IMG/VR virus record: IMGVR_UViG_2778261176_000007 | Coordinates: 1 to 21,023 of that record | DNA: 21,023 nucleotides | Source: a virus | Lineage: Duplodnaviria > Heunggongvirae > Uroviricota > Caudoviricetes | Strand: one strand, 5' to 3' | In this document: positions 1 through 21,023 of the stretch, piece by piece | How the letters are laid out: each line of letters begins with the position of its first letter | Numbering within the stretch: position 1 is the first letter of the stretch | Notes under the pieces: generated by a model | Databases searched by the model: none | The model's input: the letters and a program-made list of their open reading frames with translations, nothing else | What the model was told of the DNA's origin: nothing | Translations under genes and position numbers: made by a program

Positions 1-516
1 ATGAAATTTAAAAAATGTCTTCTGCCTGTGGCAATGTTAGCGTCATTCACTCTGGCAGGATGCCAGTCAAATGCTGATGATCATGCCGCCGATGTTTATC
101 AAACCGATCAACTGAATACCAAACAAGAAACTAAAACCGTTAATATTATTTCCATTCTTCCCGCAAAAGTTGCCGTAGACAACTCCCAAAATAAACGGAA
201 CGCACAAGCCTTCGGCGCGCTTATTGGTGCAGTCGCTGGCGGTGTAATCGGCCACAACGTGGGGTCTGGCAGCAATTCCGGAACGACGGCAGGTGCAGTT
301 GGCGGCGGAGCTGTTGGCGCGGCAGCGGGTTCTATGGTGAATGATAAAACCTTAGTGGAAGGTGTTTCTTTAACGTATAAGGAAGGCACCAAAGTGTATA
401 CCTCCACCCAGGTGGGTAAAGAGTGCCAGTTTACGACAGGTTTAGCCGTTGTTATTACCACGACGTATAACGAAACGCGTATTCAGCCAAATACGAAATG
501 TCCTGAAAAGAGCTAA
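1..516 (+). CDS. yfgH: Outer-membrane lipoprotein with glycine-zipper region (host gene)
   Basis: ATG at position 1. The N-terminus MKFKKCLLPVAMLASFTLAGC is a lipoprotein signal peptide with an LAGC lipobox. A Gly/Ala-rich stretch (GALIGAVAGGVIGHNVGSG...GAVGGGAVGAAAG) follows. Balanced GC composition. The yfgH name is from memory of the E. coli protein, not a search. Confidence 0.8.
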   Translation: MKFKKCLLPVAMLASFTLAGCQSNADDHAADVYQTDQLNTKQETKTVNIISILPAKVAVDNSQNKRNAQAFGALIGAVAGGVIGHNVGSGSNSGTTAGAVGGGAVGAAAGSMVNDKTLVEGVSLTYKEGTKVYTSTQVGKECQFTTGLAVVITTTYNETRIQPNTKCPEKS

Positions 517-531
517 TGATCAGGAGGAGTC

Positions 532-1071
532 ATGAAGAAAGTTTTTCTTTGCGCCATCTTAGCCTCCTTAAGCTATCCGGCTATCGCCTCATCATTGCAG
601 GATCAACTCTCGGCTGTCGCAGAAGCGGAACAGCAAGGTAAAAATGAAGAGCAAAGGCAGCATGACGAATGGGTCGCGGAGCGCAACAGGGAAATCCAGC
701 AAGAGAAGCAACGTCGCGCAAACGCCCAGGCCGCGGCTAATAAAAGAGCGGCAACGGCAGCGGCGAATAAGAAAGCTCGTCAGGATAAACTGGACGCCGA
801 AGCCACTGCGGACAAAAAACGCGATCAAAGTTATGAAGATGAGCTACGCAGCTTAGAGATTCAGAAACAAAAACTGGCGCTGGCGAAAGAAGAAGCCCGC
901 GTCAAGCGCGAAAACGAATTTATCGATCAGGAACTGAAGCACAAAGCTGCGCAAACCGATGTGGTGCAATCTGAAGCTGACGCAAACAGAAATATGACTG
1001 AAGGCGGTCGCGATCTGATGAAAAGCGTGGGCAAAGCAGAAGAGAACAAATCGGACAGCTGGTTTAACTAA
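532..1071 (+). CDS. yfgI: Secreted coiled-coil, charged protein (host gene; YfgI-like)
   Basis: A strong SD (AGGAGG) sits 6 nt upstream of the ATG. N-terminal signal peptide MKKVFLCAILASLSYPAIASS. Lys/Glu/Ala/Gln-rich low-complexity body. Lies 15 nt downstream of the preceding gene. Name assigned from memory of E. coli yfgH-yfgI synteny. Confidence 0.75.
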   Translation: MKKVFLCAILASLSYPAIASSLQDQLSAVAEAEQQGKNEEQRQHDEWVAERNREIQQEKQRRANAQAAANKRAATAAANKKARQDKLDAEATADKKRDQSYEDELRSLEIQKQKLALAKEEARVKRENEFIDQELKHKAAQTDVVQSEADANRNMTEGGRDLMKSVGKAEENKSDSWFN

Positions 1072-1110
1072 GCGATGTCAGTAACTTCAAGCCTATGATT
1101 CGTGAGTATA

Positions 1111-1140
1111 AAAAACCCTCTGTAGTAACAGAGGGTTTTG
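1111..1140. terminator. Bidirectional rho-independent terminator at the host/prophage boundary
   Basis: Perfect stem CCCTCTG / CAGAGGG (1116-1122 and 1129-1135) with loop TAGTAA. An A-run lies upstream (1111-1115) and a T-run downstream (1136-1139). It is 40 nt downstream of the yfgI stop. Confidence 0.75.
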
Positions 1141-1290
1141 TTCATTCATAGTGCAGGGTTCAAATCATTCCCCACTCAATTATTTACGGATACCATAACC
1201 AATTGAGTGATAACATTTTTCCAAAGATGAATTTTTCTCGTACCGTTTTATATACCGTCACCGGAAATCAGTACCATGAAAAATGCCATG

Positions 1291-1773
1291 CTATCTGGTC
1301 AGGGTGTCGTACTGTTTTTCGCAGACTCTTCCGGCTTCGGCTGCCCGGTCAGCATACTCTGCCAGTTGTCTATTTCTCTCGAGAGATTTGCTGAACACGT
1401 CGGCAAGCAAAACTCCGGTGTCTGCGGCTGACGACCCAGCGCCGACAATGGCGTTATAGTGCCTGAGCTGCTCACGGATGGCAACGAGCTGTTGCTGCAA
1501 CCGGCCAGCGCGAGCGGCAGCATCAAGAGCATCATTGCGCGCCTGGTCGATCCTCTGCTGCGCTTCACGTTCATTGATCGATTTCTCCTGTTCGTAGTGC
1601 TGACGAATTCTCTCATCTTCGGTTTTGCGGTCTTCTTTCGCCTGTGCATACCCAGCGTCGTACTGACGACTGCCGTGCACATTCCAGGCAACAACTCCTG
1701 ATATGACCAGAACAGCAAGCACCGCCATGATAATCAACTGTTTACGGTATGCTTTTACGAATGACCAGATCAT
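1291..1773 (-). CDS. Rz-like i-spanin (inner-membrane spanin subunit)
   Basis: 160 aa with an N-terminal TM anchor ([18 protein letters not shown]) and a charged coiled-coil periplasmic domain. Its start ATG overlaps the endolysin stop (ATGA at 1770-1773). A lipoprotein ORF is embedded in the +1 frame. Confidence 0.75.
1299..1574 (-). CDS. Rz1-like o-spanin (outer-membrane lipoprotein) embedded in Rz
   Basis: Internal ATG at 1572-1574 preceded by GGAG at about 10 nt. Signal peptide [26 protein letters not shown] with an LAGC lipobox, followed by a Pro/Ser-rich mature part. Lies wholly inside Rz in a different frame. The start could instead be the MMLLML Met at 1535. Confidence 0.55.
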   Translation of the reverse strand: MNVKRSRGSTRRAMMLLMLPLALAGCSNSSLPSVSSSGTITPLSALGRQPQTPEFCLPTCSANLSREIDNWQSMLTGQPKPEESAKNSTTP

Positions 1774-2399
1774 ACAGCCAGCACCTTACTGGCAGTGACG
1801 TACCGCGCGCGCCGGTCGTCGATGCCATTCCTGCCACCATTGATAATCAGAGTTACACGTGCAATATCGCCGGTATACTTCATGCAACCTTTGCTGGAGA
1901 AGAACCACGCCGCGCTACGAGCCGCGTATTCGTCCTGCGCCAACAGTTCAGGATTCTCCAGCAGGTCCACTTTCAGGCCGTTTCCGCAATCACGATAGTT
2001 ATTCAAACCGGTAATCTGGATAAGTCCGCGGCCACGGTAATTCCAGCCATCGCCGGGGGCATTGTTCCCCATGCGTTTGCTGTACACCAGATTGGCAATC
2101 GCTCGCTGGCGCTCGAGTGGCAATGGTGGTTCACCAGCATGGCGACCCAGTGCATTAGCCTGCCCCTGAGTGAGACGCCCAGCCCGAACGAAGTTAGCCA
2201 GTCCGCTGACACTGTAGTTGAAATTCTCCTGCAACCTGGTGAAGCCCCCAGACTCATGCCCGACTTGAGCAATAAACATTGCCTGATCTTCTGCTTTGCT
2301 GATACCAAACTCTTTCATCGCAGAAGTTATATGCGAGAACCAGCGTGCGGCCAGCGCCTCGCTAATACCAGCAGCTCGCTGGAATTGTTTAATCTCCAT
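1770..2399 (-). CDS. Endolysin, glycoside hydrolase family 19 (chitinase-like lysozyme)
   Basis: 209 aa starting [21 protein letters not shown]. Carries GH19-type motifs ([28 protein letters not shown]). GAGG SD 7 nt upstream of the ATG at 2397-2399. The longer track ORF (to 2630) is a frame shadow of the upstream holin gene. Confidence 0.9.
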
Positions 2400-2697
2400 G
2401 TTTAGACCTCGATATTTTGAAAATCTGAACAACGTTACCGCGTGTTTTAATAACCGCGGCAAGCATGACAGCGTTGATAATGACCTCAGATAAATCCACA
2501 GCCATTGGCGTGCGTAACCAGATTGCATAGACGACACGAACAGGAATACTGGCCGCAGCAACAATAAGGAAATAAGCAAGCCACCCTCCCCATCTTCGAT
2601 GTTGAGAGCCGTTACGCCGGAATGTGACAACGCGAATTGCTATGCCAGTACAAATAACTGCATTGGTGATAAGCAAAAAAAACTCATGCGTTACCAT
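2389..2697 (-). CDS. Holin-like small membrane protein (lysis cassette)
   Basis: 102 aa with 2-3 predicted TM segments and a charged C-terminus. Overlaps the endolysin start by 11 nt and the upstream membrane-protein gene by 14 nt. Position immediately upstream of the endolysin. Confidence 0.55.
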
Positions 2698-3088
2698 CGT
2701 CTTTTCTCCCCGGAATTAAATCGCGTGGATTGTCTGAACGGTGGTAGAGCCATATACCAATACGCACAGCGACAATTGCTGACACGAATGCGCCAGCAGA
2801 GAAAACAATCCCTTTTTCAAAAGAGTCCTGCGTGATGGTAGGGATCAGGCTGGCTATGCCGATAAGAATTGATGCTGCTGGTTTGTAGAAAAGAAGTCCA
2901 CAGAGAAAGCTAAGCATCGATAAGAGTACGCGACGATGAATTGGGTACTCTACCGCAGAGGTAACAAAAATTACCGCACCAGCAAGAGCACCGAGCGCCA
3001 CCTCTGGCGGAACGCCTACGATAACTGCAGCAAGAGAGCTCACACTAAGCCATTGATTTAAAGAATCAGTAGTTAGATGGGCTGACAT
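2684..3088 (-). CDS. Holin / lysis-associated multi-TM membrane protein
   Basis: About 134 aa from the ATG at 3086-3088 (the track ORF begins at a GTG at 3097). Three to four hydrophobic helices and a charged C-terminal tail ([18 protein letters not shown]). First gene of the lysis cassette. Confidence 0.5.
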   Translation of the reverse strand: MSAHLTTDSLNQWLSVSSLAAVIVGVPPEVALGALAGAVIFVTSAVEYPIHRRVLLSMLSFLCGLLFYKPAASILIGIASLIPTITQDSFEKGIVFSAGAFVSAIVAVRIGIWLYHRSDNPRDLIPGRKDDGNA

Positions 3089-3317
3089 AATGAACACCGT
3101 TTATTACGCATAACAATCTCCTTACTATTGAAGATTCACACATAATAAACCATTTAAGGATAATAGTTACCTCAAAACGCTGTATTTCTACCTTCTACGG
3201 CAATGAAAATTTCGTTCAGAAAATGGTCTAGTGTACCTCTCAGTCACAATTAAAGAAGAAAGAAGCCGAACTTACTTCGTAATAAGCAAGCCGGCTACTA
3301 AGATTAATCCTCAATAT

Positions 3318-6074
3318 TTAGCTACTTTCAAGCATTGCAAGACGTGATTCTATTTTTTCGATTCTTCTACGCAAATAAGCTGACTCAAGCCATAAACACT
3401 GGTCAGTACGGATACCCCACCTATTTCCAGCCTTGCAAACCAGAGTTCGCTCTTCTGTTTCGTATTCTTCTTCCATCTCAATTTCGACGCCATCCACAAC
3501 TTTAGTGATCATCCTTACCGCCATCACTGGCGCGTATTTATCATCCCATTCATCGTAACAGAGAAGGCCAAATCTGGTTCCATCAATCCCATGCGCGAGG
3601 AAAGTGTCTCTCACTTGTTGTGCTATAACACCAAAATGCCAGCGGGCACCATCTCCCTTTTCCCTGACGGCATCAAGCCAGCGAAAAGCTACAATCCTGA
3701 TATCTCCCCATGCATCCAGAATTGCATCACCTTCATAACCACGAGACATATACAAGCTGAGCTCACTTGTACTAATCGGTTCACTTTTTTCTCTACCATC
3801 TGATGTGTTTATCGAACCGTTCGCAGAATAAACCTGTGCCCATCTAAATGATGGTGCACCAAGAGATTTGCTGTTATCAATAATTGGTGAAAAATTACCT
3901 TTAATAGCAATATTTCCAGAGTCGCCGAATATATTAATAACTGCAGAGTCATCACCATGGTTTTTTACGCTTAAGTTTCTTGATGAAATATTTATATCTT
4001 TGTTATATCCACTAACATTAATCCATCTTTTACCATCAATGTGATACCCGTAAATATTTCCGTTTGATTGTTCGTCAGGTGACTCTCTAAGAACAATAGC
4101 ATCTACTCCAGACGACCATTGTATTTTTGTATCTGTAGGCCTCCAGTTCTTTATAATGAACGAACCATCAGTAAACTCCGTTTTTATTTGTCTATTGTCT
4201 ACAAATGCGTCTCTTGGTTTAAACTCACTTGTGTTAACGCTGCTCTGAAGATCAGAAGCAAAAAATCTAAGATTTCCTGTATAACCCTTAGTCTCGGTCA
4301 GGTTATACGCAATCATAATTCCATTTTCAAACTCAGATGATGTTATTTTAACATCACGGCAATCACCAAAAATGCAATTTCCTTTATCAAATGTTGTTTG
4401 AGCTTTGAATTTATCAAACCTTAAATTACGAACAGGGAAACCATCAACCTCTAATGCAAAGGATGCAGGAAGGCCAAAGTATTCTGATGGCTTACCTGAT
4501 GTATGATCAAGAGTAGTGGCTACTGTATTCTCAAAAACAGTCCCGCTAAAATTATTACCAATTGACGGAAACCTGATTACACTTATTGTACCTTGTATTT
4601 CAGGAGAAATACCAGATAGTGTGATGTTAGCTCCATCAAATGATGCATCTGAATACGTATATACTGATTCACTGCCAGCAATTTTAAACTGTTTAACTGA
4701 AGTTATTCTCATCGACTTTTTATGTTTAAATGTCACTGAGCTTTCAGTATTACTTACAAGATCAATCTGAGGGCTATTCCTTATCGCGATTCCTGACTGG
4801 ACATAAACGTTATTAAAGTGCGTTTTTTCAGGATTTCCCTTCATTGAAAGGCTACCGTCATTTTCTGTCAGTAGTAGTCCTTTTACCCTCCAATAGCCGA
4901 CAATCTGTACGTTATCAATAACTGAATCACAGCTATCGTATACATGCAACCCTATATCCCAGTTATCACCCAATGAATAAGAATCAGGGTTATTGTATCC
5001 TTCAATACCATTTTTACTTACCATTATTCTCAGATTGCGTAACTGTGATGCCCTGTTGATACTAACAGCTACGCTCATGGCTTTTGGTGTAGCAGGAGTA
5101 ACACCTACAGAATCTTCATTTGTAAACTCAGTGAACTTACAAGATATCCCTTCAACAATTTTAACTGGTCTTTCATTAGAGATGTTAAAAAAATATTTGT
5201 TTTTTTCTCCATCACCAGTAAATATAAGATGGGTTCCTTTACTCCAACTTTTTAATAATCTTTCAGGCGCTGGTCTATATGTATCCCAATAATCAATGCC
5301 ATCACCAATTAAAGACACTCCAGGAGGCACATCTATGTTCTTAGAAATCATCCATTTACCTGCAGGTATTCTAACGACACTTGCACCAGAATTTATCGCA
5401 TTAATTAACCATTCAGACGCATCAACTTCAAAATTTAATGCAGCATATCTTTGCTCAAACGGAACAAAATCAAGAGCGTTAACGTTATCCCGCATCTTAT
5501 CCTGGAACGTTCGGTATACTGCTCCAGAACCATACTGAATAAACCAACCAAAACCACCAACAACTCCGGCGATTGCAGCATCAACATAATTGCGCATTGA
5601 TCGATTATTTACAGCATCCTGCTCAAGTGATGGATCTGCAAGGTTAGAAATTTTGTTTTGCTTTGCATCGTAATATTTTGCAAGCAAAGATGGTTTCATC
5701 AATGCACGTCTGAACCATCCAAAACATTGCTGGATCAGCATCGTCAGGTAGTCAAATGCATCCTCATGAACTTCGGGGAAAAATTTTCCCTGATTGCGAA
5801 GATCAGTCTCCTGCACCACATCAAGCACACGCTCTATCGTGATTCTCCAGCCAGCAGCAAGCGGCGACGGAAGAACCACAGAACCGCCACTATAAGTGCC
5901 CGCCCCTGTTACCGTATAACCGGTATCCAGAACCAATTCTGTTACGTTCCCGTTCAGGTCAGACACCTGAACAACCAGGTCGGATTTTTTGAAAATACGG
6001 AAGGTATACGGAAATGATGTCGTAGTGCCGTTACCTGTGTATTCGTTGTGGTCAACTTCGGTTGAGACCGTCAT
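3318..6074 (-). CDS. Tailspike / tail fiber with T7 gp17-like N-terminal adaptor, central putative depolymerase domain and C-terminal intramolecular chaperone (peptidase S74-like)
   Basis: 918 aa. The N-terminal 120 aa align by eye with the T7 gp17 N-terminus (YTGNGTTTSFPYTFRIF versus YQLDGSNRDFNIPFEY). The central region is AT-rich (about 3800-5650). The last 160 aa or so (SDGREKSEPISTSELSL...WHFGVIAQQVRDTF...) resemble the autocleaving chaperone domain of endosialidase-type tailspikes. GGAGA SD upstream of the ATG at 6072-6074. Confidence 0.9.
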   Translation of the reverse strand: MTVSTEVDHNEYTGNGTTTSFPYTFRIFKKSDLVVQVSDLNGNVTELVLDTGYTVTGAGTYSGGSVVLPSPLAAGWRITIERVLDVVQETDLRNQGKFFPEVHEDAFDYLTMLIQQCFGWFRRALMKPSLLAKYYDAKQNKISNLADPSLEQDAVNNRSMRNYVDAAIAGVVGGFGWFIQYGSGAVYRTFQDKMRDNVNALDFVPFEQRYAALNFEVDASEWLINAINSGASVVRIPAGKWMISKNIDVPPGVSLIGDGIDYWDTYRPAPERLLKSWSKGTHLIFTGDGEKNKYFFNISNERPVKIVEGISCKFTEFTNEDSVGVTPATPKAMSVAVSINRASQLRNLRIMVSKNGIEGYNNPDSYSLGDNWDIGLHVYDSCDSVIDNVQIVGYWRVKGLLLTENDGSLSMKGNPEKTHFNNVYVQSGIAIRNSPQIDLVSNTESSVTFKHKKSMRITSVKQFKIAGSESVYTYSDASFDGANITLSGISPEIQGTISVIRFPSIGNNFSGTVFENTVATTLDHTSGKPSEYFGLPASFALEVDGFPVRNLRFDKFKAQTTFDKGNCIFGDCRDVKITSSEFENGIMIAYNLTETKGYTGNLRFFASDLQSSVNTSEFKPRDAFVDNRQIKTEFTDGSFIIKNWRPTDTKIQWSSGVDAIVLRESPDEQSNGNIYGYHIDGKRWINVSGYNKDINISSRNLSVKNHGDDSAVINIFGDSGNIAIKGNFSPIIDNSKSLGAPSFRWAQVYSANGSINTSDGREKSEPISTSELSLYMSRGYEGDAILDAWGDIRIVAFRWLDAVREKGDGARWHFGVIAQQVRDTFLAHGIDGTRFGLLCYDEWDDKYAPVMAVRMITKVVDGVEIEMEEEYETEERTLVCKAGNRWGIRTDQCLWLESAYLRRRIEKIESRLAMLESS

Positions 6075-6177
6075 GTTAAATCTCCAGATAGTCGCAGCAC
6101 CCGTTGCGCCGCATATCTGGTTATTCTATTACCTGAAAAACCACATATGGATAGAAAGACTGTAAATACGAATAGAT

Positions 6178-6194
6178 ATTACCTTTCGGGTAAT
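6178..6194. promoter_or_regulatory. 17-bp palindromic operator-like site ATTACC-TTTCG-GGTAAT (copy 1 of 5)
   Basis: Perfect 6-bp inverted arms with a 5-bp spacer. Located in the divergent region between the tailspike gene and the small Ant-C-like gene. Confidence 0.55.
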
Positions 6195-6232
6195 TTGCAA
6201 AACGTGCTGGATAGCAAACAAATTATTTGCTA

Positions 6233-6248
6233 CTGTATAAATATACAG
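6233..6248. promoter_or_regulatory. LexA (SOS) box CTGT-ATAAATAT-ACAG
   Basis: taCTGTATAAATATACAGtt differs from the LexA consensus CTGTATATATATACAG at one central position. It sits 22 nt upstream of the ATG at 6270 and contains a TATAAAT -10-like hexamer. Confidence 0.6.
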
Positions 6249-6269
6249 TTATTGCATGGAGAAGATAAG

Positions 6270-6527
6270 ATGCAGCAGTATCACTATCCACTGGAAGACG
6301 GATTTACCGAAAGGATTCACACGCCGGGAGGCGTCAGATCACTAGTGGAGGGATCGCACTTGATGAAATTACTCCGGGATCTCGATAAGGATGGATTTAA
6401 TGTCGATGGCCCACTTGCCGAACTGACTGCACTGATTAACTACGTCACCAGCTCACAGATGTCTATGCGGGATCTGCAAACACATCTCGACTATTGTGCC
6501 GAACAATTACGAAAACAAACCAGATAA
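6270..6527 (+). CDS. Small stand-alone protein homologous to the C-terminal domain of the two Bro-N antirepressors (candidate SOS-controlled antirepressor-like factor)
   Basis: 85 aa from the internal ATG (the track ORF starts at 6147 but would cover the operator palindrome and LexA box). GGAG SD 9 nt upstream. Alignable by eye to the Ant C-termini (LAELTALINYVTSSQMSMRDLQTHLDY versus AAELTTMFCYIVGVSKCLRDIQTHAEY). Confidence 0.5.
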   Translation: MQQYHYPLEDGFTERIHTPGGVRSLVEGSHLMKLLRDLDKDGFNVDGPLAELTALINYVTSSQMSMRDLQTHLDYCAEQLRKQTR

Positions 6528-6556
6528 GGTTTGCAATTACCAAGTGGAGTGCTTAT

Positions 6557-6575
6557 ATTTACCTTTGCGGTAAAT
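6557..6575. promoter_or_regulatory. Palindromic operator-like site ATTTACC-TTTGC-GGTAAAT (copy 2 of 5), at the start of the ant1 leader
   Basis: Perfect 7-bp arms. About 45 nt upstream of the conserved structured leader element. Confidence 0.55.
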
Positions 6576-6600
6576 TTACATCGCACTCCTCTTGTGCCAT

Positions 6601-6685
6601 AGTAATCGGGCACTGGCAAAATCCAGTGCCGGGATTGGCGTCCCGGATTACTAAAAGGCGCATTCACCGCGCAAGCGGTTTTTTT
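6601..6685 (+). ncRNA. Structured leader RNA element upstream of ant1 (c4-like antisense-RNA candidate): closing stem, two hairpins, and a hairpin plus U7 terminator
   Basis: Stem AGTAATC (6601-6607) pairs with GATTACT (6646-6652). Hairpin A is GGCACTGG-caaaat-CCAGTGCC (6609-6630). Hairpin B is CCGGGA-ttggcg-TCCCGG (6629-6646). Terminator-like ACCGC-gcaa-GCGGT followed by T7 (6666-6685). The stems are conserved in the inverted ant2 copy while the loops differ (compensatory pattern). Confidence 0.4.
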
Positions 6686-6842
6686 ATGCGTATAGCACGG
6701 CCACATTCGTATTATGGTGGGCTGTGTGGGGGCACCGAAAGGTGCGCCGGGTCCTTTTAGCCGGTTACGCCAACCCTGCACAGCTCACCACCAACCGATT
6801 GGCGTCGGTAGTGGTGATTAACCAGACTAAAAGGTAACCACT

Positions 6843-7538
6843 ATGACAGCTACAAAAAGCACGTCCATTTTTTCTTTCGAATCCCAAGCCGATATACGAG
6901 TAATCGTCATTAATGGTGAGCCATGGTTTATCGCTTCAGATGTTTGTCGGGCTATAGGCATAGCAAACCATCGAGATGCTGTTCGAAAACTTGATGATGA
7001 TGAGAAGGGCGTCGCTTCAACCGACACCCCTGGCGGTGAGCAAGAATCGATCATCATCTCCGAGTCAGGCCTCTACACACTGATCCTCCGCTGCCGCGAC
7101 GCAGTGACACCAGGCACTATCCCCTACCGCTTTCGTAAATGGGTTACAGGTGAGGTTCTTCCTCAGATCCGCCGCACCGGAAGCTACATTAAAAACTCGC
7201 TCCCGCAGGAAGAACGCATAAAGATGGTTGCCGACCAGGTAGCCAACGCCACGGCGTCAGCAGTAATGCAGGCGATGAAGATAGAGAACAAAACCTACAG
7301 CGCCCCGCTGAAGCCCGGCTACCGCAGTTTGATTCACTCGCCGTCTGGTGTTCTCGGCCTGACGGAGAACTCACTGCTGATGAATCTGCTGAACCAGTTA
7401 CAGGAAGACGGGCACGACGTATCGGGCGCGGCGGCGGAACTGACCACCATGTTCTGCTACATCGTCGGTGTGAGTAAATGCCTGCGTGATATCCAGACCC
7501 ACGCGGAATACATCAACGACAAGGCAGGGGTCTTCTGA
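6843..7538 (+). CDS. Antirepressor-like protein with Bro-N N-terminal domain (ant1)
   Basis: 231 aa. N-terminus IFSFESQADIRVIVINGEPWFIASDVCRAIGI...ESGLYTLILR is a Bro-N-type motif. AAAGGT SD before the ATG. The C-terminal half is nearly identical (about 95 percent nucleotide identity) to the inverted paralog at 8652-9344. Confidence 0.85.
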   Translation: MTATKSTSIFSFESQADIRVIVINGEPWFIASDVCRAIGIANHRDAVRKLDDDEKGVASTDTPGGEQESIIISESGLYTLILRCRDAVTPGTIPYRFRKWVTGEVLPQIRRTGSYIKNSLPQEERIKMVADQVANATASAVMQAMKIENKTYSAPLKPGYRSLIHSPSGVLGLTENSLLMNLLNQLQEDGHDVSGAAAELTTMFCYIVGVSKCLRDIQTHAEYINDKAGVF

Positions 7539-7547
7539 CAGAACGGC

Positions 7548-7570
7548 GGCACAGGGATGTGCCTTTAAAT
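7548..7570 (+). terminator. Putative terminator of ant1 (hairpin GGCACA-ggga-TGTGCC followed by TTTAAAT)
   Basis: 6-bp stem about 10 nt after the ant1 stop. The T-tract is interrupted, so this is weakly supported. Confidence 0.35.
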
Positions 7571-7604
7571 AATTCTGTACAGATTGCAGGTGAATAGCGT
7601 ACTA

Positions 7605-7619
7605 TTACCCCAAAGGTAA
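7605..7619. promoter_or_regulatory. Palindromic operator-like site TTACC-CCAAA-GGTAA (copy 3 of 5), upstream of the AT-rich two-gene cassette
   Basis: Perfect 5-bp arms with a 5-bp spacer, about 120 nt upstream of the ATG at 7737. Confidence 0.5.
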
Positions 7620-7736
7620 GAAAGTTGATTTGTAACATTTTAGTTTGTAGTTACCGTGATGGTTTTGCTGCAGAAAGTTAACTAGTCAAAATCACACCGT
7701 ATGTAAGTCACGTCTGTTCCCGTATGGGAGGATGAT

Positions 7737-7955
7737 ATGTTTAAATTTGATATGCAACTCAACCAAAACTATGCCTCTTTTTACCATCCAGAAACTGGTA
7801 AAGCTGTTTTCGTTGACTCTTTCGATAATGAAGAATTTGATATCAGAATTGGGACCCTACGCCAAAGTAAGCATGTTGCTACTGTACGTGCATCCAATGA
7901 TGATGAATTAAATCAAAAAATAAGTGAGGCGACCTCCCGTTATCTATGTCTATAA
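7737..7955 (+). CDS. Hypothetical protein, 72 aa (first gene of AT-rich moron cassette)
   Basis: Strong SD GGGAGG 7 nt upstream of the ATG. AT-rich codon usage unlike the flanking genes. Its stop overlaps the start of the next ORF (ATG at 7946, TAA at 7953-7955). No recognisable domain. Confidence 0.55.
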   Translation: MFKFDMQLNQNYASFYHPETGKAVFVDSFDNEEFDIRIGTLRQSKHVATVRASNDDELNQKISEATSRYLCL

Positions 7956-8323
7956 CAGAACAACAACTCATTGATCTTGAGGATGAGATTAACGAGATCT
8001 TGCAAGAAGATGCGGCAAGAATTCACTTTTCATTTCACGCAGCATATGAACGCCTGAACGACGAGAGGAACAAACCGCCAATTACTCTTGCTGAGCTTGA
8101 AGATGTGTTTAAATCGTTTATATCTGCACATCTGCAGACTGTTTTGGATTTTGCTGAAGGTACAACTTTCACCATAAAGTGCAACAAAAGCGCCCTTCAT
8201 TTTCCTTGCGCCATTGTACACGAAAGAGAGTTTGGGAAAACGTGGGTTATCCAAAACGTCATTACAGCCATGAGGAAAGTGGGATTCAAGTCTAAAGATT
8301 CTATTATCCTCGAAGTTAATTAA
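7946..8323 (+). CDS. Hypothetical protein, 125 aa (second gene of AT-rich moron cassette)
   Basis: Translationally coupled to the 72-aa ORF. Acidic N-terminal half. Followed immediately by an intrinsic terminator. No recognisable domain. Confidence 0.6.
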   Translation: MSITEQQLIDLEDEINEILQEDAARIHFSFHAAYERLNDERNKPPITLAELEDVFKSFISAHLQTVLDFAEGTTFTIKCNKSALHFPCAIVHEREFGKTWVIQNVITAMRKVGFKSKDSIILEVN

Positions 8324-8344
8324 GCCCGCACTGAGGGCTTTTTT
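8323..8344 (+). terminator. Rho-independent terminator of the two-gene cassette
   Basis: Stem AGCCC / GGGCT with loop GCACTGA, followed by TTTTTT (8339-8344). Directly after the stop codon at 8321-8323. Confidence 0.7.
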
Positions 8345-8416
8345 ATGGACGAAACAAAAGTCAGTGCTACACTCATTGACGCCACATTGAGGTGGCTTAT
8401 AGATGGAAATTTCACA

Positions 8417-8578
8417 ATGAAAAAAGCATTTGCTGCACTGTTCGTTTTGTTGTCTCTGGTAGCTTCAACTCAGGCCTTTGCCGGTCGTTGTCAGCACGAC
8501 AGCGATACTGCCGCTGACGGCTCCCGCTGCGGTGGGCGTTCTGCGGACTCCCGCCCGGGCGGCGGTGGCATTCGTTAA
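8417..8578 (+). CDS. Small secreted Cys/Gly-rich peptide (about 53 aa), hypothetical
   Basis: Signal peptide MKKAFAALFVLLSLVASTQAFA then GRCQHDSDTAADGSRCGGRSADSRPGGGGIR. Weak SD. The upstream in-frame ATG at 8345 lies inside the preceding terminator T-tract, so 8417 is the more plausible start. Confidence 0.3.
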   Translation: MKKAFAALFVLLSLVASTQAFAGRCQHDSDTAADGSRCGGRSADSRPGGGGIR

Positions 8579-8600
8579 AAACAAGGCCGCGAAAGCGGCC
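8577..8600 (-). terminator. Rho-independent terminator of ant2 (minus strand)
   Basis: Hairpin GGCCGC-gaaa-GCGGCC (8585-8600) followed on the minus strand by TTGTTTTT. About 50 nt downstream of the ant2 stop. Confidence 0.5.
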
Positions 8601-8651
8601 TGTGACATGTCACGCTAGTTTCGTTTTGCACGTCCCTGTGCCGACGTTCTG

Positions 8652-9344
8652 TCAGAAGAACCCTGCCTTGTCGTTGATGTATTCCGCGTGCGTCTGGATA
8701 TCACGCAGGCATTTGCTCACACCGACGATGTAGCAGAACATGGTGGTCAGCTCCGCCGCCGCACCCGATACGTCGTGCCCGTCTTCCTGTAACTGGTTCA
8801 GCAGATTCATCAGCAGTGAGTTCTCCGTCAGGCCGAGAACACCAGACGGAGAATGAATCAGGCTGCGGTAGCCGGGCTTCAGCGGGGAGCTGTAGGTTTT
8901 GTTCTCTATCTTCATTGCCTGCATCACTGCTGATGCTGTGGCGTTGGCTACCTGGTCGGCAACCATCTTTATGCGTTCTTCCTGAGGGAGCGAGTTTTTA
9001 ATGTAACTTCCGGTGCGGCGGATCTGAGGAAGAACCTCACCTGTAACCCATTCAAGAAATCTGAATGCTCTCGTTCCCTCAGTCATTGCCTCTTTGCAAC
9101 GCAGAATAAGGATGTAGAGACCTGATTCTGAAACGATGGATAGTTCTTGTATTCCACCAGGGGTCTGTATTGAATACAGCCCCTTTTTGTTCCAGCCTTT
9201 TTTATCAAGTTTTCTCGCTTGTGTAACATCAATATTCAAAGCATTGCACACATCTTTGGTGACAAACCAAGGTTCTCCGTCAATCATGAACATACGGATC
9301 TGGCAGGATGACTCAAAGGAAAAGATGGAAGGTTTGGTATTCAT
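8652..9344 (-). CDS. Antirepressor-like protein with Bro-N N-terminal domain (ant2), inverted paralog of ant1
   Basis: 230 aa from the ATG at 9342-9344 (the track ORF starts 15 codons upstream at a TTG). AAAGGTGA SD. The Bro-N domain has diverged from ant1 while the C-terminal 130 aa differ at only 2 residues. Confidence 0.85.
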   Translation of the reverse strand: MNTKPSIFSFESSCQIRMFMIDGEPWFVTKDVCNALNIDVTQARKLDKKGWNKKGLYSIQTPGGIQELSIVSESGLYILILRCKEAMTEGTRAFRFLEWVTGEVLPQIRRTGSYIKNSLPQEERIKMVADQVANATASAVMQAMKIENKTYSSPLKPGYRSLIHSPSGVLGLTENSLLMNLLNQLQEDGHDVSGAAAELTTMFCYIVGVSKCLRDIQTHAEYINDKAGFF

Positions 9345-9498
9345 AGCGATCACCTTTGTAGTTAGGTTAATCACCACCGCTGAGACCAATCAGATGGTGG
9401 TGAACTGTGCAGAGTTGGTCTTACCGGCTACAAAGGAACCCGGCGCACCTTTCGGTGCCCCCACACAGCCCACCATAGAATAGGTGCGCTTTACACAT

Positions 9499-9584
9499 AA
9501 AAAAACCGCTTATGCGGCATATGTGCCTCTGTAGTAATCCGGGAGACCAATCCCGGCACTGGATTTTGCCAGTGCCTGATTACT
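9499..9584 (-). ncRNA. Structured leader RNA element upstream of ant2 (twin of 6601-6685), c4-like antisense-RNA candidate
   Basis: Same closing stem and two hairpins as the ant1 leader, with loop B changed from ttggcg to ttggtc. Terminator-like CCGC-ataa-GCGG followed by U7 on the minus strand (9499-9517). Confidence 0.4.
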
Positions 9585-9611
9585 ATGGCACAAGAGGAGT
9601 GCGTTGTAAAT

Positions 9612-9626
9612 TTACCTCAAAGGTAA
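9612..9626. promoter_or_regulatory. Palindromic operator-like site TTACC-TCAAA-GGTAA (copy 4 of 5), at the start of the ant2 leader
   Basis: Perfect 5-bp arms. Equivalent position to copy 2 in the inverted arm. Lies in the divergent region between ant2 and the 9774 gene. Confidence 0.5.
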
Positions 9627-9773
9627 TAATAGACGCAGGTGAATATCAAAATCAACCACATTTGGTTAAGGTGTGTAAAAGAGCCACCAGCGAGAAATTG
9701 TACCGCGATGTAAAATAACGAGAATCTGCTGGCTTACAACCAGCGATGTTTCAAATTTGTCACTACTATCAAC

Positions 9774-10172
9774 GTGCCATTCCACGGCGTAGAACTTTAT
9801 GTTGTCAATCACAACGGCGAACCGTACACCCCAATGAAACCTATCGTTGAGGGAATGGGGCTAGACTGGAAATCTCAACATAAGAAGATTTCTCAACGCT
9901 TCTCGAAGGGTATGGTGGAAATCACCATACCTTCTGCCGGTGGGGTGCAAGCCATGATTTGTATGGCTTTACGAAAATTGGCAGCTTGGTTGAACAGCAT
10001 CAGCCCTAACAAAGTCCGCCCTGAAATCCGCGATAAGGTAATCCAGTATCAGGAAGAGTGTGATGATGTGCTCTATGAGTACTGGACTAAAGGCCATGTG
10101 GTTAACCCGCGCAAAGCTAAAAAGGTGTTGCCGGGTAAAATCACTACTGAGCAACAGGAGGTATACACTTAA
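9774..10172 (+). CDS. Phage antirepressor-like protein (P22 AR N-terminal-like domain), hypothetical
   Basis: 132 aa. The motif LRKLAAWLNSISPNKVRPEIRDKVIQYQEECDDVLYEYW resembles antirepressor N-terminal domains as I recall them. The first in-frame start is a GTG with no clear SD, so the start is uncertain (an internal ATG lies 20 codons in). Confidence 0.5.
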   Translation: MPFHGVELYVVNHNGEPYTPMKPIVEGMGLDWKSQHKKISQRFSKGMVEITIPSAGGVQAMICMALRKLAAWLNSISPNKVRPEIRDKVIQYQEECDDVLYEYWTKGHVVNPRKAKKVLPGKITTEQQEVYT

Positions 10173-10196
10173 CACTTGATCACATTAGCACAAAAT

Positions 10197-10213
10197 ATTA
10201 CCTTTAAGGTAAT
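10197..10213. promoter_or_regulatory. Palindromic operator-like site ATTACC-TTTAA-GGTAAT (copy 5 of 5), immediately upstream of the membrane-anchored moron
   Basis: Perfect 6-bp arms. Ends 20 nt before the ATG at 10233, so it overlaps the expected promoter/RBS region. Confidence 0.55.
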
Positions 10214-10232
10214 GTTATTGTGAGGAAAAGCA

Positions 10233-10760
10233 ATGGAAGTTTTCTTAATCATCGTCGGCATCGTGATTATTAATTTTGTTTTTTTATTTATTGCAAAAAA
10301 ACAAAAAAGTAACGATATGCATGTTTCTACAACTGATGATCTTACCTTTGTAGAGCATGCACTGAATGTATCAGGATATAAACTCACTCCATACGGAGCT
10401 GGTGTATCACTCATGTCTTTAAGTAACGGTTTTTCAAAAGAAGAAACATTTTCACATATAGCTTTGATGGCTCTTTCTCAACACGCCAAAGTCGCAGGTA
10501 GTGACGCAATTGAGCTTAGTAAAGTTAGCATTCGTGCGATGTCGATAGCTGAAAACTTAACTAAATTATTCAGGAAAGGTCTTATTCGATCAGAAATATA
10601 TAAAAATGATTTGAATGCTATCATGGCTGTCAGCACAATTAATGAAAACCAAGAGGATTGGATTTCCATAGTTCTGGAAAGCAATAGCACATCTAACAAG
10701 GATACTATTGCTTTGCCGATAAGTGCAGAAGCTTCTTTAGAAGCCATAAACAGCCATTGA
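10233..10760 (+). CDS. Membrane-anchored hypothetical protein (moron; candidate superinfection-exclusion or abortive-infection factor)
   Basis: 175 aa. N-terminal TM helix (VFLIIVGIVIINFVFLFIA) followed by KKQK, then a soluble domain. GAGG SD 7 nt upstream. Strongly AT-rich coding sequence. Convergent with the structural operon. Confidence 0.65.
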   Translation: MEVFLIIVGIVIINFVFLFIAKKQKSNDMHVSTTDDLTFVEHALNVSGYKLTPYGAGVSLMSLSNGFSKEETFSHIALMALSQHAKVAGSDAIELSKVSIRAMSIAENLTKLFRKGLIRSEIYKNDLNAIMAVSTINENQEDWISIVLESNSTSNKDTIALPISAEASLEAINSH

Positions 10761-10781
10761 AAGAACTCCAATAAATATTGA

Positions 10782-13700
10782 TTAACGCATCACCGGATCC
10801 ACTTGGTTTATTAGTGGCGCAATCCAGAACAGGTTATTGCCGGGTATCAGGGTTCGGACATTATGCACAATACGATCACCGGCATCACCATTCAACACTC
10901 CTGCGGTCACATCAATGATGCTATCCGCAAGACCAAATGACGGTCCGAATAGAGATCCTACGAATCCACGACTGGCATACCTAGACTGTGTGCCAGTGCC
11001 AAATAAAGCCCCCAGCCCAACAGCACCACCAGTAGCCTTTTCAGCCATGTTGTTATATTCCATCAATGGCCCAAGAATACCGGATCTATCTATACCCTCA
11101 AGCACCAGCTTCTCTGGTGACCAGTCAACATTTTTCCCTTTCGATGCTTCTTTAAGCGCATAGACCAGTGAGCCAAGAGCAATCTGAAATGCAGTGCCAT
11201 AATAAAATTGCGCAGTTCCTTCCTGTAACCCACCAAGTAGCGCACGGTTGTATGAAGCCGTTGTGAATGATTTAAACTGAAATATCGTTCGCCCCATTGG
11301 AGTACTCGCCCATAAAGGTGTGTCACCAATACCGGGGGTGATGATAGTGTTATTAACGTCTTTCAGAACCGCTGACTGGAATACTCCGGCAACGTACTGA
11401 TCGTCCCATTTATCAAAGTTACCAATGTGCCATCCATCAATTACCTCACCATGTTTCTCGAACTCACTGCGAATACGCGCAGCCATATTGTCGTTGATAC
11501 CGAGTTTTGCCATGCGACGTGCAGAAAACGCACCAGACAAAATACCGTCTGACGTGAGCATTCCGTTCATGGATTTGTTTATGTCATTAAATCGATCCAT
11601 GAGTGTCAGCTTGCCGAAGGCATCAGTAATTCGCTCCATTCCTGCTTCGACTGCTGTTGTCCTGGAAGAACTGTCAACAAGATCACCAATTGCACGAGAA
11701 CGTGAATGTAGTACAGTTTCCAATCCAATCCCCATCTTCAACATCTCTTCTTTGCTGGCCTTAAATGCCGGTGATTGGGATATCTGAGAAGCATAGCCTT
11801 TCATGGAGTTACGGAAACCATTAACCATAACCCCTCTGGCCAGATCTGGAATAGCTGATACTGTCATTCCACCGAGTTTGGTCGTGAAGTTCACATCCCG
11901 CAGAAAAGCGCCAGCACGAACAAAAAACGAAGACGGGTCATCAGGCATACCATATGTACCAACAAGACGATCGCGTAATGCTGTTATGTCTCTGAGATCA
12001 TTTGCTCTTGATTTTGAAAGTCTGGACTGTTCTTTCCGTAATTCCTTTTCGTACTTTCGCATTAATGAATCGAGTTTACCCTGAGGAACAACTTCACCAT
12101 TGCTCTCATAACGTGCTTTCAGATTTGCCACACTTTCGTCATATTTCGCCTTTATTTTTTCAGGCACTTCCCGTAACAGACTGTCATATTCGTCCTCAAT
12201 TAATTGCAGACGCTCTGTCATAGTTCGTTTGCCAAATGTTCTCGTCAACTCAATTTCTGCTGCCGCTTCACGGATATGACGTTGTAGAACGTAATTCACA
12301 TCACTTTCGAGATAATCCCTGATAAGACTATCAGGCACATTTAATGTTCTTTCTTTCGTACTACCTGCAGCTTTTACAGAAAATACGCTGACAAAATCCT
12401 GTGGAACCTTAGCACCAGTAATTTTATTAATTACGATATCCGCTGCAATTTCAGCATCCTCAGGATCCAGTGTTTTATTGCCTCTCGACCACCAGTCAAC
12501 CAAAATACGTCGAAATTTATCGCGTTCACTGATTATTTTTCCAACTTTATATATACGTGGGAAATAGCTTGCCTGGCCTAATGCTTTCAGTCCTTCATCT
12601 GGCGGCAATAAACCAAGCTTTTGCATTTCAACCTTCACCCGATTTAATACAGTTCGCATCGCCTGCGCCGTTTCCTGAACAACAGGATTAGCATGCACAT
12701 CACCGCTTCGCATAGCATTCCCAACCTGCTGACGAAATGAATCAAAACTCATGTCACCACCATCAGCTTTATACTTTGCGTATGCCTGTTTATTTCCGAC
12801 AACAACAGCAGCTTCTTCACGCTGCCATCCACGTGTACGGGTTTCTACAGCTACCGGTGTTTCAATCCCCCTTTCATTTCCTTTAAGGGTGAAATTATTT
12901 TCGGCTAACTCCAGCGTTGTTTTTCGCACTGTCTTGGACGGAGACTCCATTAACCTTGTCAAAGGAGTAAGATAGCTCCCTGCTTTCCATGCAGCCTTTC
13001 CAACCACCCCACCGGAAACAGGGGTTAAATCATCCAGAGTCGCTGTATCAATTTTCATAGCACCAACACTACCACCATCAGAAAGCGAAGCGGCAGCCCT
13101 GTCAGTCGCTGATGTAATGCTCATATTATCAAGAGCATCAGCAACCTCACGCGTGGCTGCAGCCCGGACGGATGGCGAAAGCGCAACACCAGCACTGGCA
13201 AACACGCCGCTCATCATCGCACCCGCTGCAACGTGAGCGGCACTTTCACCCCATGAGCGTGTTATTTGCTGATTATTCAGCACAACCTCGCTTAATGCTG
13301 TACCGGCTGCACCAATCGCAATCTGTGAGCCAATACGCGCCAGTGCCCCTCCTTGAGCACCTGGGATAAACATTGACGCAACAGTAACCGGGTCAAAAAG
13401 CATCGCTGTTGCACTGGCAATTCCACCAGCTAAGCCTGCTTCAGAGATAAAACGCCGATCTTCATTTTCATCATCTATCTGCTGCTTAATCCACGCCGTT
13501 TCCTCTGGCGATCGGGAATCTGCAAATTTCGCCCCCCAGTATTCATAACCGTGCAACTCATTTTTATCAGCATATGGGTTATAACCCTCGACCGGTTCAA
13601 ACTGTCTGGCAGGACGGAAAAAACCAGCCAGAATATTGTTCTGTCGTATTGCTGCGGCAAGCAATGAAGGCTCTTTGGGACGAGGTTCAGGGTTCTTACC

Positions 13701-13805
13701 TTCTGGCGGATGCACATCAAAACTCTGTTCATCAGGTTCAGGAATGGCGAGACCAGCAGAAATAAATCCGTTATTGTTTGATTCAGATACAGGATAGAAC
13801 GGCAT
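10782..13805 (-). CDS. Internal virion / DNA-ejection protein (T7 gp16-position, 1007 aa)
   Basis: Last gene of the structural operon. Its start overlaps the stop of the upstream 902-aa gene at 13805. Gly/Ala-rich segments and long coiled-coil-like central region. Assigned by size and synteny with the T7-like gp11-gp16 order. Confidence 0.7.
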   Translation of the reverse strand: MPFYPVSESNNNGFISAGLAIPEPDEQSFDVHPPEGKNPEPRPKEPSLLAAAIRQNNILAGFFRPARQFEPVEGYNPYADKNELHGYEYWGAKFADSRSPEETAWIKQQIDDENEDRRFISEAGLAGGIASATAMLFDPVTVASMFIPGAQGGALARIGSQIAIGAAGTALSEVVLNNQQITRSWGESAAHVAAGAMMSGVFASAGVALSPSVRAAATREVADALDNMSITSATDRAAASLSDGGSVGAMKIDTATLDDLTPVSGGVVGKAAWKAGSYLTPLTRLMESPSKTVRKTTLELAENNFTLKGNERGIETPVAVETRTRGWQREEAAVVVGNKQAYAKYKADGGDMSFDSFRQQVGNAMRSGDVHANPVVQETAQAMRTVLNRVKVEMQKLGLLPPDEGLKALGQASYFPRIYKVGKIISERDKFRRILVDWWSRGNKTLDPEDAEIAADIVINKITGAKVPQDFVSVFSVKAAGSTKERTLNVPDSLIRDYLESDVNYVLQRHIREAAAEIELTRTFGKRTMTERLQLIEDEYDSLLREVPEKIKAKYDESVANLKARYESNGEVVPQGKLDSLMRKYEKELRKEQSRLSKSRANDLRDITALRDRLVGTYGMPDDPSSFFVRAGAFLRDVNFTTKLGGMTVSAIPDLARGVMVNGFRNSMKGYASQISQSPAFKASKEEMLKMGIGLETVLHSRSRAIGDLVDSSSRTTAVEAGMERITDAFGKLTLMDRFNDINKSMNGMLTSDGILSGAFSARRMAKLGINDNMAARIRSEFEKHGEVIDGWHIGNFDKWDDQYVAGVFQSAVLKDVNNTIITPGIGDTPLWASTPMGRTIFQFKSFTTASYNRALLGGLQEGTAQFYYGTAFQIALGSLVYALKEASKGKNVDWSPEKLVLEGIDRSGILGPLMEYNNMAEKATGGAVGLGALFGTGTQSRYASRGFVGSLFGPSFGLADSIIDVTAGVLNGDAGDRIVHNVRTLIPGNNLFWIAPLINQVDPVMR

Positions 13806-16513
13806 TATTTAGATCCCCACGAAAAGTAATCTTTAAATTTGTCCATACGTTCGTTATGCAGGCGCTGATACTGCTCATCCAGAGCGCGATGCTTGTCTTT
13901 GAAGTTTCGTATAGCCTGTCCACGCATAATTTCTTCCTGCTCGTGCTGCTCCCGTTCCTGCTGCATTTTCTTATAAGGTTCCCAATCTTCTAGTGATGGC
14001 CCCCAGCGCATCTGTCTTCCATGCTTGTCATAAAATAAATCATCCCTCGTAATACCATTTTTATCTTTTGTTCTGATCACAACTGAATAAAGCTTATCTC
14101 TCGGAGTTGATAAGTCAGGAACGAGAATCAACTCACCTCCAACCAGTGAGCGTGGCTTATTCAGTCCCAATGCACCAGCCTCAGTTGAAGGTCGGTTAAA
14201 TGAAGGAGCCGGTTTATGTAAGTCATCGCCATACATGATTTTTTCTTTTTCAGCCTTCCATTGCGCTGCAATCCAGCCTGACGGCCCATATTGATAAAGC
14301 GCCTCCGGTGCATATTTCATAAACTGTGCTTCCCCGTTGACCTCGCTGATACTCCAGGTGCGGGCTATCTGCTGGTTGGTCATTTGCTTCGCTACGTCAG
14401 CGTTACCACCAGCAAGGCGATAGTTAACGTCATACAGCATCTGATAGTCATTGCGAAAGAGCGCTGCTTCCGGCGTCTGGTCATCCGCAGACGGATCCCA
14501 GCGAAGCCAATGAGCCATATTGCTGACAGCAGAATTGGCTGCGCTGTCACGCTCTTTTTTGTATTCTCTTGTACTCTGAACAGATGAGAGCTGCGCCCTT
14601 AGTGCATCTGTCTGGTTGTATGTCTTACTCTGCGCTTCCACAATAGCAGCATCAGAAGACATCCCTGCATCAGTTAGTTGCTTAACAGTCAGATAAAAAC
14701 CCTGCATATCCTTCGGCATATTTCCAATAGATGCATTGTCTGTTTCATATAACCGACTAAACAGTTCCGCCGCATTTTTAACCACTTCCTGATTGCTGGA
14801 TCTGGATACTGCTGAAAGCTGCGTGATGACCTGCGAAGGCATGATGCCAGTCTGAGCCACAAGCCGAACAACCCCATCATGAGTGGAGGCATCATTAATA
14901 CGAAAGTTCTGCGCCATTTCTGTGTAATCAGCAGCTTTCTGCATTGATTTGTTGCTTGGGTCTAATTTTTCACCTATTGTCAGCGCCTCATTGAATCTGC
15001 GTGAATCACGTTGCGCCTGAATTGCTTCATTTGATCGCTGAAGCAATGCAGACAATTTTCCGTAAGCATCGAGTTTTAACGCATAGTGAGGATCGTTAAC
15101 CTCAGGCTTCACTTTCTGCATTTCTTCTTGCTGCTGAGAAGGAGGTAAATACTGAATTGCCTGGAATATTCTCGCGTTATCAATCGCTATATCCAGTTGA
15201 TTGATTATTTTATCTGCATTTTTTCCATACCCCCTGATGATAGTCTCCTGAGCCGGTATATAATCTGGAACCTCACCGTTATATAGCTGGGCCATGGTGT
15301 TATTAATAGCTGGCTCAAGCTGTTCTAATATTAACTTCCTTTGCTTTTCTATCTGACTATTAGCAAGGTTATCTATTTGATAAATAGTCAGCGGATCCAT
15401 TCCAGTTTTATTTTTTCTATATCGGGAAAGCCACCCTTGTGTTTCTGATGGAAGATTTCGGATAAATTCTTCTTCTGATATTTCACCTTTACGTGGATCA
15501 CCGACTTTGGCGATCAGTTTATCCACGTTACCCATCCCCCAGTTATATGCTGCTCCGGTCAATATTTCGGAGCCGTACTTACCATACAGTTGATTTACAT
15601 AGTCACTGGCGAGCATTTCATGCTGTTGTTCGTCCGTAGGGTTGTATTTAACGCCACGCTTGGCCGCCAGTTCTTTCCCTGTGCCCGGCATTAACTGGTA
15701 TTTCCCCTGGGCTCTCTCTCCAGAAGATGTTATCGGTCCTTCAAGAAGACTACCATCAGGATTAAAATGTCGATCACCTGATTCAACAAGGCGTATGGCA
15801 CGCATGTCCATGCCTCCAGAATCATTTTTCTGAAACAGACCATTTAGCCATCCTTCTGGATTGGCAGCGGCATAATTCTTCGCCCGCATTTCTGTGGCAC
15901 GGCGATCATCACTTTCTATTTCTTCCAGAATGCGTTCTTGTGACCATCCCCTGGCAGCTCCATATCTGGCAATGGCTACCATTCTGGAATTTCTGGCTAA
16001 AGTGGCAGTTTGCGGGTCATTCCAGGCATCCGCTTCATTTTGTATCCATAATTTTCTCGTTGCCTGATATTGCTCATCTTCATAGGCATTTGTCTGCCCT
16101 ATCTCATGTCTGAGAACTCCAGTACTGAACTGAATTTTCTGTGTTCTGGCTTGTTGCAAAAACATATTTCTTGCTGCTTCATCAGTCAATGAAGCAGCTA
16201 TTTCTTCCACATCCTGATCAAATCCAGATATGTACTCTTGCCCCTTACCAATCGCATTTTTGCCTTGTTGTGCATAAAAACCGGTTTGAGGGTTATAAAG
16301 ACGTTCATTGCTGCGCTGATTAAGCTGAAGGATGGCATCCTGAGACAATGCAACATTCGCTTTCTGCCTGGCTTCACCATATGCCACCGCATACTGATCT
16401 GCGACATTCGCCAGCACCTGACCTGCTTGAGGAACATCGAAGGTCTGAAAACCACCGGTTTGCACACCACGACTTTGCACCTGGCGTCCGGATGTAGTAG
16501 GAACAACAGGCAT
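13805..16513 (-). CDS. Internal virion protein with lytic transglycosylase (SLT) domain (T7 gp15-position, 902 aa)
   Basis: SLT motifs at about residues 235-340 (nt about 15494-15811): RLVESGD with a catalytic-type Glu, GKYQLMPGTG, and AAYNWG. ATG at 16511-16513, coupled to the upstream gene. Confidence 0.8.
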   Translation of the reverse strand: MPVVPTTSGRQVQSRGVQTGGFQTFDVPQAGQVLANVADQYAVAYGEARQKANVALSQDAILQLNQRSNERLYNPQTGFYAQQGKNAIGKGQEYISGFDQDVEEIAASLTDEAARNMFLQQARTQKIQFSTGVLRHEIGQTNAYEDEQYQATRKLWIQNEADAWNDPQTATLARNSRMVAIARYGAARGWSQERILEEIESDDRRATEMRAKNYAAANPEGWLNGLFQKNDSGGMDMRAIRLVESGDRHFNPDGSLLEGPITSSGERAQGKYQLMPGTGKELAAKRGVKYNPTDEQQHEMLASDYVNQLYGKYGSEILTGAAYNWGMGNVDKLIAKVGDPRKGEISEEEFIRNLPSETQGWLSRYRKNKTGMDPLTIYQIDNLANSQIEKQRKLILEQLEPAINNTMAQLYNGEVPDYIPAQETIIRGYGKNADKIINQLDIAIDNARIFQAIQYLPPSQQQEEMQKVKPEVNDPHYALKLDAYGKLSALLQRSNEAIQAQRDSRRFNEALTIGEKLDPSNKSMQKAADYTEMAQNFRINDASTHDGVVRLVAQTGIMPSQVITQLSAVSRSSNQEVVKNAAELFSRLYETDNASIGNMPKDMQGFYLTVKQLTDAGMSSDAAIVEAQSKTYNQTDALRAQLSSVQSTREYKKERDSAANSAVSNMAHWLRWDPSADDQTPEAALFRNDYQMLYDVNYRLAGGNADVAKQMTNQQIARTWSISEVNGEAQFMKYAPEALYQYGPSGWIAAQWKAEKEKIMYGDDLHKPAPSFNRPSTEAGALGLNKPRSLVGGELILVPDLSTPRDKLYSVVIRTKDKNGITRDDLFYDKHGRQMRWGPSLEDWEPYKKMQQEREQHEQEEIMRGQAIRNFKDKHRALDEQYQRLHNERMDKFKDYFSWGSK

Positions 16514-17088
16514 CAGTAACCTCCTATTTTGAATCGGGAGTCAGAATTCATAAAACCTGAGTTAGATAACATTGGCGTCCCACCACTAGATGTACTTCCT
16601 TTAGAGAACGGACTCCACGTCCCACCAAACATCTGGTACGCACCGTATGCCTTCAGAGGCGCAGTGAGCAATGTTGTTGCTGCTCCCACATTCCCCTGTT
16701 TACGGGCTGAACTGGCTTCTGCTTTATAGTTGGCAGCCTGAACCTGATAACCGTAAGCCTCGCGTTGCGCGTTATTCACCGTCGTCAGCGAATCAAGAGC
16801 GCCAAACTGGGCAGTGTCGCCAAATATATCCAGCGCGTTACCTGTAGATAAATCAGCGCCGGTAGCCCCCATTGTCGCCGCCTGTGTACCAAGCCGCTGT
16901 CGGGTCTCTCTGCGTCGTTGCTCAGCTTCAGCGTTACCTCTGTTTATTGCATCATTTGCCTGAGCTGTGGCTATATCTGCGTTCGCTTCTGCAACCTTCG
17001 AGGCATACTTTCCCTGTTGGTACTGGGTGTATGCCTGAATGCCACTCATGGCGAGCATTGCGCCACCAGCAATAACCGGATCGCACAT
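16513..17088 (-). CDS. Internal virion protein (T7 gp14-position, 191 aa)
   Basis: GGAGAG SD upstream. Start overlaps the upstream stop (TAATG). Ala/Gln/Gly-rich. Size and position match gp14 (196 aa in T7). Confidence 0.6.
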   Translation of the reverse strand: MCDPVIAGGAMLAMSGIQAYTQYQQGKYASKVAEANADIATAQANDAINRGNAEAEQRRRETRQRLGTQAATMGATGADLSTGNALDIFGDTAQFGALDSLTTVNNAQREAYGYQVQAANYKAEASSARKQGNVGAATTLLTAPLKAYGAYQMFGGTWSPFSKGSTSSGGTPMLSNSGFMNSDSRFKIGGY

Positions 17089-17552
17089 TATTTTCTCTCC
17101 ATGTGAAATCTGTGGAAATTAAGACCAAGAGCACCATAAGGCGCGGCTTCTTCAAGCCTGAATCCAAGCCAGTGCAGCCATGCTTTGGCAACATGGTTTC
17201 GCTCGTCGACGTAGTTTTCCAGGCGCGGATAAACTGCCAGCATCTGCTGCAATACAGGGCGGCAGTGGCGAAGAAATGTCTTCTGATATTTTTCGATACG
17301 GCTGGTTCCGACCAGCCAGGGCGTACCATTGCCACCGATCATTGACGCCGGAGATACGCCAAACATGGTTACCAGTTCTCCGTTCGCAAATCCTGACCAA
17401 GCCATAGTCGCAGTACGCAGACCAACACGCAGCGCATCTTCGGTAGTCATCAGCGATACCGCATACAGTTCGTCAATATCAGCCTGACGAACATCCGGCA
17501 AAATCATCTGAAGATGCTCTTCGGTAGCGGGAATAATTCGAACATCGATCAT
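17088..17552 (-). CDS. Internal virion protein A-like (T7 gp13-position, 154 aa)
   Basis: Coupled on both sides (shares 17552 with the upstream gene and 17088 with the downstream one). Assigned by synteny only. Confidence 0.5.
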   Translation of the reverse strand: MIDVRIIPATEEHLQMILPDVRQADIDELYAVSLMTTEDALRVGLRTATMAWSGFANGELVTMFGVSPASMIGGNGTPWLVGTSRIEKYQKTFLRHCRPVLQQMLAVYPRLENYVDERNHVAKAWLHWLGFRLEEAAPYGALGLNFHRFHMERK

Positions 17553-20023
17553 CAGAATCCCCCAACAGTAAGGCGAGGAATAACGGCAAGAACAGACAGC
17601 GGCAACGGGTCAAGCTGACGGATTCTTACACGTCCGTTTTTGCCCCAGTTACTGTCCAGTTTTACTTCTACTTTTCCGGTAGCGTCATCAACAGGATCAT
17701 CGTAGAACTCGAATTCACGCTGTGGATATTCGTACCATTTACCGCCGGGCGTAGTCGCCCAGATGCCGCGACTGGCATTCACAACCAGAGTAACGGACGG
17801 GATCACCTGTTTTTTGTCCAGCAGCGTTTCCTGTCCGTTAATGTTGATATCCAGTGTTTCGAATTCAGCAGTTATTGGCAGGCCGATGTGCACTACAGCC
17901 CCCGGAGATTCCAGCGTGACGGCACCTCCGGAAACCACTTTCTGTGGTTCCACGTTCGCATCAGAGAGGATGTTTACGGTCTGGCCTTCAAGATGAGACA
18001 AGCCGCCAAATGTCCGGCGCGCCATCTGCCAGTTCGTGGTGGCCACATTCCTGAGGGATGGCGGGACGTTCCTGTTAGCACGAACCACTACAGCGGTATT
18101 GCTGGTTACAGAAATAATGTCGCAACGTAATTCTTTTGACACTTCATCGCCAGTATCAGGATCAGTTCCGGCATAAGGGAACTGTAGTTGCGCGCCGACA
18201 TCACTACTGGTGAAGTACGCACCACCAGAAATACTGATTGTATATTCCGCGCGGTAATCCCATTCACCAGAACCACCAGTGATGGTCATCGTTCTGTCAG
18301 ACGTATTTCTTCCATCATAGCTAAGGCCAGAATCAACAAAGAAAGCATCTTCATCGCTGGTAAATAAACGGCTGGACAGTCGCTCTATGTATCTCACTGT
18401 TTGCCCGTTAACGGTTCGGTTAACGACGAAATACACCGCATCTTCATTGCCTTCGCTGATACTGCATGTGCTTTCATATTTCCCGGTACTGGATTGTGGT
18501 GCCCATGCAAAAACCTGCTGATCACGCAAATAGGTCATCACCAGCAATTTACCGTCATCACGAATGCAGAAGGCGCTGGAGTAAGGGACAATCGAGAAGC
18601 ACCAGTCAACAATGCTGTGCTTCTGAAAAAGATGATTGGCAAGGATGGTCAGGTCGTTCCCCTGATAGCCGTCAACATCGAATGAGTAGGCCAGATCACG
18701 GACAACACTGCCTTTCTCCTGGACGAACAGAGCAATATTCGCCACGGCAATTGGTGGGACATTGCTCGAGCCATTTGATCCCTGAGAGCTGAATGCAAAT
18801 GATGATGGGGTAAGCACTTTGTTCTGGTCGCCAGTGATGACGTACTCACCTCCGGAAGTCAGCGCCACCAGCGAACCAACATCAATCAGGTGACGGATCT
18901 CATTAACCTGACGCCCGGCATAGGTGTAGATAATTCTGTCGTCATCCTGCGTAGGATTGCTTTTGCCAAAATCCTTATAATCCCCGGTACGGCTGGCCCA
19001 GATAGTCTGAGGGAACGCAGTCGATGCGGCGAAGTAAAGGCGTTGTTGATAATAAACAACAGTGCCAGGATAACCGTTAATACTGTTCCAGGCATATTTA
19101 GCCCATTTATAGCTGGCATTATCCTCGCCAACTACCTGCGAAGGGATATAGGAAATCACCTCAGCAGTTGCAGTAGTGCCATTTACAGCAGTTATACGGG
19201 CAATGCCAAAACCACTGTGCAGATACTCCCACTCAATGCCAGTATCATCATCACCGGATCCGCCCCAGCCATCCCATGATGTGCCTTCTGTATGCGAAGG
19301 GCGCAAAGTGCCTGTTTTGCCTGCTGTAACGGCGCGATAGTAGTTACTGTCTGCACGGCGAATATCGCCAATCGACGTACTCTTACTGGTTTCCCATACC
19401 GGCACAGAATCCACTGCAGGCTGTTCCAGATAGAACAATTTGCCTACCTGCTCCGCGCCAAAAATTGAGGCGCTTGCCGTTAACGTAATTGTCCCGGTGC
19501 TGGCGCTGGCATAAACCGTCACTGACTCGTCAATATTGATATCTTCAAATGGCCCGTTCTTCGTTACCACATCAACCAGTTGCCAGTTGTCATGAGCATA
19601 TCTGCGCAGCTCTTTCGGCGGGTATGCCGGGTGAACCAGCGTAAGCACGTCGGCGCTTTGCGTGAATTTAATTCGGAACAGATCGGCTTCAGTATATGGC
19701 GTGGCAATTTCATAAATAACATTGCTGCTGTTCAGCACCAACGCACCATCTTTGATAACGCGCATGTACTGGTGTCCGAACTCCAGAGCATAGGTCTGAA
19801 CCGTCGAGAACTGGAACGGGATCAGGCGGCATTTCCGATTTGGGTATTTGGCGGCACCGACAAAACGCGTACCAGGTCGATTCTCAACGCCGCCATACTG
19901 CCGCACGATAAAGTTATCGCACTTGCGCAATGCCACCTGGTACTTCGCCATGTCGATACGACCGTACAACGACGGTCCAATCTCACCACCGGCAAAGCTG
20001 GGCTGTATCCAACTGATAGCCAT
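17552..20023 (-). CDS. Tail tubular protein B / nozzle (T7 gp12-like, 823 aa)
   Basis: The N-terminus MAISWIQPSFAGGEIGPSLYGRIDMAKYQ parallels T7 gp12 MALISQSIKNLKGGISQQPDILRYPDQ (from memory). Size is close to gp12 (794 aa). Coupled to its neighbours. Confidence 0.7.
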   Translation of the reverse strand: MAISWIQPSFAGGEIGPSLYGRIDMAKYQVALRKCDNFIVRQYGGVENRPGTRFVGAAKYPNRKCRLIPFQFSTVQTYALEFGHQYMRVIKDGALVLNSSNVIYEIATPYTEADLFRIKFTQSADVLTLVHPAYPPKELRRYAHDNWQLVDVVTKNGPFEDINIDESVTVYASASTGTITLTASASIFGAEQVGKLFYLEQPAVDSVPVWETSKSTSIGDIRRADSNYYRAVTAGKTGTLRPSHTEGTSWDGWGGSGDDDTGIEWEYLHSGFGIARITAVNGTTATAEVISYIPSQVVGEDNASYKWAKYAWNSINGYPGTVVYYQQRLYFAASTAFPQTIWASRTGDYKDFGKSNPTQDDDRIIYTYAGRQVNEIRHLIDVGSLVALTSGGEYVITGDQNKVLTPSSFAFSSQGSNGSSNVPPIAVANIALFVQEKGSVVRDLAYSFDVDGYQGNDLTILANHLFQKHSIVDWCFSIVPYSSAFCIRDDGKLLVMTYLRDQQVFAWAPQSSTGKYESTCSISEGNEDAVYFVVNRTVNGQTVRYIERLSSRLFTSDEDAFFVDSGLSYDGRNTSDRTMTITGGSGEWDYRAEYTISISGGAYFTSSDVGAQLQFPYAGTDPDTGDEVSKELRCDIISVTSNTAVVVRANRNVPPSLRNVATTNWQMARRTFGGLSHLEGQTVNILSDANVEPQKVVSGGAVTLESPGAVVHIGLPITAEFETLDININGQETLLDKKQVIPSVTLVVNASRGIWATTPGGKWYEYPQREFEFYDDPVDDATGKVEVKLDSNWGKNGRVRIRQLDPLPLSVLAVIPRLTVGGF

Positions 20024-20628
20024 CAGGACAACCTCGCAATGGTAAACTCGTCAACCGGTGGCTGTGGTTCCTGTGATTCATTCTGGCTATGCGAGCCAGC
20101 ACTAAGAATCACGCGATTGTACATATTGAGGGCAAACGTACCGAGGTCTGCATTCCCAGTCAGCGCCATGTTAATAGCTGCCGCAAGACGCCAGGCCAAC
20201 GCCTCCATAAAAATGGCATCAAACATGTTCACATCTGTAACGCGAGAGACATACTTGAGCCATGCCTGCGGCTGGTCTGTGTAGATCAATTTTCCTGTTC
20301 CGTTGGTGTCTGCACCAACTTCGTACTGAACACGCATTGCTGCTGTTGGATTGCGTACACCAGGAAGCATAATTTCAGTAATGCGCAGACAATCGGACGG
20401 GTACTGATACGCATATTCCCAGTCAGGCGGTGGATTGCTCGTATCTGCAAGCGCCACGCGTTTGGTAGCAAAGTTCCAGTCAAAATCAGAAAGCACAGCA
20501 TCACGGCAGGCCTCAAAGTGCAGCGAACATTCCCCCGCTTCCTTGCTGGCTTCCGTCAGGCTGTTAATGCTGCGGCTATTGCCAATATTGGACAGCGCAC
20601 GATTACAGATCTCTACTACAGAGGCCAT
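20023..20628 (-). CDS. Tail tubular protein A / adaptor (T7 gp11-like, about 201 aa)
   Basis: The N-terminus SVVEICNRALSNIGNSRSINSLTE...DWNFA parallels T7 gp11 [20 protein letters not shown]...GWTFN (from memory). The track start is a GTG at 20629-20631; the adjacent ATG at 20626-20628 is the more likely start. Confidence 0.7.
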   Translation of the reverse strand: MASVVEICNRALSNIGNSRSINSLTEASKEAGECSLHFEACRDAVLSDFDWNFATKRVALADTSNPPPDWEYAYQYPSDCLRITEIMLPGVRNPTAAMRVQYEVGADTNGTGKLIYTDQPQAWLKYVSRVTDVNMFDAIFMEALAWRLAAAINMALTGNADLGTFALNMYNRVILSAGSHSQNESQEPQPPVDEFTIARLS

Positions 20629-21023
20629 CACTCACCTCCGTTACCGTACAGAGTTTCAGCCGCTGATTTTTCTACATCCCCGGAAACAGGAGCGATCGCC
20701 ATATCAGTGATCTGCAGATCGGCGCTGCGATTAACACCATCGTCAGTTTCTCTGGCAGACAGGCCTCGAATAACAGCCTTTGCAGTTATCATCACTTCTG
20801 TTCCGACGCCCTGAGGTTGCGCCTTCAGCTTATTCAATGTGTCGTTATTAAGAGTGATGCACAGCCCCCACGGGTATTCATCGCGAGTTCTGGTTTCTCC
20901 GCTCTCATCCTGGTAGCTGTCAGTGCCGGTTTTGAGGTTTATGAAGTGGTCAACAAAAACTGGCCACCGCGTTAGAGTTTTTCCAGTATCGATTTTCCGA
21001 TTCGTTTGGGGGTAACCCACCAT
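20628..21023 (-). CDS. Hypothetical phage structural-module protein (131 aa)
   Basis: Its ATG is exactly at the window edge (21021-21023). Overlaps the gp11-like start. No recognisable domain. Position upstream of the tail adaptor suggests a head/neck accessory protein. Confidence 0.5.
   Translation of the reverse strand: MVGYPQTNRKIDTGKTLTRWPVFVDHFINLKTGTDSYQDESGETRTRDEYPWGLCITLNNDTLNKLKAQPQGVGTEVMITAKAVIRGLSARETDDGVNRSADLQITDMAIAPVSGDVEKSAAETLYGNGGE

Follow-up and report, generated by a model that had tools for sequence, protein, structure and literature searches.

The window, which is the whole 21,023-nt stretch of viral DNA analysed here, belongs to an epsilon15/phiV10-type (Uetakevirus) prophage at guaA. 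Its backbone is 95–98% identical to those of phiV10 and TL-2011b, its Ant is of the SPC32H type and rep lies outside the 21-kb window; the best match among complete E. coli genomes covers 84% of the window at 97.6% identity. The small antirepressor Ant (6270..6527, plus strand; 85 aa) is a close homologue of SPC32H Ant and matches PDB 5D50_E (E=1.4e-46) as well as phrog_450. Its putative promoter (TGGATA at 6208–6213, 17 nt, TACTGT at 6231–6236) overlaps a LexA (SOS) box, TACTGTATAAATATACAGTT (6231..6250, no strand assigned), whose CTGT-N8-ACAG core at 6233–6248 is invariant in six phages. The divergent tailspike promoter (6123..6151, minus strand) comprises a CCATATGTGGTTT box, followed by CAGGTAA and the −10 element TAGAAT (6128–6123).

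Further accessory genes of the island include two ant cassettes. The leader of cassette 1 (6610..6795, plus strand) contains isrK (6610–6685) and a C4 antisense RNA (6710–6795), with C4 targets at 6799–6805 and 6827–6834 (ant RBS) and decoy copies of these at 6635–6641 and 6651–6658. The gap between C4 and the ant ATG is 47 nt and contains no ORF, and the gene itself (6843..7538, plus strand) encodes a 231-aa protein with a Bro-N and a C-terminal Ant-like domain. Cassette 2 (8652..9575, minus strand) is built in the same way from isrK (9499–9575), C4 (9393–9480) and a 230-aa Bro-N plus Ant-like protein (8652–9344). The C4 RNAs score 79.2 and 78.6 bits in Rfam against a gathering score of 45, and the SPC32H-Ant-like nature of the C-terminal domain in both Bro-N 'antirepressors' is a new detail. 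A cargo cassette (7737..8340, plus strand) holds genes for 72 and 125 aa of unknown function and a terminator (8322–8340), and relatives carry different gene pairs in this slot. A 175-aa membrane protein of unknown function (10233..10760, plus strand; phrog_21690) and a 53-aa gene are also present. No cargo gene matched a PADLOC defence model, a search of the island cargo genes brought up no DNA-binding protein family, and the island encodes no site-specific recombinase.

Exactly five exact copies of the palindrome TTACC-N5-GGTAA occur in the window (6179–6193, 6559–6573, 7605–7619, 9612–9626 and 10198–10212), with none in its host flanks. A preliminary description of this DNA had listed five copies of a 17-bp ATTACC-N5-GGTAAT palindrome; the five sites are real, but the full 17 bp are found only in O1 (6178–6194) and O5 (10197–10213), and the core common to all is 15 bp. 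The outer bases elsewhere are TTTACC..GGTAAA (O2), ATTACC..GGTAAG (O3) and TTTACC..GGTAAT (O4). As had been claimed, the number is beyond chance: shuffled sequences contain on average 0.01 copies, and 0/100 shuffles reached five. A spacer beginning with TTT had been taken as a signal of orientation; however, in 47 unique sites drawn from six genomes the spacer consensus is a symmetric T-T-W-A-A with 78% A+T, and the central base is A/T in 92/94 symmetrised counts. The window sites have the form of the epsilon15/SPC32H-type Rep operator, (A)TTACC-N5-GGTAA(T) with an A/T-rich spacer. They do not match the LexA pattern, which is a different motif, and the SOS box is separate from them. No convincing second, weaker full site was found 48–62 bp from the island operators, only half-sites. 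Half-sites were noted at 6129–6133 within the tailspike promoter and at 6537–6541 within the −35 region of promoter P1 of ant cassette 1, along with a 2-mismatch site at 7651. A 1-mismatch site at 2950 was rejected as an operator and taken as chance because it lies inside the first gene of the lysis operon (a putative holin) and has no counterpart in phiV10.

All five palindromes are intergenic, each at the 5′ end of one transcription unit, in agreement with the earlier statement that every site heads a gene or leader, and every island cassette has an operator as its boundary. O1 (6178..6194, ATTACCTTTCGGGTAAT; like the other operators, without assigned strand) is located between the divergent tailspike and small-ant promoters and overlaps neither core promoter, its centre being at about −70 from the putative tailspike start and about −57 from the putative ant start. 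It is retained in six phages whose hosts span three genera and is orthologous to the annotated epsilon15 repressor site 19895–19911. O2 (6558..6574, TTTACCTTTGCGGTAAA) begins with the final −10 base of P1 (6531..6559, plus strand; TTGCAA-17-TATATT) and stops 1 bp short of the −35 of P2 (6575..6603, plus strand; TTTACA-17-(TG)CATAGT). P2 is the native cassette promoter: its predicted start at ~6610 is the isrK 5′ end, and TTGACG-17-CTATAT is found at the aligned position in Stx, APSE-1 and IdasGreatGrand phages. P1 is missing from the same cassette in these phages, and is predicted to be an upstream promoter peculiar to the Uetakevirus backbone and occluded by O2. O4 (9611..9627, TTTACCTCAAAGGTAAT) mirrors O2 at the minus-strand ant cassette 2, where P1 (TTGATT-18-TATTAT, 9655–9626) and P2 (TTTACA-17-CATAGT, 9610–9582) lie on either side of it (9582..9655). 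The centres of O2 and O4 are at about −44 of P2, a position from which Rep could repress, have no effect or even activate.

O3 (7604..7620, ATTACCCCAAAGGTAAG) stands at the head of the two-gene cargo cassette, and homology to TL-2011b and TUM9803 stops exactly at its edge, 7619. Its promoter P3 (7576..7605, plus strand; TGTACA-18-TACTAT), with a −10 reaching as far as the first T of O3, is weak and sigma-70-like, with 4/6 + 4/6 matches that fall below the threshold of the main promoter scan. O5 (10197..10213, ATTACCTTTAAGGTAAT) is perfectly palindromic over its 17 bp and spans the predicted start region of P5 (10169..10196, plus strand; TTAACA-16-CAAAAT), which drives the gene for the 175-aa membrane protein. 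The 77-bp promoter and operator block is found again in TL-2011b in a different context. The 53-aa gene has a promoter and no operator. As the first base of O2, O3 and O4 is the final one of a −10 hexamer, and O5 begins two bases past such a hexamer, bound Rep should block RNA polymerase at the transcription start. A hexamer with at least 4/6 matches to TATAAT abuts 81% of 59 unique sites versus 29.5% in a matched null.

The motif had been described as confined to 4 kb, which is correct within the window, because the remainder consists of host DNA and long promoter-less structural and lysis operons, but whole relatives carry it across the genome. A wider scan found further copies at promoters throughout the prophage relatives: phiV10, TL-2011b, epsilon15, SPC32H and the TUM9803 prophage each have a genome-wide set of ~14–16 sites (14 each in phiV10 and TL-2011b versus ~0.7 expected), of which 8–11 are exact, in nearly all promoter regions, including OL-, OR-, replication-, terminase-, head- and integrase-proximal promoters. 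On either side of rep there are two to three copies in these five relatives and in Klebsiella BUCT711, so that in the five complete relatives copies both cluster at rep and recur at promoters genome-wide. The clustering at rep extends to 80 IMG/VR loci, all of which carry a Rep identical to that of phiV10 and are informative on conservation, not covariation: an exact site 70 bp upstream of rep is kept in 80/80, and both sites of a 62-bp pair downstream of rep in 76/80, one of the four exceptions ending just after rep. The motif is not equally frequent in the host, as the sampled E. coli chromosome has 0 exact sites in 100 kb versus 11 in 41.6 kb of the closest full prophage. Epsilon15 and SPC32H, in which the small ant is all there is of the island, have 10–11 exact sites. 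In five phages whose repressors are different (Stx, SfV, APSE-1 and IdasGreatGrand among them) the isrK-C4-ant cassette comes without the motif, but it has it in the Enterobacter Uetakevirus Tyrion. Among distant Rep relatives collected by tblastn with the DNA-binding domain, variant palindromes lie near diverged domains in Psychrobacter pOW20-A (ATACC-N5-GGTAT) and Pseudomonas PseuP_224 (ATTACC-N4-GGTAAT), while no clear operator pattern was found in Moraxella Mcat9. Judged from these comparisons, the motif tracks Rep, not cargo.

We consider it probable, at roughly 85%, that the five palindromes are operators of Rep, the SPC32H/epsilon15-type XRE-family repressor that maintains lysogeny. The type of Rep is assigned from near-identical relatives because rep lies beyond the window; the closest full prophage encodes a Rep that matches the solved SPC32H Rep (E=3.5e-42), and the putative recognition helix, NLVNRW, is retained at an overall identity of 42%. 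The sequences support the earlier proposal of one common DNA-binding regulator for all five sites, and the prophage repressor is the best candidate: the sites cluster around rep, and the epsilon15 GenBank record (NC_004775.2 / AY150271) annotates seven such 17-mers as 'protein_bind: repressor, lysogeny'. The operator had been reported as unrecognised, and it is indeed not of the lambda, P22 or P1 type, but it was already annotated in that record. A full-text literature search for the motif returned primer matches only, and no annotation of further island operators of the O2–O5 kind was found in the sequence records examined. PL-type promoters lie between two operators, one proximal and one distal, spaced 62 bp from each other; this fits the tetrameric binding to palindromes that is reported for Rep (PMC9638917).

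Pairs of Rep DNA-binding domains would occupy the two TTACC half-sites, 10 bp apart centre to centre. From O1, Rep would act upstream of the activator-type tailspike promoter, probably also of the tailspike-lysis operon, and upstream of the LexA-controlled small ant promoter. In the lysogen, all island cassettes would be off along with the rest of the phage, with the exception of the 53-aa gene. In SPC32H, Ant takes Rep off DNA. DNA damage would release LexA and allow small Ant to be made, and Ant would remove Rep and open all operators, these five included. With O2 and O4 open, the extra upstream promoter P1 would fire at both ant cassettes, and its transcription should outrun the C4 antisense lock and yield the two Bro-N proteins, which would reinforce Rep inactivation through their own Ant-like domains, by a logic like that of C1 and c4-icd-ant in phage P1. 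As both proteins carry this domain, Rep and Ant may form a positive-feedback loop resembling that of P1 immI. Overexpression of the Bro-N antirepressor of the relative ZX5 shifts the phage towards lytic growth (PMC9782041).

The main binder could instead be another backbone regulator, namely the Cro-like protein beside rep or the pre-terS regulator (phiV10 gp55 / epsilon15 gp49). The motif also occurs at late promoters (terS, head genes, tailspike and lysis), the 76-aa Cro-like protein that adjoins rep matches phrog_35 'transcriptional repressor', and lambda Cro and CI share their operators. We regard this as unlikely, since the sites lie on both sides of rep, the palindrome varies with the Rep DNA-binding domain in distant phages and the epsilon15 annotators gave the sites to the repressor. 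The Cro-like protein may use the same sites, but such sharing would supplement Rep binding, not replace it. The preliminary description had seen the island as a single self-contained regulon, possibly under an island-encoded regulator. In the window all five sites do lie inside the island; binding by an island- or host-encoded factor is nevertheless very improbable, being contradicted by the genome-wide spread of which these sites are part, by the motif in epsilon15 and SPC32H, and by cargo with no DNA-binding family and sampled host DNA with no sites.

It is also quite improbable that the palindromes are primarily recombination junctions for cassette exchange with protein binding secondary. 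Alignment breakpoints fall within 5 bp of sites in 16% of cases against 2.9% for random positions, several alignments stop exactly on an operator edge (6559, 7619 or 9626), and these phages encode RecE/RecT-type recombinases. However, breakpoints at a conserved element beside variable cargo are expected anyway and the endpoints are not independent, the island has no site-specific recombinase of its own, and the motif is also present in non-mosaic core promoters and around rep, fused to −10 hexamers. RNA hairpins or terminators, or chance, deserve hardly any credence. Small hairpins are possible (−3.3 to −8.8 kcal/mol), but a hairpin or terminator role was rejected because most stems are weak and A/T-rich with no U-tract after them, and the arms are invariant while the spacer varies freely; chance is excluded by the shuffling result.

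The closest known counterparts of Rep and its predicted operators are the epsilon15 repressor sites and SPC32H Rep-Ant (PDB 5D50, 5D4Z), with the same ATTACC-N5-GGTAAT, Uetakevirus type and genome positions and, judged by near-identical relatives, probably the same Rep family; the LexA-controlled small Ant is likewise shared (E=1e-46). In epsilon15 and SPC32H the small ant is all that separates the tailspike from the structural genes, whereas the window has four more operators, at two isrK-C4-Bro-N-Ant modules, the two-gene cargo and the membrane-protein gene. Like the lambda OL/OR operators, the sites are palindromic, overlap promoters, are predicted to be served by a helix-turn-helix protein and flank the repressor gene as multiple cooperative sites; in lambda, however, operators occur only in the immunity region and late genes are controlled by antitermination, whereas here late, lysis, integrase and accessory promoters each have their own operator. 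The gp71 'stoperators' of mycobacteriophage L5 are asymmetric 13-mers within transcription units that act on elongating polymerase in an orientation-dependent manner, many of them in short intergenic gaps genome-wide, beyond the classical immunity region. The scattering through such gaps is shared, but the window sites are symmetric, lie at promoters and are fused to −10 elements. Phage P1 likewise has one primary repressor with operators dispersed over the genome. Its C1 operator is an asymmetric 17-mer, unlike and unrelated to the palindrome in the window, and C1 is unrelated to the XRE-type Rep. P1 immI is similar in having an antirepressor operon with a C4 antisense RNA and duplicated target sites (PMC8198154), and an extra upstream promoter under repressor control, for which the likeness of O2/O4 on the P1 −10 is one of geometry only. 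It differs in that the window has no icd gene, C4 acts directly on the ant RBS and the primary antirepressor is a separate LexA-controlled gene.

The five sites are, from their sequence and placement, new instances of an operator that had been predicted for the main repressor of epsilon15/phiV10-type phages, itself a regulator characterised before, and the palindrome finding is real but largely ordinary because the operator marks promoters over the whole phage. The operator fused to a −10 provides a simple rule for locating transcription units and cassette boundaries in Uetakevirus prophages, and the Ant-like domain on the Bro-N proteins offers a testable reason for three antirepressor genes under two different locks. 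As a less likely possibility, the Rep operator with its fused −10 might be a universal adaptor at which foreign cassettes, such as lambdoid/P1-like isrK-C4-ant modules, toxin-antitoxin-like pairs and membrane proteins, are captured or exchanged pre-wired to the resident repressor. If so, the island would be an array of induction-specific genes rather than lysogen-expressed 'morons', SOS induction would be made irreversible by a positive-feedback latch consisting of the two Bro-N-Ant fusions under Rep and C4, and Rep at −44 of P2 might even keep C4/IsrK synthesis going during lysogeny. Apart from the operator-less 53-aa gene, this common E. coli prophage type probably keeps its accessory genes silent during lysogeny and turns them on only at induction, which bears on how 'moron' islands in such prophages should be interpreted.

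The 21,023-bp window contains exactly five copies of TTACC-N5-GGTAA (O1–O5, at 6179, 6559, 7605, 9612 and 10198), each in an intergenic position (5/5), against a chance level of 0.01 on average; none of 100 dinucleotide-preserving shuffles reached five. The palindrome reported in the preliminary description is therefore correct and statistically solid, although its 17-bp form, ATTACC...GGTAAT, is exact in O1 and O5 only, O2–O4 differing at one or both outermost bases. Across 47 unique sites, the consensus is A-TTACC-T-T-W-A-A-GGTAA-T, with a spacer of 78% A+T and A or T as the central base in 92 of 94 symmetrised counts; a spacer starting with TTT, as previously described, reflects half of this symmetric preference. 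The bases flanking the core form TAwwA|T, and a match of at least 4/6 to TATAAT ends on the first T of TTACC in 81% of 59 unique sites, compared with 29.5% in the matched null. Operator and promoter −10 are therefore fused.

Identity to TL-2011b, phiV10 and related phages is 95–98% over the island and its flanks, and the source of the window is an epsilon15/phiV10-type podovirus of the genus Uetakevirus. The closest complete E. coli genome, TUM9803, carries the same prophage between guaA and yfgI/yfgH, and window positions 1–1071 are therefore host DNA; yfgH and yfgI homologues are found there. attR, the end of the prophage, must fall in the interval from about 1071 to 1290, and relatives are integrated at the guaA 3′ end. 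The exact genome of the window is absent among complete E. coli genomes. The tailspike gene (3318–6074), the lysis genes and the virion genes (10782 onward) lie on the minus strand, with the accessory island (6075–10781) between tailspike and virion genes, and the lysogeny repressor gene rep is outside the window.

The epsilon15 GenBank record annotates seven 'protein_bind / repressor / lysogeny' features, all seven of which are ATTACC-N5-GGTAAT and one of which (19895–19911) is the orthologue of O1. The motif is most likely the previously predicted operator of Rep, the XRE-family lysogeny repressor of epsilon15-like phages, and O2–O5 are new instances of this predicted operator in acquired cassettes. 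The sites are found genome-wide in this phage type: phiV10 and TL-2011b each hold 14 with at most one mismatch (about 0.7 expected), epsilon15 and SPC32H hold 11 and 10 exact sites, and the TUM9803 prophage holds 11 exact sites and 16 with at most one mismatch. Nearly every promoter-bearing gap in the relatives' genomes is occupied, with two or three sites in the rep/cro-like gap, two or three at the head of the leftward early operon just 3′ of rep, a pair 5′ of the replication-distal early genes, and further sites preceding terS, the head genes, the tailspike gene, the lysis genes and int. In addition, an exact site lies 70 bp upstream of rep in 80/80 IMG/VR contigs with a phiV10-type Rep, and both sites of a 62-bp pair downstream of rep are present in 76/80, one of the four exceptions being a contig that ends just after rep. 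A one-mismatch variant, ATTACC-N5-GGTATA, precedes the integrase gene by about 57 bp in 5/5 complete relatives (26870 in phiV10, 135 in L002, 26882 in epsilon15, 26960 in L004 and 4221 in L005), and its conservation suggests weak control of int by Rep.

The palindrome also follows the repressor. In six phages of E. coli, Salmonella and Klebsiella, rep has clustered sites to either side. Compared with the solved SPC32H Rep (PDB 5D50_A), the TUM9803 protein is a match at E=3.5e-42, and the phiV10 (gp40) and SPC32H Reps, 42% identical overall, share the N-terminal helix-turn-helix region, including NLVNRW, which fits a common half-site. More distant relatives of the Rep DNA-binding domain (36–40% identity) have modified versions of the palindrome in the gaps on either side of the repressor gene: Psychrobacter pOW20-A carries ATACC-N5-GGTAT, with an outer half-site base changed, and Pseudomonas PseuP_224 carries ATTACC-N4-GGTAAT, with a 4-bp spacer. 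The isrK-C4-ant cassette also occurs in Stx2a_F723, VT2-Sakai, SfV, APSE-1 and IdasGreatGrand, which have other repressors, and in these five phages the palindrome is absent from the cassette even allowing two mismatches. Instead, the copies in the Stx phages, APSE-1 and IdasGreatGrand show just one promoter, of the TTGACG-17-CTATAT type. Both O1 and O2 are present in Tyrion, a Uetakevirus of Enterobacter.

Recurrent site pairs are spaced 62–63 bp centre to centre, about six helical turns, and bracket a complete promoter; at phiV10 PL the order is distal operator, 19 nt, TTGACA-17-TAATTA and a proximal operator on the last base of the −10. As summarised elsewhere, SPC32H Rep occupies palindromic sites as a tetramer, which tetrameric Ant takes apart (PMC9638917), and the paired layout would fit one Rep tetramer holding two sites.

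O1 (6178–6194) lies between two divergent promoters, in a gap with four blocks conserved across six phages: O1, TGCTGGATAG, an SOS box and a minus-strand CCATATGTGGTTTTTCAGGTAATAGAAT. The SOS box is a perfect LexA box, TACTGTATAAATATACAGTT (6231–6250), 20 bp upstream of the small ant gene and invariant in E. coli, Salmonella and Enterobacter relatives. We read the TGCTGGATAG block with the SOS box as the putative ant promoter (TGGATA at 6208–6213, 17 nt, TACTGT at 6231–6236) and the CCATATGTGGTTTTTCAGGTAATAGAAT block as the putative tailspike promoter; the centre of O1 would then fall at about −57 relative to the start of ant transcription and at about −70 relative to that of the tailspike gene. 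Because the tailspike–lysis interval of this lineage holds no operator (nor a serotype-conversion gene), O1 may govern a tailspike–lysis operon, although a hairpin 3′ of the tailspike gene might end transcription. A second recurrent element, the CCATATGTGGTTT box, is located 30–45 bp from an operator and 7–10 nt upstream of the −10 at tailspike, lysis, head-gene and some early promoters (3308, 20921, 24739, 33131 and 35116 in phiV10; 2988, 19940, 24751 and 35953 in epsilon15). In the window, it occurs at 6138–6149 (minus strand), with a weaker copy at 9653–9664 (minus strand). The box seems to substitute for the −35, which suggests activator-dependent promoters.

In the two ant cassettes, O2 (6558–6574, cassette 1) starts on the last −10 base of TTGCAA-17-TATATT (6531–6559) and O4 (9611–9627, cassette 2) on that of TTGATT-18-TATTAT (9655–9626). 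Each operator stops 1 bp short of the −35 of a second promoter, TTTACA-17-CATAGT, whose predicted start coincides with the isrK 5′ end and whose counterpart, in alignments, is the sole native promoter of the Stx, APSE-1 and IdasGreatGrand cassettes. In cassette 1, the upstream and second promoters have predicted starts near 6566 and 6610, and Rep at −44 of the second promoter may repress it, leave it unaffected or activate it. The second promoter being the native one, the phage backbone has therefore added about 45 bp (promoter plus operator) before a P1-immI-like module. The isrK and C4 antisense RNA leaders are present as two inverted copies (6610–6795, plus strand; 9393–9575, minus strand). 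The C4 loops pair with 6799–6805 and with 6827–6834 at the ant ribosome-binding site, and decoy copies of these targets lie inside isrK (6635–6641 and 6651–6658), the same a1/b1 and a2/b2 layout as in phage P1. The encoded proteins (6843–7538, plus strand; 8652–9344, minus strand) combine Bro-N (residues ~17–107) with a complete Ant-like domain (~150–226), 43% identical to small Ant and matching PDB 5D50_E at E=1e-13. Small Ant itself (85 aa, 6270–6527) is of the SPC32H type (PDB 5D50_E, E=1.4e-46), so that three proteins of the island have an Ant domain and are subject to two kinds of control. A truncated P22-type antirepressor (9774–10172, plus strand, GTG start), with the P22_AR_N N-terminal domain only and no operator of its own, is 95.5% identical to CUS-3 ant and is a pseudogene in relatives according to RefSeq.

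Homologies and promoter geometry are observed here, and from them we infer the regulatory behaviour. Relief of LexA repression by SOS would allow synthesis of small Ant, Rep would vacate its operators, the upstream cassette promoter would fire and outrun C4, and the Bro-N-Ant proteins would build up and strengthen Rep inactivation. On this model, the upstream cassette promoter would be off and the second one on in the lysogen, and induction would switch on the upstream promoter together with those of O3 and O5. Phage P1 has the same circuit logic, as C1 represses c4-icd-ant and full silencing needs C4 (PMC8198154). In the relative ZX5, overexpression of the Bro-N antirepressor reduced lysogeny and rep transcription (PMC9782041).

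O3 (7604–7620) has the same register relative to TGTACA-18-TACTAT, which precedes it, and stands at the head of a two-gene cargo that a terminator (8322–8340) closes, and O5 (10197–10213) lies 2 bp after the −10 of TTAACA-16-CAAAAT. The slot after O3 (7737–8323) holds a different pair of a small and a larger gene in each relative; in the window, these encode 72 aa and 125 aa (phrog_14630 and phrog_14518, function unknown), for which PADLOC gave no match, and elsewhere the slot is filled by other genes or by a YafO-type toxin pair. In layout, it is reminiscent of toxin–antitoxin or defence cassettes. Different cargo is found in five further islands (A_5, MS8345, CE0007a, MS 196-1 and AH20E044), for example YafO-type pairs, genes of the DUF2335 and ORF6N types and one gene for 242 aa. 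Exact sites number 4–6 per island, are without exception intergenic, and head nearly all transcription units. A gene for a 53-aa protein with a signal peptide (8417–8578; phrog_14503, 'moron, membrane associated') has its own promoter, TTGACG-16-TATAGA (8376–8403), without a Rep operator, is flanked by terminators at 8322–8340 (plus strand) and 8584–8601 (minus strand), and is kept in other islands, likewise without an operator. It is likely the sole island gene expressed in the lysogen.

Homology breakpoints between islands lie within 5 bp of operators in 16% of cases versus 2.9% of random positions, several falling exactly on operator edges (6559, 7619 and 9626) and others at the 8322–8340 terminator; a cassette is therefore [promoter-operator]-genes-[terminator]. 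Recombinases of the RecE/RecT type are encoded by these phages, and the enrichment could therefore stem from exchange at the short sequence in common; conservation of a selected element beside variable cargo could equally be the whole explanation. Because breakpoint endpoints are not independent, we treat a recombination role as a hypothesis, and a purely recombinational one would leave both the core-promoter sites and the fusion to −10 hexamers unaccounted for. The sites may also serve Cro-like or other backbone regulators, which would not, however, explain the covariation of the palindrome with Rep. Weak stems without a U-tract and a spacer that is free to vary contradict a role as an RNA hairpin or terminator. 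A regulator private to the island or supplied by the host is at variance with the motif distribution, which is genome-wide in the phage and has no exact site in 100 kb of chromosome or in the host flanks of the prophage. Equal frequency elsewhere in the genome, which would have argued against a common regulator, thus does not hold for host DNA, whereas the supposed restriction to the island was wrong. Of the earlier interpretation, the common repressor stands, most likely the prophage's own; the separate regulon gives way to the genome-wide distribution, and the unfamiliar operator is one already annotated as a repressor site in epsilon15.

Beyond the predicted Rep operator, these observations add modestly to what is known of such phages: a cassette architecture bounded by operators, a promoter predicted to be Rep-controlled added before a P1-like C4 module, and Bro-N proteins bearing an Ant-like domain. 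Further, the operators of pOW20-A and PseuP_224 provide a small natural series on the specificity of this repressor family.

Follow-up and report, generated by a model that had tools for sequence, protein, structure and literature searches.

A small antirepressor gene behind a predicted LexA box in a phiV10-type prophage of Escherichia coli: an ortholog of ant of Salmonella phage SPC32H

How can a prophage respond to DNA damage if its repressor carries no autocleavage domain? The question is raised by a locus in a viral sequence of 21,023 nt (IMGVR_UViG_2778261176_000007:1-21023, hereafter the window), where a near-consensus LexA box stands directly in front of a small gene. Escherichia coli prophages of the phiV10 type undergo induction in response to a microcin that damages DNA (bioRxiv 10.64898/2026.05.26.727859), and the first-pass annotation of the window had proposed that the small gene encodes an SOS-triggered antirepressor, which would allow induction without autocleavage of the repressor. 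This proposal is supported here by the orthology of the gene product to the antirepressor Ant of Salmonella phage SPC32H, by the conservation of the box and by a repressor in related prophages that lacks a peptidase S24 domain.

The host genes yfgH and yfgI open the window (1-1071) and are followed at 1291-6074 by one end of a prophage, with Rz, a GH19 endolysin and two holin-like genes, at the guaA-yfgI site into which phiV10-type phages integrate. The lysis cassette as well as the tail-fiber and internal virion protein genes match those of phiV10/epsilon15-like podoviruses (genus Uetakevirus), and to judge from these genes the element that bears the small gene is a phiV10/epsilon15-like prophage of E. 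coli. Such prophages are common in this species: the 751-nt region around the gene has matches in 909 of 5,426 complete E. coli genomes, and for 391 of these the match extends over the greater part of the region. The O-acetyltransferase gene that phiV10 possesses is absent between the lysis cassette and the 918-aa tail-fiber gene of the window, and the type of tail fiber differs among the relatives, with an endosialidase in APEC O1 and other types elsewhere.

The small gene and its protein

The gene (6270-6527, plus strand) starts with an ATG at 6270 and its stop codon ends at 6527; the Shine-Dalgarno sequence GGAGAAG (6258-6264), of which GGAG (6258-6261) lies 8 nt before the ATG, is part of TGCATGGAG, conserved in most homologs. 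The start codon and the 85-aa product assigned to it at first are thereby confirmed. A phmmer search of the PDB with this protein retrieved a single solved structure, 5D50_E, an "Anti-repressor protein" of 86 aa (E 1.4e-46; residues 2-84 aligned with residues 3-85 of 5D50_E), and BLASTP gave 87% identity over 83 aa to SPC32H Ant. The protein also matches PHROG 450 (7e-48) and is orthologous to phiV10 gp24 and epsilon15 gp19. In SPC32H, ant has the corresponding location: the tailspike gene runs divergently from it and the genes for internal virion proteins adjoin it. The features of the SPC32H Ant family found here include homology over the full length, a stand-alone ORF of about 86 aa, the position in a Uetakevirus genome divergent from a tailspike or tail-fiber gene and, by sequence, a LexA box. 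Judged by these features, 6270-6527 is ant, an ortholog of SPC32H Ant. The Ant/Rep switch of SPC32H is the subject of Kim and Ryu 2013 (J Virol 87:11775) and Kim et al. 2016 (PNAS 113:E2480); its structures are deposited as PDB 5D4Z and 5D50, of which 5D50 shows Ant bound to its repressor Rep.

The 85-aa product had been described as homologous only to the C-terminal domain, termed Ant-C, of two Bro-N proteins encoded nearby. The homology itself holds (43% identity to residues ~150-223 of both proteins, E 1e-16), whereas the word "only" does not, given the 87% identity to SPC32H Ant/5D50_E. As the name of a family, Ant-C had to be dropped: a Pfam search gave no family above threshold for either the 85-aa protein or the C-terminal parts of the Bro-N proteins, membership of ant in ANT/KilAC (PF03374) was rejected as the profile did not match, and the term is best kept as a local label for the C-terminal part of these neighbors.

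Between the window and SPC32H, differences at the first, second and third codon positions number 7/7/41 inside the 85-codon ORF, with 35 synonymous and 12 amino-acid-changing codon differences, and by this comparison ant is under strong purifying selection. A longer ORF (6147-6527, 126 aa) was rejected because the differences in the upstream frame are distributed as 16/8/16 and because stop codons occur in this frame in Enterobacter, Pseudocitrobacter, Scandinavium and other relatives. The seeming conservation of the frame upstream of 6270 is, on this evidence, that of regulatory DNA elements.

These comparisons bear on a different origin of the gene, namely that the small ORF is a decaying C-terminal fragment of a duplicated Bro-N antirepressor, in which case the LexA-like palindrome would be fortuitous or would serve the divergent tail-fiber gene. 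Such an origin would be in line with the homology of the ORF to the C-terminal third of the Bro-N proteins encoded next to it and with the hypothetical/unknown labels in RefSeq and PHROGs, but it conflicts with the purifying selection and with the persistence of the small gene as an ORF of its own, about 85-86 aa long, in at least seven genera. In addition, the full-length 86-aa homolog is a solved and named protein, the distance between box and ant start is fixed in nearly all homologs and SPC32H has the small gene in a genome with no Bro-N fusion, and hardly any weight can be given to a decaying fragment. As regards the labels, phiV10 gp24, epsilon15 gp19 and the RefSeq E. coli copies WP_001188254.1 and WP_001188252.1 are designated hypothetical protein, as is the small ant product of E. 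coli phage vB_EcoP_ZX5 (QZE12053.1), and PHROG 450 bears the label "unknown function". The value of reading the gene as an ortholog of SPC32H ant lies in annotation, as the E. coli copies could take over the name "LexA-controlled antirepressor Ant (SPC32H type)".

The LexA box and the ant promoter

The sequence CTGTATAAATATACAG (6233-6248) agrees with the palindromic LexA core CTGTATATATATACAG in 15 of 16 positions, as had been stated for this site, and the 20-mer around it, TACTGTATAAATATACAGTT (6231-6250), agrees with the LexA consensus TACTGTATATATATACAGTA in 18 of 20. No other site in the window comes within three mismatches of the LexA 20-mer, and none did so in 100 dinucleotide-preserving shuffles. 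The core of the predicted LexA (SOS) box ends 21 nt before the ATG of ant. The looser pattern CTGT-N8-ACAG occurs twice in the window vs 0.34 expected; the second occurrence (5053-5068) lies inside the tail-fiber ORF with a spacer that does not have the TAT/ATA inner pattern, and it was discarded as a LexA site and treated as chance.

Upstream regions of ant homologs were taken from 8 phage genomes, 80 viral contigs and 6 genomes of bacteria from other genera; the counts refer to the 57 different sequences among them in which the ribosome-binding-site anchor is present. In 55 of these 57, CTGT-N8-ACAG recurs at an unchanged distance from the start codon; of the remaining two, the contig ends in one and an insertion interrupts the box in the other. 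The eight bases between the arms differ from sequence to sequence (ATAAATAT, ATATTTAT, ATAAACAT, GTATTTAT, ATGTTTAT, ATAAGCAT, ACATATAT and others), and the combination of invariant CTGT/ACAG arms with variable inner bases is what one would expect of a LexA site. The position of the box is conserved in relatives from E. coli, Salmonella, Citrobacter, Enterobacter, Erwinia, Pseudocitrobacter and Scandinavium, and, as far as such comparisons tell, the box upstream of ant is under selection.

In two Klebsiella phages (L006 and L009) and one Superficieibacter phage (L016) the box reads ATGT-N8-ACAG, with loss of the critical C of the left arm. Kim and Ryu are said to have found in 2013 that in SPC32N, a variant of SPC32H, one changed base in the LexA box leads to constitutive Ant and lytic growth. 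In view of the lost C and of this reported change, control of ant by LexA may be weakened in the three phages. On the tail-fiber side, 73 nt upstream of the main box, CTGTAAATACGAATAG (6160-6175) is one base short of another CTGT-N8-ACAG; four distinct variants, represented by L062, L065, L083 and L093, have the full motif at this position (e.g., CTGTGAATACGAACAG), which may be due to chance or represent a second, weak LexA site.

With respect to the promoter, the first-pass annotation had placed a -10-like TATAAAT over the box. This sequence is indeed present at 6236-6242, overlapping the box, but the same bases read TATGTTT in SPC32H and TGTATTT in phiV10, and as a -10 element it was abandoned for want of conservation. 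An extended -10-like TGcTACTGT (6228-6236, plus strand) that overlaps the left arm of the LexA box is the likelier candidate, TGnTACTGT being conserved in relatives with a full CTGT..ACAG box. A -35-like hexamer TGGATA is proposed at 6208-6213 (plus strand), with a distance of exactly 17 nt to TACTGT. It forms part of GTGCTGGATAG, a stretch shared by phiV10/epsilon15-type relatives and not found in L006, L009, L015 and L016. The spacer between TGGATA and TACTGT varies in sequence and has a fixed length of 17 nt in the aligned relatives. A generic consensus promoter scan of the window returned nothing above threshold at this place.

The p95 promoter of phage 186 provides a precedent, since its annotated -10, TACTGT, coincides with the left end of the LexA site (TGCTACTGTATGTTTATACAGTA), a layout almost superimposable (TGCTACTGTAT...ATACAGT) on that of the window. 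Based on this precedent and on the conservation of TGnTACTGT, the ant promoter is read as TGGATA-17-TGnTACTGT with its -10 placed over the left arm of the box, although we infer rather than observe the exact hexamers. The likeness to phage 186 extends to function, as p95 is LexA-repressed and Tum, a small antirepressor directed at a non-cleavable repressor, inhibits DNA binding by CI. In contrast, Tum has 146 aa, is annotated as DinI-like and belongs to a P2-like myovirus, and homology between ant and Tum was rejected (BLASTP E 0.056 in a single pairwise comparison, 14/47 identities). Tum, which had been cited as a precedent, may therefore be retained as a functional analog with a similar promoter layout and not as a homolog.

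The predicted switch from LexA through Ant to Rep

The repressor on which Ant would act is encoded about 30 kb from ant, beyond the window, and its homologs were read in related prophages. Phage phiV10 and the E. coli prophage of FDAARGOS_1257, which occupies the same guaA-yfgI site, encode a Rep homolog of 193 aa that matches 5D50_A (E 1.7e-41) with 42% identity to SPC32H Rep, and in which helix-turn-helix domains (HTH_3) are the only ones, with no Peptidase_S24. In these related prophages Rep is of the non-cleavable type, and the prophage in the window would be predicted to have a Rep of this kind. SPC32H Rep itself reportedly remained uncleaved during the SOS response in the 2013 work of Kim and Ryu.

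The window resembles SPC32H closely: the two Ant proteins are orthologous, of the same length, encoded at the same genomic position in the same genus, and in both cases the LexA box is equally far from the start codon. The differences concern the E. coli host with integration between guaA and yfgI, the divergence of Rep, the inner bases of the box (ATAAATAT in the window vs ATGTTTAT in SPC32H) and an isrK-C4-Bro-N::Ant module that follows ant in the window and is absent from SPC32H. For SPC32H, PMC7380047 reports that cleavage of LexA leads to production of Ant, which inhibits the repressor by protein-protein interaction, and later structural papers describe how Ant binds Rep and takes the Rep tetramer apart. 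Control by LexA, the contact of Ant with Rep and the breakup of the tetramer are taken here from the SPC32H literature and transferred to the E. coli prophage.

Transferred in this way, the switch would operate as follows. In the lysogen, host LexA bound to the SOS box at 6231-6250 would keep ant silent, since the box overlaps the -10 and the start region of the ant promoter. After DNA damage, activated RecA would promote the self-cleavage of LexA and Ant would be made; Ant would then bind the prophage repressor Rep, a protein with two HTH that has no S24 autocleavage domain, and split the DNA-binding Rep tetramer into inactive dimers. Rep would leave its operators and the lytic genes would be expressed. 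We consider it probable (roughly 0.85) that a LexA/Ant/Rep switch of the SPC32H type operates in the E. coli prophage, as its orthology suggests. The weakest link in the transferred mechanism appears to be the contact between Ant and Rep: with a Rep only 42% identical to that of SPC32H, vs 87% for Ant, binding between the two in the E. coli lineage is presumed by analogy. The system is the E. coli ortholog of a switch already described; it represents a rediscovery and its mechanism is not new. It would explain the response of phiV10-type prophages to DNA damage despite a repressor without an autocleavage domain.

The unequal conservation of the two proteins between SPC32H and the E. coli lineage would also suit a broad antirepressor, one that is LexA-controlled and acts chiefly in trans, in anti-immunity or cross-talk, on the repressors of other resident or incoming Uetakevirus-type phages. 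Trans-acting LexA-controlled antirepressors have been documented for the Gifsy and Fels prophages (PMC3121763), and two more Ant-domain proteins near ant are under control of the P1-immI type, classically tied to superinfection immunity. The Salmonella antirepressors of Gifsy and Fels-2 are like ant in that they are SOS-controlled, target non-cleavable repressors and may cross-talk between prophages (Lemire et al. 2011, PMC3121763); they differ in belonging to other protein families and to lambdoid and P2-like phages, and it is by description that they are set apart. On the other hand, the SPC32H literature presents ant as the switch of its own prophage, and Rep has no S24 domain that could serve as an alternative SOS input. 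In part this view of ant goes back to what Kim and Ryu reportedly described in 2013. A chiefly trans-acting role, compatible as it is with a switch of the SPC32H type, seems quite unlikely to be the main one.

A further element close to the ant promoter is a palindrome of the form TTACC-N5-GGTAA. It occurs five times in the window vs 0.01 expected, each time directly upstream of a transcription unit: before ant (6179-6193), before both isrK promoters (6559-6573 and 9612-9626), before the group of ORFs beginning at 7737 (7605-7619) and before the ORF at 10233 (10198-10212). The copy before ant, TTACCTTTCGGGTAA (6179-6193), lies between ant and the divergent tail-fiber gene, its distance to the -35-like hexamer downstream being about 15 nt, and most relatives have it at the corresponding place. 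The copy at 6559-6573 abuts the -35 of the isrK promoter and forms the center of a hairpin-forming inverted repeat 3' of ant. The SPC32H genome contains 10 copies vs 0 expected, and in SPC32H, phiV10 and the E. coli prophage the palindrome is found on both sides of rep, like lambda OL/OR, and before most operons. From this distribution, TTACC-N5-GGTAA is probably the Rep operator, and if so Rep would be a genome-wide repressor.

Since a probable Rep operator (6179-6193) lies close to the promoter, the control of ant may go beyond LexA. In its strong form, this would mean that the protein binding TTACC-N5-GGTAA, probably Rep, also governs the ant promoter and that cleavage of LexA alone is insufficient. 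The position of the palindrome next to the -35-like hexamer in most relatives and the occurrence of the same palindrome on the flanks of rep are consistent with such a dual control. The single-base change reported for the box of SPC32N, however, sufficed for constitutive Ant, which would make LexA the decisive lock; moreover, several E. coli relatives have a mutated palindrome (GGTGA) and an intact LexA box, and the site could serve the divergent tail-fiber promoter instead. A strict requirement for both controls is very unlikely on balance, and release of LexA is retained as the principal trigger of ant.

The isrK/C4 modules downstream of ant

Downstream of ant, two inverted modules (6554-7562 on the plus strand and 9631-8628 on the minus strand) each comprise a promoter, an isrK-family RNA, a C4 antisense RNA and a gene for a Bro-N::Ant-like protein. 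In the first, the promoter scan detected a promoter-like TTTACA-17-(TG)CATAGT at 6575-6603, followed by an isrK-family RNA with its own terminator (6610-6685; Rfam RF01394, 77.9 bits) that carries the decoys a1 (UUGGCGU, 6635-6641) and b1 (CUAAAAGG, 6651-6658). The C4 antisense RNA (6710-6795; RF01695, 79.2 bits) contains b' (CCUUUUAG, 6753-6760) and a' (ACGCCAA, 6767-6773), and it precedes a gene for a Bro-N::Ant-like antirepressor of 231 aa (6843-7538, Pfam Bro-N) whose leader has a2 at 6799-6805 and b2 at 6827-6834, over the ribosome-binding site. The second module, on the minus strand, consists of isrK (9575-9499, 74.7 bits in Rfam), C4 (9480-9393, 78.6 bits) and the second Bro-N gene (9389-8652).

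In both modules the b'/a' loops of C4 have exactly complementary stretches of 7-9 nt at two places, b1/a1 in isrK and b2/a2 in the leader of the Bro-N gene; pairing was scored on such stretches, as folding of full-length C4 duplexes gave only uninformative long duplexes. Between the modules, compensatory changes are present on both partners (UUGGCGU/ACGCCAA vs UUGGUCU/AGACCAA, and CUAAAAGG/CCUUUUAG vs CUACAAAGG/CCUUUGUAG), which indicates two different RNA specificities. The modules are, by their sequence, of the known P1-immI type (c4 and c4-a1b1 motifs; isrK locus) and differ in specificity. The locus with which they, and not the small ant, should be compared is immI of P1/P7 (c4 antisense RNA, icd, ant) along with the isrK locus of Gifsy-1: C4/isrK stand before antirepressor genes, a'/b' are complementary to a1/b1 and a2/b2, and b2 lies over the ribosome-binding site. 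The window differs from P1 immI in that the controlled gene is a Bro-N::SPC32H-Ant-like fusion and not P1 Ant, in the presence of two inverted modules of different specificity and in the LexA-controlled ant directly upstream on the same strand.

The C-terminus of the first fusion protein (6843-7538) matches 5D50_E (1e-13), and the whole protein is 99% identical to ORF4, the "anti-repressor" of E. coli phage vB_EcoP_ZX5. Overexpression of ZX5 ORF4 lowered the prophage titer from 10^9 to 10^6 and reduced repressor transcription by 75% (PMC9782041). That study (PMC9782041), the sole experimental work on an E. coli phage nearly identical to this one, mentions neither SPC32H nor LexA and treats the Bro-N protein alone as the antirepressor; it differs from the present analysis in that the small upstream Ant went unrecognized. 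It is plausible, in view of these homologies, that the C-terminal domain shared by ant and the Bro-N proteins is the module that targets the repressor, as had been suggested at the outset.

The arrangement of ant and isrK/C4 on the same strand recurs in 79 of 95 homologous loci, with a gap of 50-99 nt in 51 (82 nt in the window). This tandem was found in Escherichia, Citrobacter, Enterobacter, Erwinia, Superficieibacter and Scandinavium and, among the same 95 loci, is absent from Salmonella phages of the SPC32H/epsilon15 type. A search of the window for a U-tract terminator between ant and isrK detected only a hairpin. Based on this arrangement, it may be speculated that ant and isrK-C4-Bro-N::Ant form a conserved anti-repression cassette of two tiers. 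SOS transcripts from the ant promoter would continue across the 82-nt gap, which has no terminator, into isrK and, since the isrK region carries the a1/b1 decoys, the read-through RNA would titrate C4 and unlock translation of Bro-N::Ant; through the probable Rep operator that each promoter has, the cassette would be coupled to the occupancy of Rep, and the second module, of another specificity, would add an input. Such a cassette would act as a feed-forward amplifier that makes induction irreversible, but we regard this extension of the switch as fairly unlikely.

Several other features accompany the modules. The ORF at 10233-10760 (175 aa), preceded by one of the TTACC-N5-GGTAA palindromes, has no family match. 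Divergent from the second isrK module, the ORF at 9774-10172 (132 aa) consists of a P22_AR_N domain only (Pfam E 5e-44) and accordingly has no C-terminal effector part. A 558-nt inverted repeat (7005-7562 and 8628-9185; 88% complementary overall) takes in the 3' halves of the two Bro-N genes, whose products have nearly identical C-terminal ~120 aa and diverged N-terminal domains. The repeat flanks a segment of 1065 nt with three small ORFs (7737-7955, 7946-8323 and 8345-8578), for which a Pfam search gave no matches, and it could be the trace of a gene conversion or could permit inversion of this segment.

Follow-up and report, generated by a model that had tools for sequence, protein, structure and literature searches.

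Two convergent, putative immI-type modules with distinct predicted C4 specificities form a mosaic inverted duplication in an epsilon15-like Escherichia coli prophage

The window (the whole stretch of 21,023 nt that was analyzed) belongs to a Uetakevirus (epsilon15/phiV10-like) prophage of E. coli. The accessory region of this prophage, which has the tailspike gene on one side and the genes for virion proteins on the other, contains an inverted duplication. We consider it probable (roughly three chances in four) that the duplication consists of two convergent paralogous immI-type secondary-immunity modules, each with its own C4 specificity, and that its patchwork divergence reflects module swapping among related E. 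coli prophages by cassette exchange. This reading draws on RNA families, complementarity and covariation, protein homologies, motif enrichment, and inversions among relatives, all observed here.

Global alignment placed the arms at 6557–7562 (+) and 9629–8628 (−), and a repeat search of the window returned the inverted pairs 7005–7562/8628–9185 (558 nt, 88%), 6554–6653/9532–9631 (100 nt, 93%), and 6713–6758/9432–9477 (46 nt, 96%). Outside the arms, similarity falls to 39% past the inner ends and 43% past the outer ends. Because complete E. coli genomes show the identical convergent layout, it is not an assembly artefact. The alignment thus bore out the duplication, its coordinates, and its three-zone mosaic, as described in the first-pass annotation. 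The arms contain the following features:

6531–6559, plus strand: left outer promoter-like site TTGCAA-17-TATATT (consensus match only), just outside and at the arm boundary
6559–6573: palindrome TTACCTTTGCGGTAA, left arm outer end and module boundary (repeat and motif search)
6575–6603, plus: second promoter-like site TTTACA-17-(TG)CATAGT, within the left arm (consensus scan; mirror site 9610–9582)
6597–6685, plus: left isrK/c4-a1b1 element (Rfam RF01394, 77.9 bits; gathering score 50)
6710–6795, plus: left C4 antisense RNA, specificity 1a (Rfam RF01695, 79.2 bits; gathering score 45)
6799–6834, plus: left target, perfect complementarity with a′ over 7 nt and with b′ over 8 nt
6843–7538, plus: left antirepressor, 231 aa, Bro-N type A (codons 1–98) plus SPC32H-type Ant domain (approximately residues 150–226)
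7136–7562, plus: left conserved C-terminal repeat, 95.7% identical to 9052–8628, including the post-stop hairpin (7547–7562)
8584–8601, minus: intrinsic terminator of the right antirepressor operon (7-bp stem with 6 GC pairs, then a T run)
8652–9344, minus: right antirepressor, 230 aa, Bro-N type B plus the same Ant domain
9353–9389, minus: right target, complementary over 9 nt to b′ and over 7 nt to a′ of the right C4
9393–9480, minus: right C4 antisense RNA, specificity 2b (RF01695, 78.6 bits; fold z-score −4.1)
9499–9588, minus: right isrK/c4-a1b1 element (RF01394, 74.7 bits)
9612–9626, minus-strand arm: right palindrome TTACCTCAAAGGTAA (motif search)
9655–9626, minus: right outer promoter-like site TTGATT-18-TATTAT (consensus scan)

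Identity between the arms is 92% over the palindrome and the 5′ part of isrK, 65% over the isrK terminator and spacer, 86% over C4, and 75% over the a2/b2 region; over the entire leader it is 82%, lower than the approximately 90% originally proposed. The N-terminal coding part is 57% identical in nucleotides, and the post-stop hairpin 92%. In the codon analysis of the two Bro-N ORFs, codons 1–98 shared 55% amino acid identity, in keeping with the 50–60% first given, with pS saturated at 0.76 and dN at 0.38. Codons 99–231 were 95.7% identical in nucleotides and 97.7% in amino acids, and their differences were mostly synonymous, as had been noted (14 synonymous and 3 nonsynonymous; dS 0.17, dN 0.01). 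Identical runs within the C-terminal repeats reach at most 86 nt, the next being 47 and 46 nt.

Judged from its sequence, the leader has the layout of phage P1 immI and Gifsy-1 isrK: a promoter with the palindrome, isrK (with an a1b1 decoy), the C4 antisense RNA, and an a2/b2 target over the Shine-Dalgarno sequence of the Bro-N gene. The left isrK contains a1 (UUGGCGU, 6635–6641), b1 (CUAAAAGG, 6651–6658), and an intrinsic terminator (6666–6679) followed by a U run (fold z-score −4.5); the left C4 (z-score −4.8) has the b′ loop CCUUUUAG (6753–6760) and a′ ACGCCAA (6767–6773). In the left target, a2 (UUGGCGU, 6799–6805) lies in a hairpin loop, and b2 (CUAAAAGG, 6827–6834) covers the Shine-Dalgarno sequence, 8 nt ahead of the start codon (ATG, 6843). 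On the right (plus-strand coordinates), a1 of isrK is UUGGUCU (9544–9550), C4 has b′ CCUUUGUAG (9428–9436) and a′ AGACCAA (9415–9421), and the target has b2 CUACAAAGG (9353–9361) over the Shine-Dalgarno sequence and a2 UUGGUCU (9383–9389). The c4-a1b1 family RF03163 scored 45.1 bits on the left and 38.4 bits on the right, both below the gathering score of 46.7, the left one narrowly. In type-2 leaders, b1 matches b′ over just 5 contiguous nt, and the isrK hairpin-1 loop showed no complementarity to C4.

Among 93 modules at 82 loci, a′ and b′ were each represented by three alleles, which occurred in six combinations. The a′ sequence was fully complementary to both a1 and a2 in 92 of the 93 modules, and b′ to the Shine-Dalgarno region in all 93. 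Compensatory changes in the leader, noticed at first pass, do exist; however, they are mainly intermolecular, with C4 a′/b′ covarying with the a1/b1 decoy and the a2/b2 target, and the changes in the leader stems are from G-C to G-U only. For the window, the cognate duplexes had energies of −18.9 and −21.2 kcal/mol, versus −9.7 and −10.1 kcal/mol for the crosswise ones. Since the a′/b′ sequences of the arms differ and are matched by their decoys and targets, the left (1a) and right (2b) arms are predicted to be orthogonal in vivo, like heteroimmune P1 and P7. All 13 multi-module loci combined different specificities, which is weakly non-random (approximately 0.04 under random draw; the loci are not independent).

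Both Bro-N ORFs are intact. The left protein matched Pfam PF02498 (E 2e−21) and PHROG 130 (“anti-repressor Ant”), and PDB 5D50_E (SPC32H Ant) matched its residues 150–226 (E 1e−13); the right protein, aligned to the left one, matched PF02498 (E 2e−13) and PHROG 130. ORF4 of ZX5 is identical to the left protein at 230 of 231 aa, and its overexpression caused the titre of the prophage to drop (1e9 to 1e6) and lysogeny to fall 1000-fold (PMC9782041). The N-terminal domain had been tentatively suggested as the target-recognition part, but the evidence on target binding points the other way: the conserved C-terminal half, rather than the variable half, is the likely target-binding part, given its homology to the Rep-binding Ant of SPC32H and the stand-alone copy at 6270–6527. 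The fused Ant domain may bind Rep, although not certainly, because its identity to the stand-alone Ant is no more than 43%.

The mosaic itself points to N-terminal parts that exist as discrete alleles of long standing and are exchanged in cassette form. Types A and B recur in many genomes, each nearly invariant (pi 0.9% and 0.09%), in either arm and with various partners, whereas the C-terminal pool has a pi of 3.1% without left/right differentiation. The module swaps of relatives break exactly at the outer-end palindrome (the 6559–6573 site). The first-pass annotation had envisaged diversification of the N-terminal part, with purifying selection or gene conversion on the C-terminal part; as a model, this amounts to a recent in situ inverted duplication followed by fast diversifying selection on the N-terminal domain, the C-terminal copies being kept alike by purifying selection or intragenomic conversion. 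The preponderance of synonymous C-terminal differences agrees with this, as does the finding that, in ten genomes, C-terminal pairs differ by 2.59% within a genome versus 3.17% when shuffled (P ~0.001), with no difference in 398 positions between the copies of locus L062. Gene conversion of the C-terminal part is thus supported across genomes, and relatives show a conversion tract; however, the two copies in the window differ by 4.0%, which exceeds the mean between genomes (3.25%), and show no recent conversion. Moreover, because pS is saturated while dN is only 0.38, the N-terminal segment is older, not faster evolving, and saturation of synonymous sites between types that are each almost invariant indicates cassette exchange, not diversification in place. 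We therefore regard the in situ model as unlikely.

Still less probable is the reading of the arms as decaying redundant copies, with one module silent and the mosaicism merely neutral. Decay does occur in the region, as a truncated third antirepressor gene adjoins (9774–10172), but both arm ORFs are full length with a dN/dS of approximately 0.06 in the shared part, both copies of C4 and isrK score far above the Rfam thresholds, the a′/a2 and b′/b2 matches are perfect in both arms, and the arrangement recurs across many genomes.

The core between the arms and the right flank contain the following:

7605–7619: palindrome TTACCCCAAAGGTAA, start of the cargo cassette (motif search)
7737–7955 and 7946–8323, plus: cargo, overlapping ORFs of 72 aa and 125 aa (PHROG 14630 and 14518, unknown function)
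8322–8340, plus: terminator after the cargo ORFs (terminator scan)
8417–8578, plus: 53-aa membrane-associated protein (PHROG 14503)
9774–10172, plus: truncated, P22_AR_N-only antirepressor remnant (Pfam PF10547, E 5e−44)

The core, previously described as a two-gene cassette, thus has three ORFs. The cargo ORFs had no match in Pfam, NCBIfam, or PADLOC; most related loci encode the 53-aa protein at the cargo slot's distal end (BLAST, 94–99% identity), and the same core is found behind other arm types (L006, L008, and L034). The P22_AR_N remnant flanks the right arm outside the repeat; RefSeq relatives annotate the gene as a pseudogene without its C-terminus, and gp42 of TL-2011b is the intact form, fused to the same Ant domain.

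The proposal that the arms can serve as inversion substrates was confirmed among relatives, where flips of two kinds were found. The whole segment (3.26 kb) is inverted between L031 and L065 at 98.4% identity, with breaks exactly at the outer-end palindrome, and the cargo only is flipped between the C-terminal repeats in L062 relative to L019, L033, and eight others; the single core inversion among relatives comes from a metagenome contig only. We infer that inversion may also occur in this particular strain. Homologous recombination, general or RecT-type, is the simplest explanation of the inversions. A programmed switch resembling a shufflon or the P1 C-segment, flipping the core often to change the operon that expresses the cargo, would fit the two orientations found in related loci (whole segment in L031 and L083, cargo in L062) and the short palindrome at the whole-segment breakpoints, but it is the least probable alternative: no invertase or integrase gene was found in or beside the region (ORFs, Pfam, and relatives' annotations), the repeats are gene-length, 14 of the 17 double-arm loci with a marker gene share one orientation, and inverted isomers differ by 1.6% from forward ones, so that the flips are old events rather than ongoing switching. 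The P1 C-segment/Cin and Mu G/Gin systems likewise have a segment bounded by inverted repeats that occurs in both orientations; however, the repeats here are 1-kb gene modules instead of short crossover sites, an invertase gene is absent, and one orientation dominates.

The C-terminal domain of the arms has a third copy, which lies outside them among further regulatory sites:

6179–6193: palindrome TTACCTTTCGGGTAA, candidate Rep operator, upstream of the small Ant gene (motif search)
6233–6248, plus: LexA-box-like CTGT-N8-ACAG, CTGTATAAATATACAG, before the small Ant gene (pattern search)
6270–6527, plus: stand-alone 85-aa Ant, SPC32H antirepressor homologue (PDB 5D50_E, E 1.4e−46, residues 2–84; PHROG 450)
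10198–10212: fifth palindrome, TTACCTTTAAGGTAA, upstream of a 175-aa ORF at 10233–10760 (motif search)

The LexA consensus is well established, and the site resembling it precedes the ATG of the small Ant gene (6270) by 22 nt. The 43% identity of the stand-alone Ant to the left protein covers residues 150–223 of the latter. TTACC-N5-GGTAA occurs in 5 exact copies in the window (0.42 expected), whereas TL-2011b and ZX5 have 14 copies each, some of them as pairs to either side of rep; the site matching 7605–7619, downstream of the Bro-N gene, is also filled in TL-2011b (33333–33347) and ZX5 (978–992). The palindrome is a candidate operator of the phage Rep repressor, although it could bind another regulator, because most operons are preceded by it. 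The rep gene is outside the window, so that the presence of Rep is an assumption based on relatives; gp10 of TL-2011b is a Rep homologue (E 7e−42).

These features resemble several known systems. As in P1/P7 immI (c4–icd–ant1/2; PMC8198154, PMC6906374), a C4 RNA (RF01695) and its target appear to share one transcript, a1/b1 upstream and a2/b2 downstream are complementary to a′/b′, the target is at the ribosome-binding site preceding the antirepressor, and an operator-like site lies at the promoter. Specificity likewise varies through small a′/b′ changes with matching target changes, which set P1 versus P7 heteroimmunity (PMC6906374, PMC8198154). In contrast to P1/P7, the modules lack icd, b2 is the antirepressor's own Shine-Dalgarno sequence, the antirepressor is a Bro-N::SPC32H-Ant fusion instead of Ant1/2, the phage is an integrated podovirus rather than a plasmid prophage, one genome has two modules of unlike specificity (three in L062), and both pairing sites are multi-allelic (3 × 3). 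Gifsy-1 of Salmonella (isrK–orf45–anrP–isrJ; PMC4825925) shares isrK (RF01394) with a leaky terminator, a C4-like RNA (STnc1160), and an antirepressor gene; however, the window modules lack a conserved orf45-type upstream ORF (an ORF beginning in C4 has 35, 28, or 14 codons by leader type), no downstream antQ was found within the window, and the module is duplicated in inverted orientation.

In SPC32H, Ant binds the Rep tetramer and disassembles it (Rep-Ant system, PMC9638917; PDB 5D50). Both phages are epsilon15-like, and the window and its relatives share with SPC32H a close Ant homologue with a LexA box (6270–6527), a Rep homologue, and an Ant-homologous C-terminal domain in each arm protein; the differences are the fusion of this domain to Bro-N in the arms, their apparent control by C4/isrK RNAs rather than LexA, and the presence of three Ant-domain genes in one genome. 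P22 immI (mnt–arc–ant, sar RNA) also combines secondary immunity and an antirepressor between virion and tailspike genes with antisense RNA control, and TL-2011b has an Arc-like repressor and a P22_AR_N Ant at the right-arm position; however, the RNA family is C4 here and sar in P22, and the window lacks Arc and Mnt and has a truncated P22_AR_N gene.

Under the two-module reading, each promoter, overlapped by the TTACC-N5-GGTAA palindrome, would transcribe isrK with its a1/b1 decoy and leaky terminator, then C4, and then the a2/b2 target, whose b2 half would be the Shine-Dalgarno sequence of the antirepressor gene. In the lysogen, C4 derived from the same transcript would pair through a′/b′ with a2/b2 and block translation, and the short isrK RNA (a1/b1) would compete for C4; increased transcription would then allow Ant to be produced and Rep to be inactivated. 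The specificity and N-terminal cassette would be exchanged between phages by homologous recombination in two conserved flanks, the sequence encoding the Ant domain and the 5′ leader from the palindrome to isrK, and the same flanks, being inverted, would occasionally mediate whole-segment or cargo inversion and gene conversion. With the third Ant gene (6270–6527) behind a LexA box, the prophage would thus have three separately gated inputs to Rep inactivation.

Known parts, newly combined, explain the inverted repeat well: RNAs of two established families together with an antirepressor domain of solved structure. We found no description of this combination in the literature searched for this phage group. 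A repeat search and global alignment confirmed the inverted duplication and placed its arms at 6557–7562 and 9629–8628. Each arm is an antirepressor module, and the two face each other, with a core of cargo genes between them.

Features of the repeat and its surroundings
6233–6248: predicted near-consensus LexA box, CTGTATAAATATACAG
6270–6527: stand-alone 85-aa ORF with Ant homology
6557–7562, plus strand: left arm
6610–6685, plus strand: isrK, with an intrinsic terminator at 6666–6679
6710–6795, plus strand: C4
6843–7538, plus strand: left Bro-N ORF
7737–8323: overlapping core ORFs of 72 and 125 aa
8322–8340: terminator within the core
8417–8578: core ORF of 53 aa
9629–8628, minus strand: right arm
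9499–9575, minus strand: isrK, with an intrinsic terminator at 9518–9505
9393–9480, minus strand: C4
8652–9344, minus strand: right Bro-N ORF

Three inverted pairs were recovered in the window, at 7005–7562/8628–9185 (558 nt, 88%), 6554–6653/9532–9631 (93%), and 6713–6758/9432–9477 (96%), and beyond the arm ends the identity falls at once to approximately 40%. The mosaic divergence described in the first-pass annotation is real, but its three zones were too few. Identity changes in more steps: 92% in the palindrome and the 5′ part of isrK, 65% in the isrK terminator and spacer, 86% in C4, 75% in the target region, 57% (nucleotides) in the N-terminal coding part, and 95.7% (codon alignment) in the C-terminal coding part. 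The leader as a whole is 82% identical, not approximately 90% as first estimated. Codon analysis gave 55% amino acid identity over codons 1–98 (pS 0.76, saturated; dN 0.38), within the 50–60% first estimated for the Bro-N part, and 14 synonymous and three nonsynonymous differences over codons 99–231 (dS 0.17, dN 0.01), in agreement with the earlier view of a C-terminal part approximately 95% identical with mostly synonymous differences. A tRNA scan of the window found none.

Both leaders matched the Rfam families isrK (RF01394; 77.9 and 74.7 bits, gathering score 50) and, over the full-length model, C4 (RF01695; 79.2 and 78.6 bits, gathering score 45). The minimum free energy folds of both C4 copies agree with the RF01695 structure (z-scores of −4.8, left, and −4.1, right). 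The c4-a1b1 motif (RF03163), which overlaps isrK, scored 45.1 and 38.4 bits, under its gathering score of 46.7. In each arm, the Bro-N gene lies downstream of the isrK terminator.

Pairing elements of the two arms
Left, 6753–6760: b′, CCUUUUAG, antisense in the loop of C4 hairpin 2
Left, 6827–6834: b2, CUAAAAGG, the Shine-Dalgarno sequence, 8 nt before the ATG
Left, 6651–6658: b1, CUAAAAGG, decoy within isrK
Left, 6767–6773: a′, ACGCCAA, antisense
Left, 6799–6805: a2, UUGGCGU, target in a hairpin loop
Left, 6635–6641: a1, UUGGCGU, decoy in isrK hairpin 2
Right: a′, AGACCAA; a1 and a2, UUGGUCU
Right: b′, CCUUUGUAG; b2, CUACAAAGG

In both arms, a′ matches a2 perfectly over 7 nt and b′ matches b2 perfectly over 8–9 nt. 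The predicted duplex energies are −18.9 and −21.2 kcal/mol for the cognate pairs versus −9.7 and −10.1 kcal/mol crosswise. The compensatory changes that had been noticed in the leader are real, but they are chiefly changes of intermolecular specificity; the differences within intramolecular stems are G-C to G-U only.

The same elements were compared in 93 modules, drawn from 78 IMG/VR loci with a gene for the C-terminal domain and from E. coli genome loci. Three a′ alleles (ACGCCAA, AGACCAA, and GUGCAAA) and three b′ alleles (CCUUUUAG, CCUUUGUAG, and CCACUUAG) occur in six combinations. The 7-nt match of a′ to a2 was present in 93/93 modules and that to a1 in 92/93, and an 8–9-nt match between b′ and the Shine-Dalgarno region was found in all 93; for the decoy b1, the match to b′ spans 8 nt in type-1 and type-3 leaders but is limited to 5 contiguous nt in those of type 2. 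The lone a1 mismatch belongs to the middle module of locus L062, which carries three modules at 2584–6700 (specificities 1a, 2b, and 2a; the window has 1a on the left and 2b on the right). The leader of this middle module is chimeric: its a1, of type a, no longer fits the module's own C4, the a′ and a2 being of type b. It is direct evidence that recombination has taken place within a leader. In 13/13 loci with two or three modules, the specificities combined are different; random drawing would give this with a probability of approximately 0.04, and the loci are relatives of one another, so that the non-random combination is suggestive but statistically weak. A small hairpin-loop inversion was also seen, in which the isrK hairpin-1 loop is flipped and the stem kept (GGCAAAATCC to GGATTTTGCC), in L021 (approximately 5480–5500) and in the right arm of L019, two related loci.

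A conserved AUG inside C4 opens a short ORF (6714–6821 and 9476–9390 in the window), with a length of 35 codons on the left, 28 on the right, and 14 in type-3 leaders, which stops 22 to 46 nt ahead of the Bro-N ATG. One frame carries the annotation "ash family protein" in the related phage vB_EcoP_ZX5. The ORF is not conserved as a protein, and because its length and frame vary among arm types, it is probably not coding. An upstream ORF coupled to the antirepressor gene in the manner of orf45 or icd was rejected, since the upstream ORF is not conserved among leader types.

The two Bro-N ORFs are intact and convergent. Their products scored 76.7 and 51.4 bits against Bro-N in Pfam (PF02498, cut-off 25.6), and both fall in PHROGs "anti-repressor Ant" families. 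The left protein is identical at 230/231 amino acids to ORF4 of ZX5, which on overexpression brought the prophage titre down to 1e6, from 1e9, and cut repressor transcription by 75%; ZX5 also encodes a tested repressor (PMC9782041). Residues 150–226 of the Bro-N protein matched PDB 5D50 chain E (E-value 1e−13), a chain of 86 aa that is the antirepressor of SPC32H, an epsilon15-like phage of Salmonella. The stand-alone 85-aa ORF matched the same chain with an E-value of 1.4e−46, is 43% identical to the C-terminus of the arm proteins, and constitutes a third Ant-domain gene of the window, lying outside the reported repeat. A pattern search placed the LexA box (CTGT-N8-ACAG) ahead of this stand-alone gene only, and the pattern was absent from the arms. 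The SPC32H ant gene is reportedly under LexA control. The rep region of the phage falls beyond the window. A full-length homologue of Rep, the SPC32H-type repressor, is encoded by TL-2011b, a complete relative that shares the region studied here (E-value 6.6e−42). Given the SPC32H Ant homology of the C-terminal part, the conserved half of the repeat is therefore probably the repressor-binding domain, and it would be conserved because it must fit one conserved Rep. The first-pass annotation had tentatively proposed the variable N-terminal half as the target-recognition part; the location of the Ant homology in the conserved C-terminal half reverses this assignment.

Beside the right arm, at 9774–10172 (+), the window has a 132-aa ORF with P22_AR_N only, which in RefSeq relatives is annotated as a pseudogene without its C-terminus. 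In TL-2011b-type relatives, an intact P22_AR_N gene bearing the same Ant domain stands at the right-arm position together with an Arc-like repressor.

The mosaic fits an exchange of cassettes in which homologous recombination acts at two conserved joints, one being the 5′ leader and the other the sequence that codes for the Ant domain. Across genomes, the N-terminal types are nearly invariant (pi 0.9% for type A, which the left arm carries, and 0.09% for type B, on the right), and synonymous sites are saturated between the types. The C-terminal segment forms one mixed pool, with differences between genomes of 3.1% left–left, 3.2% right–right, and 3.25% left–right. The window's left C-terminus and core recur nearly identically in two related loci, L006 and L008, behind other arm types, and in other relatives the same C-terminus is joined to other N-terminal domains (P22_AR_N, ORF6N, or AntA). 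C4 specificity and N-terminal type are linked in 91/93 modules, the other two being recombinants, and the upstream flanks of relatives change exactly at the palindrome. Gene conversion on the C-terminal domain, which had also been suggested, receives support across genomes, where C-terminal pairs within a genome differ by 2.59% versus 3.17% for shuffled pairs (P about 0.001), and from the pair in L062 described below, but not from the window's own pair: recent conversion keeping these copies alike was rejected, as they differ by 4.0%, whereas the mean for the population is 3.25%. A local duplication followed by divergence, and with it the proposed diversification of the N-terminal domain, does not fit the invariant-yet-saturated N-terminal types and the mixed C-terminal pool.

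The suggestion that the arms could serve as inversion substrates is supported on an evolutionary time scale. Positions 5418–8676 of locus L031 are the reverse complement of 8658–5400 of locus L065 (98.4% over 3,260 nt, with colinear flanks), representing an inversion of the whole arm-core-arm segment with its ends at palindromes. The forward isomer of this segment occurs in the complete genomes PF9285 and A_5, and the L031-type inverted isomer was not found in complete genomes at ≥80%. In the complete genome MS 196-1, the cargo is inverted and adjoins a left type-B arm. In L062, the 1,038-nt cargo is inverted between type-A and type-B arms relative to L019, L033, and eight single-arm loci; its C-terminal copies are identical (0/398 differences), and the post-stop segment has moved along with the cargo. 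Such a pattern would be expected from a crossover accompanied by conversion within the C-terminal repeat; the case is one metagenome-derived contig, and no such cargo-flip isomer was found in complete genomes at ≥80%. In a between-genome comparison of double-arm loci carrying the marker gene, 14/17 were forward and 3/17 inverted. The window's own arm-core-arm combination was not found at ≥80% in 5,426 complete E. coli genomes, the best match being 78% with another core. Invertible segments of the Cin/Gin/Hin type lie next to an invertase gene and recombine at short crossover sites, unlike this repeat, and no invertase or recombinase gene was found among the ORFs and Pfam matches of 6000–10800 or in annotated relatives. 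Relatives encode RecT and exonuclease VIII. The two arms of the window share identical runs, the longest of 86, 47, 46, and 40 nt, which are enough for occasional homologous recombination.

The core of 1.06 kb, described at first as carrying a two-gene cassette, contains three ORFs, a terminator, and a palindrome at 7605. The core proteins had no match in Pfam, NCBIfam, or PADLOC; the overlapping 72-aa and 125-aa pair belongs to PHROGs of unknown function, and an AlphaFold2 model of the 125-aa protein from its single sequence was too poor to use (pLDDT 51). In relatives, the position of this pair is taken by genes for YafO toxin-antitoxin, DUF4760, or DUF2335, and because differing genes occupy the same place, the cargo slot is a hotspot. 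The 53-aa protein has a signal-peptide-like N-terminus, belongs to PHROG 14503 (membrane associated), and closes the distal end of the slot in the majority of related loci, regardless of the cargo. Elsewhere in the window, at 3318–6074 (−), lies a 918-aa tailspike with a conserved N-terminal end (70–97% identity across loci) and a variable body; annotations among its relatives include endosialidase, GH28-related, and tail fiber. Such swapping of receptor-binding modules is usual beside an immunity region.

The palindrome TTACC-N5-GGTAA occurs in five exact copies in the window (6179, 6559, 7605, 9612, and 10198), versus 0.42 expected by chance. Every copy in the region stands at the start of a transcription unit, each unit there having one, and in each arm it lies between two promoter-like sites, which it overlaps. 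The complete genomes of TL-2011b and ZX5 have 14 copies each (expected, 0.9 and 0.6), in pairs flanking rep on both sides and also before the int, replication, terminase, and ant units; the complete relatives with this genome-wide count are listed in our locus set as L082 and L086. We infer that the palindrome is a putative Rep operator of a dispersed regulon, by analogy with C1 in P1.

In P1 immI, the antirepressor operon is repressed by C1 at transcription and by C4 at translation (PMC8198154), and P1 and P7 are heteroimmune through small differences in the immI sequence (PMC6906374). The window leader has the same layout, including C4 with an a2/b2 target at the ribosome-binding site. In P1/P7, however, this ribosome-binding site is that of icd, to which ant is translationally coupled; the window lacks this arrangement, and C4 lies 47 nt from the Bro-N ATG. 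The immI system of P1/P7 also has an a1/b1 copy of the target upstream, and its C4 is cut out of a precursor and works in trans with allele specificity; on these points the window shows the a1/b1 matches and the predicted duplex energies given above. In Gifsy-1 isrK-orf45-anrP, the target in trans of the short IsrK is the read-through transcript, and STnc1160, a processed RNA from further downstream, is complementary to IsrK (PMC4825925). Both window arms likewise have isrK and an intrinsic terminator upstream of the antirepressor gene, but they lack a conserved ORF of the orf45 type, the translation of which is coupled to the antirepressor in Gifsy-1. The likeness to SPC32H consists of Ant homology in the stand-alone ORF and both arm proteins. 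A LexA-box-like site precedes the stand-alone ORF only.

By analogy with P1, Gifsy-1, and SPC32H, Rep and C4 would hold both Bro-N::Ant genes silent in the lysogen. The C4 of each module would block only its own Shine-Dalgarno sequence and that of an incoming phage of the same class, isrK would act as a class-specific decoy, the stand-alone Ant would answer SOS, and Rep should be inactivated by each one of the three proteins with an Ant domain. A pair of modules that differ in class would silence the antirepressors of a wider set of superinfecting relatives and would also add induction inputs. A more far-reaching reading, less likely than not at a probability of roughly 0.35, is that epsilon15-like prophages use a combinatorial two-site RNA specificity code (at least 3 × 3 a′/b′ alleles) for antirepressor immunity. 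Two or three orthogonal modules stacked per prophage would silence the Ant of more classes of superinfecting relatives and keep several independent triggers (LexA, C4-1a, and C4-2b) for one conserved Rep-binding domain; the alleles would stay distinct through frequency-dependent selection, and the inverted layout would let recombination shift cargo between operons.

The allele table, with its matched decoy, antisense, and target across 93 modules and six combinations, amounts to a natural covariation experiment supporting C4-target pairing outside P1/P7, and mutual immunity between prophages against one another's antirepressors can be predicted from it directly. The repeat also illustrates cleanly how conserved segments of genes can serve as joints at which recombination exchanges cassettes, inverts, or converts sequence within a cargo hotspot that holds toxin-antitoxin and unknown genes. 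An anonymous inverted repeat becomes a readable regulatory device, which suggests how a prophage can couple one repressor to several induction signals, and this coupling bears on prophage induction in E. coli, including that of relatives in EHEC strains.

Follow-up and report, generated by a model that had tools for sequence, protein, structure and literature searches.

Introduction

The closest described relative of the locus reported here is the immI region of phages P1 and P7, in which the c4 RNA is a processed, trans-acting repressor (PMC5320573) and an allele difference between the two phages is held responsible for heteroimmunity (PMC6906374; PMC5320573). The P1 record annotates a1, b1, c4, a2 and b2 in this order, with b2 overlapping the ribosome-binding site of icd, and P1 itself scores 68.8 bits against the Rfam C4 model. 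The icd leader ORF of P1 couples translational repression to Rho-dependent polarity.

The second close relative is the Salmonella prophage Gifsy-1, where IsrK activates anrP translation in trans and where compensatory mutants (G28A/C162U and G31A/C159U) have been published (PMC4825925). Hfq binding by IsrK has been shown for Gifsy-1 only, and a stable processed RNA of ~80 nt was seen there (PMC4825925). The authors attribute their observations to an intramolecular helix plus the upstream ORF orf45, with no diffusible c4 repressor, and IsrK toxicity persisted when the orf45/STnc1160 region was over-expressed (PMC4825925). Lysogens express IsrK and the processed RNA STnc1160 (PMC7067206).

Further systems share parts of this design. 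APSE phages of Hamiltonella carry c4-family and isrK-family sRNAs adjoining a BRO-N gene, and their a' and b' regions match sequence upstream of that gene (PMC7313666); APSE phage records already carry C4, isrK, a' and b' annotation. Acinetobacter baumannii genomes each contain many C4-like sRNAs, which vary mainly in the a'/b' loops and are apparently processed at a GGW motif (PMC5320573). The CI RNA of satellite phage P4 with its seqA/seqC sites, cited as an analogue by the Gifsy-1 authors (PMC4825925), is likewise a processed leader sRNA that pairs with complementary sites on both sides of it within one transcript. The C4/isrK module is already known and widespread, being present in 294 phage records, and a 2025 review treats IsrK and c4 as unrelated sRNAs.

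Results and discussion

Two inverted leader modules in a phiV10-like prophage

The window, which is the whole stretch of 21,023 nt that we analyzed, belongs to an integrated phiV10/epsilon15-like podovirus (a phiV10-like E. coli prophage), whereas P1 is a plasmid prophage. Very probably it holds two complete, inverted c4 modules of the P1/P7 type, each driving one Bro-N antirepressor gene. The twin leaders are a new example of the known P1-type c4 system, not a new system. Sequence and comparison directly show the elements, how these complement each other and covary, and to which RNA families they belong. Module 1, the ant1 leader, consists of the following features.

6559..6573, + strand: likely operator, palindrome TTACCTTTGCGGTAA, abutting the −35 hexamer of the module-1 promoter on its upstream side
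6575..6603, + strand: sigma-70-like promoter (TTTACA, 17-nt spacer, CATAGT, with TG preceding the −10), from a consensus scan
6610..6685, + strand: IsrK-1, the a1/b1 leader RNA (Rfam isrK 77.9 bits; c4-a1b1 45.1 bits)
6610-6629, + strand: hairpin 1 of IsrK-1
6635-6641, + strand: a1, TTGGCGT, displayed by the a1 hairpin
6651-6658, + strand: b1, CTAAAAGG
6666-6679, + strand: stem of the IsrK-1 intrinsic terminator, followed by a T run, from a terminator consensus scan
6710..6795, + strand: c4-1 antisense RNA (Rfam C4 79.2 bits, full-length model alignment)
6753-6760, + strand: b' of c4-1, CCTTTTAG, in the loop of the last hairpin
6767-6773, + strand: a' of c4-1, ACGCCAA, in a single-stranded junction
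6794..6809, + strand: a2 hairpin, ACCGA-TTGGCG-TCGGT, with a2 = TTGGCGT at 6799-6805
6827..6834, + strand: b2, CTAAAAGG, complementary to the c4-1 loop at 6753-6760
6843..7538, + strand: ant1, Bro-N antirepressor-type protein of 231 aa (Pfam Bro-N, E = 2.3e-21)

Module 2, the ant2 leader, repeats this arrangement on the opposite strand.

9612-9626, − strand: palindrome at the module-2 promoter, TTACCTCAAAGGTAA, from the exact-copy count
9610-9582, − strand: module-2 promoter (TTTACA, 17-nt spacer, CATAGT), from the consensus scan and comparison with copy 1
9499..9575, − strand: IsrK-2 leader RNA (Rfam isrK 74.7 bits; c4-a1b1 38.4 bits)
9550-9544, − strand: a1, TTGGTCT
9534-9526, − strand: b1, CTACAGAGG, whose pairing with b' includes one G-U wobble
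9518-9505, − strand: stem of the IsrK-2 terminator, from the terminator scan
9393..9480, − strand: c4-2 antisense RNA (Rfam C4 78.6 bits; fold −43.6 kcal/mol)
9436-9428, − strand: b' of c4-2, CCTTTGTAG, in a loop
9421-9415, − strand: a' of c4-2, AGACCAA
9380..9393, − strand: a2 hairpin, CTGA-TTGGTC-TCAG, with a2 = TTGGTCT at 9389-9383
9353..9361, − strand: b2, CTACAAAGG, over the ant2 Shine-Dalgarno (ant2 ATG at 9344-9342)
8652..9344, − strand: ant2, Bro-N protein of 230 aa (Pfam Bro-N, E = 1.8e-13)

The position of the module-1 promoter agrees with the 5' end of the Rfam isrK match at 6610, and the promoter of copy 2 is nearly identical. The b2 element of module 1 overlaps the ant1 Shine-Dalgarno AAGG, 8 nt before the ATG at 6843. 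From homology with P1, mature c4-1 is predicted to cover ~6716-6792 (77 nt) and mature c4-2 ~9474-9396 (79 nt).

The initial annotation had placed all the 7-mers correctly (TTGGCGT/ACGCCAA on the + strand, TTGGTCT/AGACCAA on the − strand), together with their hairpin contexts, CCGGGATTGGTCTCCCGG and CTGATTGGTCTCAG. Its compensatory stem change also exists, the a2 stem differing by one compensated pair (CCGA/TCGG vs CTGA/TCAG). It described a single pairing element per module; its 7-mers are the "a" sites of P1 (a1, a', a2), but a second set, the "b" sites, was overlooked, so that each module has two elements, and the overlooked b covers the ribosome-binding site. Different Bro-N domains were likewise claimed for the two antirepressors. 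The N-terminal domains of Ant1 and Ant2 are indeed only ~50% identical, but both are Bro-N and the C-terminal halves are ~99% identical (80% overall, BLASTP). At the nucleotide level, ant1 and ant2 lie in inverted repeat over 558 nt (7005-7562 and 8628-9185), and inverted repeats of 79-96% identity cover both modules along with the 3' halves of the ant genes.

RNA family membership and comparison with known systems

Both leaders pass the gathering score of 45 of the Rfam C4 family (RF01695), with 79.2 bits (6710-6795, +) and 78.6 bits (9480-9393, −), and both matches span model positions 1-87 of 87, bearing out the c4-like identity that had been proposed. The fold is the same in both copies, a long terminal helix around two hairpins, and the Rfam alignment and independent minimum-free-energy folds agree on it; for c4-1 the latter (−48.1 kcal/mol) contains the same three helices as the alignment. 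As in the annotated P1 record, the second hairpin carries b' in its loop, and the single-stranded junction that follows contains a'. Immediately downstream, the same strand carries a2 and b2, to which a' and b' are complementary and of which b2 overlaps the ribosome-binding site; second target copies (a1, b1) lie upstream of c4 within the same transcription unit. The context UAU-GGUGGG around the c4 5' end is common to both copies and P1.

Both upstream elements pass the cut-off of 50 for isrK (RF01394), at 77.9 and 74.7 bits, and have the layout of that model (two 5' hairpins, a spacer and an intrinsic terminator), the terminators being found by the consensus scan as well. Against c4-a1b1 (RF03163, gathering 46.7 bits), module 1 falls narrowly short with 45.1 bits (6597-6649, E = 1.8e-9) and module 2 falls short with 38.4 bits (9588-9536, E = 1.9e-7). 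The isrK and c4-a1b1 models match the same place in Gifsy-1, L054 and L075.

The likeness to P1/P7 immI extends over a1, b1, a terminator-like hairpin, c4 with b' in a loop and a' single-stranded, a2, b2 on a ribosome-binding site, an antirepressor gene downstream and a repressor-type operator at the promoter. The parallel drawn with P1/P7 in the initial annotation was apt: the allele changes among P1, P7 and D6 are coordinated over all three copies of both elements, a and b each changing at 2 nt. There are differences as well. Unlike P1/P7, the window prophage holds two modules with different specificity alleles, and its upstream element matches isrK and lies slightly under the c4-a1b1 threshold. 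The window lacks the icd leader ORF, and b2 lies on the Shine-Dalgarno of ant itself, with the ATG directly after; the downstream consequences may therefore differ from those in P1. Some relatives have an ORF of 62-63 aa at the position of icd. Ant1 has no detectable similarity to P1 Ant1 (BLASTP E = 0.12).

Gifsy-1 shows the same order of isrK, C4 (69 bits) and an antirepressor-like gene, anrP, with b2 on the Shine-Dalgarno of that gene. It shares the a allele UUGGCGU/ACGCCAA with leader 1, and the positions changed in the published mutants G28A/C162U and G31A/C159U lie precisely within a1 and a' of this allele. Gifsy-1 differs in having one module only and an AnrP unrelated to Ant1, and its published mechanism invokes orf45 without mention of c4. 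For APSE, one module per phage is reported, a distant DNA polymerase gene is also proposed as a target, and alleles are not compared (PMC7313666). The C4-like copies of Acinetobacter baumannii are dispersed over the genome (PMC5320573), and the window copies start UAU-GGU. The P4 CI RNA differs in acting by premature transcription termination on replication genes, and it has no Rfam match in the window.

Covariation across homologous leaders

We compared 113 distinct homologous leaders from viral contigs, which represent 15 different loop sequences. The three-way 7-mer match (a1, a', a2) is kept in 112 of them, whereas the control with the 7-mer of another type gave 0/1469. The reverse complement of the a1 loop follows ~116-125 nt downstream and the same 7-mer again ~148-159 nt downstream (162 and 195 nt, respectively, in an insertion variant). 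In an alignment of 66 leaders, the a1:a' helix is 94% paired and both sides change in 6/7 pairs; its covariation score is 0.374, compared with 0.145 +/- 0.010 for shuffles (0/500 as high) and at most 0.135 for the slid-partner control. For the a':a2 helices, pairing amounts to 92% and 84%, and the overall score reaches 0.371 vs 0.165 when shuffled (0/500 as high). The initial claim that coordinated change is unlikely to arise by drift is thus upheld by the match counts and by pair scores above the shuffles, and the alignment of homologous leaders, suggested there as a source of further covariation, supplied it.

Other helices of the module also covary. The a2 hairpin with the outer stem that it builds with the c4 3' end is 90% paired in the 66 leaders, and both sides change in 8/10 pairs, a score reached by 0/500 shuffles. 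IsrK hairpin 1 is 100% paired with 4/7 pairs covarying, and c4 helix P2 covaries too.

With a length of ~240 nt, the module is self-contained, and it is freely joined by recombination to various ant genes. A given ant type can be found with more than one set of a/b alleles, and a given set with more than one ant type, which suggests that specificity evolves as a separable code. We counted at least 21 a' strings, at least 39 b' loops and at least 49 combinations.

Predicted specificity of the two modules

The a alleles of the two modules, TTGGCGT and TTGGTCT, differ at two central positions of the 7-mer, a difference of the same magnitude as that between P1 and P7. Since both the a and the b alleles (CTAAAAGG vs CTACAAAGG) differ, each c4 is predicted to prefer its own ant mRNA. 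Cognate element pairs are predicted to form duplexes ~4-6 kcal/mol more stable than non-cognate pairs, for which the prediction is nonetheless −5 to −10 kcal/mol; these energies refer to isolated element pairs, whole-molecule co-folding being blind to loop-loop pairing. The sequences and the predicted energies together suggest that the two copies are heterospecific, or orthogonal. Some cross-talk is possible because the b elements, CUAAAAGG and CUACAAAGG, are only one bulged base apart, and c4-1 might pair with ant2 and c4-2 with ant1.

Sets of two, three and four modules are found repeatedly in other prophages. We tentatively propose a two-part RNA "address code" made up of c4/IsrK modules, in which the a' and b' variants counted above assort freely, IsrK serves as a built-in c4 sponge and two to four switches run without cross-talk. 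If true, such a code would let one prophage, or several per cell, operate two to four antirepressor switches, and would widen the range of incoming relatives whose antirepressors a lysogen silences. It would also merge two separate literatures through the role of IsrK as a c4 sponge, with the Gifsy-1 "orf45/STnc1160" re-read as a c4 RNA.

The modules might instead not be insulated, each c4 partly repressing both ant genes while the alleles record separate acquisition by recombination, with no selection for insulation. Partial repression of both genes would follow from the shared promoter and operator, which are nearly identical in the two modules, from b alleles that differ by a single bulge, and from the negative energies predicted for non-cognate duplexes. 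The free recombination of the module unit with different ant genes and the co-resident modules that differ in one element only are consistent with this explanation. None of the 17 co-resident module pairs is identical in both elements, which points the other way, although this absence has a chance probability of ~0.35 and is not statistically significant. The two central changes in a, of the magnitude tied to heteroimmunity in P1/P7 (PMC6906374; PMC5320573), also argue against it, and we consider a lack of insulation rather unlikely.

Proposed mechanism

By analogy with the homologues, we infer that c4 is processed and represses ant1 and ant2 in the window prophage. Transcription would start, by homology, at the sigma-70-like promoter with its adjoining TTACC-N5-GGTAA operator, and the majority of transcripts would stop at the intrinsic terminator, giving, again by homology, an IsrK-type RNA of ~76 nt with a1 in a hairpin loop and b1 single-stranded. 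Read-through RNA would include c4, and RNase P would excise c4 of ~77 nt as in P1. In the c4 RNA, a hairpin loop would expose b' and a single-stranded junction would expose a'; this RNA would pair with a2 (the loop just downstream) and b2 (the ant Shine-Dalgarno), blocking ant translation in cis and in trans. The short IsrK RNA shares the a and b sequences of the mRNA and would probably titrate c4, which would relieve the repression. The a1:a' pairing and trans-activation by IsrK have been shown in the homologue Gifsy-1 and may hold here by analogy. A lysogen with both modules would silence antirepressors of incoming relatives of either type, too.

Another explanation centers on IsrK: the 7-mer pairing would mainly create a helix within the read-through mRNA that keeps this molecule folded and translationally inactive, the short RNA would be a trans activator, and the c4-like segment would be no diffusible repressor. 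This is how the Gifsy-1 data were read: IsrK and the "orf45" region were taken to form helix b-I, IsrK activates anrP in trans, and the orf45/STnc1160 region, expressed constitutively, failed to counteract it (PMC4825925). Alternative folds of the precursor are suggested by competition between the c4 terminal helix and the outer stem of the a2 hairpin. However, the c4 segment matches the C4 family over its full length and with a high score, its P1/P7 homologue is a processed trans-acting repressor (PMC5320573), a stable processed RNA of ~80 nt exists in Gifsy-1 (PMC4825925), and the covariation of a2/b2 with a'/b' would be left unexplained. We regard this explanation as unlikely, and the two models, with IsrK at the center or with c4 as repressor, are largely compatible.

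Functionless drift after a local inverted duplication, which the inverted repeats of the modules and ant 3' halves could suggest, is extremely improbable as the source of the coordinated differences and is already contradicted by the comparative data: mutually compensating change occurred at six sites, both window alleles are found unchanged in many unrelated contigs, all 15 loop types keep the three-way match, and the pair statistics lie above every shuffled and slid control.

Likely operator palindrome

The palindrome at the two promoters has the pattern TTACC-N5-GGTAA. It occurs in 5 exact copies in the window, with 0.42 expected, and at the same fixed position in 82/115 homologous modules. 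The phiV10 genome has 14 copies, two of them within the intergenic region between the repressor and cro-like genes.

C4 and isrK RNAs in the two leaders

At the gathering threshold, the Rfam scan of the window gave four matches in total, and these cover exactly the two antirepressor leaders, with one isrK and one C4 antisense RNA in each. The initial annotation had read these leaders as a P1/P7-type c4 switch; this interpretation is correct, and the matches of both leaders to both families support it. Under a permissive threshold, the upstream hairpins also matched the c4-a1b1 family ("a1, b1 targets of C4 antisense RNA") with 45.1 and 38.4 bits, slightly below the cut-off of 46.7. The annotated P1 record contains the operator, promoters, a1, b1, c4 (with b' in a hairpin loop and a' in a single-stranded junction), a2, b2, and ant1/2. 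This order places the 7-mers of the initial annotation by position, and they are therefore the "a" sites; all lie where they had been reported, and the outer copies are in hairpin loops in each leader. A second element, the "b" sites, had escaped notice. It is present in both modules and differs between the copies.

Features of the two leaders
6610-6685, + strand: isrK, module 1 (Rfam 77.9 bits, cut-off 50)
6635-6641 and 6799-6805, + strand: TTGGCGT, a1 and a2 of module 1
6651-6658 and 6827-6834, + strand: CTAAAAGG, b1 and b2 of module 1
6710-6795, + strand: C4 antisense RNA, module 1 (Rfam 79.2 bits, cut-off 45)
6753-6760, + strand: CCTTTTAG, b' of module 1, complement of b1/b2, in the last hairpin loop of c4
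6767-6773, + strand: ACGCCAA, a' of module 1, between a1 and a2
9575-9499, - strand: isrK, module 2 (Rfam 74.7 bits, cut-off 50)
9550-9544 and 9389-9383, - strand: TTGGTCT, a1 and a2 of module 2
9534-9526, - strand: CTACAGAGG, b1 of module 2, one G-U wobble in pairing with b'
9480-9393, - strand: C4 antisense RNA, module 2 (Rfam 78.6 bits, cut-off 45)
9436-9428, - strand: CCTTTGTAG, b' of module 2, complement
9421-9415, - strand: AGACCAA, a' of module 2
9361-9353, - strand: CTACAAAGG, b2 of module 2

The b2 site of module 1 overlaps the Shine-Dalgarno sequence, 8 nt upstream of the ant1 ATG (6843), and b2 of module 2 likewise lies on the Shine-Dalgarno sequence before the ant2 ATG (9344-9342). 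Between the modules, two central bases differ in a, and b differs by a one-base insertion. The leaders are almost identical elsewhere, including the promoter (TTTACA-17-CATAGT), except in the IsrK terminator and the IsrK-c4 spacer. The compensatory stem change that had been proposed is seen in the a2 hairpins as a single compensated pair (CCGA/TCGG versus CTGA/TCAG).

The fold of c4 was taken from the Rfam alignment. The a2 hairpin has a conserved and covarying outer stem, CACCAC/GTGGTG (6786-6821 on the + strand, equivalent to 9402-9367 on the - strand). The 5' arm of this stem is formed by the 3' end of the terminal helix of c4 itself, so that the unprocessed precursor can adopt two mutually exclusive folds. 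These alternative folds may be the counterpart of the "structure A / structure B" switch described for Gifsy-1 (PMC4825925).

Proposed mechanism and specificity

The same promoter type would start both modules, and the IsrK terminator would halt most transcripts. The c4 RNA would come from read-through and is presumably freed by RNase P between UAU and GGUGGG, as in P1. It would then pair with a2 (loop to junction) and b2 (loop to Shine-Dalgarno) and block ant translation, while IsrK, bearing a1 and b1, would compete for c4. In the P1 record, b2 lies on the ribosome-binding site of icd, whereas the icd ORF is absent from the window modules.

Allele differences of this kind are known from the P1/P7/D6 alignment. 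The a allele is TTGACAG in P1 and TTAGCAG in P7, the b allele is GTTAGTG in P1 and GATTGTG in P7, and each change is present in all three copies of the element. D6 has the a allele of P1 but a different b allele. The a difference between the window modules has the same magnitude as that between P1 and P7. In predicted element duplexes, cognate pairing is favored over non-cognate pairing by about 4-6 kcal/mol per element, and these predicted energies support, without proving, that each module preferentially recognizes itself. Whole-molecule co-folding of c4 with IsrK or the ant 5' UTR, by a method that cannot form a loop-loop pseudoknot, gave a gain of 0 to -1.8 kcal/mol in every combination.

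Covariation across homologous leaders

A scan of genome contigs with the 23-nt c4 core found only 6 loci. The homologue set was therefore defined on viral contigs by a degenerate isrK-hairpin pattern with fixed stems and a free loop; its 118 loci hold 129 modules, of which 116 are distinct, and the loop occurs in 15 sequence variants. About 116-125 nt downstream of the loop 7-mer lies its reverse complement, and a further copy of the 7-mer follows at about 148-159 nt (162 and 195 nt in an insertion variant). This three-way match was found in 112 of 113 complete distinct leaders, and in 0 of 1469 cases when a 7-mer of a different type was used as the control. The pattern is strongly non-random.

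Pair statistics come from 66 leaders aligned with MAFFT. Pairing in the a1:a' helix reaches 94%, both sides have changed in 6 of 7 pairs, and the covariation score of 0.374 compares with 0.145 ± 0.010 in shuffles (reached by 0 of 500) and at most 0.135 for slid partners. The a':a2 helices are 92% and 84% paired (score 0.371 versus 0.165 in shuffles). The b helices are 71-75% paired; they score lower because loop lengths vary and indels break the alignment there. An alignment-free longest-complement search found b complementarity of 7-10 nt in most modules, and in a few, such as the CCGTTTAG group, b2 matches poorly or needs wobbles to pair. Covariation is also present in IsrK hairpin 1, c4 helix P2, and the a2 hairpin.

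The Gifsy-1 IsrK locus is a c4 module

In Gifsy-1 (34131-34329), an Rfam C4 match (69 bits) lies exactly between isrK and the antirepressor-like gene anrP, and its a allele, UUGGCGU/ACGCCAA, is that of leader 1. IsrK activates the translation of anrP in trans, and an approximately 80-nt processed RNA, STnc1160, accumulates from within "orf45" (PMC4825925). This published "orf45/STnc1160" region is a full-length C4 RNA. The compensatory mutants G28A/C162U and G31A/C159U of the same study map to a1 and a' when counted from the IsrK 5' end. An experimental demonstration of the a1:a' pairing put forward in the initial annotation thus already exists for a homologue, where it goes by a different name. 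The authors proposed the P4 CI RNA as the analogue and did not mention P1 c4 (PMC4825925). In lysogens, IsrK and STnc1160 transcription is high in all tested conditions (PMC7067206).

The Rfam families isrK (RF01394) and c4-a1b1 (RF03163) match the same element in Gifsy-1 and in two viral-contig loci (L054 and L075). The isrK family stands outside the C4 clan CL00128, C4 itself being RF01695, and a 2025 review lists IsrK and c4 as unrelated sRNAs. The link to c4 means that the experimental data on the Salmonella IsrK sRNA are to be read differently.

Distribution and multi-module prophages

The element in the window is a phiV10/TL-2011b (epsilon15-like) prophage, in which the module region is flanked by the tailspike gene on one side and the virion structural genes on the other. 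phiV10 has module 1 only, and TL-2011b has module 1 and a P22-type arc/ant pair. The twin Bro-N arrangement occurs in the closest complete E. coli genomes, where RNA annotation is absent; the RefSeq record of E. coli TUM9803 shows CDSs only across the twin locus. In the phiV10 record, the IsrK terminator appears only as a generic terminator feature, and part of the IsrK/c4 leader bears the label "similar to hypothetical protein SF0880". Among phage records, 294 contain the leader, among them those of Stx-converting phages, SfV, and APSE, and C4, isrK, a', and b' are already annotated in the APSE records (PMC7313666).

The 138 c4 copies of the viral-contig set, spread over 124 contigs, combine 21 a' strings with 39 b' loops in 49 ways. 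A given ant type can be linked to different alleles, and identical alleles accompany different ant types. Twelve contigs carry two to four modules, four in tandem on one. The tandem array (L075, 2351-5108, - strand) consists of four isrK-C4-ant units, whose ant ORFs of about 178 aa encode products starting with MATT or MATI, and the a'/b' combination is different in every unit. Three modules lie at the phiV10-type locus of another contig, and a further contig has two in tandem with a common a' and different b' (examples are L054 and the single contig bearing L046 and L047). Among 17 co-resident pairs, 11 differ in both elements, 5 in b' only, and 1 in a' only. None is identical in both, but this has a chance probability of about 0.35 under random assortment, and we claim no rule of avoidance.

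Whether a prophage remains silent is decided by antirepressors, and c4 is the classic case of immunity specificity encoded in RNA. The system described here is already known and widespread, being P1/P7 c4 combined with IsrK/c4-a1b1, and involves no new mechanism. What is new is modest: one phiV10-like prophage carries two modules with different addresses, a Bro-N gene is apparently controlled directly without icd, both pairing elements show combinatorial diversity, and the IsrK locus of Gifsy-1 is explicitly identified as a c4 module. The c4 system is thus present in duplicate, with different alleles, in common E. coli podovirus prophages of the phiV10/TL-2011b type. The many freely recombined alleles at both elements form a natural library of probably orthogonal antisense/target pairs, judging from their sequences. 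Multi-module prophages may widen superinfection immunity or insulate parallel induction pathways.

A candidate operator

The palindrome TTACC-N5-GGTAA has five exact copies in the window (6179-6193, 6559-6573, 7605-7619, 9612-9626, and 10198-10212) versus 0.42 expected, each immediately upstream of a transcription unit. With a spacer of 6 nt instead of 5, a search of the window found none. Of 115 homologous isrK promoters, 82 have the palindrome at a fixed position adjoining the -35 hexamer. phiV10 has 14 copies versus 0.74 expected (e.g., 32727-32741 and 32775-32789), and two of these are intergenic, lying between the HTH repressor gene p40 and p41, which is divergent from it. The main repressor of the phage probably uses the palindrome as its operator; no repressor gene was found in the window. 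The palindrome is centered about 44 bp before the start of IsrK, so it could serve in either activation or repression.

Antirepressor proteins and neighboring genes

Ant1 and Ant2 both belong to the Bro-N type; their N-terminal domains have diverged, as the initial annotation had noted, and their C-terminal halves are about 99% identical. These cargo proteins are unrelated to P1 Ant1 and to Gifsy-1 AnrP. The 3' halves of the genes form a 558-nt inverted repeat (7005-7562 with 8628-9185, 88% complementary overall) enclosing a three-ORF cassette (7605-8600), for whose ORFs no Pfam matches were found. Relatives hold other cargo at this position, such as a YafO toxin in TL-2011b. The arrangement points to gene conversion, or to cassette inversion or exchange via recombination between the ant genes.

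An 85-aa ORF (6270-6527, + strand) has its own palindrome and promoter region, and its product shows 43% identity (E = 2e-16) to the C-terminal domain common to Ant1 and Ant2. It is thus a free-standing copy of the antirepressor C-domain, equivalent to phiV10 p24 and epsilon15 gp19, and may compete with the Ant proteins or modulate them.

A 132-aa ORF with a GTG start (9774-10172, + strand) encodes a P22_AR_N domain alone (E = 5e-44) and is annotated as an incomplete pseudogene in the closest E. coli genome. An explanation of the locus as a P22-type immI region (arc/mnt/sar) was rejected, as just this truncated ORF lies nearby and no corresponding RNA family was matched. TL-2011b has the full P22-type arc/ant pair at this position, and the locus is therefore a hot spot accumulating different antirepressor systems. 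The left end of the window codes for lysis genes and a TraT-like lipoprotein.

Follow-up and report, generated by a model that had tools for sequence, protein, structure and literature searches.

What is the compact structured stretch at 6601-6690, in the leader of an antirepressor gene (ant), and what does it do in the 21,023-nt window (the whole stretch of DNA analysed here), where a second, inverted copy is also found? The initial annotation read it as a non-coding, structured ant-leader RNA with an intrinsic terminator, and suggested a processed small RNA or an attenuator. The description of the RNA and its terminator holds. Processing does not: by homology this RNA is a primary transcript whose 3' end is set by its terminator, and the processed RNA is its downstream neighbor, C4. 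From its sequence and predicted fold, we consider it nearly certain that the structured stretch is the small RNA IsrK, the counterpart of the a1-b1 target element in the immI leader of phage P1. The best explanation, and very probably the right one, is that IsrK (a1-b1) opens an RNA-controlled antirepressor module and that the window contains two convergent copies of it, here called modules A (6601 onward, plus strand) and B (the twin, minus strand).

The layout is of the phage P1 immI / Salmonella Gifsy-1 IsrK / P4 seqA-CI type, and it occurs here in a phiV10-like (Uetakevirus) element. Systems of this kind are not novel. They are catalogued in Rfam and have already been described, in the IsrK-C4 and seqA-CI literature and in APSE phage records that annotate IsrK and C4 side by side. 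Barquist et al. use the wording “IsrK-C4 immunity system” (PMC3632133). The finding leaves knowledge of this kind of system unchanged.

An Rfam scan of the window returned four matches above the curated thresholds, two to isrK (RF01394) and two to C4 (RF01695). The isrK matches are at 6610-6685 on the plus strand (77.9 bits, threshold 50) and, in the twin, at 9575-9499 on the minus strand (74.7 bits, same threshold), and both span model positions 1-77 of 77. A permissive scan added c4-a1b1 (RF03163, “a1, b1 targets of C4 antisense RNA”) at 6597-6649 (45.1 bits, E = 8e-11) and at 9588-9536 in the twin (38.4 bits, E = 9e-9). Both scores are under the 46.7-bit threshold, and both matches cover the full model. 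The c4-a1b1 match consists of the same two hairpins as in IsrK, located upstream of a C4 RNA and accompanied by two words complementary to exposed C4 segments. In modules A and B alike, a1 pairs with a' over 7 nt and b1 with b' over 8-9 nt. The IsrK architecture is also complete: hairpins with CAAAAU and UUGGNN loops, a linker, an intrinsic terminator and its own promoter, where promoter and 3' end are predictions. The hairpin-1 loop, CAAAAU, is invariant among homologues, and no partner was identified for it. No tRNA or tmRNA genes were found in the window.

Where does the RNA begin? The features just upstream of the hairpins are:

6559..6573, plus strand: TTACC-N5-GGTAA, an operator-like palindrome that stops 2 nt short of the module A -35 hexamer
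6575..6603, plus strand: promoter of module A from a promoter scan, with -35 TTTACA at 6575-6580, a 17-nt spacer, and TG-n-CATAGT placing the -10 hexamer at 6598-6603
9582..9626, minus strand: palindrome (9612-9626) and promoter of module B, with -35 at 9605-9610 and -10 at 9582-9587

The A at position 2 and the T at position 6 of the -10 hexamer are invariant in all 76 distinct homologues, whose upstream regions are otherwise very different, and a TTGACA-like hexamer occurs 17-18 nt upstream of the -10 in related loci (76 distinct upstream regions). The window hexamer lines up with the -10 annotated for the P1 promoter P1c4/P51b. Based on this conservation and alignment, transcription should start at ~6610 in module A and at ~9575 in the twin; 6610 coincides with model position 1 of Rfam isrK. 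The palindrome retains its arms and varies in its spacer in the sub-lineage that includes the window, and reads as a putative DNA-level protein site.

The predicted start bears directly on the three-way junction that the initial annotation drew at 6601-6652, closed by AGTAATC (6601-6607) and GATTACT (6646-6652). Both arms are present at these coordinates, and the drawn junction is the minimum free energy (MFE) fold of 6601-6690 and of the twin. However, the 5' arm is made up of the final 3 nt of the -10 hexamer and the 4 nt that follow it, and since it lies upstream of that start, the junction fails. Pairing of the closing stem is at chance level: 47.3% of cells are paired across 67 distinct homologues, compared with 25-46% for slid controls, and an alignment-free test gives 4.6 nt for cognate and 4.2 nt for non-cognate arms. 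The stem shows no covariation between the two copies because it is identical in both, and both Rfam models (isrK and c4-a1b1) leave its bases unpaired. An 8-bp version was found in 9 of 68 related sequences, all from the single sub-lineage that includes the window. It would take transcription from further upstream, and processing out of the ant leader, to produce a three-way-junction RNA from 6601-6652, and given the promoter overlap and the chance-level pairing we find this scarcely credible. The junction appears to be a folding artefact, in which the DNA that was folded took in the promoter -10 and bases upstream of the predicted start.

What remains of the structure is better supported:

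6610..6685, plus strand: IsrK / c4-a1b1 small RNA of module A, with two hairpins, linker and terminator (fold z = -2.43)
6658..6691, plus strand: outer stem GCGCAU (6658-6663) / AUGCGU (6686-6691), which encloses the terminator hairpin and U-run and is in the MFE fold
9499..9575, minus strand: IsrK / c4-a1b1 small RNA of module B
9505..9518, minus strand: terminator of module B, with U7 at 9499-9505 and outer-stem arms at 9521-9526 and 9493-9498

In module A, hairpin 1 pairs GCACTGG (6610-6616) with CCAGTGC (6623-6629) around the loop CAAAAT, hairpin 2 pairs 6630-6634 with 6641-6645 around TTGGCG, and the terminator ACCGC-GCAA-GCGGT (6666-6679) runs into seven T (6679-6685). All sequence features named in the initial annotation are where it placed them. 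Fold prediction also reproduced its drawing: the MFE fold of 6601-6690 has an energy of -38.5 kcal/mol (z = -4.06, with 0 of 200 shuffles as good), and the twin (9584-9494) gives z = -4.59.

Covariation in a larger alignment, which had been proposed as a check, favors hairpins 1 and 2 and the outer stem and goes against the closing stem. Homologues were drawn from 120 loci on viral contigs, collected with a pattern from hairpins 1 and 2. This pattern misses the window's own hairpin 1 (CCAGTG), and the window copies were added by hand. Across 67 distinct homologues hairpins 1 and 2 are paired in 99.8% and 97.9% of cases, and five pairs show changes in both partners; the fixed columns of the collection pattern cannot count as conservation. 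The outer stem is 86.5% paired in 47 distinct homologues, and both partners change at 4 of its 6 pairs (15 sequences, for instance, have A-U in place of G-C). Its covariation score is 0.322, compared with 0.153 when shuffled, and 0 of 500 shuffles reach the observed value. The compensatory change from CGCAT/ATGCG (6659-6663 / 6686-6690) to CACAT/ATGTG in the twin, noted from the two copies in the initial annotation, is real and recurs as covariation in the family. An alignment-free test of the outer stem discriminates weakly (5.94 vs 5.07 nt) because most loci have similar arms, and the column-wise count is the better test. Terminator-region stems were counted with a hand-written structure; RNAalifold predicted no pairs for a MAFFT alignment of this region, since the variable loops were misaligned. 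Hairpins 1 and 2, the terminator and the outer stem are supported by covariation.

As its 3' arm lies past the termination point, the outer stem can form in read-through RNA only. Insulation of IsrK from the C4 domain and RNA processing are guesses at its role. In the P1 leader, too, a terminator-like hairpin is flanked by an outer stem (GGACA...UGUCC).

Downstream of each IsrK are a C4 RNA and an antirepressor gene:

6710..6795, plus strand: C4 antisense RNA of module A (79.2 bits, threshold 45; fold z = -5.89)
6843..7538, plus strand: antirepressor gene A, 231 aa, Bro-N (Pfam Bro-N E = 2.3e-21; PHROG anti-repressor Ant E = 4e-63)
9393..9480, minus strand: C4 antisense RNA of module B (78.6 bits; z = -4.48), with b' CCUUUGUAG at 9428-9436 and a' AGACCAA at 9415-9421
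9353..9393, minus strand: ant-B leader targets, a hairpin at 9380-9393 carrying a2 UUGGUCU (9383-9389), and b2 CUACAAAGG (9353-9361) over the ribosome-binding site
8652..9344, minus strand: antirepressor gene B, 230 aa, Bro-N, 80% identical to A

Both C4 copies score above 45 bits and have a long closing stem that encloses two internal hairpins, and their targets occur downstream on the regulated mRNA. Regarding a tRNA-like 3' CCA, both copies end ...CACCACCA. The hairpin GCACC-GAAA-GGTGC at 6732-6745, previously described as a conserved hairpin downstream of the structured element, is present and takes its place as the first internal hairpin of C4. RNase P cuts C4 out of the P1 leader transcript, as Hartmann et al. 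reportedly found in 1995. Among 107 IsrK-pattern loci with enough flanking sequence, 100 have C4 within 520 nt downstream. Divergence between the two ant genes is mostly in the N-terminal 120 residues.

How would two such similar modules tell their parts apart? The differences between A and B cluster in six short places, and these are the recognition words, named here after the annotated P1 GenBank record:

6635..6641, plus strand: a1 UUGGCGU, in the hairpin-2 loop, pairing with a' of C4
6651..6658, plus strand: b1 CUAAAAGG, in the linker, pairing with b' of C4
6753..6760, plus strand: b' CCUUUUAG, in the C4 hairpin loop of module A
6767..6773, plus strand: a' ACGCCAA, in the C4 junction strand of module A
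6799..6805, plus strand: a2 UUGGCGU, in the loop of the ant-leader hairpin ACCGA-UUGGCG-UCGGU (6794..6809)
6827..6834, plus strand: b2 CUAAAAGG, overlying the Shine-Dalgarno sequence and 8 nt upstream of the ant ATG
9544..9550, minus strand: a1 UUGGUCU of module B
9526..9534, minus strand: b1 CUACAGAGG of module B

Read in the order IsrK / C4 / ant leader, the module A triplets are UUGGCGU / ACGCCAA / UUGGCGU and CUAAAAGG / CCUUUUAG / CUAAAAGG, and those of module B are UUGGUCU / AGACCAA / UUGGUCU and CUACAGAGG / CCUUUGUAG / CUACAAAGG. The b words of the twin read CUACA[G/A]AGG, and all three sites change jointly between A and B. The stem of the a2 hairpin is compensated, with CUGA-UUGGUC-UCAG in the twin where module A has ACCGA...UCGGU. 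The initial annotation had observed that stems are kept in the inverted copy and that loops and flanks differ. This is correct, but the loop differences are not incidental: they vary in step with C4 and the ant ribosome-binding site.

The same pattern extends across the family. The ~80 distinct loci contain 46 different b' sequences in the C4 loop. The match of b1 to b' averages 8.5 nt for cognate and 4.9 nt for non-cognate combinations (46 distinct C4 loops), and that of b2 to b' 9.5 and 6.3 nt. Seven allele pairs of a1 and a' co-vary; a single hybrid departs from the rule. In most loci 6-11 nt separate the end of the b2 match from the start codon. Whole-molecule cofolding, applied to IsrK plus C4 and to C4 plus the ant leader, did not discriminate (ddG of -1.8 or 0 for every pairing). 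Loop-loop contacts fall outside that model, so loop-restricted duplexes were used. With these, C4-A binds IsrK-A at -29.5 kcal/mol and IsrK-B at -18.6, and C4-B binds IsrK-B at -27.6 kcal/mol and IsrK-A at -17.0. For the ant leaders the cognate advantage is 3 to 7 kcal/mol, and for all loop-restricted duplexes it is 3 to 11 kcal/mol. By sequence comparison, then, the loop and linker differences between the copies read as a specificity code and not as noise.

Several known systems share this layout. In Gifsy-1 of Salmonella (RF01394; IsrK-STnc1160/‘orf45’-anrP; Hershko-Shalev et al. 2016, PMC4825925) there are the same hairpins, linker and terminator, a C4-like read-through region and an antirepressor gene. 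IsrK has two forms there, a short terminator-ended RNA and the 5' part of a read-through mRNA, and the region downstream of it yields a processed RNA of ~80 nt, STnc1160 (PMC4825925). Supplied in trans, IsrK increased read-through 8-fold and antirepressor translation 139-fold (PMC4825925). Compensatory mutant pairs G28A/C162U and G31A/C159U connect IsrK loop positions +28 and +31 with C4 positions +162 and +159 (PMC4825925). Counting from a start at 6610, +28 and +31 are G 6637 and G 6640 in the a1 loop, and +162 and +159 are C 6771 and C 6768 in a'. This match in numbering identifies the published Salmonella pairs as a1:a' pairs. Gifsy-1 is a lambdoid element, whereas the window belongs to a phiV10/epsilon15-like, podovirus-type prophage, has an orf45-type frame that is ill-placed for coupling, and carries two modules with different words.

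The P1 immI leader has the same order as the window, with promoter P51b, a1, b1, c4, a2, b2 and then the gene in the annotated GenBank record, and it scores 51.0 bits for c4-a1b1, 35 bits for isrK and 68.8 bits for C4. Citron and Schuster reportedly described this P1/P7 operon in 1990 as P51b, a1-b1, c4, a2-b2, icd and ant1/2. P1 and P7 differ in their words, which accounts for the absence of immunity between these two phages, and modules A and B differ likewise. In P1, icd lies between c4 and ant, and ant is expressed only if icd is translated, whereas in the window b2 sits directly on the ant ribosome-binding site; no icd-like ORF occurs between C4 and ant in the window, which thus departs from the P1/P7 gene order. 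The P1 antirepressor is Ant1/Ant2, that of the window a Bro-N protein. A C1-controlled operator is found at the P1 promoter; the window has the palindrome TTACC-N5-GGTAA by its -35. The window works like immI, yet it is not a P1-type operon.

In P4 immunity (seqA, CI RNA = seqB, seqC), as in the window, a C4/CI-type RNA is flanked by upstream and downstream copies of its target. The equivalences IsrK = seqA and C4 = CI have been stated (PMC3632133, PMC4825925), and the likeness of IsrK to P4 seqA and of STnc1160 to P4 CI RNA has been noted (PMC4825925). The outcome in P4 is premature termination ahead of the replication genes, whereas the downstream target in the window is the ribosome-binding site of an antirepressor gene. 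The phage-plasmid N15 has an anti-immunity locus with CA RNA, of the same kind as P4 immunity. The immI region of P22 (sar, ant, arc, mnt) offers a looser parallel, in that a small RNA holds down an antirepressor in a podovirus-type phage. However, sar is a cis-encoded antisense RNA on the opposite strand of the ant leader, and the regulator in the window is on the same strand and upstream; the Rfam scan of the window gave no match to sar.

How, then, might the module work? Its parts, promoter and stems, and the three-site complementarity with its covariation, are observed here; the start, the termination efficiency and the processing of C4 in the window rest on homology. Each module would be driven by its own sigma-70 promoter, with RNA from ~6610 (twin 9575). 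Two hairpins would form, followed by the intrinsic terminator, and transcripts that stop there would be the ~76-nt IsrK. Read-through transcripts would extend through the C4 antisense RNA into the ant mRNA, and by homology with P1, RNase P would release C4. In the freed C4 both words would be exposed as single strands, b' within a hairpin loop and a' along a junction strand. Following the logic of P1, and consistent with position and covariation, pairing of b' with b2 over the ant Shine-Dalgarno sequence, helped by a':a2 just upstream, would keep ant from being translated. The same two words are present in IsrK, so its a1 and b1 would bind the same face of C4 and compete with the ant leader for it. 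An excess of IsrK would then relieve repression; this activating direction is taken from the Salmonella data, and for the window we infer both the direction and the size of the effect. The IsrK terminator would also gate read-through, setting the amount of C4 and ant RNA, and C4 bound to a1/b1 of the nascent leader may favor stopping at that terminator. Given their differing words, modules A and B may act independently, although cross-pairing of C4-A with the ant-B leader is only ~3 kcal/mol weaker than cognate pairing.

The element in the window would control an antirepressor, and hence prophage induction. We grade the mechanism below the identity of the element, at moderate confidence, because two results from Gifsy-1 do not suit a pure decoy: G28A in cis raised basal expression, and the co-expressed C4-like region enhanced IsrK toxicity (PMC4825925).

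The same Salmonella work leads to a different model. Its authors favor an intramolecular switch, in which the IsrK part of the read-through RNA pairs with the downstream ‘orf45’ into an inactive structure; short IsrK in trans displaces this pairing and opens the orf45 ribosome-binding site, and translation then couples into the antirepressor gene (PMC4825925). This was argued experimentally for the homologue (PMC4825925). The window has the same complementary bases, and an AUG at the 5' end of C4 is found in both copies (6714-6716). However, ‘orf45’ coincides with the C4 RNA gene. The frame from the C4 AUG has 14-16 codons in many loci and 28-66 in others, and in still others it continues in frame into ant; stop and ant start overlap in just 5 of ~80 loci. 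In the window the frame ends 24 nt (A) and 48 nt (B) before the ant ATG, loop indels shift the frame across C4 between the two copies, and the MFE fold of the full leader keeps the IsrK and C4 domains apart. A conserved peptide across C4 was considered as a general feature of the family and rejected, as frame length and stop position vary among the ~80 loci. The translational-coupling step is unlikely as a general rule, and the intramolecular model as a whole we also judge improbable for the window.

Attenuation of the P4/N15 type stands closer to the competition for C4 that we prefer, and is compatible with it. Here the main role would be enforcement of termination by C4 on nascent a1/b1, with IsrK chiefly a by-product. 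Pairing of P4 CI RNA with seqA and seqC causes premature termination, according to the passages on P4 in two papers (PMC4825925, PMC3632133), and the 8-fold rise in read-through with IsrK in trans is in line with such a role. In the window b1 (6651-6658) abuts the terminator region (6666-6685), and an alternative hairpin between GCGC at 6658-6661 and GCGC at 6669-6672 (minus-strand match 6672-6658) would compete with the terminator stem. Against this, antiterminator pairing of bases 5' of the terminator with the terminator loop is no better in cognate combinations (3.82 vs 3.46 nt, no statistical support). We consider attenuation as the main role possible, but not the likelier reading. IsrK could also be mainly an Hfq-dependent, trans-acting small RNA on host mRNAs, with its position in the ant leader incidental; Rfam calls the family ‘isrK Hfq binding RNA’, and the invariant, partnerless hairpin-1 loop would suit such a role. 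Yet C4 and an ant-type gene adjoin IsrK in 100 of 107 loci, and the variable words track the cognate C4 and not any host sequence, which makes an Hfq-centered role very unlikely. Competition of IsrK with the ant leader for C4 therefore remains our preferred account of the locus.

Both copies and their downstream genes are contained in a ~1-kb inverted repeat (6554-7562 vs 9631-8628). The DNA shares 96-99% identity with phages of the phiV10 type (genus Uetakevirus), among them vB_EcoP_ZX5 and phiV10, in which the site is the same, between the tail-spike gene and virion genes. A search of a plasmid collection gave partial matches only. Convergent double modules occur in many E. coli prophages, and in 5 of 5 prophages examined the resident modules differ in a' (ACGCCAA vs AGACCAA) and in b'. 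The second module of one prophage (L126) is a hybrid, with an IsrK that fits the C4 of the other module, and in two further prophages (L125 and L127) the segment that separates the leaders lies in opposite orientations. A viral contig (L050) has a tandem array of four C4 genes, no two of which share a b' loop. In this small sample, these sequences would fit selection for distinct keys together with recombination between repeated leaders.

A joint reading of these patterns is that the RNA locks are deliberately orthogonal, that leader recombination reshuffles their keys, and that ‘orf45’ is simply the C4 gene. We offer this as speculation that is more likely wrong than right. If it were true, each IsrK would be an anti-antisense decoy for its own C4 only, and the two antirepressors would be released by separate inputs. 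Recombination between inverted leaders would make ‘orphan’ modules, with a C4 that has no matching IsrK, and a three-site model (a1b1 / a'b' / a2b2) would replace the two-structure model. Side-by-side modules with different words are a natural test bed for the specificity of RNA locks, and the paired modules may help to reconcile the Salmonella IsrK model with the older antisense models of P1 and P4.

For annotation, the stretch is non-coding and its proper label is IsrK (a1-b1) plus C4 RNA; none of the five RefSeq E. coli records examined has an RNA feature annotated at the locus. Module B is adjoined by a fragment of a P22-type Ant N-terminal domain (9774-10172).

The two convergent modules, A (+) and B (-), each with a promoter, IsrK, a C4 antisense RNA and an ant gene, are flanked by two partial antirepressor genes, and further genes occupy the slot between their ant genes:

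6147-6527 (+), partial antirepressor gene with only the C-terminal domain (phrog_450) common to Ant-A and Ant-B, the Bro-N antirepressors of the two modules
9774-10172 (+), partial antirepressor gene with only the P22-type Ant N-terminal domain
7737-8578, between the convergent ant genes, three small genes (phrog_14630, 14518 and 3117) with no assigned function
8322-8340 (+) and 8601-8584 (-), terminator-like sites bounding the three small genes

The P22-type N-terminal fragment is classed as a pseudogene by RefSeq in E. coli relatives, and the slot between the convergent ant genes carries other cargo in related prophages, for example the YafO toxin or an ORF6N protein. The region around the modules looks like both a graveyard and a hot spot of ant cassettes.

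Related loci also differ in how their leaders are arranged. The prophages at L125 and L127 (E. coli AH20E044 and EcPF40) carry the segment between the two convergent leaders in opposite orientations. In L126 (E. coli strain 315), both modules have the same IsrK, which does not match the C4 of the second module and leaves that C4 an ‘orphan’; L105 is a similar hybrid. Both the inversion and the orphan C4 suggest that the inverted leader repeats have recombined with each other. In the annotation tables of L123-L127 (RefSeq E. coli chromosomes), neither IsrK nor C4 is entered as an RNA feature at these loci, and the 250-400-nt leaders are shown there as empty intergenic space.

Three further elements are present in both modules of the window:

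6559-6573 and 9612-9626, palindrome TTACC-N5-GGTAA, 2 nt short of the -35 hexamer at both IsrK promoters
6617-6622 and 9563-9568, loop CAAAAU of hairpin 1, the first 5' hairpin of IsrK
6810-6842 (module A) and 9347-9379 (-) (module B), further ant leader hairpin directly before the ant start

In related loci, the arms of the palindrome are kept and the 5-nt spacer is free to vary, a sequence pattern that looks like a putative dimeric repressor operator acting at the DNA level, not an RNA structure. The hairpin 1 loop is highly conserved in the Rfam consensus; in our own homologue set, CAAAAU was fixed by the collection pattern. No complementary partner for this loop was found in C4 or the ant leader; one possibility is that Hfq or another protein is its partner.

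The loop of the leader hairpin contains the b2 word together with the Shine-Dalgarno sequence, and the arms of this hairpin are compensated between the copies (AGUGGU...ACCACU in module A versus GCGGU...AUCGC in module B). The motif GGUGGUGA, located 3' of the a2 word, recurs at many of the listed related loci. It duplicates the 5' strand of the stem that closes C4, and so could compete, before processing, for the 3' strand of C4.

Variant arrangements occur among the relatives. A sub-family with a 97-nt IsrK-C4 gap (e.g., L010, L026, L033 and L040) has ~37 extra bases after the IsrK terminator, absent from the window, that fold as a hairpin with the loop UAUAAU and may constitute an extra promoter or processing site. 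In L050 (IMG/VR contig 2806310672_000003, 2351-4994), there is a tandem array of four C4-type RNA genes, all on the same strand and spaced ~850 nt apart, each with a different b' loop, and with three different a' strands overall.

Follow-up and report, generated by a model that had tools for sequence, protein, structure and literature searches.

Gene content of the cassette

The window analysed here (the whole stretch of 21,023 nucleotides), from an E. coli prophage, carries two overlapping genes on the plus strand: a small gene (7737..7955) for a protein of 72 aa, a putative antitoxin or immunity protein, and a large gene (7946..8323) for a protein of 125 aa, a putative endoribonuclease toxin with a predicted RegB/RelE (BECR) fold. 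The two ORFs overlap by 10 nt (ATGTCTATAA). A Shine-Dalgarno sequence, GGGAGGA, lies at 7726-7732, 4 nt upstream of the ATG of the 72-aa ORF; the 125-aa ORF lacks such a site of its own, which is consistent with its translational coupling to the 72-aa ORF. A preliminary description of this DNA had proposed a coupled pair at 7737-8323 behind a strong Shine-Dalgarno site, and both points hold.

Comparison with Pantoea and Klebsiella copies revealed, for both ORFs, pN of 0.05-0.2 against pS of 0.5-0.8, a substitution pattern indicating that both are under strong purifying selection. The possibility of chance ORFs is ruled out by pN being far below pS and by conservation of both proteins at many distinct loci in several bacterial orders. 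As previously remarked, the cassette is AT-rich: its GC content is 0.36-0.42 (0.388 for the gene pair), whereas the antirepressor gene halves next to it reach 0.55-0.58 and the whole window 0.464. Low GC is not peculiar to the cassette, however, as the window has further AT-rich patches (about 5000-5450 and 10100-10850).

The cassette occupies a variable cargo slot

The cassette is enclosed by inverted antirepressor genes, as first described, with arms at 7005-7562 and 8628-9185 of 558 nt each, 88% complementary. It fills a hypervariable cargo slot of epsilon15-like prophages, which extends from a Bro-N antirepressor gene to a signal-peptide protein gene. The former (6843..7538, plus strand), the conserved left flank, encodes a product matching Bro-N with E 2.3e-21 as well as PHROG anti-repressor families, and is the same neighbour in sister prophages. 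The latter (8417..8578, plus strand), the conserved right flank, encodes a 53-aa protein that belongs to phrog_14503 (membrane-associated moron) and is annotated in sister prophages as a 162-nt CDS, WP_000708858.1. A 77-aa ORF that begins at 8345 is an extension peculiar to the window; the ATG at 8345 reads GTG in sister sequences.

The junctions of the slot are at 7619-7624 and 8322. Between them, at least six alternative cargos were found, among them a YafO pair, a 210-aa protein and a DUF4760 protein; relatives bearing DUF2335 align with the right flank only. The YafO pair, a small protein and a YafO-family toxin (Pfam YafO_toxin, E 8e-6), sits in the identical slot of sister prophages. A survey of the locus for cassette swapping had been suggested; related prophages do exchange accessory genes in this slot.

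At the right junction lies an intrinsic terminator (8322..8340, plus strand), a hairpin with a 6-bp stem including 4 GC pairs, followed by the T-run TTTTTT. An identical hairpin is found 3' of the pair in three Pantoea loci (L009, L010, L012). The terminator reported earlier is real, but it doubles as the conserved right boundary of the slot, AGCCCGC..GCGGGCTTTTTT, which is common to all cargo types.

Upstream region

The palindrome TTACCccaaaGGTAA (7605..7619) had been regarded as the cassette's own operator. The motif TTACC-N5-GGTAA is real and far above chance: five exact copies (6179, 6559, 7605, 9612 and 10198) and one with a single mismatch are present in the window, where 0.42 are expected, and at least six occurred in none of 100 shuffles. 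Every epsilon15-like locus has 2-4 copies, and in L010, L076, L077 and L145, too, a copy precedes the pair, at a distance of about 100-120 nt. With five exact copies in the window, the one at 7605-7619 belongs to a set and is not private to the cassette; moreover, it sits in the flank common to all cargo types. This shared operator-like site may put the slot and neighbouring accessory genes under one phage regulator.

No sigma-70-like site was found in 7400-8700. Since the palindrome is multi-copy and lies in shared flank, a private operator or promoter for the cassette was rejected as a candidate. The conserved left flank contains a promoter-like remnant, TTGCAG-10 nt-TACTAT (7584..7605, plus strand). 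The spacer is 10 nt in the window and in H10407, while TL-2011b and strain 07_3636 have 7 extra nt, giving TTGCAG-17-TACTAT; the Klebsiella copy of this flank reads TTGCAA-17-TATATT.

The cargo-specific leader (7620..7736, plus strand), which includes the Shine-Dalgarno sequence, begins at the left slot junction: homology with other cargo types stops at 7619-7624, and homology with the pair in other contexts begins at 7709-7727. The leader RNA folds no better than shuffled sequences (z -0.02), its small palindromes are trivial, and it matches no Rfam family, giving no sign of an RNA antitoxin.

Fold and predicted active site of the 125-aa protein

Neither protein matched Pfam, NCBIfam, PADLOC or PDB entries in phmmer and profile searches, and only PHROGs families of unknown function were hit. 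The 125-aa protein has no Pfam match at E <=0.1, and PADLOC-DB v2, searched with both proteins and with those of the alternative cargos, gave no match at E <=1. The earlier statement that no domain is recognisable therefore stands at the sequence level but not for the fold of the large protein, which became recognisable with a deep alignment. AlphaFold on a shallow alignment of 15 sequences gave pLDDT 47.8, whereas the AF2 model from 55 aligned sequences reached pLDDT 95.1 and is RegB-like; this is the outcome of the homology and structure search that had been proposed. According to this model, the 125-aa protein has a RegB/RelE (BECR) ribonuclease fold. It displays the RelE-like BECR toxin fold together with the fold of RegB, including the extra N-terminal helix that RelE and YoeB lack. 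A Foldseek search against viral models matched an annotated RegB homologue with E 7.4e-6.

H31, R36, E50 and R110 are invariant among 55 diverse members, and N38, D39, R41 (54/54), N42, P87, T107 (54/55), K111 (53/55) and F114 are nearly so. H31 is at the start of helix 30-36 and T107 lies just past strand 98-105. The predicted active site would comprise His31, Arg36 and Arg41 (short helix and following loop), Glu50, and Thr107, Arg110 and Lys111 at the C-terminal end of the sheet. All seven residues are kept both in members that have the small partner and in members that are solo or fused to other domains, which points to one retained chemistry.

Sequence similarity to RegB itself is faint. 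Alignment of the family to an 8-sequence RegB alignment by hhalign gave a probability of 7.9%, P 0.004, over 38 columns. In this weak alignment H31 falls on RegB His48 and R36 on Arg52, sharing a strand-His-x4-Arg motif (FT.HF.DR vs YSQHLLDR), and His68 falls on the variable K56. In RegB, His48 and His68 have been described as catalytic (PMC3014915). Searches with 153 wider-family members agree: for 98 fused members (all 19 families matched) and 55 solo members (the 25 commonest families) no Pfam RegB, RelE or PBECR model was matched, and RegB_T4 is absent among the 25 most frequent of the 72 Pfam families matched by the 55 members at E <=1.

The preliminary description had mentioned a small acidic protein. 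This applies to the small partner (pI 5.16), but the large protein is equally acidic (pI 5.16, net charge -7), whereas RegB and the solo phage members are basic, with pI 9-10. Such an acidic charge is unusual for an RNA-binding toxin.

The 72-aa partner

The 72-aa protein and its 18-sequence profile found no relatives in Pfam, NCBIfam or PDB, and in the same searches no DNA-binding domain (RHH, HTH, Phd or AbrB) was recognised. As judged from these comparisons, it represents a new family, with the motif VDSFDNxEF and eleven invariant residues (N11, A13, F15, D27, S28, F29, D30, N31, F34, L58 and N59). At long distance it is more conserved than the large protein: 47% vs 33% identity in L035 and 44% vs 34% in L017. 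In most type II systems the reverse applies, the antitoxin being less conserved than the toxin.

Pairing, decay and distribution

The large protein belongs to an unannotated family with more than 1,500 members, either phage proteins or domains of them. Most members reside in lytic or large phages, solo or fused within giant multidomain proteins, and have no partner. Among 140 near-full-profile hits in the best 150 proteins, the domain stands alone in 30, is N-terminal in 39, C-terminal in 51 and internal in 20; one protein of 5,704 aa contains nine copies of it. Its fusion partners include CTP_transf_like, DUF5824, Zeta-toxin-like kinase, nucleotidyltransferases, HNH and GNAT.

The 72-aa partner is restricted to one clade of this family, within which the pairing is obligate. 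An intact small gene lies directly upstream in 32 of 32 viral loci in which the large protein shares 38% identity or more with that of the window, compared with 0 of 44 more distant solo or fused phage versions. Searching from the small gene, the large gene was found directly downstream in 40 of 41 viral loci, and the two are adjacent in 17 of 19 bacterial genomes. Their junction is always tight: the genes either overlap, by 1, 4, 10 or 41 nt, or are separated by 2 to 12 nt. The pair thus behaves as an adjacent two-gene operon moving as a unit through unrelated contexts, as type II systems do.

Decay of the pair is asymmetric. Among 19 species-level genomes found via the small gene, this gene is intact in 18, whereas the large gene carries a frameshift, a stop or an internal deletion in four and is absent in two. 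Since the census was seeded on the small gene, it alone cannot show that the reverse case, a broken small gene, never occurs; sets seeded on the large gene (the 32 viral loci and about 10 genomic contexts) partly fill this gap. Asymmetric loss of the large gene suggests that this gene is costly.

The paired clade occurs in Enterobacterales and other Proteobacteria, is common in Klebsiella pneumoniae and is present in ETEC H10407. The module was found in podo-, myo- and siphovirus prophages, in one integrase islet and at plain chromosomal sites. As a unit of about 620 bp (Shine-Dalgarno, two genes, terminator) it recurs in unrelated phage types and also beside an integrase and HicAB, and in L009, L017, L018 and L035 the pair stands alone in the chromosome with phage genes absent nearby. 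Its GC is 0.36-0.41 in hosts of GC 0.52-0.57. Of 5,426 complete E. coli genomes, just four carry the cassette; 533 match part of the query, mostly one or both slot flanks with other cargo. The cassette thus has the marks of a moron in a variable slot: its GC is foreign, it can be dispensed with, its flanks are conserved, and relatives carry other cargo between them. The rarity in E. coli and the recurrence in unrelated contexts bear out the proposed horizontal acquisition.

The antirepressor neighbourhood, by contrast, proved not to be a general context. Elsewhere the pair adjoins tail, ligase, methylase, integrase or ordinary chromosomal genes. A functional link to the antirepressor genes was rejected, as this arrangement was encountered only in E. 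coli, Klebsiella and one Chromobacterium phage.

Discussion

RegB of phage T4 is an endoribonuclease that cleaves GGAG and is stimulated by ribosomal protein S1. To our knowledge, no protein inhibitor of it is known. The 125-aa protein resembles RegB (PDB 2hx6; Pfam RegB_T4) in its extra N-terminal helix and in being phage-borne, but the two share only 14% identity, with no Pfam hit. His68 of RegB is not conserved; here Arg41, Glu50, Thr107, Arg110 and Lys111 are invariant or nearly so. RegB is a basic protein of 153 aa (28 residues longer) whose gene stands solo in lytic T4-like phages. The window protein, by contrast, is acidic, comes with an obligate partner encoded upstream and is found in temperate or chromosomal contexts. 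A review of 2010 considered that RegB-type RNases might have dedicated 'anti-RegB' partners (PMC3014915). Our own literature search found no RegB-like toxin and no mention of these protein accessions.

In the usual type II layout a small antitoxin gene is followed by, and overlaps, the toxin gene. The cassette follows this order like RelBE, HigBA, YefM-YoeB, DinJ-YafQ and YafNO, in which a small first gene overlaps a toxin gene of about 100-125 aa. With RelE/ParE systems it further shares mobility and preferential decay of the toxin gene, and with YafNO the very slot, a YafO-toxin pair occupying it in sister phages. On the other hand, there is no sequence match to RelE, ParE, HigB, YoeB or YafO models, and the predicted site is based on His, Arg and Thr instead of the Lys, Arg and Tyr of RelE. 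The 72-aa partner also differs from type II antitoxins: it has neither detectable relatives nor a DNA-binding domain of the RHH, HTH or Phd type, and being more conserved than the toxin it looks more like an immunity protein.

A similar mixture is met in the PBECR (phage BECR) domains, predicted RNase domains of polyvalent proteins. As described by Iyer et al. 2017 (PMC5512222), their predicted active site combines a His where the N-terminal helix begins with a Thr/Ser late in the sheet, the same logic as predicted here with the invariant H31 and with T107 (54/55). Members of both groups are solo in phages and also domains of very large multidomain phage proteins. Yet no Pfam PBECR1-5 or MuF_C model is matched (55 solo members, 25 commonest families; 98 fused members, all 19 families), apart from one weak MuF_C match in P0125, with E 0.006 below Pfam's cutoff; it spans residues 79-167 and overlaps the RegB-like domain (11-129) in 79-129 only. 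The fusions here are to CTP_transf_like, DUF5824 and Zeta-toxin-like kinases instead of MuF or portal, and a clade with a dedicated small partner is not described for PBECR in section 19 of that paper.

Barnase-barstar and colicin-immunity pairs likewise join a BECR-fold RNase to an adjacent small, acidic, globular and conserved inhibitor lacking a DNA-binding domain. The toxins of such pairs, however, undergo secretion or delivery, and their immunity gene is mostly the second of the two; the window protein has neither a signal nor a delivery domain, and the putative inhibitor gene comes first, overlapping the toxin gene.

Taken together, we consider it fairly probable that the cassette is a toxin-antitoxin-like module not described before, its toxin being a RegB-like RNase. 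The analysis establishes the genes and the selection on them, the fold, the family, the obligate pairing, the slot and the asymmetric decay; from these we infer RNase activity, toxicity, neutralisation by the 72-aa protein and the biological role. A toxin-antitoxin pair was among the candidates named in the preliminary description, whose other two, an anti-defence or a superinfection-exclusion pair, may still apply; the RegB/RelE fold, obligate pairing, asymmetric decay and the YafO pair in the slot strengthen that candidacy. The same reading is supported by the conserved predicted site, mobility, slot context and gene order. What counts against it is the weak sequence homology to RegB, with no counterpart of His68 and no Pfam model match, as well as the acidity of the putative toxin, the better conservation of the small partner, which has no DNA-binding domain, and the lack of a convincing promoter.

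Under the proposed toxin-antitoxin mechanism, the 125-aa protein would be a metal-independent endoribonuclease of BECR/RelE-like fold whose closest solved relative is T4 RegB, and the translationally coupled 72-aa protein encoded upstream would be its dedicated protein inhibitor, made in at least equal amounts because the genes overlap. In a lysogen the two proteins would be bound to each other and inactive. Should the inhibitor disappear, because the prophage is lost, host gene expression is shut off or another phage infects, the RNase would be released to cleave mRNA or other RNA and growth would cease, the outcome being prophage addiction and/or abortive-infection defence.

That the enzyme instead serves phage development, cutting phage or host mRNAs like T4 RegB to reprogramme expression after infection or induction, seems unlikely. 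The 72-aa protein would then be a cofactor, specificity subunit or timing inhibitor, not an addiction antitoxin, and its good conservation is as expected of a functional subunit. RegB, the nearest solved relative, serves phage gene expression, the wider family without partner is mostly from lytic or large phages, and the region around the window cassette is a regulated, accessory one whose operator sites are shared. But the cassette is dispensable and swappable in its slot, being present in just 4 of 5,426 complete E. coli genomes, and the pair is also found alone in chromosomes without nearby phage genes (L009, L017, L018, L035); decay of the large gene while the small one persists is unexpected for a two-subunit enzyme.

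Two further readings appear more improbable still, and equally so. An anti-defence or counter-defence effector, an RNase destroying CRISPR RNAs, retron or other guide RNAs while the small protein restrains or chaperones it, is in line with the role proposed for phage BECR domains by Iyer et al. 2017 (PMC5512222) and with fusions to conflict domains (Zeta-toxin-like kinase, nucleotidyltransferases, HNH, GNAT). The paired clade, however, is confined to temperate or chromosomal contexts, and it is not obvious what use an anti-defence RNase made constitutively would be there; a host-side or selfish module is a better fit for the copies standing alone in chromosomes and for the islet with integrase and HicAB, and no virion-packaging or delivery domain is present. 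The pair might also be non-catalytic, binding RNA or protein with the RegB-like fold as a scaffold in a non-toxic regulatory or exclusion role, as hinted by the acidity of the paired clade as against basic solo members, by RegB His68 having no equivalent in the weak hhalign alignment, and by an inactive fold member, the MuF-C domain, which Iyer et al. (PMC5512222) predict and for which such a scaffold role has been proposed. Against such a scaffold, H31, R36, R41, E50, T107, R110 and K111 are kept across paired, solo and fused clades, and the asymmetric loss of the large gene suggests a costly product.

The stronger form of the toxin-antitoxin reading, that the cassette founds a toxin-antitoxin/abortive-infection family uniting a toxin related to T4 RegB with a new small, highly conserved protein inhibitor, we propose tentatively, with a little under even confidence. 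If true, it would show that RegB-type RNases can have 'anti-RegB' partners and would assign a function to the more than 1,500 family members; the small protein offers a natural inhibitor of such enzymes. If toxic and neutralisable, the pair would enter toxin-antitoxin and defence catalogues with both its toxin and its antitoxin as new families. The analysis gives a testable function, that of a RegB-like endoribonuclease, to a large family without a model in the annotation libraries searched, and identifies one clade that has gained a dedicated putative inhibitor and now moves freely, as a module of two genes, among temperate phages and chromosomes. The slot itself is a convenient place to mine for more accessory or defence genes in epsilon15-like prophages.

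The cassette comprises two genuine genes

The window covers part of an E. coli prophage of the epsilon15/phiV10-like (Uetakevirus-type) group, and its other genes include those for holin, endolysin, tailspike, injection proteins and antirepressors. The preliminary description had announced two translationally coupled ORFs behind a strong Shine-Dalgarno sequence, and both lie exactly where it placed them: a small ORF of 72 aa (7737-7955) and a large ORF of 125 aa (7946-8323), both on the + strand and overlapping by 10 nt. The Shine-Dalgarno sequence GGGAGGA is found 4 nt ahead of the small-gene ATG. In the window sequence the large gene has no Shine-Dalgarno of its own, which fits translational coupling to the small gene. 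A terminator-like hairpin with a T-run (8322-8340) follows the pair. The claimed low GC content was also confirmed (0.36-0.42 across the cassette versus 0.55-0.58 in neighbouring parts of the antirepressor genes). Compared with the Pantoea and Klebsiella copies, both ORFs display pN of 0.05-0.2 versus saturated pS of 0.5-0.8; judged by this ratio, both are real genes. The two proteins are acidic and share a pI of 5.16.

A search for sigma-70-like sites between 7400 and 8700 found no promoter for the cassette. Sister phages contain a promoter-like element, TTGCAG-17-TACTAT, whose spacer is only 10 nt long in the window and in E. coli H10407 (7584-7605), the two cassette-bearing sequences aligned. 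The loss of these 7 nt may lower or silence transcription into the slot.

The large protein is a predicted RegB-like ribonuclease

Profile search of 1.84 billion representative proteins yielded 693 relatives of the large protein and a second search 1,554, none of the latter with a Pfam domain or an informative name (a few are labelled 'homoserine dehydrogenase' by one source). Fifteen positions are invariant or nearly so among 55 diverse members (H31, R36, N38, D39, R41, N42, I46, E50, L51, P87, T107, M109, R110, K111 and F114), and the family motifs read HF.DR.ND.RN.P.I and TIMRKK.F. AlphaFold returned a model with pLDDT 95.1 and pTM 0.87 from a deep alignment, and pLDDT 47.8 from a shallow one. 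Foldseek matched the large-protein model to viral models, where fused phage members of the family came first and an annotated homologue of RegB, the phage T4 endoribonuclease, came next (E 7.4e-6); against PDB it found no match. The absence of any recognisable domain, as originally described, thus holds at the level of sequence and fails for structure, since the deep-alignment model has a RegB-like fold.

The model consists of an N-terminal helix, a short strand, a short helix, a long helix and a sheet. A 2026 survey of the BECR fold, an RNase fold that includes RelE, gives the same order, minus the first helix, as the RelE-like arrangement. Such an extra first helix sets RegB apart from RelE and YoeB (PMC3014915) and is present in our model. 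Profile-profile comparison with a RegB alignment was weak (probability 7.9%, P 0.004); it puts H31 opposite His48, one of the two catalytic histidines of RegB (PMC3014915), and R36 opposite Arg52, and leaves RegB His68 without counterpart. RegB is basic, as are the solo phage members (pI 9-10), whereas the large protein of the window is acidic (pI 5.16). We read the large protein as belonging to a further, unmodelled family of predicted RegB/RelE-like BECR ribonucleases.

The large protein represents a domain about 115 aa long. Among 140 near-full-length domain matches within the 150 best proteins, it stands alone in 30, N-terminally in 39, C-terminally in 51 and internally in 20, and one protein of 5,704 aa (P0156) has nine copies. 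Fusion partners include CTP_transf_like (20 of 98), DUF5824 (15) and Zeta-toxin/AAA_33 kinases (7), besides DUF5661, DUF3008, PAP2, HNH, GNAT, 2H phosphodiesterase and nucleotidyltransferases. Giant phage proteins contain up to nine copies, and other fused members join the domain to those of DUF5824, 2H phosphodiesterase, cytidylyltransferase-like and Zeta-toxin/PNK-like kinase type, a combination reminiscent of RNA-end processing or repair enzymes.

In marine T4-like phage contigs (L020-L023), partnerless homologues of 128 aa (about 5001-5387) reside within the baseplate gene cluster. They follow a gp53-like gene and a gene for 462-466 aa, overlap the gene upstream and have gp5 next or one gene on. 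One would not expect an RNase there, and the location hints at an association with the virion.

The partner and the asymmetric decay of the pair

Searches of Pfam, NCBIfam and PDB, also with a profile, linked the small protein to no protein of known function or structure and detected no DNA-binding domain in it. Its family is strongly conserved (motif VDSFDNxEF), at long range more so than the large protein. In viral contigs an intact small gene immediately precedes the large one at each of the 32 loci where the large protein shares 38% identity or more with that of the window. At 44 more distant viral loci, among them those of marine T4-like phages, where the ORFs of 128-1,117 aa encode solo or fused versions, no such gene lies within 4 kb. 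Conversely, the large gene lies directly downstream in 40 of 41 viral loci found via the small gene.

In bacterial contigs (one genome per species), a census that started from the small gene, and is biased for that reason, gave 19 loci, with the small gene intact in 18 and the large gene in 13. In four the large gene has a frameshift, a premature stop or an internal deletion (L043, L044, L049 and L052; the small gene is intact in three of them), and in two it is absent, leaving the small gene alone (L046 and L055). The Pseudoduganella copy of the large gene has its β2-β3 region deleted. By its conservation and the lack of a DNA-binding domain, the small protein resembles an immunity protein more than it does a classical antitoxin.

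The pair is mobile and shares its slot with other cargo

Close relatives of the 125-aa protein number about 67, almost all of them 123-125 aa in length and, as far as they are named, from Enterobacterales; Klebsiella has the protein very often. The relatives of the 72-aa protein form a comparably narrow group. Wherever the context was examined, the two genes stand side by side in one orientation and overlap or nearly so: in the identical slot of Klebsiella epsilon15-like prophages, next to tail-fibre genes in a Mu/P2-like Pantoea prophage, after Arc/Arc/Ant in a Chromobacterium siphophage (large gene uncalled in the annotation), in an integrase islet next to HicAB, and at plain chromosomal sites without phage genes. 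At nucleotide level, the contexts share only about 620 bp, made up of the Shine-Dalgarno sequence, both genes and the terminator. The pair has GC of 0.36-0.41 in hosts at 0.52-0.57; in two low-GC contigs it equals that of the surroundings. On this distribution, the pair is a mobile unit. The antirepressor neighbourhood noted at first exists in the window and is not general, as other viral contigs have tail, ligase, methylase, integrase, GGDEF/EAL or tail-tip genes next to the pair.

The whole cassette occurs in four of 5,426 complete E. coli genomes (ETEC H10407, SEC470, Es_ST80 and strain 602687) and in one partial phage record. At least part of the query is matched by 533 E. coli genomes, mostly through one or both flanks of the slot, the variable cargo site between a Bro-N antirepressor gene and the gene of a 53-aa protein. 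By alignment, the slot begins at about 7619-7624 and ends exactly at the terminator (8322). Between identical junctions other prophages carry a 59-aa protein with a YafO-family toxin (TL-2011b and many E. coli strains; Pfam YafO_toxin, E 8e-6), a lone 210-aa protein, a DUF4760 protein or several further unnamed proteins; in a group with a DUF2335 protein, the match is confined to the right flank. The upstream palindrome and the terminator are therefore present as described, yet they belong to the slot as much as to the cassette.

Nature of the pair

We consider it fairly probable that the pair is a toxin-antitoxin-like module with a RegB-like RNase as putative toxin and the small protein as putative neutraliser. 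Pointing this way are the RNase-toxin fold of the large protein, its dedicated partner in temperate or chromosomal settings only, the preferential loss of the large gene and the known toxin pair (YafO) in the identical slot of sister phages. A RegB-like regulator serving the phage, with the small protein as cofactor, seems unlikely to us, and we give even less credence, in equal measure, to an anti-defence RNase and to a non-catalytic scaffold. All three account less well than a toxin-antitoxin-like module for the asymmetric decay and for chromosomal copies that stand alone.

The presumed mode of action would resemble that of RelE-type type II toxin-antitoxin systems or, alternatively, toxin-immunity pairs of the barnase-barstar type. 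As described in PMC5512222, phage BECR (PBECR) domains match the large protein in their His-plus-Thr configuration and its family in occurring both solo and in giant phage proteins. No convincing Pfam PBECR or MuF_C match to the domain was found among the matches listed for 55 solo members or in 98 fused ones; one sub-threshold MuF_C match overlaps it in part. Sequence comparison assigned the large protein to none of RegB, RelE/ParE, YafO and PBECR, and neither protein matched a PADLOC defence model. The pair is best described as a new BECR-fold putative toxin family with a new partner family. New BECR toxin pairs will not surprise specialists; this one merits testing for its link to RegB, for the sheer number of unannotated members in the large-protein family and for the clean split of that family into partnered versus partnerless clades.

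Palindromes and duplicated flanks

The palindrome TTACC-N5-GGTAA (extended form ATTACC-N5-GGTAAT) is present in five exact copies (6179-6193, 6559-6573, 7605-7619, 9612-9626 and 10198-10212), versus 0.42 expected by chance, and once with one mismatch (2950-2964); none of 100 shuffles reached this count of six. All exact copies fall within the accessory/antirepressor region (6.1-10.2 kb), where transcription units begin or shortly ahead of that; for four of them the distance to the gene start downstream is 21 to about 225 nt. The fifth, at 6179, falls within the listed ORF 6147-6527 and precedes ATG 6271, which we take as the likelier start, by about 80 nt. Each epsilon15-like locus examined has 2-4 copies, and in some contexts of other kinds (L010, L076, L077 and L145) a copy precedes the pair by about 100-120 nt. 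The palindrome is probably an operator common to several units and bound by a regulator.

A large imperfect inverted duplication flanks the slot (6554-7562 and 8628-9631), formed by two Bro-N antirepressor genes with near-identical C-terminal halves and their upstream regions. Its core arms (7005-7562 and 8628-9185) share 88% identity over 558 nt, and four more inverted segments extend it to 6554 and 9631. The four complete genomes carrying the cassette have other genes on the right side, so the inverted arrangement appears specific to this prophage lineage.

The right-flank gene (8417-8578) encodes a conserved 53-aa protein in which a classical signal peptide (MKKAFAALFVLLSLVASTQAFA) precedes about 31 aa of mature protein rich in Gly, Arg and Cys; the gene region, the fixed right flank, is matched in most of the 533 genomes. 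A longer ORF of 77 aa (8345-8578) exists in the window only, because GTG turned into ATG here. Another AT-rich moron-like gene (10233-10760, GC about 0.36) has its ATG 21 nt downstream of a palindrome copy; the product has 175 aa and a hydrophobic N-terminus, and the only family it matches is phrog_21690, of unknown function. Two antirepressor gene fragments were also detected: a 132-aa ORF with GTG start and the P22_AR_N domain only (9774-10172), and the ORF at 6147-6527 (85-126 aa, the shorter form from ATG 6271), which in its C-terminal part matches phrog_450 and phrog_15539, families of antirepressor C-termini. From its sequence, this region has the look of a mosaic assembled from ant modules by recombination.

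Follow-up and report, generated by a model that had tools for sequence, protein, structure and literature searches.

A rare accessory gene of a TL-2011b-type prophage with a putative cI/cro operator and a predicted membrane-tethered helical domain of an unnamed family

The slots beside the ejection genes and beside cI are the home of temperate-phage competition genes, few of which have a known mechanism. In P22, the first of these slots holds sieA, a gene of 33.7% GC whose product is an inner-membrane protein of 164 amino acids (aa) with its conserved part predicted to face the cytoplasm. SieA proteins have three or more membrane helices, carry the motif FxRYPxEAxxFNK and are found in P22-like prophages (Leavitt et al. 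2024, PMC10883804). The layout of P22 itself confirms that sieA lies between gene 16 and mnt/arc/ant, as had been stated in an earlier note on the DNA studied here, and it shows sieA to be convergent to gene 16. T4 has in Imm an early-expressed inner-membrane exclusion protein that acts against incoming DNA, and in lambda the cI-proximal region is occupied by rexAB. BstA sits in the region directly downstream of cI in prophage BTP1 (PMC8585504). Morons in the sense of Juhala and Hendrix (PMC3594210) are genes with deviant GC, a promoter and a terminator of their own that are absent from related phages, and their hallmark is expression from the repressed prophage.

The window analysed here is the whole of a 21,023-nucleotide stretch of viral DNA (IMGVR_UViG_2778261176_000007:1-21023). 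The earlier note had described in it a membrane-anchored moron, expressed in the lysogen and located where P22-like phages carry sieA. The gene and its two neighbours are the following.

10233 to 10760, plus strand: open reading frame (ORF) of 175 aa with an ATG start; product of 19.2 kDa, pI 5.5; member of phrog_21690 and of an unnamed domain family
10782 to 13805, minus strand: last internal virion (ejection-type) gene, 1007 aa; phrog_342 at 1.9e-207, 96% identical to TL-2011b gp38
9774 to 10172, plus strand: truncated antirepressor of 132 aa with only the P22_AR_N domain (Pfam, 5e-44); ends where the ORF cassette begins

The start given before, 10197, takes in an operator palindrome (10198 to 10212) and the Shine-Dalgarno sequence (10222 to 10226); the ATG is at 10233. 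Both the length of the product and the AT-richness of the gene held up, with 35.2% GC for the ORF against 46.4% for the window and 46 to 47% for the two flanking genes. So did its place between the last internal virion gene and an antirepressor region (P22_AR_N and Bro-N), convergent to the former; the two stop codons are 21 nt apart. The truncated antirepressor matches the beginning of ant from CUS-3 (its 5' part) at 95.5% identity, up to about 10159, and is called by PGAP a pseudogene without a C terminus. The missing C-terminal half did not turn up in the ORF, since P22 Ant, taken as a proxy for it, gave an hhalign probability below 0.3% against the profile of the ORF family.

The phage background proved to be of another kind than the P22-like one assumed before. 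The structural genes beside the ORF are 96% identical to those of Escherichia phage TL-2011b and comprise a T7 gp14-family core protein and a 902-aa SLT-domain protein, followed by the 1007-aa protein, and sister prophages are annotated by PGAP with a Bbp16-type cement protein and an epsilon15-type "capsid staple". We regard the host element as a TL-2011b-type temperate podophage with T7-type core proteins. Its region between tailspike and core genes contains two inverted BRO-N antirepressor cassettes, each preceded by matches to isrK and the C4 antisense RNA, a combination that we read as an immI of the P1/P7 kind. The same region has a LexA box 5' of a gene for an 85-aa antirepressor-like protein; this protein was tried as a relative of the ORF product and rejected (hhalign probability below 0.3%). 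No tRNA was found in the window.

At the same slot, TL-2011b carries gp39 (YP_007001990.1), a different gene of 187 aa. It resembles the ORF in slot, orientation, AT-richness (32% GC) and the possession of an N-terminal membrane helix, and the two are not homologous (hhalign probability 0.1%); no TTACC-N5-GGTAA operator was found near gp39. The slot beside the last virion gene thus behaves as a cargo site.

The ORF is a rare occupant of this site. Among 5,426 complete E. coli genomes six carry it in full, and among 50,697 phage records none does. Its second allele, which is 93% identical, always has the ant remnant on one side and the 1007-aa gene on the other, with variable tailspikes and other accessory genes around it. 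A comparison of the two alleles shows 13 synonymous and 12 nonsynonymous substitutions, giving a dN/dS of 0.24, and the reading frame is intact in all nine copies compared, namely the window and eight loci (six of the second allele, P0003, along with L001 and L012). With homologues down to 30% identity, this dN/dS ratio and an AlphaFold2 model at a pLDDT of 94.2, we consider the ORF a real gene. Together with its promoter, operator and ribosome-binding site it forms a rare, dispensable and horizontally exchanged prophage accessory cassette within an immunity-I-like region.

The similarity to P22 sieA is one of place and build. Like sieA, the ORF lies just beyond the last ejection gene, on the immI side and convergent to it, and the two genes are close in GC content and length; both products are predicted to sit in the inner membrane with the main part on the cytoplasmic side. 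Apart from gene position, the features that define SieA are absent. The ORF product has one hydrophobic segment in a hydropathy scan, at residues 3 to 21, against four in P22 SieA, and it lacks FxRYPxEAxxFNK, which is present in P22 SieA (FGRYPGEANGFNK). Moreover, sieA resides in P22-like prophages and the ORF in a TL-2011b-type phage. Homology to SieA was rejected on a BLASTP E value of 0.21, an hhalign probability of 0.1%, one helix against three to four and the missing motif.

Two parts of the protein could be delimited.

10239 to 10295, plus strand: N-terminal membrane helix, residues 3 to 21, Kyte-Doolittle mean 3.18, a predicted reverse signal anchor
10320 to 10724, plus strand: all-helical soluble domain of about 120 to 135 aa, residues about 30 to 164

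The single N-terminal transmembrane helix described earlier is confirmed by the hydropathy scan, which found no other hydrophobic segment in the 175 aa. The helix is preceded by "ME", without lysine or arginine, and followed by "KKQK...", and the same asymmetry holds in 11 of 11 membrane-anchored relatives, with 0 to 1 lysine or arginine residues before the helix and 3 to 6 after it. Because of these flanking charges and the positive-inside rule, the N terminus is predicted to be outside and the C terminus inside, which would place the soluble domain on the cytoplasmic and not the periplasmic face of the inner membrane. The occurrence of the same domain without a signal sequence or fused to winged helix-turn-helix (wHTH)-like domains also indicates a cytoplasmic location.

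The extent of the family depended strongly on the search method. A word-indexed search returned 9 relatives, and an exhaustive HMMER search with the family profile returned 123 cluster representatives (E<=1e-3), 73 of which, at E<=1e-10, were used as the alignment for AlphaFold2. With these 73 sequences the model reached a pLDDT of 94.2 and a pTM of 0.80; with only 6 sequences it was unusable (pLDDT 55). In the predicted structure a long helix at the N terminus leads into a compact helical domain, which is closed by a two-stranded bridge. The conserved motif of the domain runs GY.LT.YG.GV.L.SL..G(Y/F)S..ET.SH.A, then ND..A and finally W...VL. It occurs in free form (130 to 150 aa without a hydrophobic segment), in membrane-anchored form or as a fusion, where it makes up the C terminus of wHTH-like proteins of about 250 aa or of proteins of about 310 aa with other N-terminal domains.

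Databases were of little help in naming it. The ORF had no Pfam match at E<=0.1, and searches of Pfam, NCBIfam, PADLOC and the PDB sequences with the single protein and the 73 relatives gave no consistent match. The one family that matched was phrog_21690 of PHROGs v4, listed under "unknown function", which covers positions 1 to 175 of 175 at an E value of 7.5e-104 and was matched by 73 of the 73 relatives tested. The statement that the soluble domain has no recognisable motif thus agrees with the empty Pfam, NCBIfam and PADLOC results. PHROGs assigns no function to this family, and its soluble and fused members outside phages were established here. A structure-based search with the AlphaFold2 model, which the earlier note had proposed as a check, found no specific structural neighbour. 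Pfam holds models for SieB, T4 Imm and YebO/HK97 gp15, and the ORF matched nothing in Pfam-A. Taken together, the alignment and the model describe what we regard as a new, unnamed all-helical domain family that is predicted with confidence to fold.

The region upstream of the gene contains the elements listed here, with the sister copies of the operator elsewhere in the window.

10169 to 10196, plus strand: predicted sigma-70-type promoter from a consensus scan; -35 TTAACA at 10169 to 10174, 16-nt spacer, -10 CAAAAT at 10191 to 10196
10198 to 10212, no strand assigned: operator palindrome TTACCTTTAAGGTAA, of the form TTACC-N5-GGTAA, 1 nt past the -10 hexamer
10222 to 10226, plus strand: Shine-Dalgarno sequence GAGGA, 6 nt 5' of the ATG, read from the sequence
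9612 to 9626, no strand assigned: sister operator TTACCTCAAAGGTAA at the leftward antirepressor promoter
6559 to 6573, no strand assigned: sister operator TTACCTTTGCGGTAA at the rightward antirepressor promoter
6179 to 6193, no strand assigned: sister operator TTACCTTTCGGGTAA, with the LexA box and the gene for the 85-aa protein downstream of it
7605 to 7619, no strand assigned: sister operator TTACCCCAAAGGTAA between the BRO-N gene and the ORF at 7946 to 8323

An alternative reading of the promoter is TTAACA-18-AAATAT, which ends at 10198. No terminator-like site was found on either strand at 10740 to 10800. The window has five copies of the operator motif where 0.01 are expected, and all five sites fall within the accessory region at 6.1 to 10.3 kb. 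Between the two alleles of the cassette the -10 hexamer and the operator are unchanged and the promoter spacer has two substitutions; GAGGA is the same in all cassette copies.

The upstream part of the cassette has a wider distribution than the gene. The 77 bp from 10169 to 10245, which comprise promoter, operator, Shine-Dalgarno sequence and the first four codons, are about 91% conserved in 133 E. coli genomes, only six of which have this ORF. Two other carriers were examined, namely 118UI and MS8345 with its second copy, and in both the 77-bp module precedes a gene for a 242-aa protein with a similar membrane anchor and a cysteine-rich, zinc-ribbon-like cytoplasmic part. When the two cassettes are aligned, identity falls sharply past codon 4, and the 242-aa protein was rejected as a relative of the family (hhalign probability below 0.3%). 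What is inherited here is best described as a promoter-operator-anchor module that can be joined to swappable cytoplasmic domains.

The palindrome that the earlier note had seen as an operator of the gene's own is real and lies on the ORF promoter. The motif, in contrast, is not private to the gene and matches the cI/cro O_R/O_L operator of related prophages. Since cI and cro lie outside the window, the match between operator and repressor was read from the relatives MS8345, TUM9803 and TL-2011b. Among complete E. coli genomes, the best coverage of the window is 76%. MS8345 carries the ORF at 99.8% identity and has three tandem TTACC-N5-GGTAA sites between a cro-like gene and the gene for a 194-aa helix-turn-helix (HTH) protein, its repressor, which has HTH-type Pfam matches only and is without a peptidase domain. 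The 194-aa repressor has the accessions WP_000836293 and WP_000836296. Two more sites flank a TTGACA promoter just downstream of the repressor gene (P_L), and we take this layout to be that of a lambdoid O_R and O_L-P_L. TUM9803, the closest complete relative of the window, also carries the ORF, has nearly identical CI and Cro proteins, and shows the same O_R/O_L layout among 16 TTACC-N5-GGTAA sites against 0.8 expected. The arrangement recurs in phage TL-2011b, where further sites precede the terminase and head operons. The operator starts either on the final base of the -10 hexamer or 1 nt past it in each of four promoters, namely P_L, the two antirepressor promoters and that of the ORF. The ORF thus shows the pattern by which we recognise the CI/Cro regulon, a perfect TTACC-N5-GGTAA at the promoter in the geometry of O_L/P_L.

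Since its promoter carries a cI/cro operator in P_L geometry, the gene is probably silent in the lysogen. The ORF probably belongs to the regulon of the prophage repressor, kept off as long as the lysogen is stable and turned on when the antirepressor genes are. Under this scheme CI, and later Cro, would occupy the operator and keep the gene off until induction or infection turned it on along with those genes. There is a single operator at the ORF, and its occupancy may be partial. An operator in this place speaks against a gene expressed in the lysogen, and such expression is what the analogy with sieA requires; the cI/cro-type operator is also a point in which the ORF differs from sieA.

More distant homologues show where the family settles. 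P0016 (37 to 38% identity, at L015) follows an ORF6N antirepressor gene and faces a gene for a 982-aa internal virion protein in a second prophage of this kind. P0030 (30% identity, at L025) lies between an antirepressor gene and a gene for an 823-aa virion protein, with a 54-aa ORF in between; both homologues are flanked by hairpin terminators. Homologues at 30 to 38% identity therefore hold the slot between antirepressor and virion genes in two other podophage lineages. A third homologue, P0015 (31% identity), is the direct downstream neighbour of cI, from which a terminator-like hairpin separates it, and is followed by a C4-type antirepressor leader. By gene order, the family appears in both of the slots that P22-like phages use for genes of exclusion and abortive infection.

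A profile search of genome contigs with a narrow alignment returned one locus. The distant members reach beyond phages. Some sit in a chromosomal islet next to the gene of a TonB-dependent receptor, and on the P0009 contig P4-like genes (Ogr_Delta and Psu) follow some 1.5 kb further on. Others lie in an AlpA/RES-Xre island and on a contig with a relaxase and ParA. Across these distant loci the neighbours are unrelated to each other, and no conserved partner gene was found. Persistence outside phages agrees with a product that the cell tolerates or profits from.

Of the functions that can be proposed, the one that we put first, with a probability of about 0.35, is that in derepressed cells the tethered domain blocks the DNA entry of competing phages, or the next step, from the cytoplasmic face of the inner membrane. 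The product would insert with its N terminus out and its C terminus in, leaving the helical domain hanging at the cytoplasmic side of the inner membrane, where it would interfere with the entering DNA of a competitor or with the step that immediately follows. The effect would then be like that of P22 SieA and the timing like that of T4 Imm, and a plausible target would be the inner-membrane or cytoplasmic end of the channels formed by T7-type ejection proteins. Several points count against interference with DNA entry. The single operator may be partly occupied, there is no terminator after the ORF in the window, no physical link leads from the domain to ejection proteins, and the sequence and structure neighbours give no functional hint. 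Many family members, furthermore, are neither membrane anchored nor in phages, and the activity of the domain may be unrelated to phage entry.

A function directed at the host is nearly as likely as interference with DNA entry. Here the tethered domain would act early by binding a host protein, to favour lysis or tune the choice between lysis and lysogeny, or would serve as a counter-defence; the candidate targets belong to the machinery of division or of the envelope, are proteases (FtsH, for example) or take part in defence, with a logic like that of lambda Kil and CIII or P1 Icd. This would suit the CI-type operator, since tight repression is expected for products that are harmful or useless in lysogens, and it would suit the position of the ORF, which lies beside antirepressor modules, and is presumably coregulated with them, in all four phage contexts. 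It is also consistent with a domain that is predicted to be cytoplasmic and that, in other bacteria, is joined to regulatory domains of the wHTH-like type. It fits less well with the homologues that persist alone, under promoters of their own and away from any phage repressor, on plasmid-like contigs as well as in islands and chromosomes, as these would be unexpected if the product were toxic. The gene is also dispensable, being absent from TL-2011b and nearly all relatives, and has no match to a known anti-defence or Kil-type family.

We hold it unlikely that the gene is a moron expressed constitutively in the lysogen and excluding DNA entry in the manner of SieA, as the earlier note had suggested, because the operator is against it, although position and architecture are for it. 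The gene has the position and orientation of sieA, is AT-rich and encodes a small inner-membrane protein; the slot in TL-2011b holds other membrane-anchored cargo without a CI-type operator; terminators flank the homologues at L015 and L025, a trait of classical morons; and the chromosomal homologues stand alone. Against this, a perfect cI/cro operator abuts the -10 hexamer of the ORF just as at P_L, homology to SieA is absent and the number of membrane helices differs, and no terminator was found at the ORF.

The last two explanations concern gene products of other kinds. A conventional virion, morphogenesis or DNA-ejection accessory protein could be imagined from the fact that, in three phage lineages, the gene adjoins the last one for an internal virion protein, and it is very improbable, given that the gene lies on the strand opposite to the structural operon with an early-type promoter and operator of its own, is absent from TL-2011b even though the neighbouring virion genes are 96% identical, lies beside cI in another lineage and has homologues outside phages. 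That the ORF is a chance reading frame or a decaying, functionless remnant, as the adjoining ant pseudogene and the highly mosaic region might suggest, is very unlikely in view of the full-length homologues kept down to 30% identity, the dN/dS of 0.24, a good Shine-Dalgarno sequence, a model at pLDDT 94 and nine intact copies out of nine. About a tenth of the probability remains for explanations beyond those listed.

Interference with DNA entry can be carried one step further, to the more specific and rather improbable proposal that the domain is an undescribed module for phage interference or host manipulation, used free, fused to a wHTH-like domain or tethered to the inner membrane. In TL-2011b-type phages the tethered form would be a repressor-controlled exclusion factor, produced in derepressed cells only, that disables T7-type ejection channels from the cytoplasmic side. 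If this were true, both the protein family and its way of excluding superinfecting phages would be new, and if phages with T7-type core proteins were the ones excluded, the gene would offer a handle on how their channels cross the inner membrane. The proposed regulation predicts a gene in an "exclusion slot" that is switched by the prophage repressor and is not constitutive. A natural comparison set is at hand in the unrelated anchored cargo in the slot of sister phages and in the same cassette with another cytoplasmic domain. Should the ORF do nothing, it would be one more rare hypothetical protein of prophages.

Compared with the described systems, the product would share its timing and place with T4 Imm, as proposed here; it differs in having no Pfam-A match and another architecture, and its phage is temperate. 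With BstA and Rex the family has in common the position downstream of cI, through the homologue P0015, which is without KilA-N or Rex homology; a terminator-like hairpin separates cI from P0015, and cotranscription is not evident. With classical morons such as HK97 gene 15 (PMC3594210), the ORF shares the deviant GC, a predicted promoter of its own within a cassette, a small inner-membrane product and absence from relatives; no terminator of its own was found, and its operator would point away from the expression in the repressed prophage that is their hallmark. Homology to YebO/gp15 is also lacking, as judged from the missing Pfam-A match, Pfam having a YebO model. In conclusion, what the earlier note observed is confirmed, and its reading holds in part. 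The object itself is an ordinary one, a prophage accessory gene in a known slot, and its three noteworthy features are the domain family, the placement of the operator and the swappable module.

The 5' control module of the 175-aa membrane-anchored ORF (window 10233-10760, + strand), which comprises the promoter, operator, Shine-Dalgarno sequence and first four codons, MEVF (window 10169-10245), was found in 133 E. coli genomes, whereas the ORF itself was present in only 6. In two other carriers examined, 118UI and a second copy of the module in MS8345, a 242-aa gene lies behind it:
6065-6793 of the 118UI locus L002, + strand: 242-aa gene behind the module
7689-8417 of the MS8345 locus L001, - strand: 242-aa gene behind the second copy
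The 242-aa protein has an N-terminal anchor similar to that of the ORF and two C-terminal CxxC...CxxC zinc-ribbon-like repeats. At the corresponding place in TL-2011b, a 1089-nt feature is annotated as "similar to hypothetical protein." A 47%-identical homologue of the ORF adjoins a TonB-dependent receptor gene (L003 10001-13650; L021 7956-8531), and one contig also has P4-satellite-like genes, in the order 267-aa ORF, Ogr_Delta, Psu, at a distance of about 1.5 kb from the homologue.

The ORF and the convergent 1007-aa gene end head to head, with just 21 nt between their stop codons (window 10760-10782), and there is no recognisable terminator on either strand. We predict antisense read-through of each gene into the other. 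Mutual antisense transcription of this kind could prevent early and late expression from occurring together.

The operator motif TTACC-N5-GGTAA occurs at 14 to 16 sites per prophage, compared to about 1 expected, in TUM9803 (L020), MS8345 (L013/L001) and TL-2011b (L032). The sites are at cI/cro and 3' of the replication genes, with more directly 5' of the small terminase gene and 5' of the portal/head operon. Because they also occur outside cI/cro, near-global direct repression is possible, and a single repressor may directly repress nearly all transcription units of these phages.

The window has these further features:
1-516, + strand: 171-aa glycine-zipper/TraT-like protein (Rick_17kDa_Anti above the Pfam cut-off, TraT just below)
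532-1071, + strand: DUF5384 protein
6231-6249: near-perfect LexA box, TACTGTATAAATATACAGT, just 5' of the 85-aa gene
6270-6527, + strand: 85-aa gene matching the C-terminal part of BRO-N antirepressors (phrog_450, phrog_15539)
6610-6795, + strand: isrK + C4 antisense RNA leader, copy 1
6843-7538, + strand: BRO-N antirepressor gene
8345-8578, + strand: small ORF; the stretch MKKAFAALFVLLSLVASTQAFA inside it resembles a signal peptide, and its tail is rich in Gly, Ser and Arg
8652-9389, - strand: BRO-N antirepressor gene
9393-9575, - strand: isrK + C4 leader, copy 2, inverted relative to copy 1

The first two genes, sited past the lysis cassette, are possible lysogenic-conversion genes. Terminator-like hairpins (8322-8340 and 8584-8601) flank the small ORF, which may be another self-contained cassette.

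The 194-aa repressor of related prophages has two HTH-type Pfam matches and no Pfam match to a peptidase domain. Prophage induction probably proceeds via a small antirepressor under SOS control.

Both antirepressor copies have the same order, an operator-bearing promoter followed by the isrK/C4 leader (Rfam RF01394, 75-78 bits, and RF01695, 79 bits, over both copies) and the BRO-N gene. This entire cassette is the unit of a large inverted duplication, with arms at 7005-7562 and 8628-9185 (558 nt, 88% identity) and at 6554-6832 and 9356-9631, that encloses the small ORFs 7946-8323 and 8345-8578.

In TL-2011b, a reading "...KRSMNAEIVQRL" just 5' of the annotated gp40 and extending into it (L005 7870-8331) looks like an Arc/Mnt ribbon-helix-helix, and gp40 may be a repressor of the Mnt kind whose annotated start is misplaced or whose gene carries a frameshift. 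In the window, because two isrK + C4 leaders precede BRO-N genes, antirepressor control is by its sequence of the P1/P7 immI kind and not of the P22 arc/mnt kind.

Follow-up and report, generated by a model that had tools for sequence, protein, structure and literature searches.

The analysed region is very probably the late-operon part, encoding the tail hub and the internal-core/ejection proteins, of an integrated epsilon15-like temperate podovirus of Escherichia coli that is Uetakevirus-related and of the TL-2011b type. Its tail/ejection module shares an ancient origin with T7 gp11–gp16 but is set in a lambdoid temperate genome that depends on the host RNA polymerase (RNAP), and it does not belong to an autographivirus. 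This assignment draws on the gene structure and homologies that were observed, on the integration context and on the relatives and how prevalent they are. The finding is an ordinary one: the phage type is common and already sequenced, and the distant kinship of its tail genes with those of T7 is real but already published.

Operon layout and closest relatives

In the window (the whole stretch of 21,023 nucleotides that was analysed), six intact and translationally coupled minus-strand genes at 10782–20628 encode proteins of 201, 823, 154, 191, 902 and 1007 aa; their positions, strand and sizes are those given in the preliminary description. One-base stop–start overlaps (TGATG/TAATG) are found at all six junctions. 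The features are listed here in the direction of the operon.

20628..21023, minus strand: capsid staple/decoration protein, epsilon15 gp10 type (Pfam PF21628 Gp10-like, E 2e-51)
20023..20628, minus strand: tail adaptor (tubular tail protein A), T7 gp11 fold, epsilon15 gp11 type, 201 aa
17552..20023, minus strand: tail nozzle (tubular tail protein B), T7 gp12 homologue, 823 aa
17088..17552, minus strand: internal virion protein A, T7 gp13 homologue, 154 aa (phrog_308, common to T7 gp13)
16513..17088, minus strand: internal virion protein B, T7 gp14 family, 191 aa (Pfam PF24072 T7_gp14, E 4e-8, above the gathering score)
16607..16615, no strand: mosaic junction, where nucleotide similarity to phiV10/epsilon15 stops and the downstream part is of the TL-2011b type only
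13805..16513, minus strand: large helical internal virion protein in gp15 position with an internal lytic transglycosylase domain, 902 aa (Pfam SLT; phrog_1044)
15452..15844, minus strand: SLT (family 1 lytic transglycosylase) domain, residues ~224–354 of the 902-aa protein (BLASTP, Pfam)
10782..13805, minus strand: internal virion protein D, T7 gp16 family without the N-terminal SLT domain, 1007 aa (phrog_342)
6100..10771, no strand: accessory island between ejection genes and tailspike, in which small ORFs accompany two Bro-N proteins and a truncated P22-type antirepressor N-domain
3318..6074, minus strand: tailspike with a Uetakevirus N-terminal anchor, a receptor-binding part that can be exchanged and a Peptidase_S74 chaperone at the C-terminus (Pfam)
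1111..1139, no strand: hairpin at the prophage–host boundary beside yfgI, candidate att core (recurrence in NZ_CP135671)

The adaptor ORF (20023–20631) comprises 202 aa from a GTG start, or 201 aa from the ATG at 20628. The staple ORF runs for 131 aa up to the window edge and includes a homologous core of 107 aa; its product is 95% identical to TL-2011b gp32 and 42% identical to epsilon15 gp10, and RefSeq names its homologue in a related prophage 'capsid staple protein'.

Escherichia phage TL-2011b (NC_019445 / JQ011317), a prophage of EHEC O103:H25 that has been classed as a Uetakevirus (PMC11522302), shares 96.8% DNA identity over 96% of the region (10786–20944). Its gp33–gp38 correspond to the six genes one for one and in unchanged order, with protein identities of 91–99.5% (95.6% between the 1007-aa protein and gp38). 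It also shares the cassette of two large proteins (905 aa with SLT, and 1004 aa) and has the same host flank, yfgI/yfgH. The two differ in the final 80 bp of the window, in the C-terminus of the gp14-like protein after residue 163, in the content of the accessory island and in the tailspike, since TL-2011b has another receptor-binding domain and the N-terminal 173 aa alone match (66%). Over the adaptor-to-gp14 part (16607–20944), DNA identity is 98% with phiV10 and 75% with epsilon15, and the proteins are 85, 88, 62 and 77% identical to epsilon15 gp11, gp12, gp13 and gp14, respectively, the last over residues 1–163 only. These two members of the genus Uetakevirus keep the same order of staple gp10, adaptor gp11, nozzle gp12, gp13, gp14 and SLT-bearing gp15. 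Among 5426 complete E. coli genomes, 500 carry the conserved tail block at a coverage of at least 80%.

The mosaic junction falls within the gp14-like gene: the phiV10 match begins at window position 16607 and the epsilon15 match at 16615, and the final ~30 codons of the 191-aa gene belong to the downstream cassette. This cassette swap from the gp14 C-terminus is mildly interesting, as it brings in the pair of 902 and 1007 aa, of which the larger resembles T7 gp16 far more closely than do the epsilon15 proteins. After gp14, epsilon15 and phiV10 encode three proteins of 842, 634 and 918 aa (phrog_992, 1145 and 684), whereas the element encodes two of 902 and 1007 aa (phrog_1044 and 342); therefore, the element is not a textbook epsilon15 in its gp15/gp16-position part.

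Distant homology with T7 and the muralytic domain

The kinship with T7 lies below the reach of BLASTP, which returned no T7 match for the gp11–gp14 proteins. When epsilon15-group families were compared with Autographiviridae families in an hhalign matrix, significance was restricted to the diagonal (E 1e-5 for gp11, 8e-14 for gp12, 6e-7 for gp13, 1e-4 for gp14 and 3e-27 for gp16), all off-diagonal cells having E >0.15 except the gp15-position family versus gp16 (E 0.0015), which corresponds to the SLT domain. The T7 matches are not a product of chance, and the T7-homologous order of gp11–gp14 and gp16 put forward in the preliminary description is borne out by Pfam, PHROG, a structural match of the adaptor model and hhalign. 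For the adaptor, the AF2 model (pLDDT 86) matches the Carin-1 connector 8ck1_E (E 2e-16, TM 0.83), LME-1 9efk (E 2e-9) and T7 gp11 7box_M (E 3e-6, TM 0.57), while its sequence matches 8ck1_E with E 4e-26. The nozzle is close to PDB 8ck1_A 'Tail Nozzle' (phmmer E 2e-217) and aligns with the T7 gp12 family over 680 columns (hhalign probability 98%). The hhalign match of the 154-aa protein to the gp13 family has a probability of 92%, and that of the 191-aa protein to the gp14 family is full length. Finally, the 1007-aa protein matches phrog_342, the T7 gp16 PHROG, with E 2e-207 (residues 22–1005 to profile 199–1225) and the T7 gp16 family in hhalign with a probability of 99.7% (query 69–1008 to template 180–1399).

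The preliminary description correctly located an SLT domain in the gp15-position protein (Pfam SLT, residues 263–342, E 4e-7), which aligns with T7 gp16 residues 13–142 in a pairwise BLASTP (E 2e-7). The ES, GxxQ and AYNxG motifs are kept (E244-S245, 270–276 and 322–326), with E244, S245, Q273 and Y323-N324-W325-G326 invariant among 14 homologues; judged from sequence, E244 is a candidate catalytic residue. Alignment with epsilon15 gp15 is confined to the N-terminal ~250 aa, where identity is 42%. Versus T7 gp15, no significant match was obtained for the 902-aa protein (hhalign E 0.16; Foldseek E 0.14 with a low-confidence model), the hhalign comparison being made with a gp15 family alignment that includes SP6 gp36 and phiKMV gp36. 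The position of the domain had been presented as a departure, but epsilon15 gp15, whose record already carries an SLT match, as well as SP6 gp36 and phiKMV gp36 were already annotated with a muralytic domain there.

The tailspike N-terminus is 71% identical to that of epsilon15 gp20 and is a remote homologue of the corresponding part of T7 gp17 (hhalign against that family, probability 97%, E 4e-11); its anchor matches Dpo31 residues 1–184, and its receptor-binding part is common to phage SD2 and a Vectrevirus. The gp17-type N-terminus announced for this protein thus stands, but not its placement directly after the operon, as 4.7 kb of accessory genes lie between. The gene itself, at 3318–6074, is located outside the range covered by the preliminary description. 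Pfam places Bro-N domains in the island at 6843–7538 and 8652–9389 and P22_AR_N at 9774–10172; its content was also read from the RefSeq annotation of a related prophage.

Stoichiometry, locations and activities of the encoded proteins can be predicted from their T7 and epsilon15 homologues. The adaptor (201 aa) would ring the portal and the 823-aa nozzle would close the channel, with tailspike trimers docking via their conserved N-terminal anchor. The 154-, 191-, 902- and 1007-aa proteins would be packaged above the portal as a stacked core. At adsorption, the spike would degrade the surface polysaccharide and the core proteins would be ejected, the gp14-like protein going to the outer membrane. 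The 902-aa protein may then cut peptidoglycan via its SLT domain and would probably build a periplasmic conduit, while the gp16-like 1007-aa protein would span the inner membrane and receive the DNA.

Integration, genome backbone and alternative readings

As had been proposed, the element lies integrated beside host genes: yfgH and yfgI occupy window positions 1–1071, and closely related prophages lie between guaA and yfgI with an integrase adjoining guaA at the far end. The same ~27-bp hairpin recurs at the guaA–integrase junction of the related prophage in NZ_CP135671, and the boundary hairpin may represent the att core. Integrase, repressor and replication genes are absent from the window; the related prophage encodes a tyrosine integrase, a CI-like HTH repressor, RecT/RecE-type recombination (RecET) and lambda-P/DnaT-like replication. 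A temperate lifestyle and the lack of a phage RNAP are read from near-identical relatives rather than from this element.

A defective remnant, with intact structural genes but particles no longer formed, would be compatible with an epsilon15-like prophage as regards gene identity and would differ on activity only. It appears unlikely, though it is the most probable of the alternatives: the island antirepressor gene is truncated to its N-domain and is a pseudogene in a related genome, and several related prophages carry IS insertions, but none of the six structural ORFs is shortened, their coupled junctions are intact, their products are 91–99.5% identical to the TL-2011b counterparts, and the lysis cassette and spike are intact.

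The preliminary description had read the element as a temperate autographivirus-like phage, in other words a member of the T7 family that has turned lysogenic. Homology with T7 does extend to five of the six positions in the structural block and to the spike anchor, the 1007-aa protein shares its PHROG with T7 gp16, and the TL-2011b portal matches Pfam Head-tail_con, which we take to be the T7 gp8 portal family. However, tblastn found no single-subunit RNAP, T7 DNAP or gp4 primase-helicase in the window, TL-2011b, epsilon15 or the 12 kb of the related prophage on its capsid/portal/terminase side, and no RNAP, DNAP or primase is annotated in the remainder of that prophage. Of the genes that the preliminary description had proposed to look for in the rest of the prophage, integrase and repressor are present in this relative and a T7-type RNAP is not. 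Besides, the early genes of these phages are lambdoid, and their capsid, protease and cement proteins are of the epsilon15/BPP-1 type and not of the T7 gp9/gp10 type. An epsilon15-like placement, named beforehand as contrary to the autographivirus view, is also what homology searches returned for gp11–gp14 (62–88% identity). Given such relatives, with their lambdoid early genes and without autographivirus RNAP, DNAP or primase, the element cannot be called a temperate autographivirus, and that view is effectively refuted. Even less credible is a P22-like module (gp4/gp10 hub; gp7, gp20 and gp16 ejection proteins), to which a P22-type antirepressor N-domain in the island and a very broad 'transient tail' homology group that has been drawn to take in P22 as well (PMC4819975) could point, given that the adaptor model matches T7-type adaptors (E 1e-5 to 1e-6) and scores E 1.2 with P22 8u10_m, the sole P22 tail-complex chain among the matches listed, that no P22-like phage occurs among DNA matches to the region, and that the 902- and 1007-aa proteins and SLT are unlike the small P22 ejection proteins, reportedly without transglycosylase (PMC8954989).

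Comparison with known systems

As an epsilon15-like prophage, the element shares with epsilon15 and phiV10, which are temperate and carry an integrase, the lifestyle deduced from its relatives; epsilon15 has just two small genes before its tailspike in place of the 4.7-kb island. The nearest solved structures are the tail of Cobetia phage Carin-1 (PDB 8CK1) and the portal–tail complex of Legionella phage LME-1 (PDB 9EFK), whose hosts are marine and Legionella, respectively, unlike that of the element; in Carin-1, one very large protein follows the lysozyme-bearing gp33. The Autographiviridae SP6 and phiKMV place a peptidoglycan-degrading domain in their gp15-position gp36 rather than in gp16, as in the element, but as a lysozyme and not an SLT according to their records ('lysozyme domain-containing protein', 'internal virion lysozyme motif'), and both are virulent, RNAP-encoding phages, unlike the element. 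The T7 tail and ejectosome (gp11 adaptor, gp12 nozzle, gp13–gp16, gp17) have the same order and similar sizes, with profile or fold matches for gp11, gp12, gp13, gp14, gp16 and the gp17 N-terminal anchor and conserved SLT catalytic motifs. They differ in the SLT domain, at the N-terminus of gp16 in T7 and internal to the gp15-position protein here, and in the backbone, which in the element is temperate, lambdoid and without a phage RNAP. The T7-like synteny of tail and internal proteins in the epsilon15 group was described by Hardies et al. 2016 (PMC4819975), and epsilon15 displays a T7-like core stack (PMC8954989).

Organization of the prophage end and its closest relatives

The window is E. 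coli chromosome in which the right end of a prophage follows host genes, and its minus-strand structural operon has the gene order and ORF sizes reported in the preliminary description. The features on which the analysis relies are as follows.

Features of the window (coordinates, strand where assigned, description)
1-516, yfgH, host gene
532-1071, yfgI, host gene
1291-3097, minus, Rz-like gene, GH19 endolysin and two holins
3318-6074, minus, tailspike gene, 918 aa
6100-10771, mixed strands, accessory island of 4.7 kb, separating the tailspike gene from the last ejection gene
6843-7538, plus, Bro-N domain protein in the accessory island
8652-9389, minus, Bro-N domain protein in the accessory island
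9774-10172, N-domain ORF of a truncated P22-type antirepressor in the accessory island
10782-20628, minus, operon encoding the adaptor (T7 gp11 type; 201 aa, or 202 aa counting from an upstream GTG), the nozzle (gp12; 823 aa), the 154-aa protein (gp13), the 191-aa protein (gp14-like), the 902-aa gp15-position protein and the 1007-aa gp16-family protein
20628-21023 (to the window edge), capsid staple of the epsilon15 gp10 type (Pfam PF21628 Gp10-like, E 2e-51), directly upstream of the adaptor gene

All six operon junctions are TGATG or TAATG overlaps of one base each, and scanning 10000-21023 for promoters and terminators returned sites no more numerous than in shuffled sequence. Although the latter result is consistent with a single uninterrupted operon and proves nothing, the two observations together suggest one translationally coupled unit. 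In RefSeq the genes are already labelled 'phage connector family protein', 'phage tail protein', 'virion core protein, T7 gp14 family' and 'transglycosylase SLT domain-containing protein'. None of the eight proteins matched in an NCBIfam scan, and a Kyte-Doolittle scan of the core proteins showed no strongly hydrophobic segment (>1.6) and was uninformative. At the window edge, the last ~80 bp (20941-21023) match at 98.8% a region of Shigella phage SfII annotated 'terminator' and are unlike TL-2011b and the related prophages of E. coli, with which similarity stops at 20944. In consequence, the staple ORF lacks a start at the TL-2011b position and extends as far as an ATG at the edge of the window, giving 131 aa rather than 107 aa. 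The accessory island, where epsilon15 has just two small genes, also contains several small ORFs without family.

In a megablast of 10782-21023 against phage genomes, phage TL-2011b showed 96.8% DNA identity over 96% of the query. Similarity to phiV10 and to some ten E. coli phages like it (98% DNA identity) covers 16607-20944 only, the same part that is matched at 75% by Salmonella phage epsilon15. At the protein level (BLASTP), identity reaches 91-99.5% with TL-2011b gp33-gp38 and 85, 88, 62 and 77% with epsilon15 gp11, gp12, gp13 and gp14, respectively. TL-2011b has been handled as a Uetakevirus (PMC11522302). Besides an integrase and an HTH repressor, its genome encodes RecT/exonuclease VIII and a replication initiator, and the host flank is the same. 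A related prophage of E. coli TUM9803 (NZ_CP135671), which is 98% identical, fills the interval between guaA and yfgI, with a tyrosine integrase adjoining guaA, a CI-like regulator, RecT and lambda-P/DnaT-like replication genes.

In the window itself, integration is visible on one side, where the phage lysis genes come after yfgH and yfgI (1-1071); neither the integrase nor the repressor falls within the window, and both are present in TL-2011b and in the NZ_CP135671 prophage. These relatives and the host flank identify the element as an integrated member of the epsilon15/phiV10/TL-2011b group, as the preliminary description had supposed with regard to integration. A contaminant or non-integrated contig is ruled out by the contiguity of both host genes with the lysis genes. 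Between yfgI and the Rz gene lies a hairpin, AAAAACCCTCTGTAGTAACAGAGGGTTTT (1111-1139), of which a near-copy (~27 bp) is found at the guaA-integrase junction of the NZ_CP135671 prophage (~9133-9159 of sequence L005); this hairpin is probably an att core within a terminator hairpin.

The 'complete genome' record of TL-2011b also contains, at 41360-44784, homologues of the host genes yfgI and yfgH (the latter mislabelled 'DNA methyltransferase') together with pdeF-like sequence. Since these are host genes, the record represents a prophage with its flanks and not a packaged genome. Elements of this kind are common: the block from adaptor to gp14 (16620-20620) is present at a coverage of at least 80% in 500 of the 5426 complete E. 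coli genomes, with an identity of 95-99% in almost every case.

Remote homology to the T7 tail and core proteins

The claim that the operon reproduces the T7 order of tail and core genes proved to be sound, but the homology is remote. By BLASTP, the six proteins gave a single match to T7 gp8-gp17, between the SLT domain and the gp16 N-terminus, and none to gp11-gp14; this near silence indicates that pairwise search is too insensitive here. The 191-aa protein matches Pfam PF24072 (T7_gp14) with 33.7 bits for a cutoff of 27, the 154-aa protein falls in phrog_308 with T7 gp13, and the 1007-aa protein in phrog_342 with T7 gp16 (E 2e-207). Small alignments were then compared all against all with hhalign, one family per position, built on the T7 side from six Autographiviridae (T7, gh-1, SP6, phiKMV, RSB1 and megetsur) and on the other side from the window, epsilon15, Carin-1, Pseudomonas phage AF, Alteromonas phage ZP6 and a Vibrio podophage. 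Significance was confined to the diagonal: gp11 (probability 82%, E 1e-5), gp12 (98%, E 8e-14, 680 columns), gp13 (92%, E 6e-7), gp14 (57%, E 1e-4, full length) and gp16 (99.7%, E 3e-27, 847 columns). Off-diagonal E values exceeded 0.15, except for an SLT cross-match between the gp15-position family and the gp16 N-terminus (E 0.0015).

The adaptor was also compared by structure. Its AlphaFold model (pLDDT 86) retrieved with Foldseek the Carin-1 connector (E 2e-16) and the LME-1 adaptor (E 2e-9), followed by T7 gp11 (E 3e-6) and autographivirus adaptors (E 3e-6 to 1e-4, TM about 0.55). Among the listed PDB matches, P22 is represented only by 8u10_m (E 1.2), a tail-complex chain, and this value compared with that of T7 gp11 argues against a P22-like adaptor of the gp4 type. 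A search of PDB sequences with phmmer and a 25-sequence profile reached Carin-1 and LME-1 and stopped short of T7 gp11, so that structure and hhalign were needed to make the connection; the 1007-aa protein had no match in the PDB by phmmer. The phage of PDB entry 8CK1 was identified from the entry title ('Carin 1 bacteriophage tail'). A literature search for 8CK1 with 'nozzle' found no paper, and the Dpo31 paper on a marine-podovirus tail-spike (PMC13317679) mentions neither term.

The transglycosylase had been placed in the gp15-position protein rather than at the N-terminus of gp16, and this location is borne out. Pfam detects the SLT domain at residues 263-342 of the 902-aa protein, and residues 224-354 align with T7 gp16 residues 13-142 in pairwise BLAST. 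E244-S245, GxxQ and AYNWG show no variation among 14 homologues. These are motifs of family-1 transglycosylases, the glutamate corresponding to T7 gp16 E37 (established knowledge and PMC8954989). Alignment of the 1007-aa protein with gp16 begins only at about position 180-199; the protein has no SLT domain at the gp16 N-terminus, which makes it a gp16 without its SLT head. Such a position of the domain is not unusual: an SLT match is already annotated in the record of epsilon15 gp15, and the gp15-position proteins of the autographiviruses SP6 and phiKMV are annotated with a lysozyme domain. As for T7 gp15, hhalign gave no significant similarity between its family and that of the 902-aa protein (E 0.16), whose likeness to the gp15 periplasmic tunnel protein lies in position, size and helical content only. 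The AF2 model of the 902-aa protein is poor (pLDDT 60, pTM 0.40); Foldseek ranked T7 gp15 (6yt5, 7k5c) third and fourth with this model at a non-significant E of 0.14, and we make no claim on T7 gp15 homology from a model of that quality.

Finally, the tailspike N-terminus matches the N-terminal family of T7 gp17 (probability 97%, E 4e-11), controls against other families being negative, and is 71% identical to epsilon15 gp20 over residues 1-161. According to the literature, every Uetakevirus retains this N-terminal anchor (PMC11522302). In the window, the anchor (aa 1-203) is of the Uetakevirus type and 95% identical to that of phage ZX5. The receptor-binding part has a low GC content (36-40%) and is shared with two unrelated phages, SD2 (59%) and a Vectrevirus (45%); the C-terminus is a Peptidase_S74 intramolecular chaperone. 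At this locus, related prophages have an endosialidase or GH28-type spike in its place.

The ejection-protein cassette

The similarity to phiV10 and epsilon15 ends at 16607-16615, near codon 160 of the gp14-like gene, which has 191 codons. Upstream of this junction the operon is 98% phiV10-like, and downstream (10782-16513) it is of the TL-2011b type. Epsilon15 encodes three proteins after gp14 (842, 634 and 918 aa; phrog_992, 1145 and 684) and phiV10, too, has three different proteins at this site, whereas the window and TL-2011b encode two (902 and 1007 aa; phrog_1044 and 342). The epsilon15-type set is thus absent, and the arrangement is that of TL-2011b and of Kp4865-1, a Klebsiella phage filed under Uetakevirus. 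The 5.7-kb cassette is also rarer than the tail block, being covered to at least 80% in only about 45 E. coli genomes versus ~500.

The 902-aa protein has widespread homologues among the genomes of Salmonella, Citrobacter, Yersinia and Enterobacter. Beyond TL-2011b, the nearest relatives of the 1007-aa protein among isolated phages are found in Kp4865-1 (39%) and ~32-kb marine Vibrio podophages (32%), with weaker C-terminal matches in the autographiviruses RSB1, RsoP1IDN and megetsur and in Pelagibacter podophages. Taken singly in hhalign, epsilon15 gp15, gp16 and gp17 had no significant match to the 1007-aa family or to those of T7 gp15 and gp16; phrog_684, the family of epsilon15 gp17, does touch the 1007-aa protein at residues 809-1000 (E 4e-12). 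The 1007-aa protein is an unambiguous member of the T7 gp16 family, which cannot be said of epsilon15 gp16 and gp17. Outside the enterobacterial phages, its closest relatives belong to small marine podophages of ~32-38 kb, Vibrio phage 1.138.O (5547-14174) and Alteromonas phage ZP6 (3080-12333), where adaptor, nozzle, small IVP(s), a large IVP and a gp16-like protein are encoded in this same order; ZP6 also encodes PurZ (diaminopurine synthetase).

We consider the chances evenly balanced that a cassette made of the last ~30 gp14-like codons and the genes for the 902-aa and 1007-aa proteins was swapped into an otherwise phiV10-like operon, and a left boundary of such an exchange in the gp14 C-terminus is plausible. 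If the swap is real, the gp14 C-terminus would be a natural module boundary of podovirus ejectosomes, and the operon would be a naturally occurring means of testing which contacts between ejection proteins have to co-vary. The two-protein cassette could help to define the interaction and co-evolution of ejectosome proteins in podoviruses. The exchange would be a modest addition to known podovirus mosaicism, and it is the only point of the operon with some research value.

Comparison with autographiviruses and other podoviruses

The further proposal that the element is a temperate autographivirus-like phage does not hold. Its close relatives are epsilon15-like, as the 62-88% identity to epsilon15 gp11-gp14 makes clear, an outcome that the preliminary description itself had named as counting against its proposal. 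T7 RNA polymerase, DNA polymerase, gp4, gp8, gp10 and gp19 had no significant tblastn match in the window, TL-2011b, epsilon15 or the 12-kb capsid/portal/terminase side of the related prophage. For T7 RNA polymerase, nothing appeared at E<1 in any of them, and no such T7 gene is found among the annotations of the rest of the TUM9803 prophage. Homologues of the gp11 adaptor and gp12 nozzle of autographiviruses are present in the operon as remote matches only; the T7-type replication module drew no tblastn match in these sequences, and the relatives carry lambda-P/DnaT-like genes instead. The initial interpretation therefore stands for the T7 homology and the SLT location and falls for the family assignment.

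The premise that a T7-type structural module denotes a temperate autographivirus has already been revised by the field, since this tail and ejectosome module is common to several podovirus groups, temperate ones included. Swanson et al. 2022 (PMC8954989) count epsilon15 among the podoviruses that have an operon of the gp14/gp15/gp16 type together with a T7-like core stack. The T7 and epsilon15 groups of tubular tail B (nozzle) proteins were joined by PSI-BLAST with a strong HMM-HMM match, and epsilon15 gp17 was recognized as an IVP-D homologue while IVP-C was not confirmed (Hardies et al. 2016, PMC4819975); the present hhalign results repeat this pattern.

To conclude, the operon has little importance beyond its correct annotation, as adaptor, nozzle and internal virion proteins A, B, C?/SLT and D of an epsilon15/TL-2011b-type prophage, and it should not be taken as a sign of a lysogenic T7-family phage. 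Tail and ejectosome genes of the T7 kind are ancient, and several groups of temperate podoviruses have them in common, so that the structural module by itself does not point to Autographiviridae. The feature is an ordinary prophage module of a type already sequenced and already explained.
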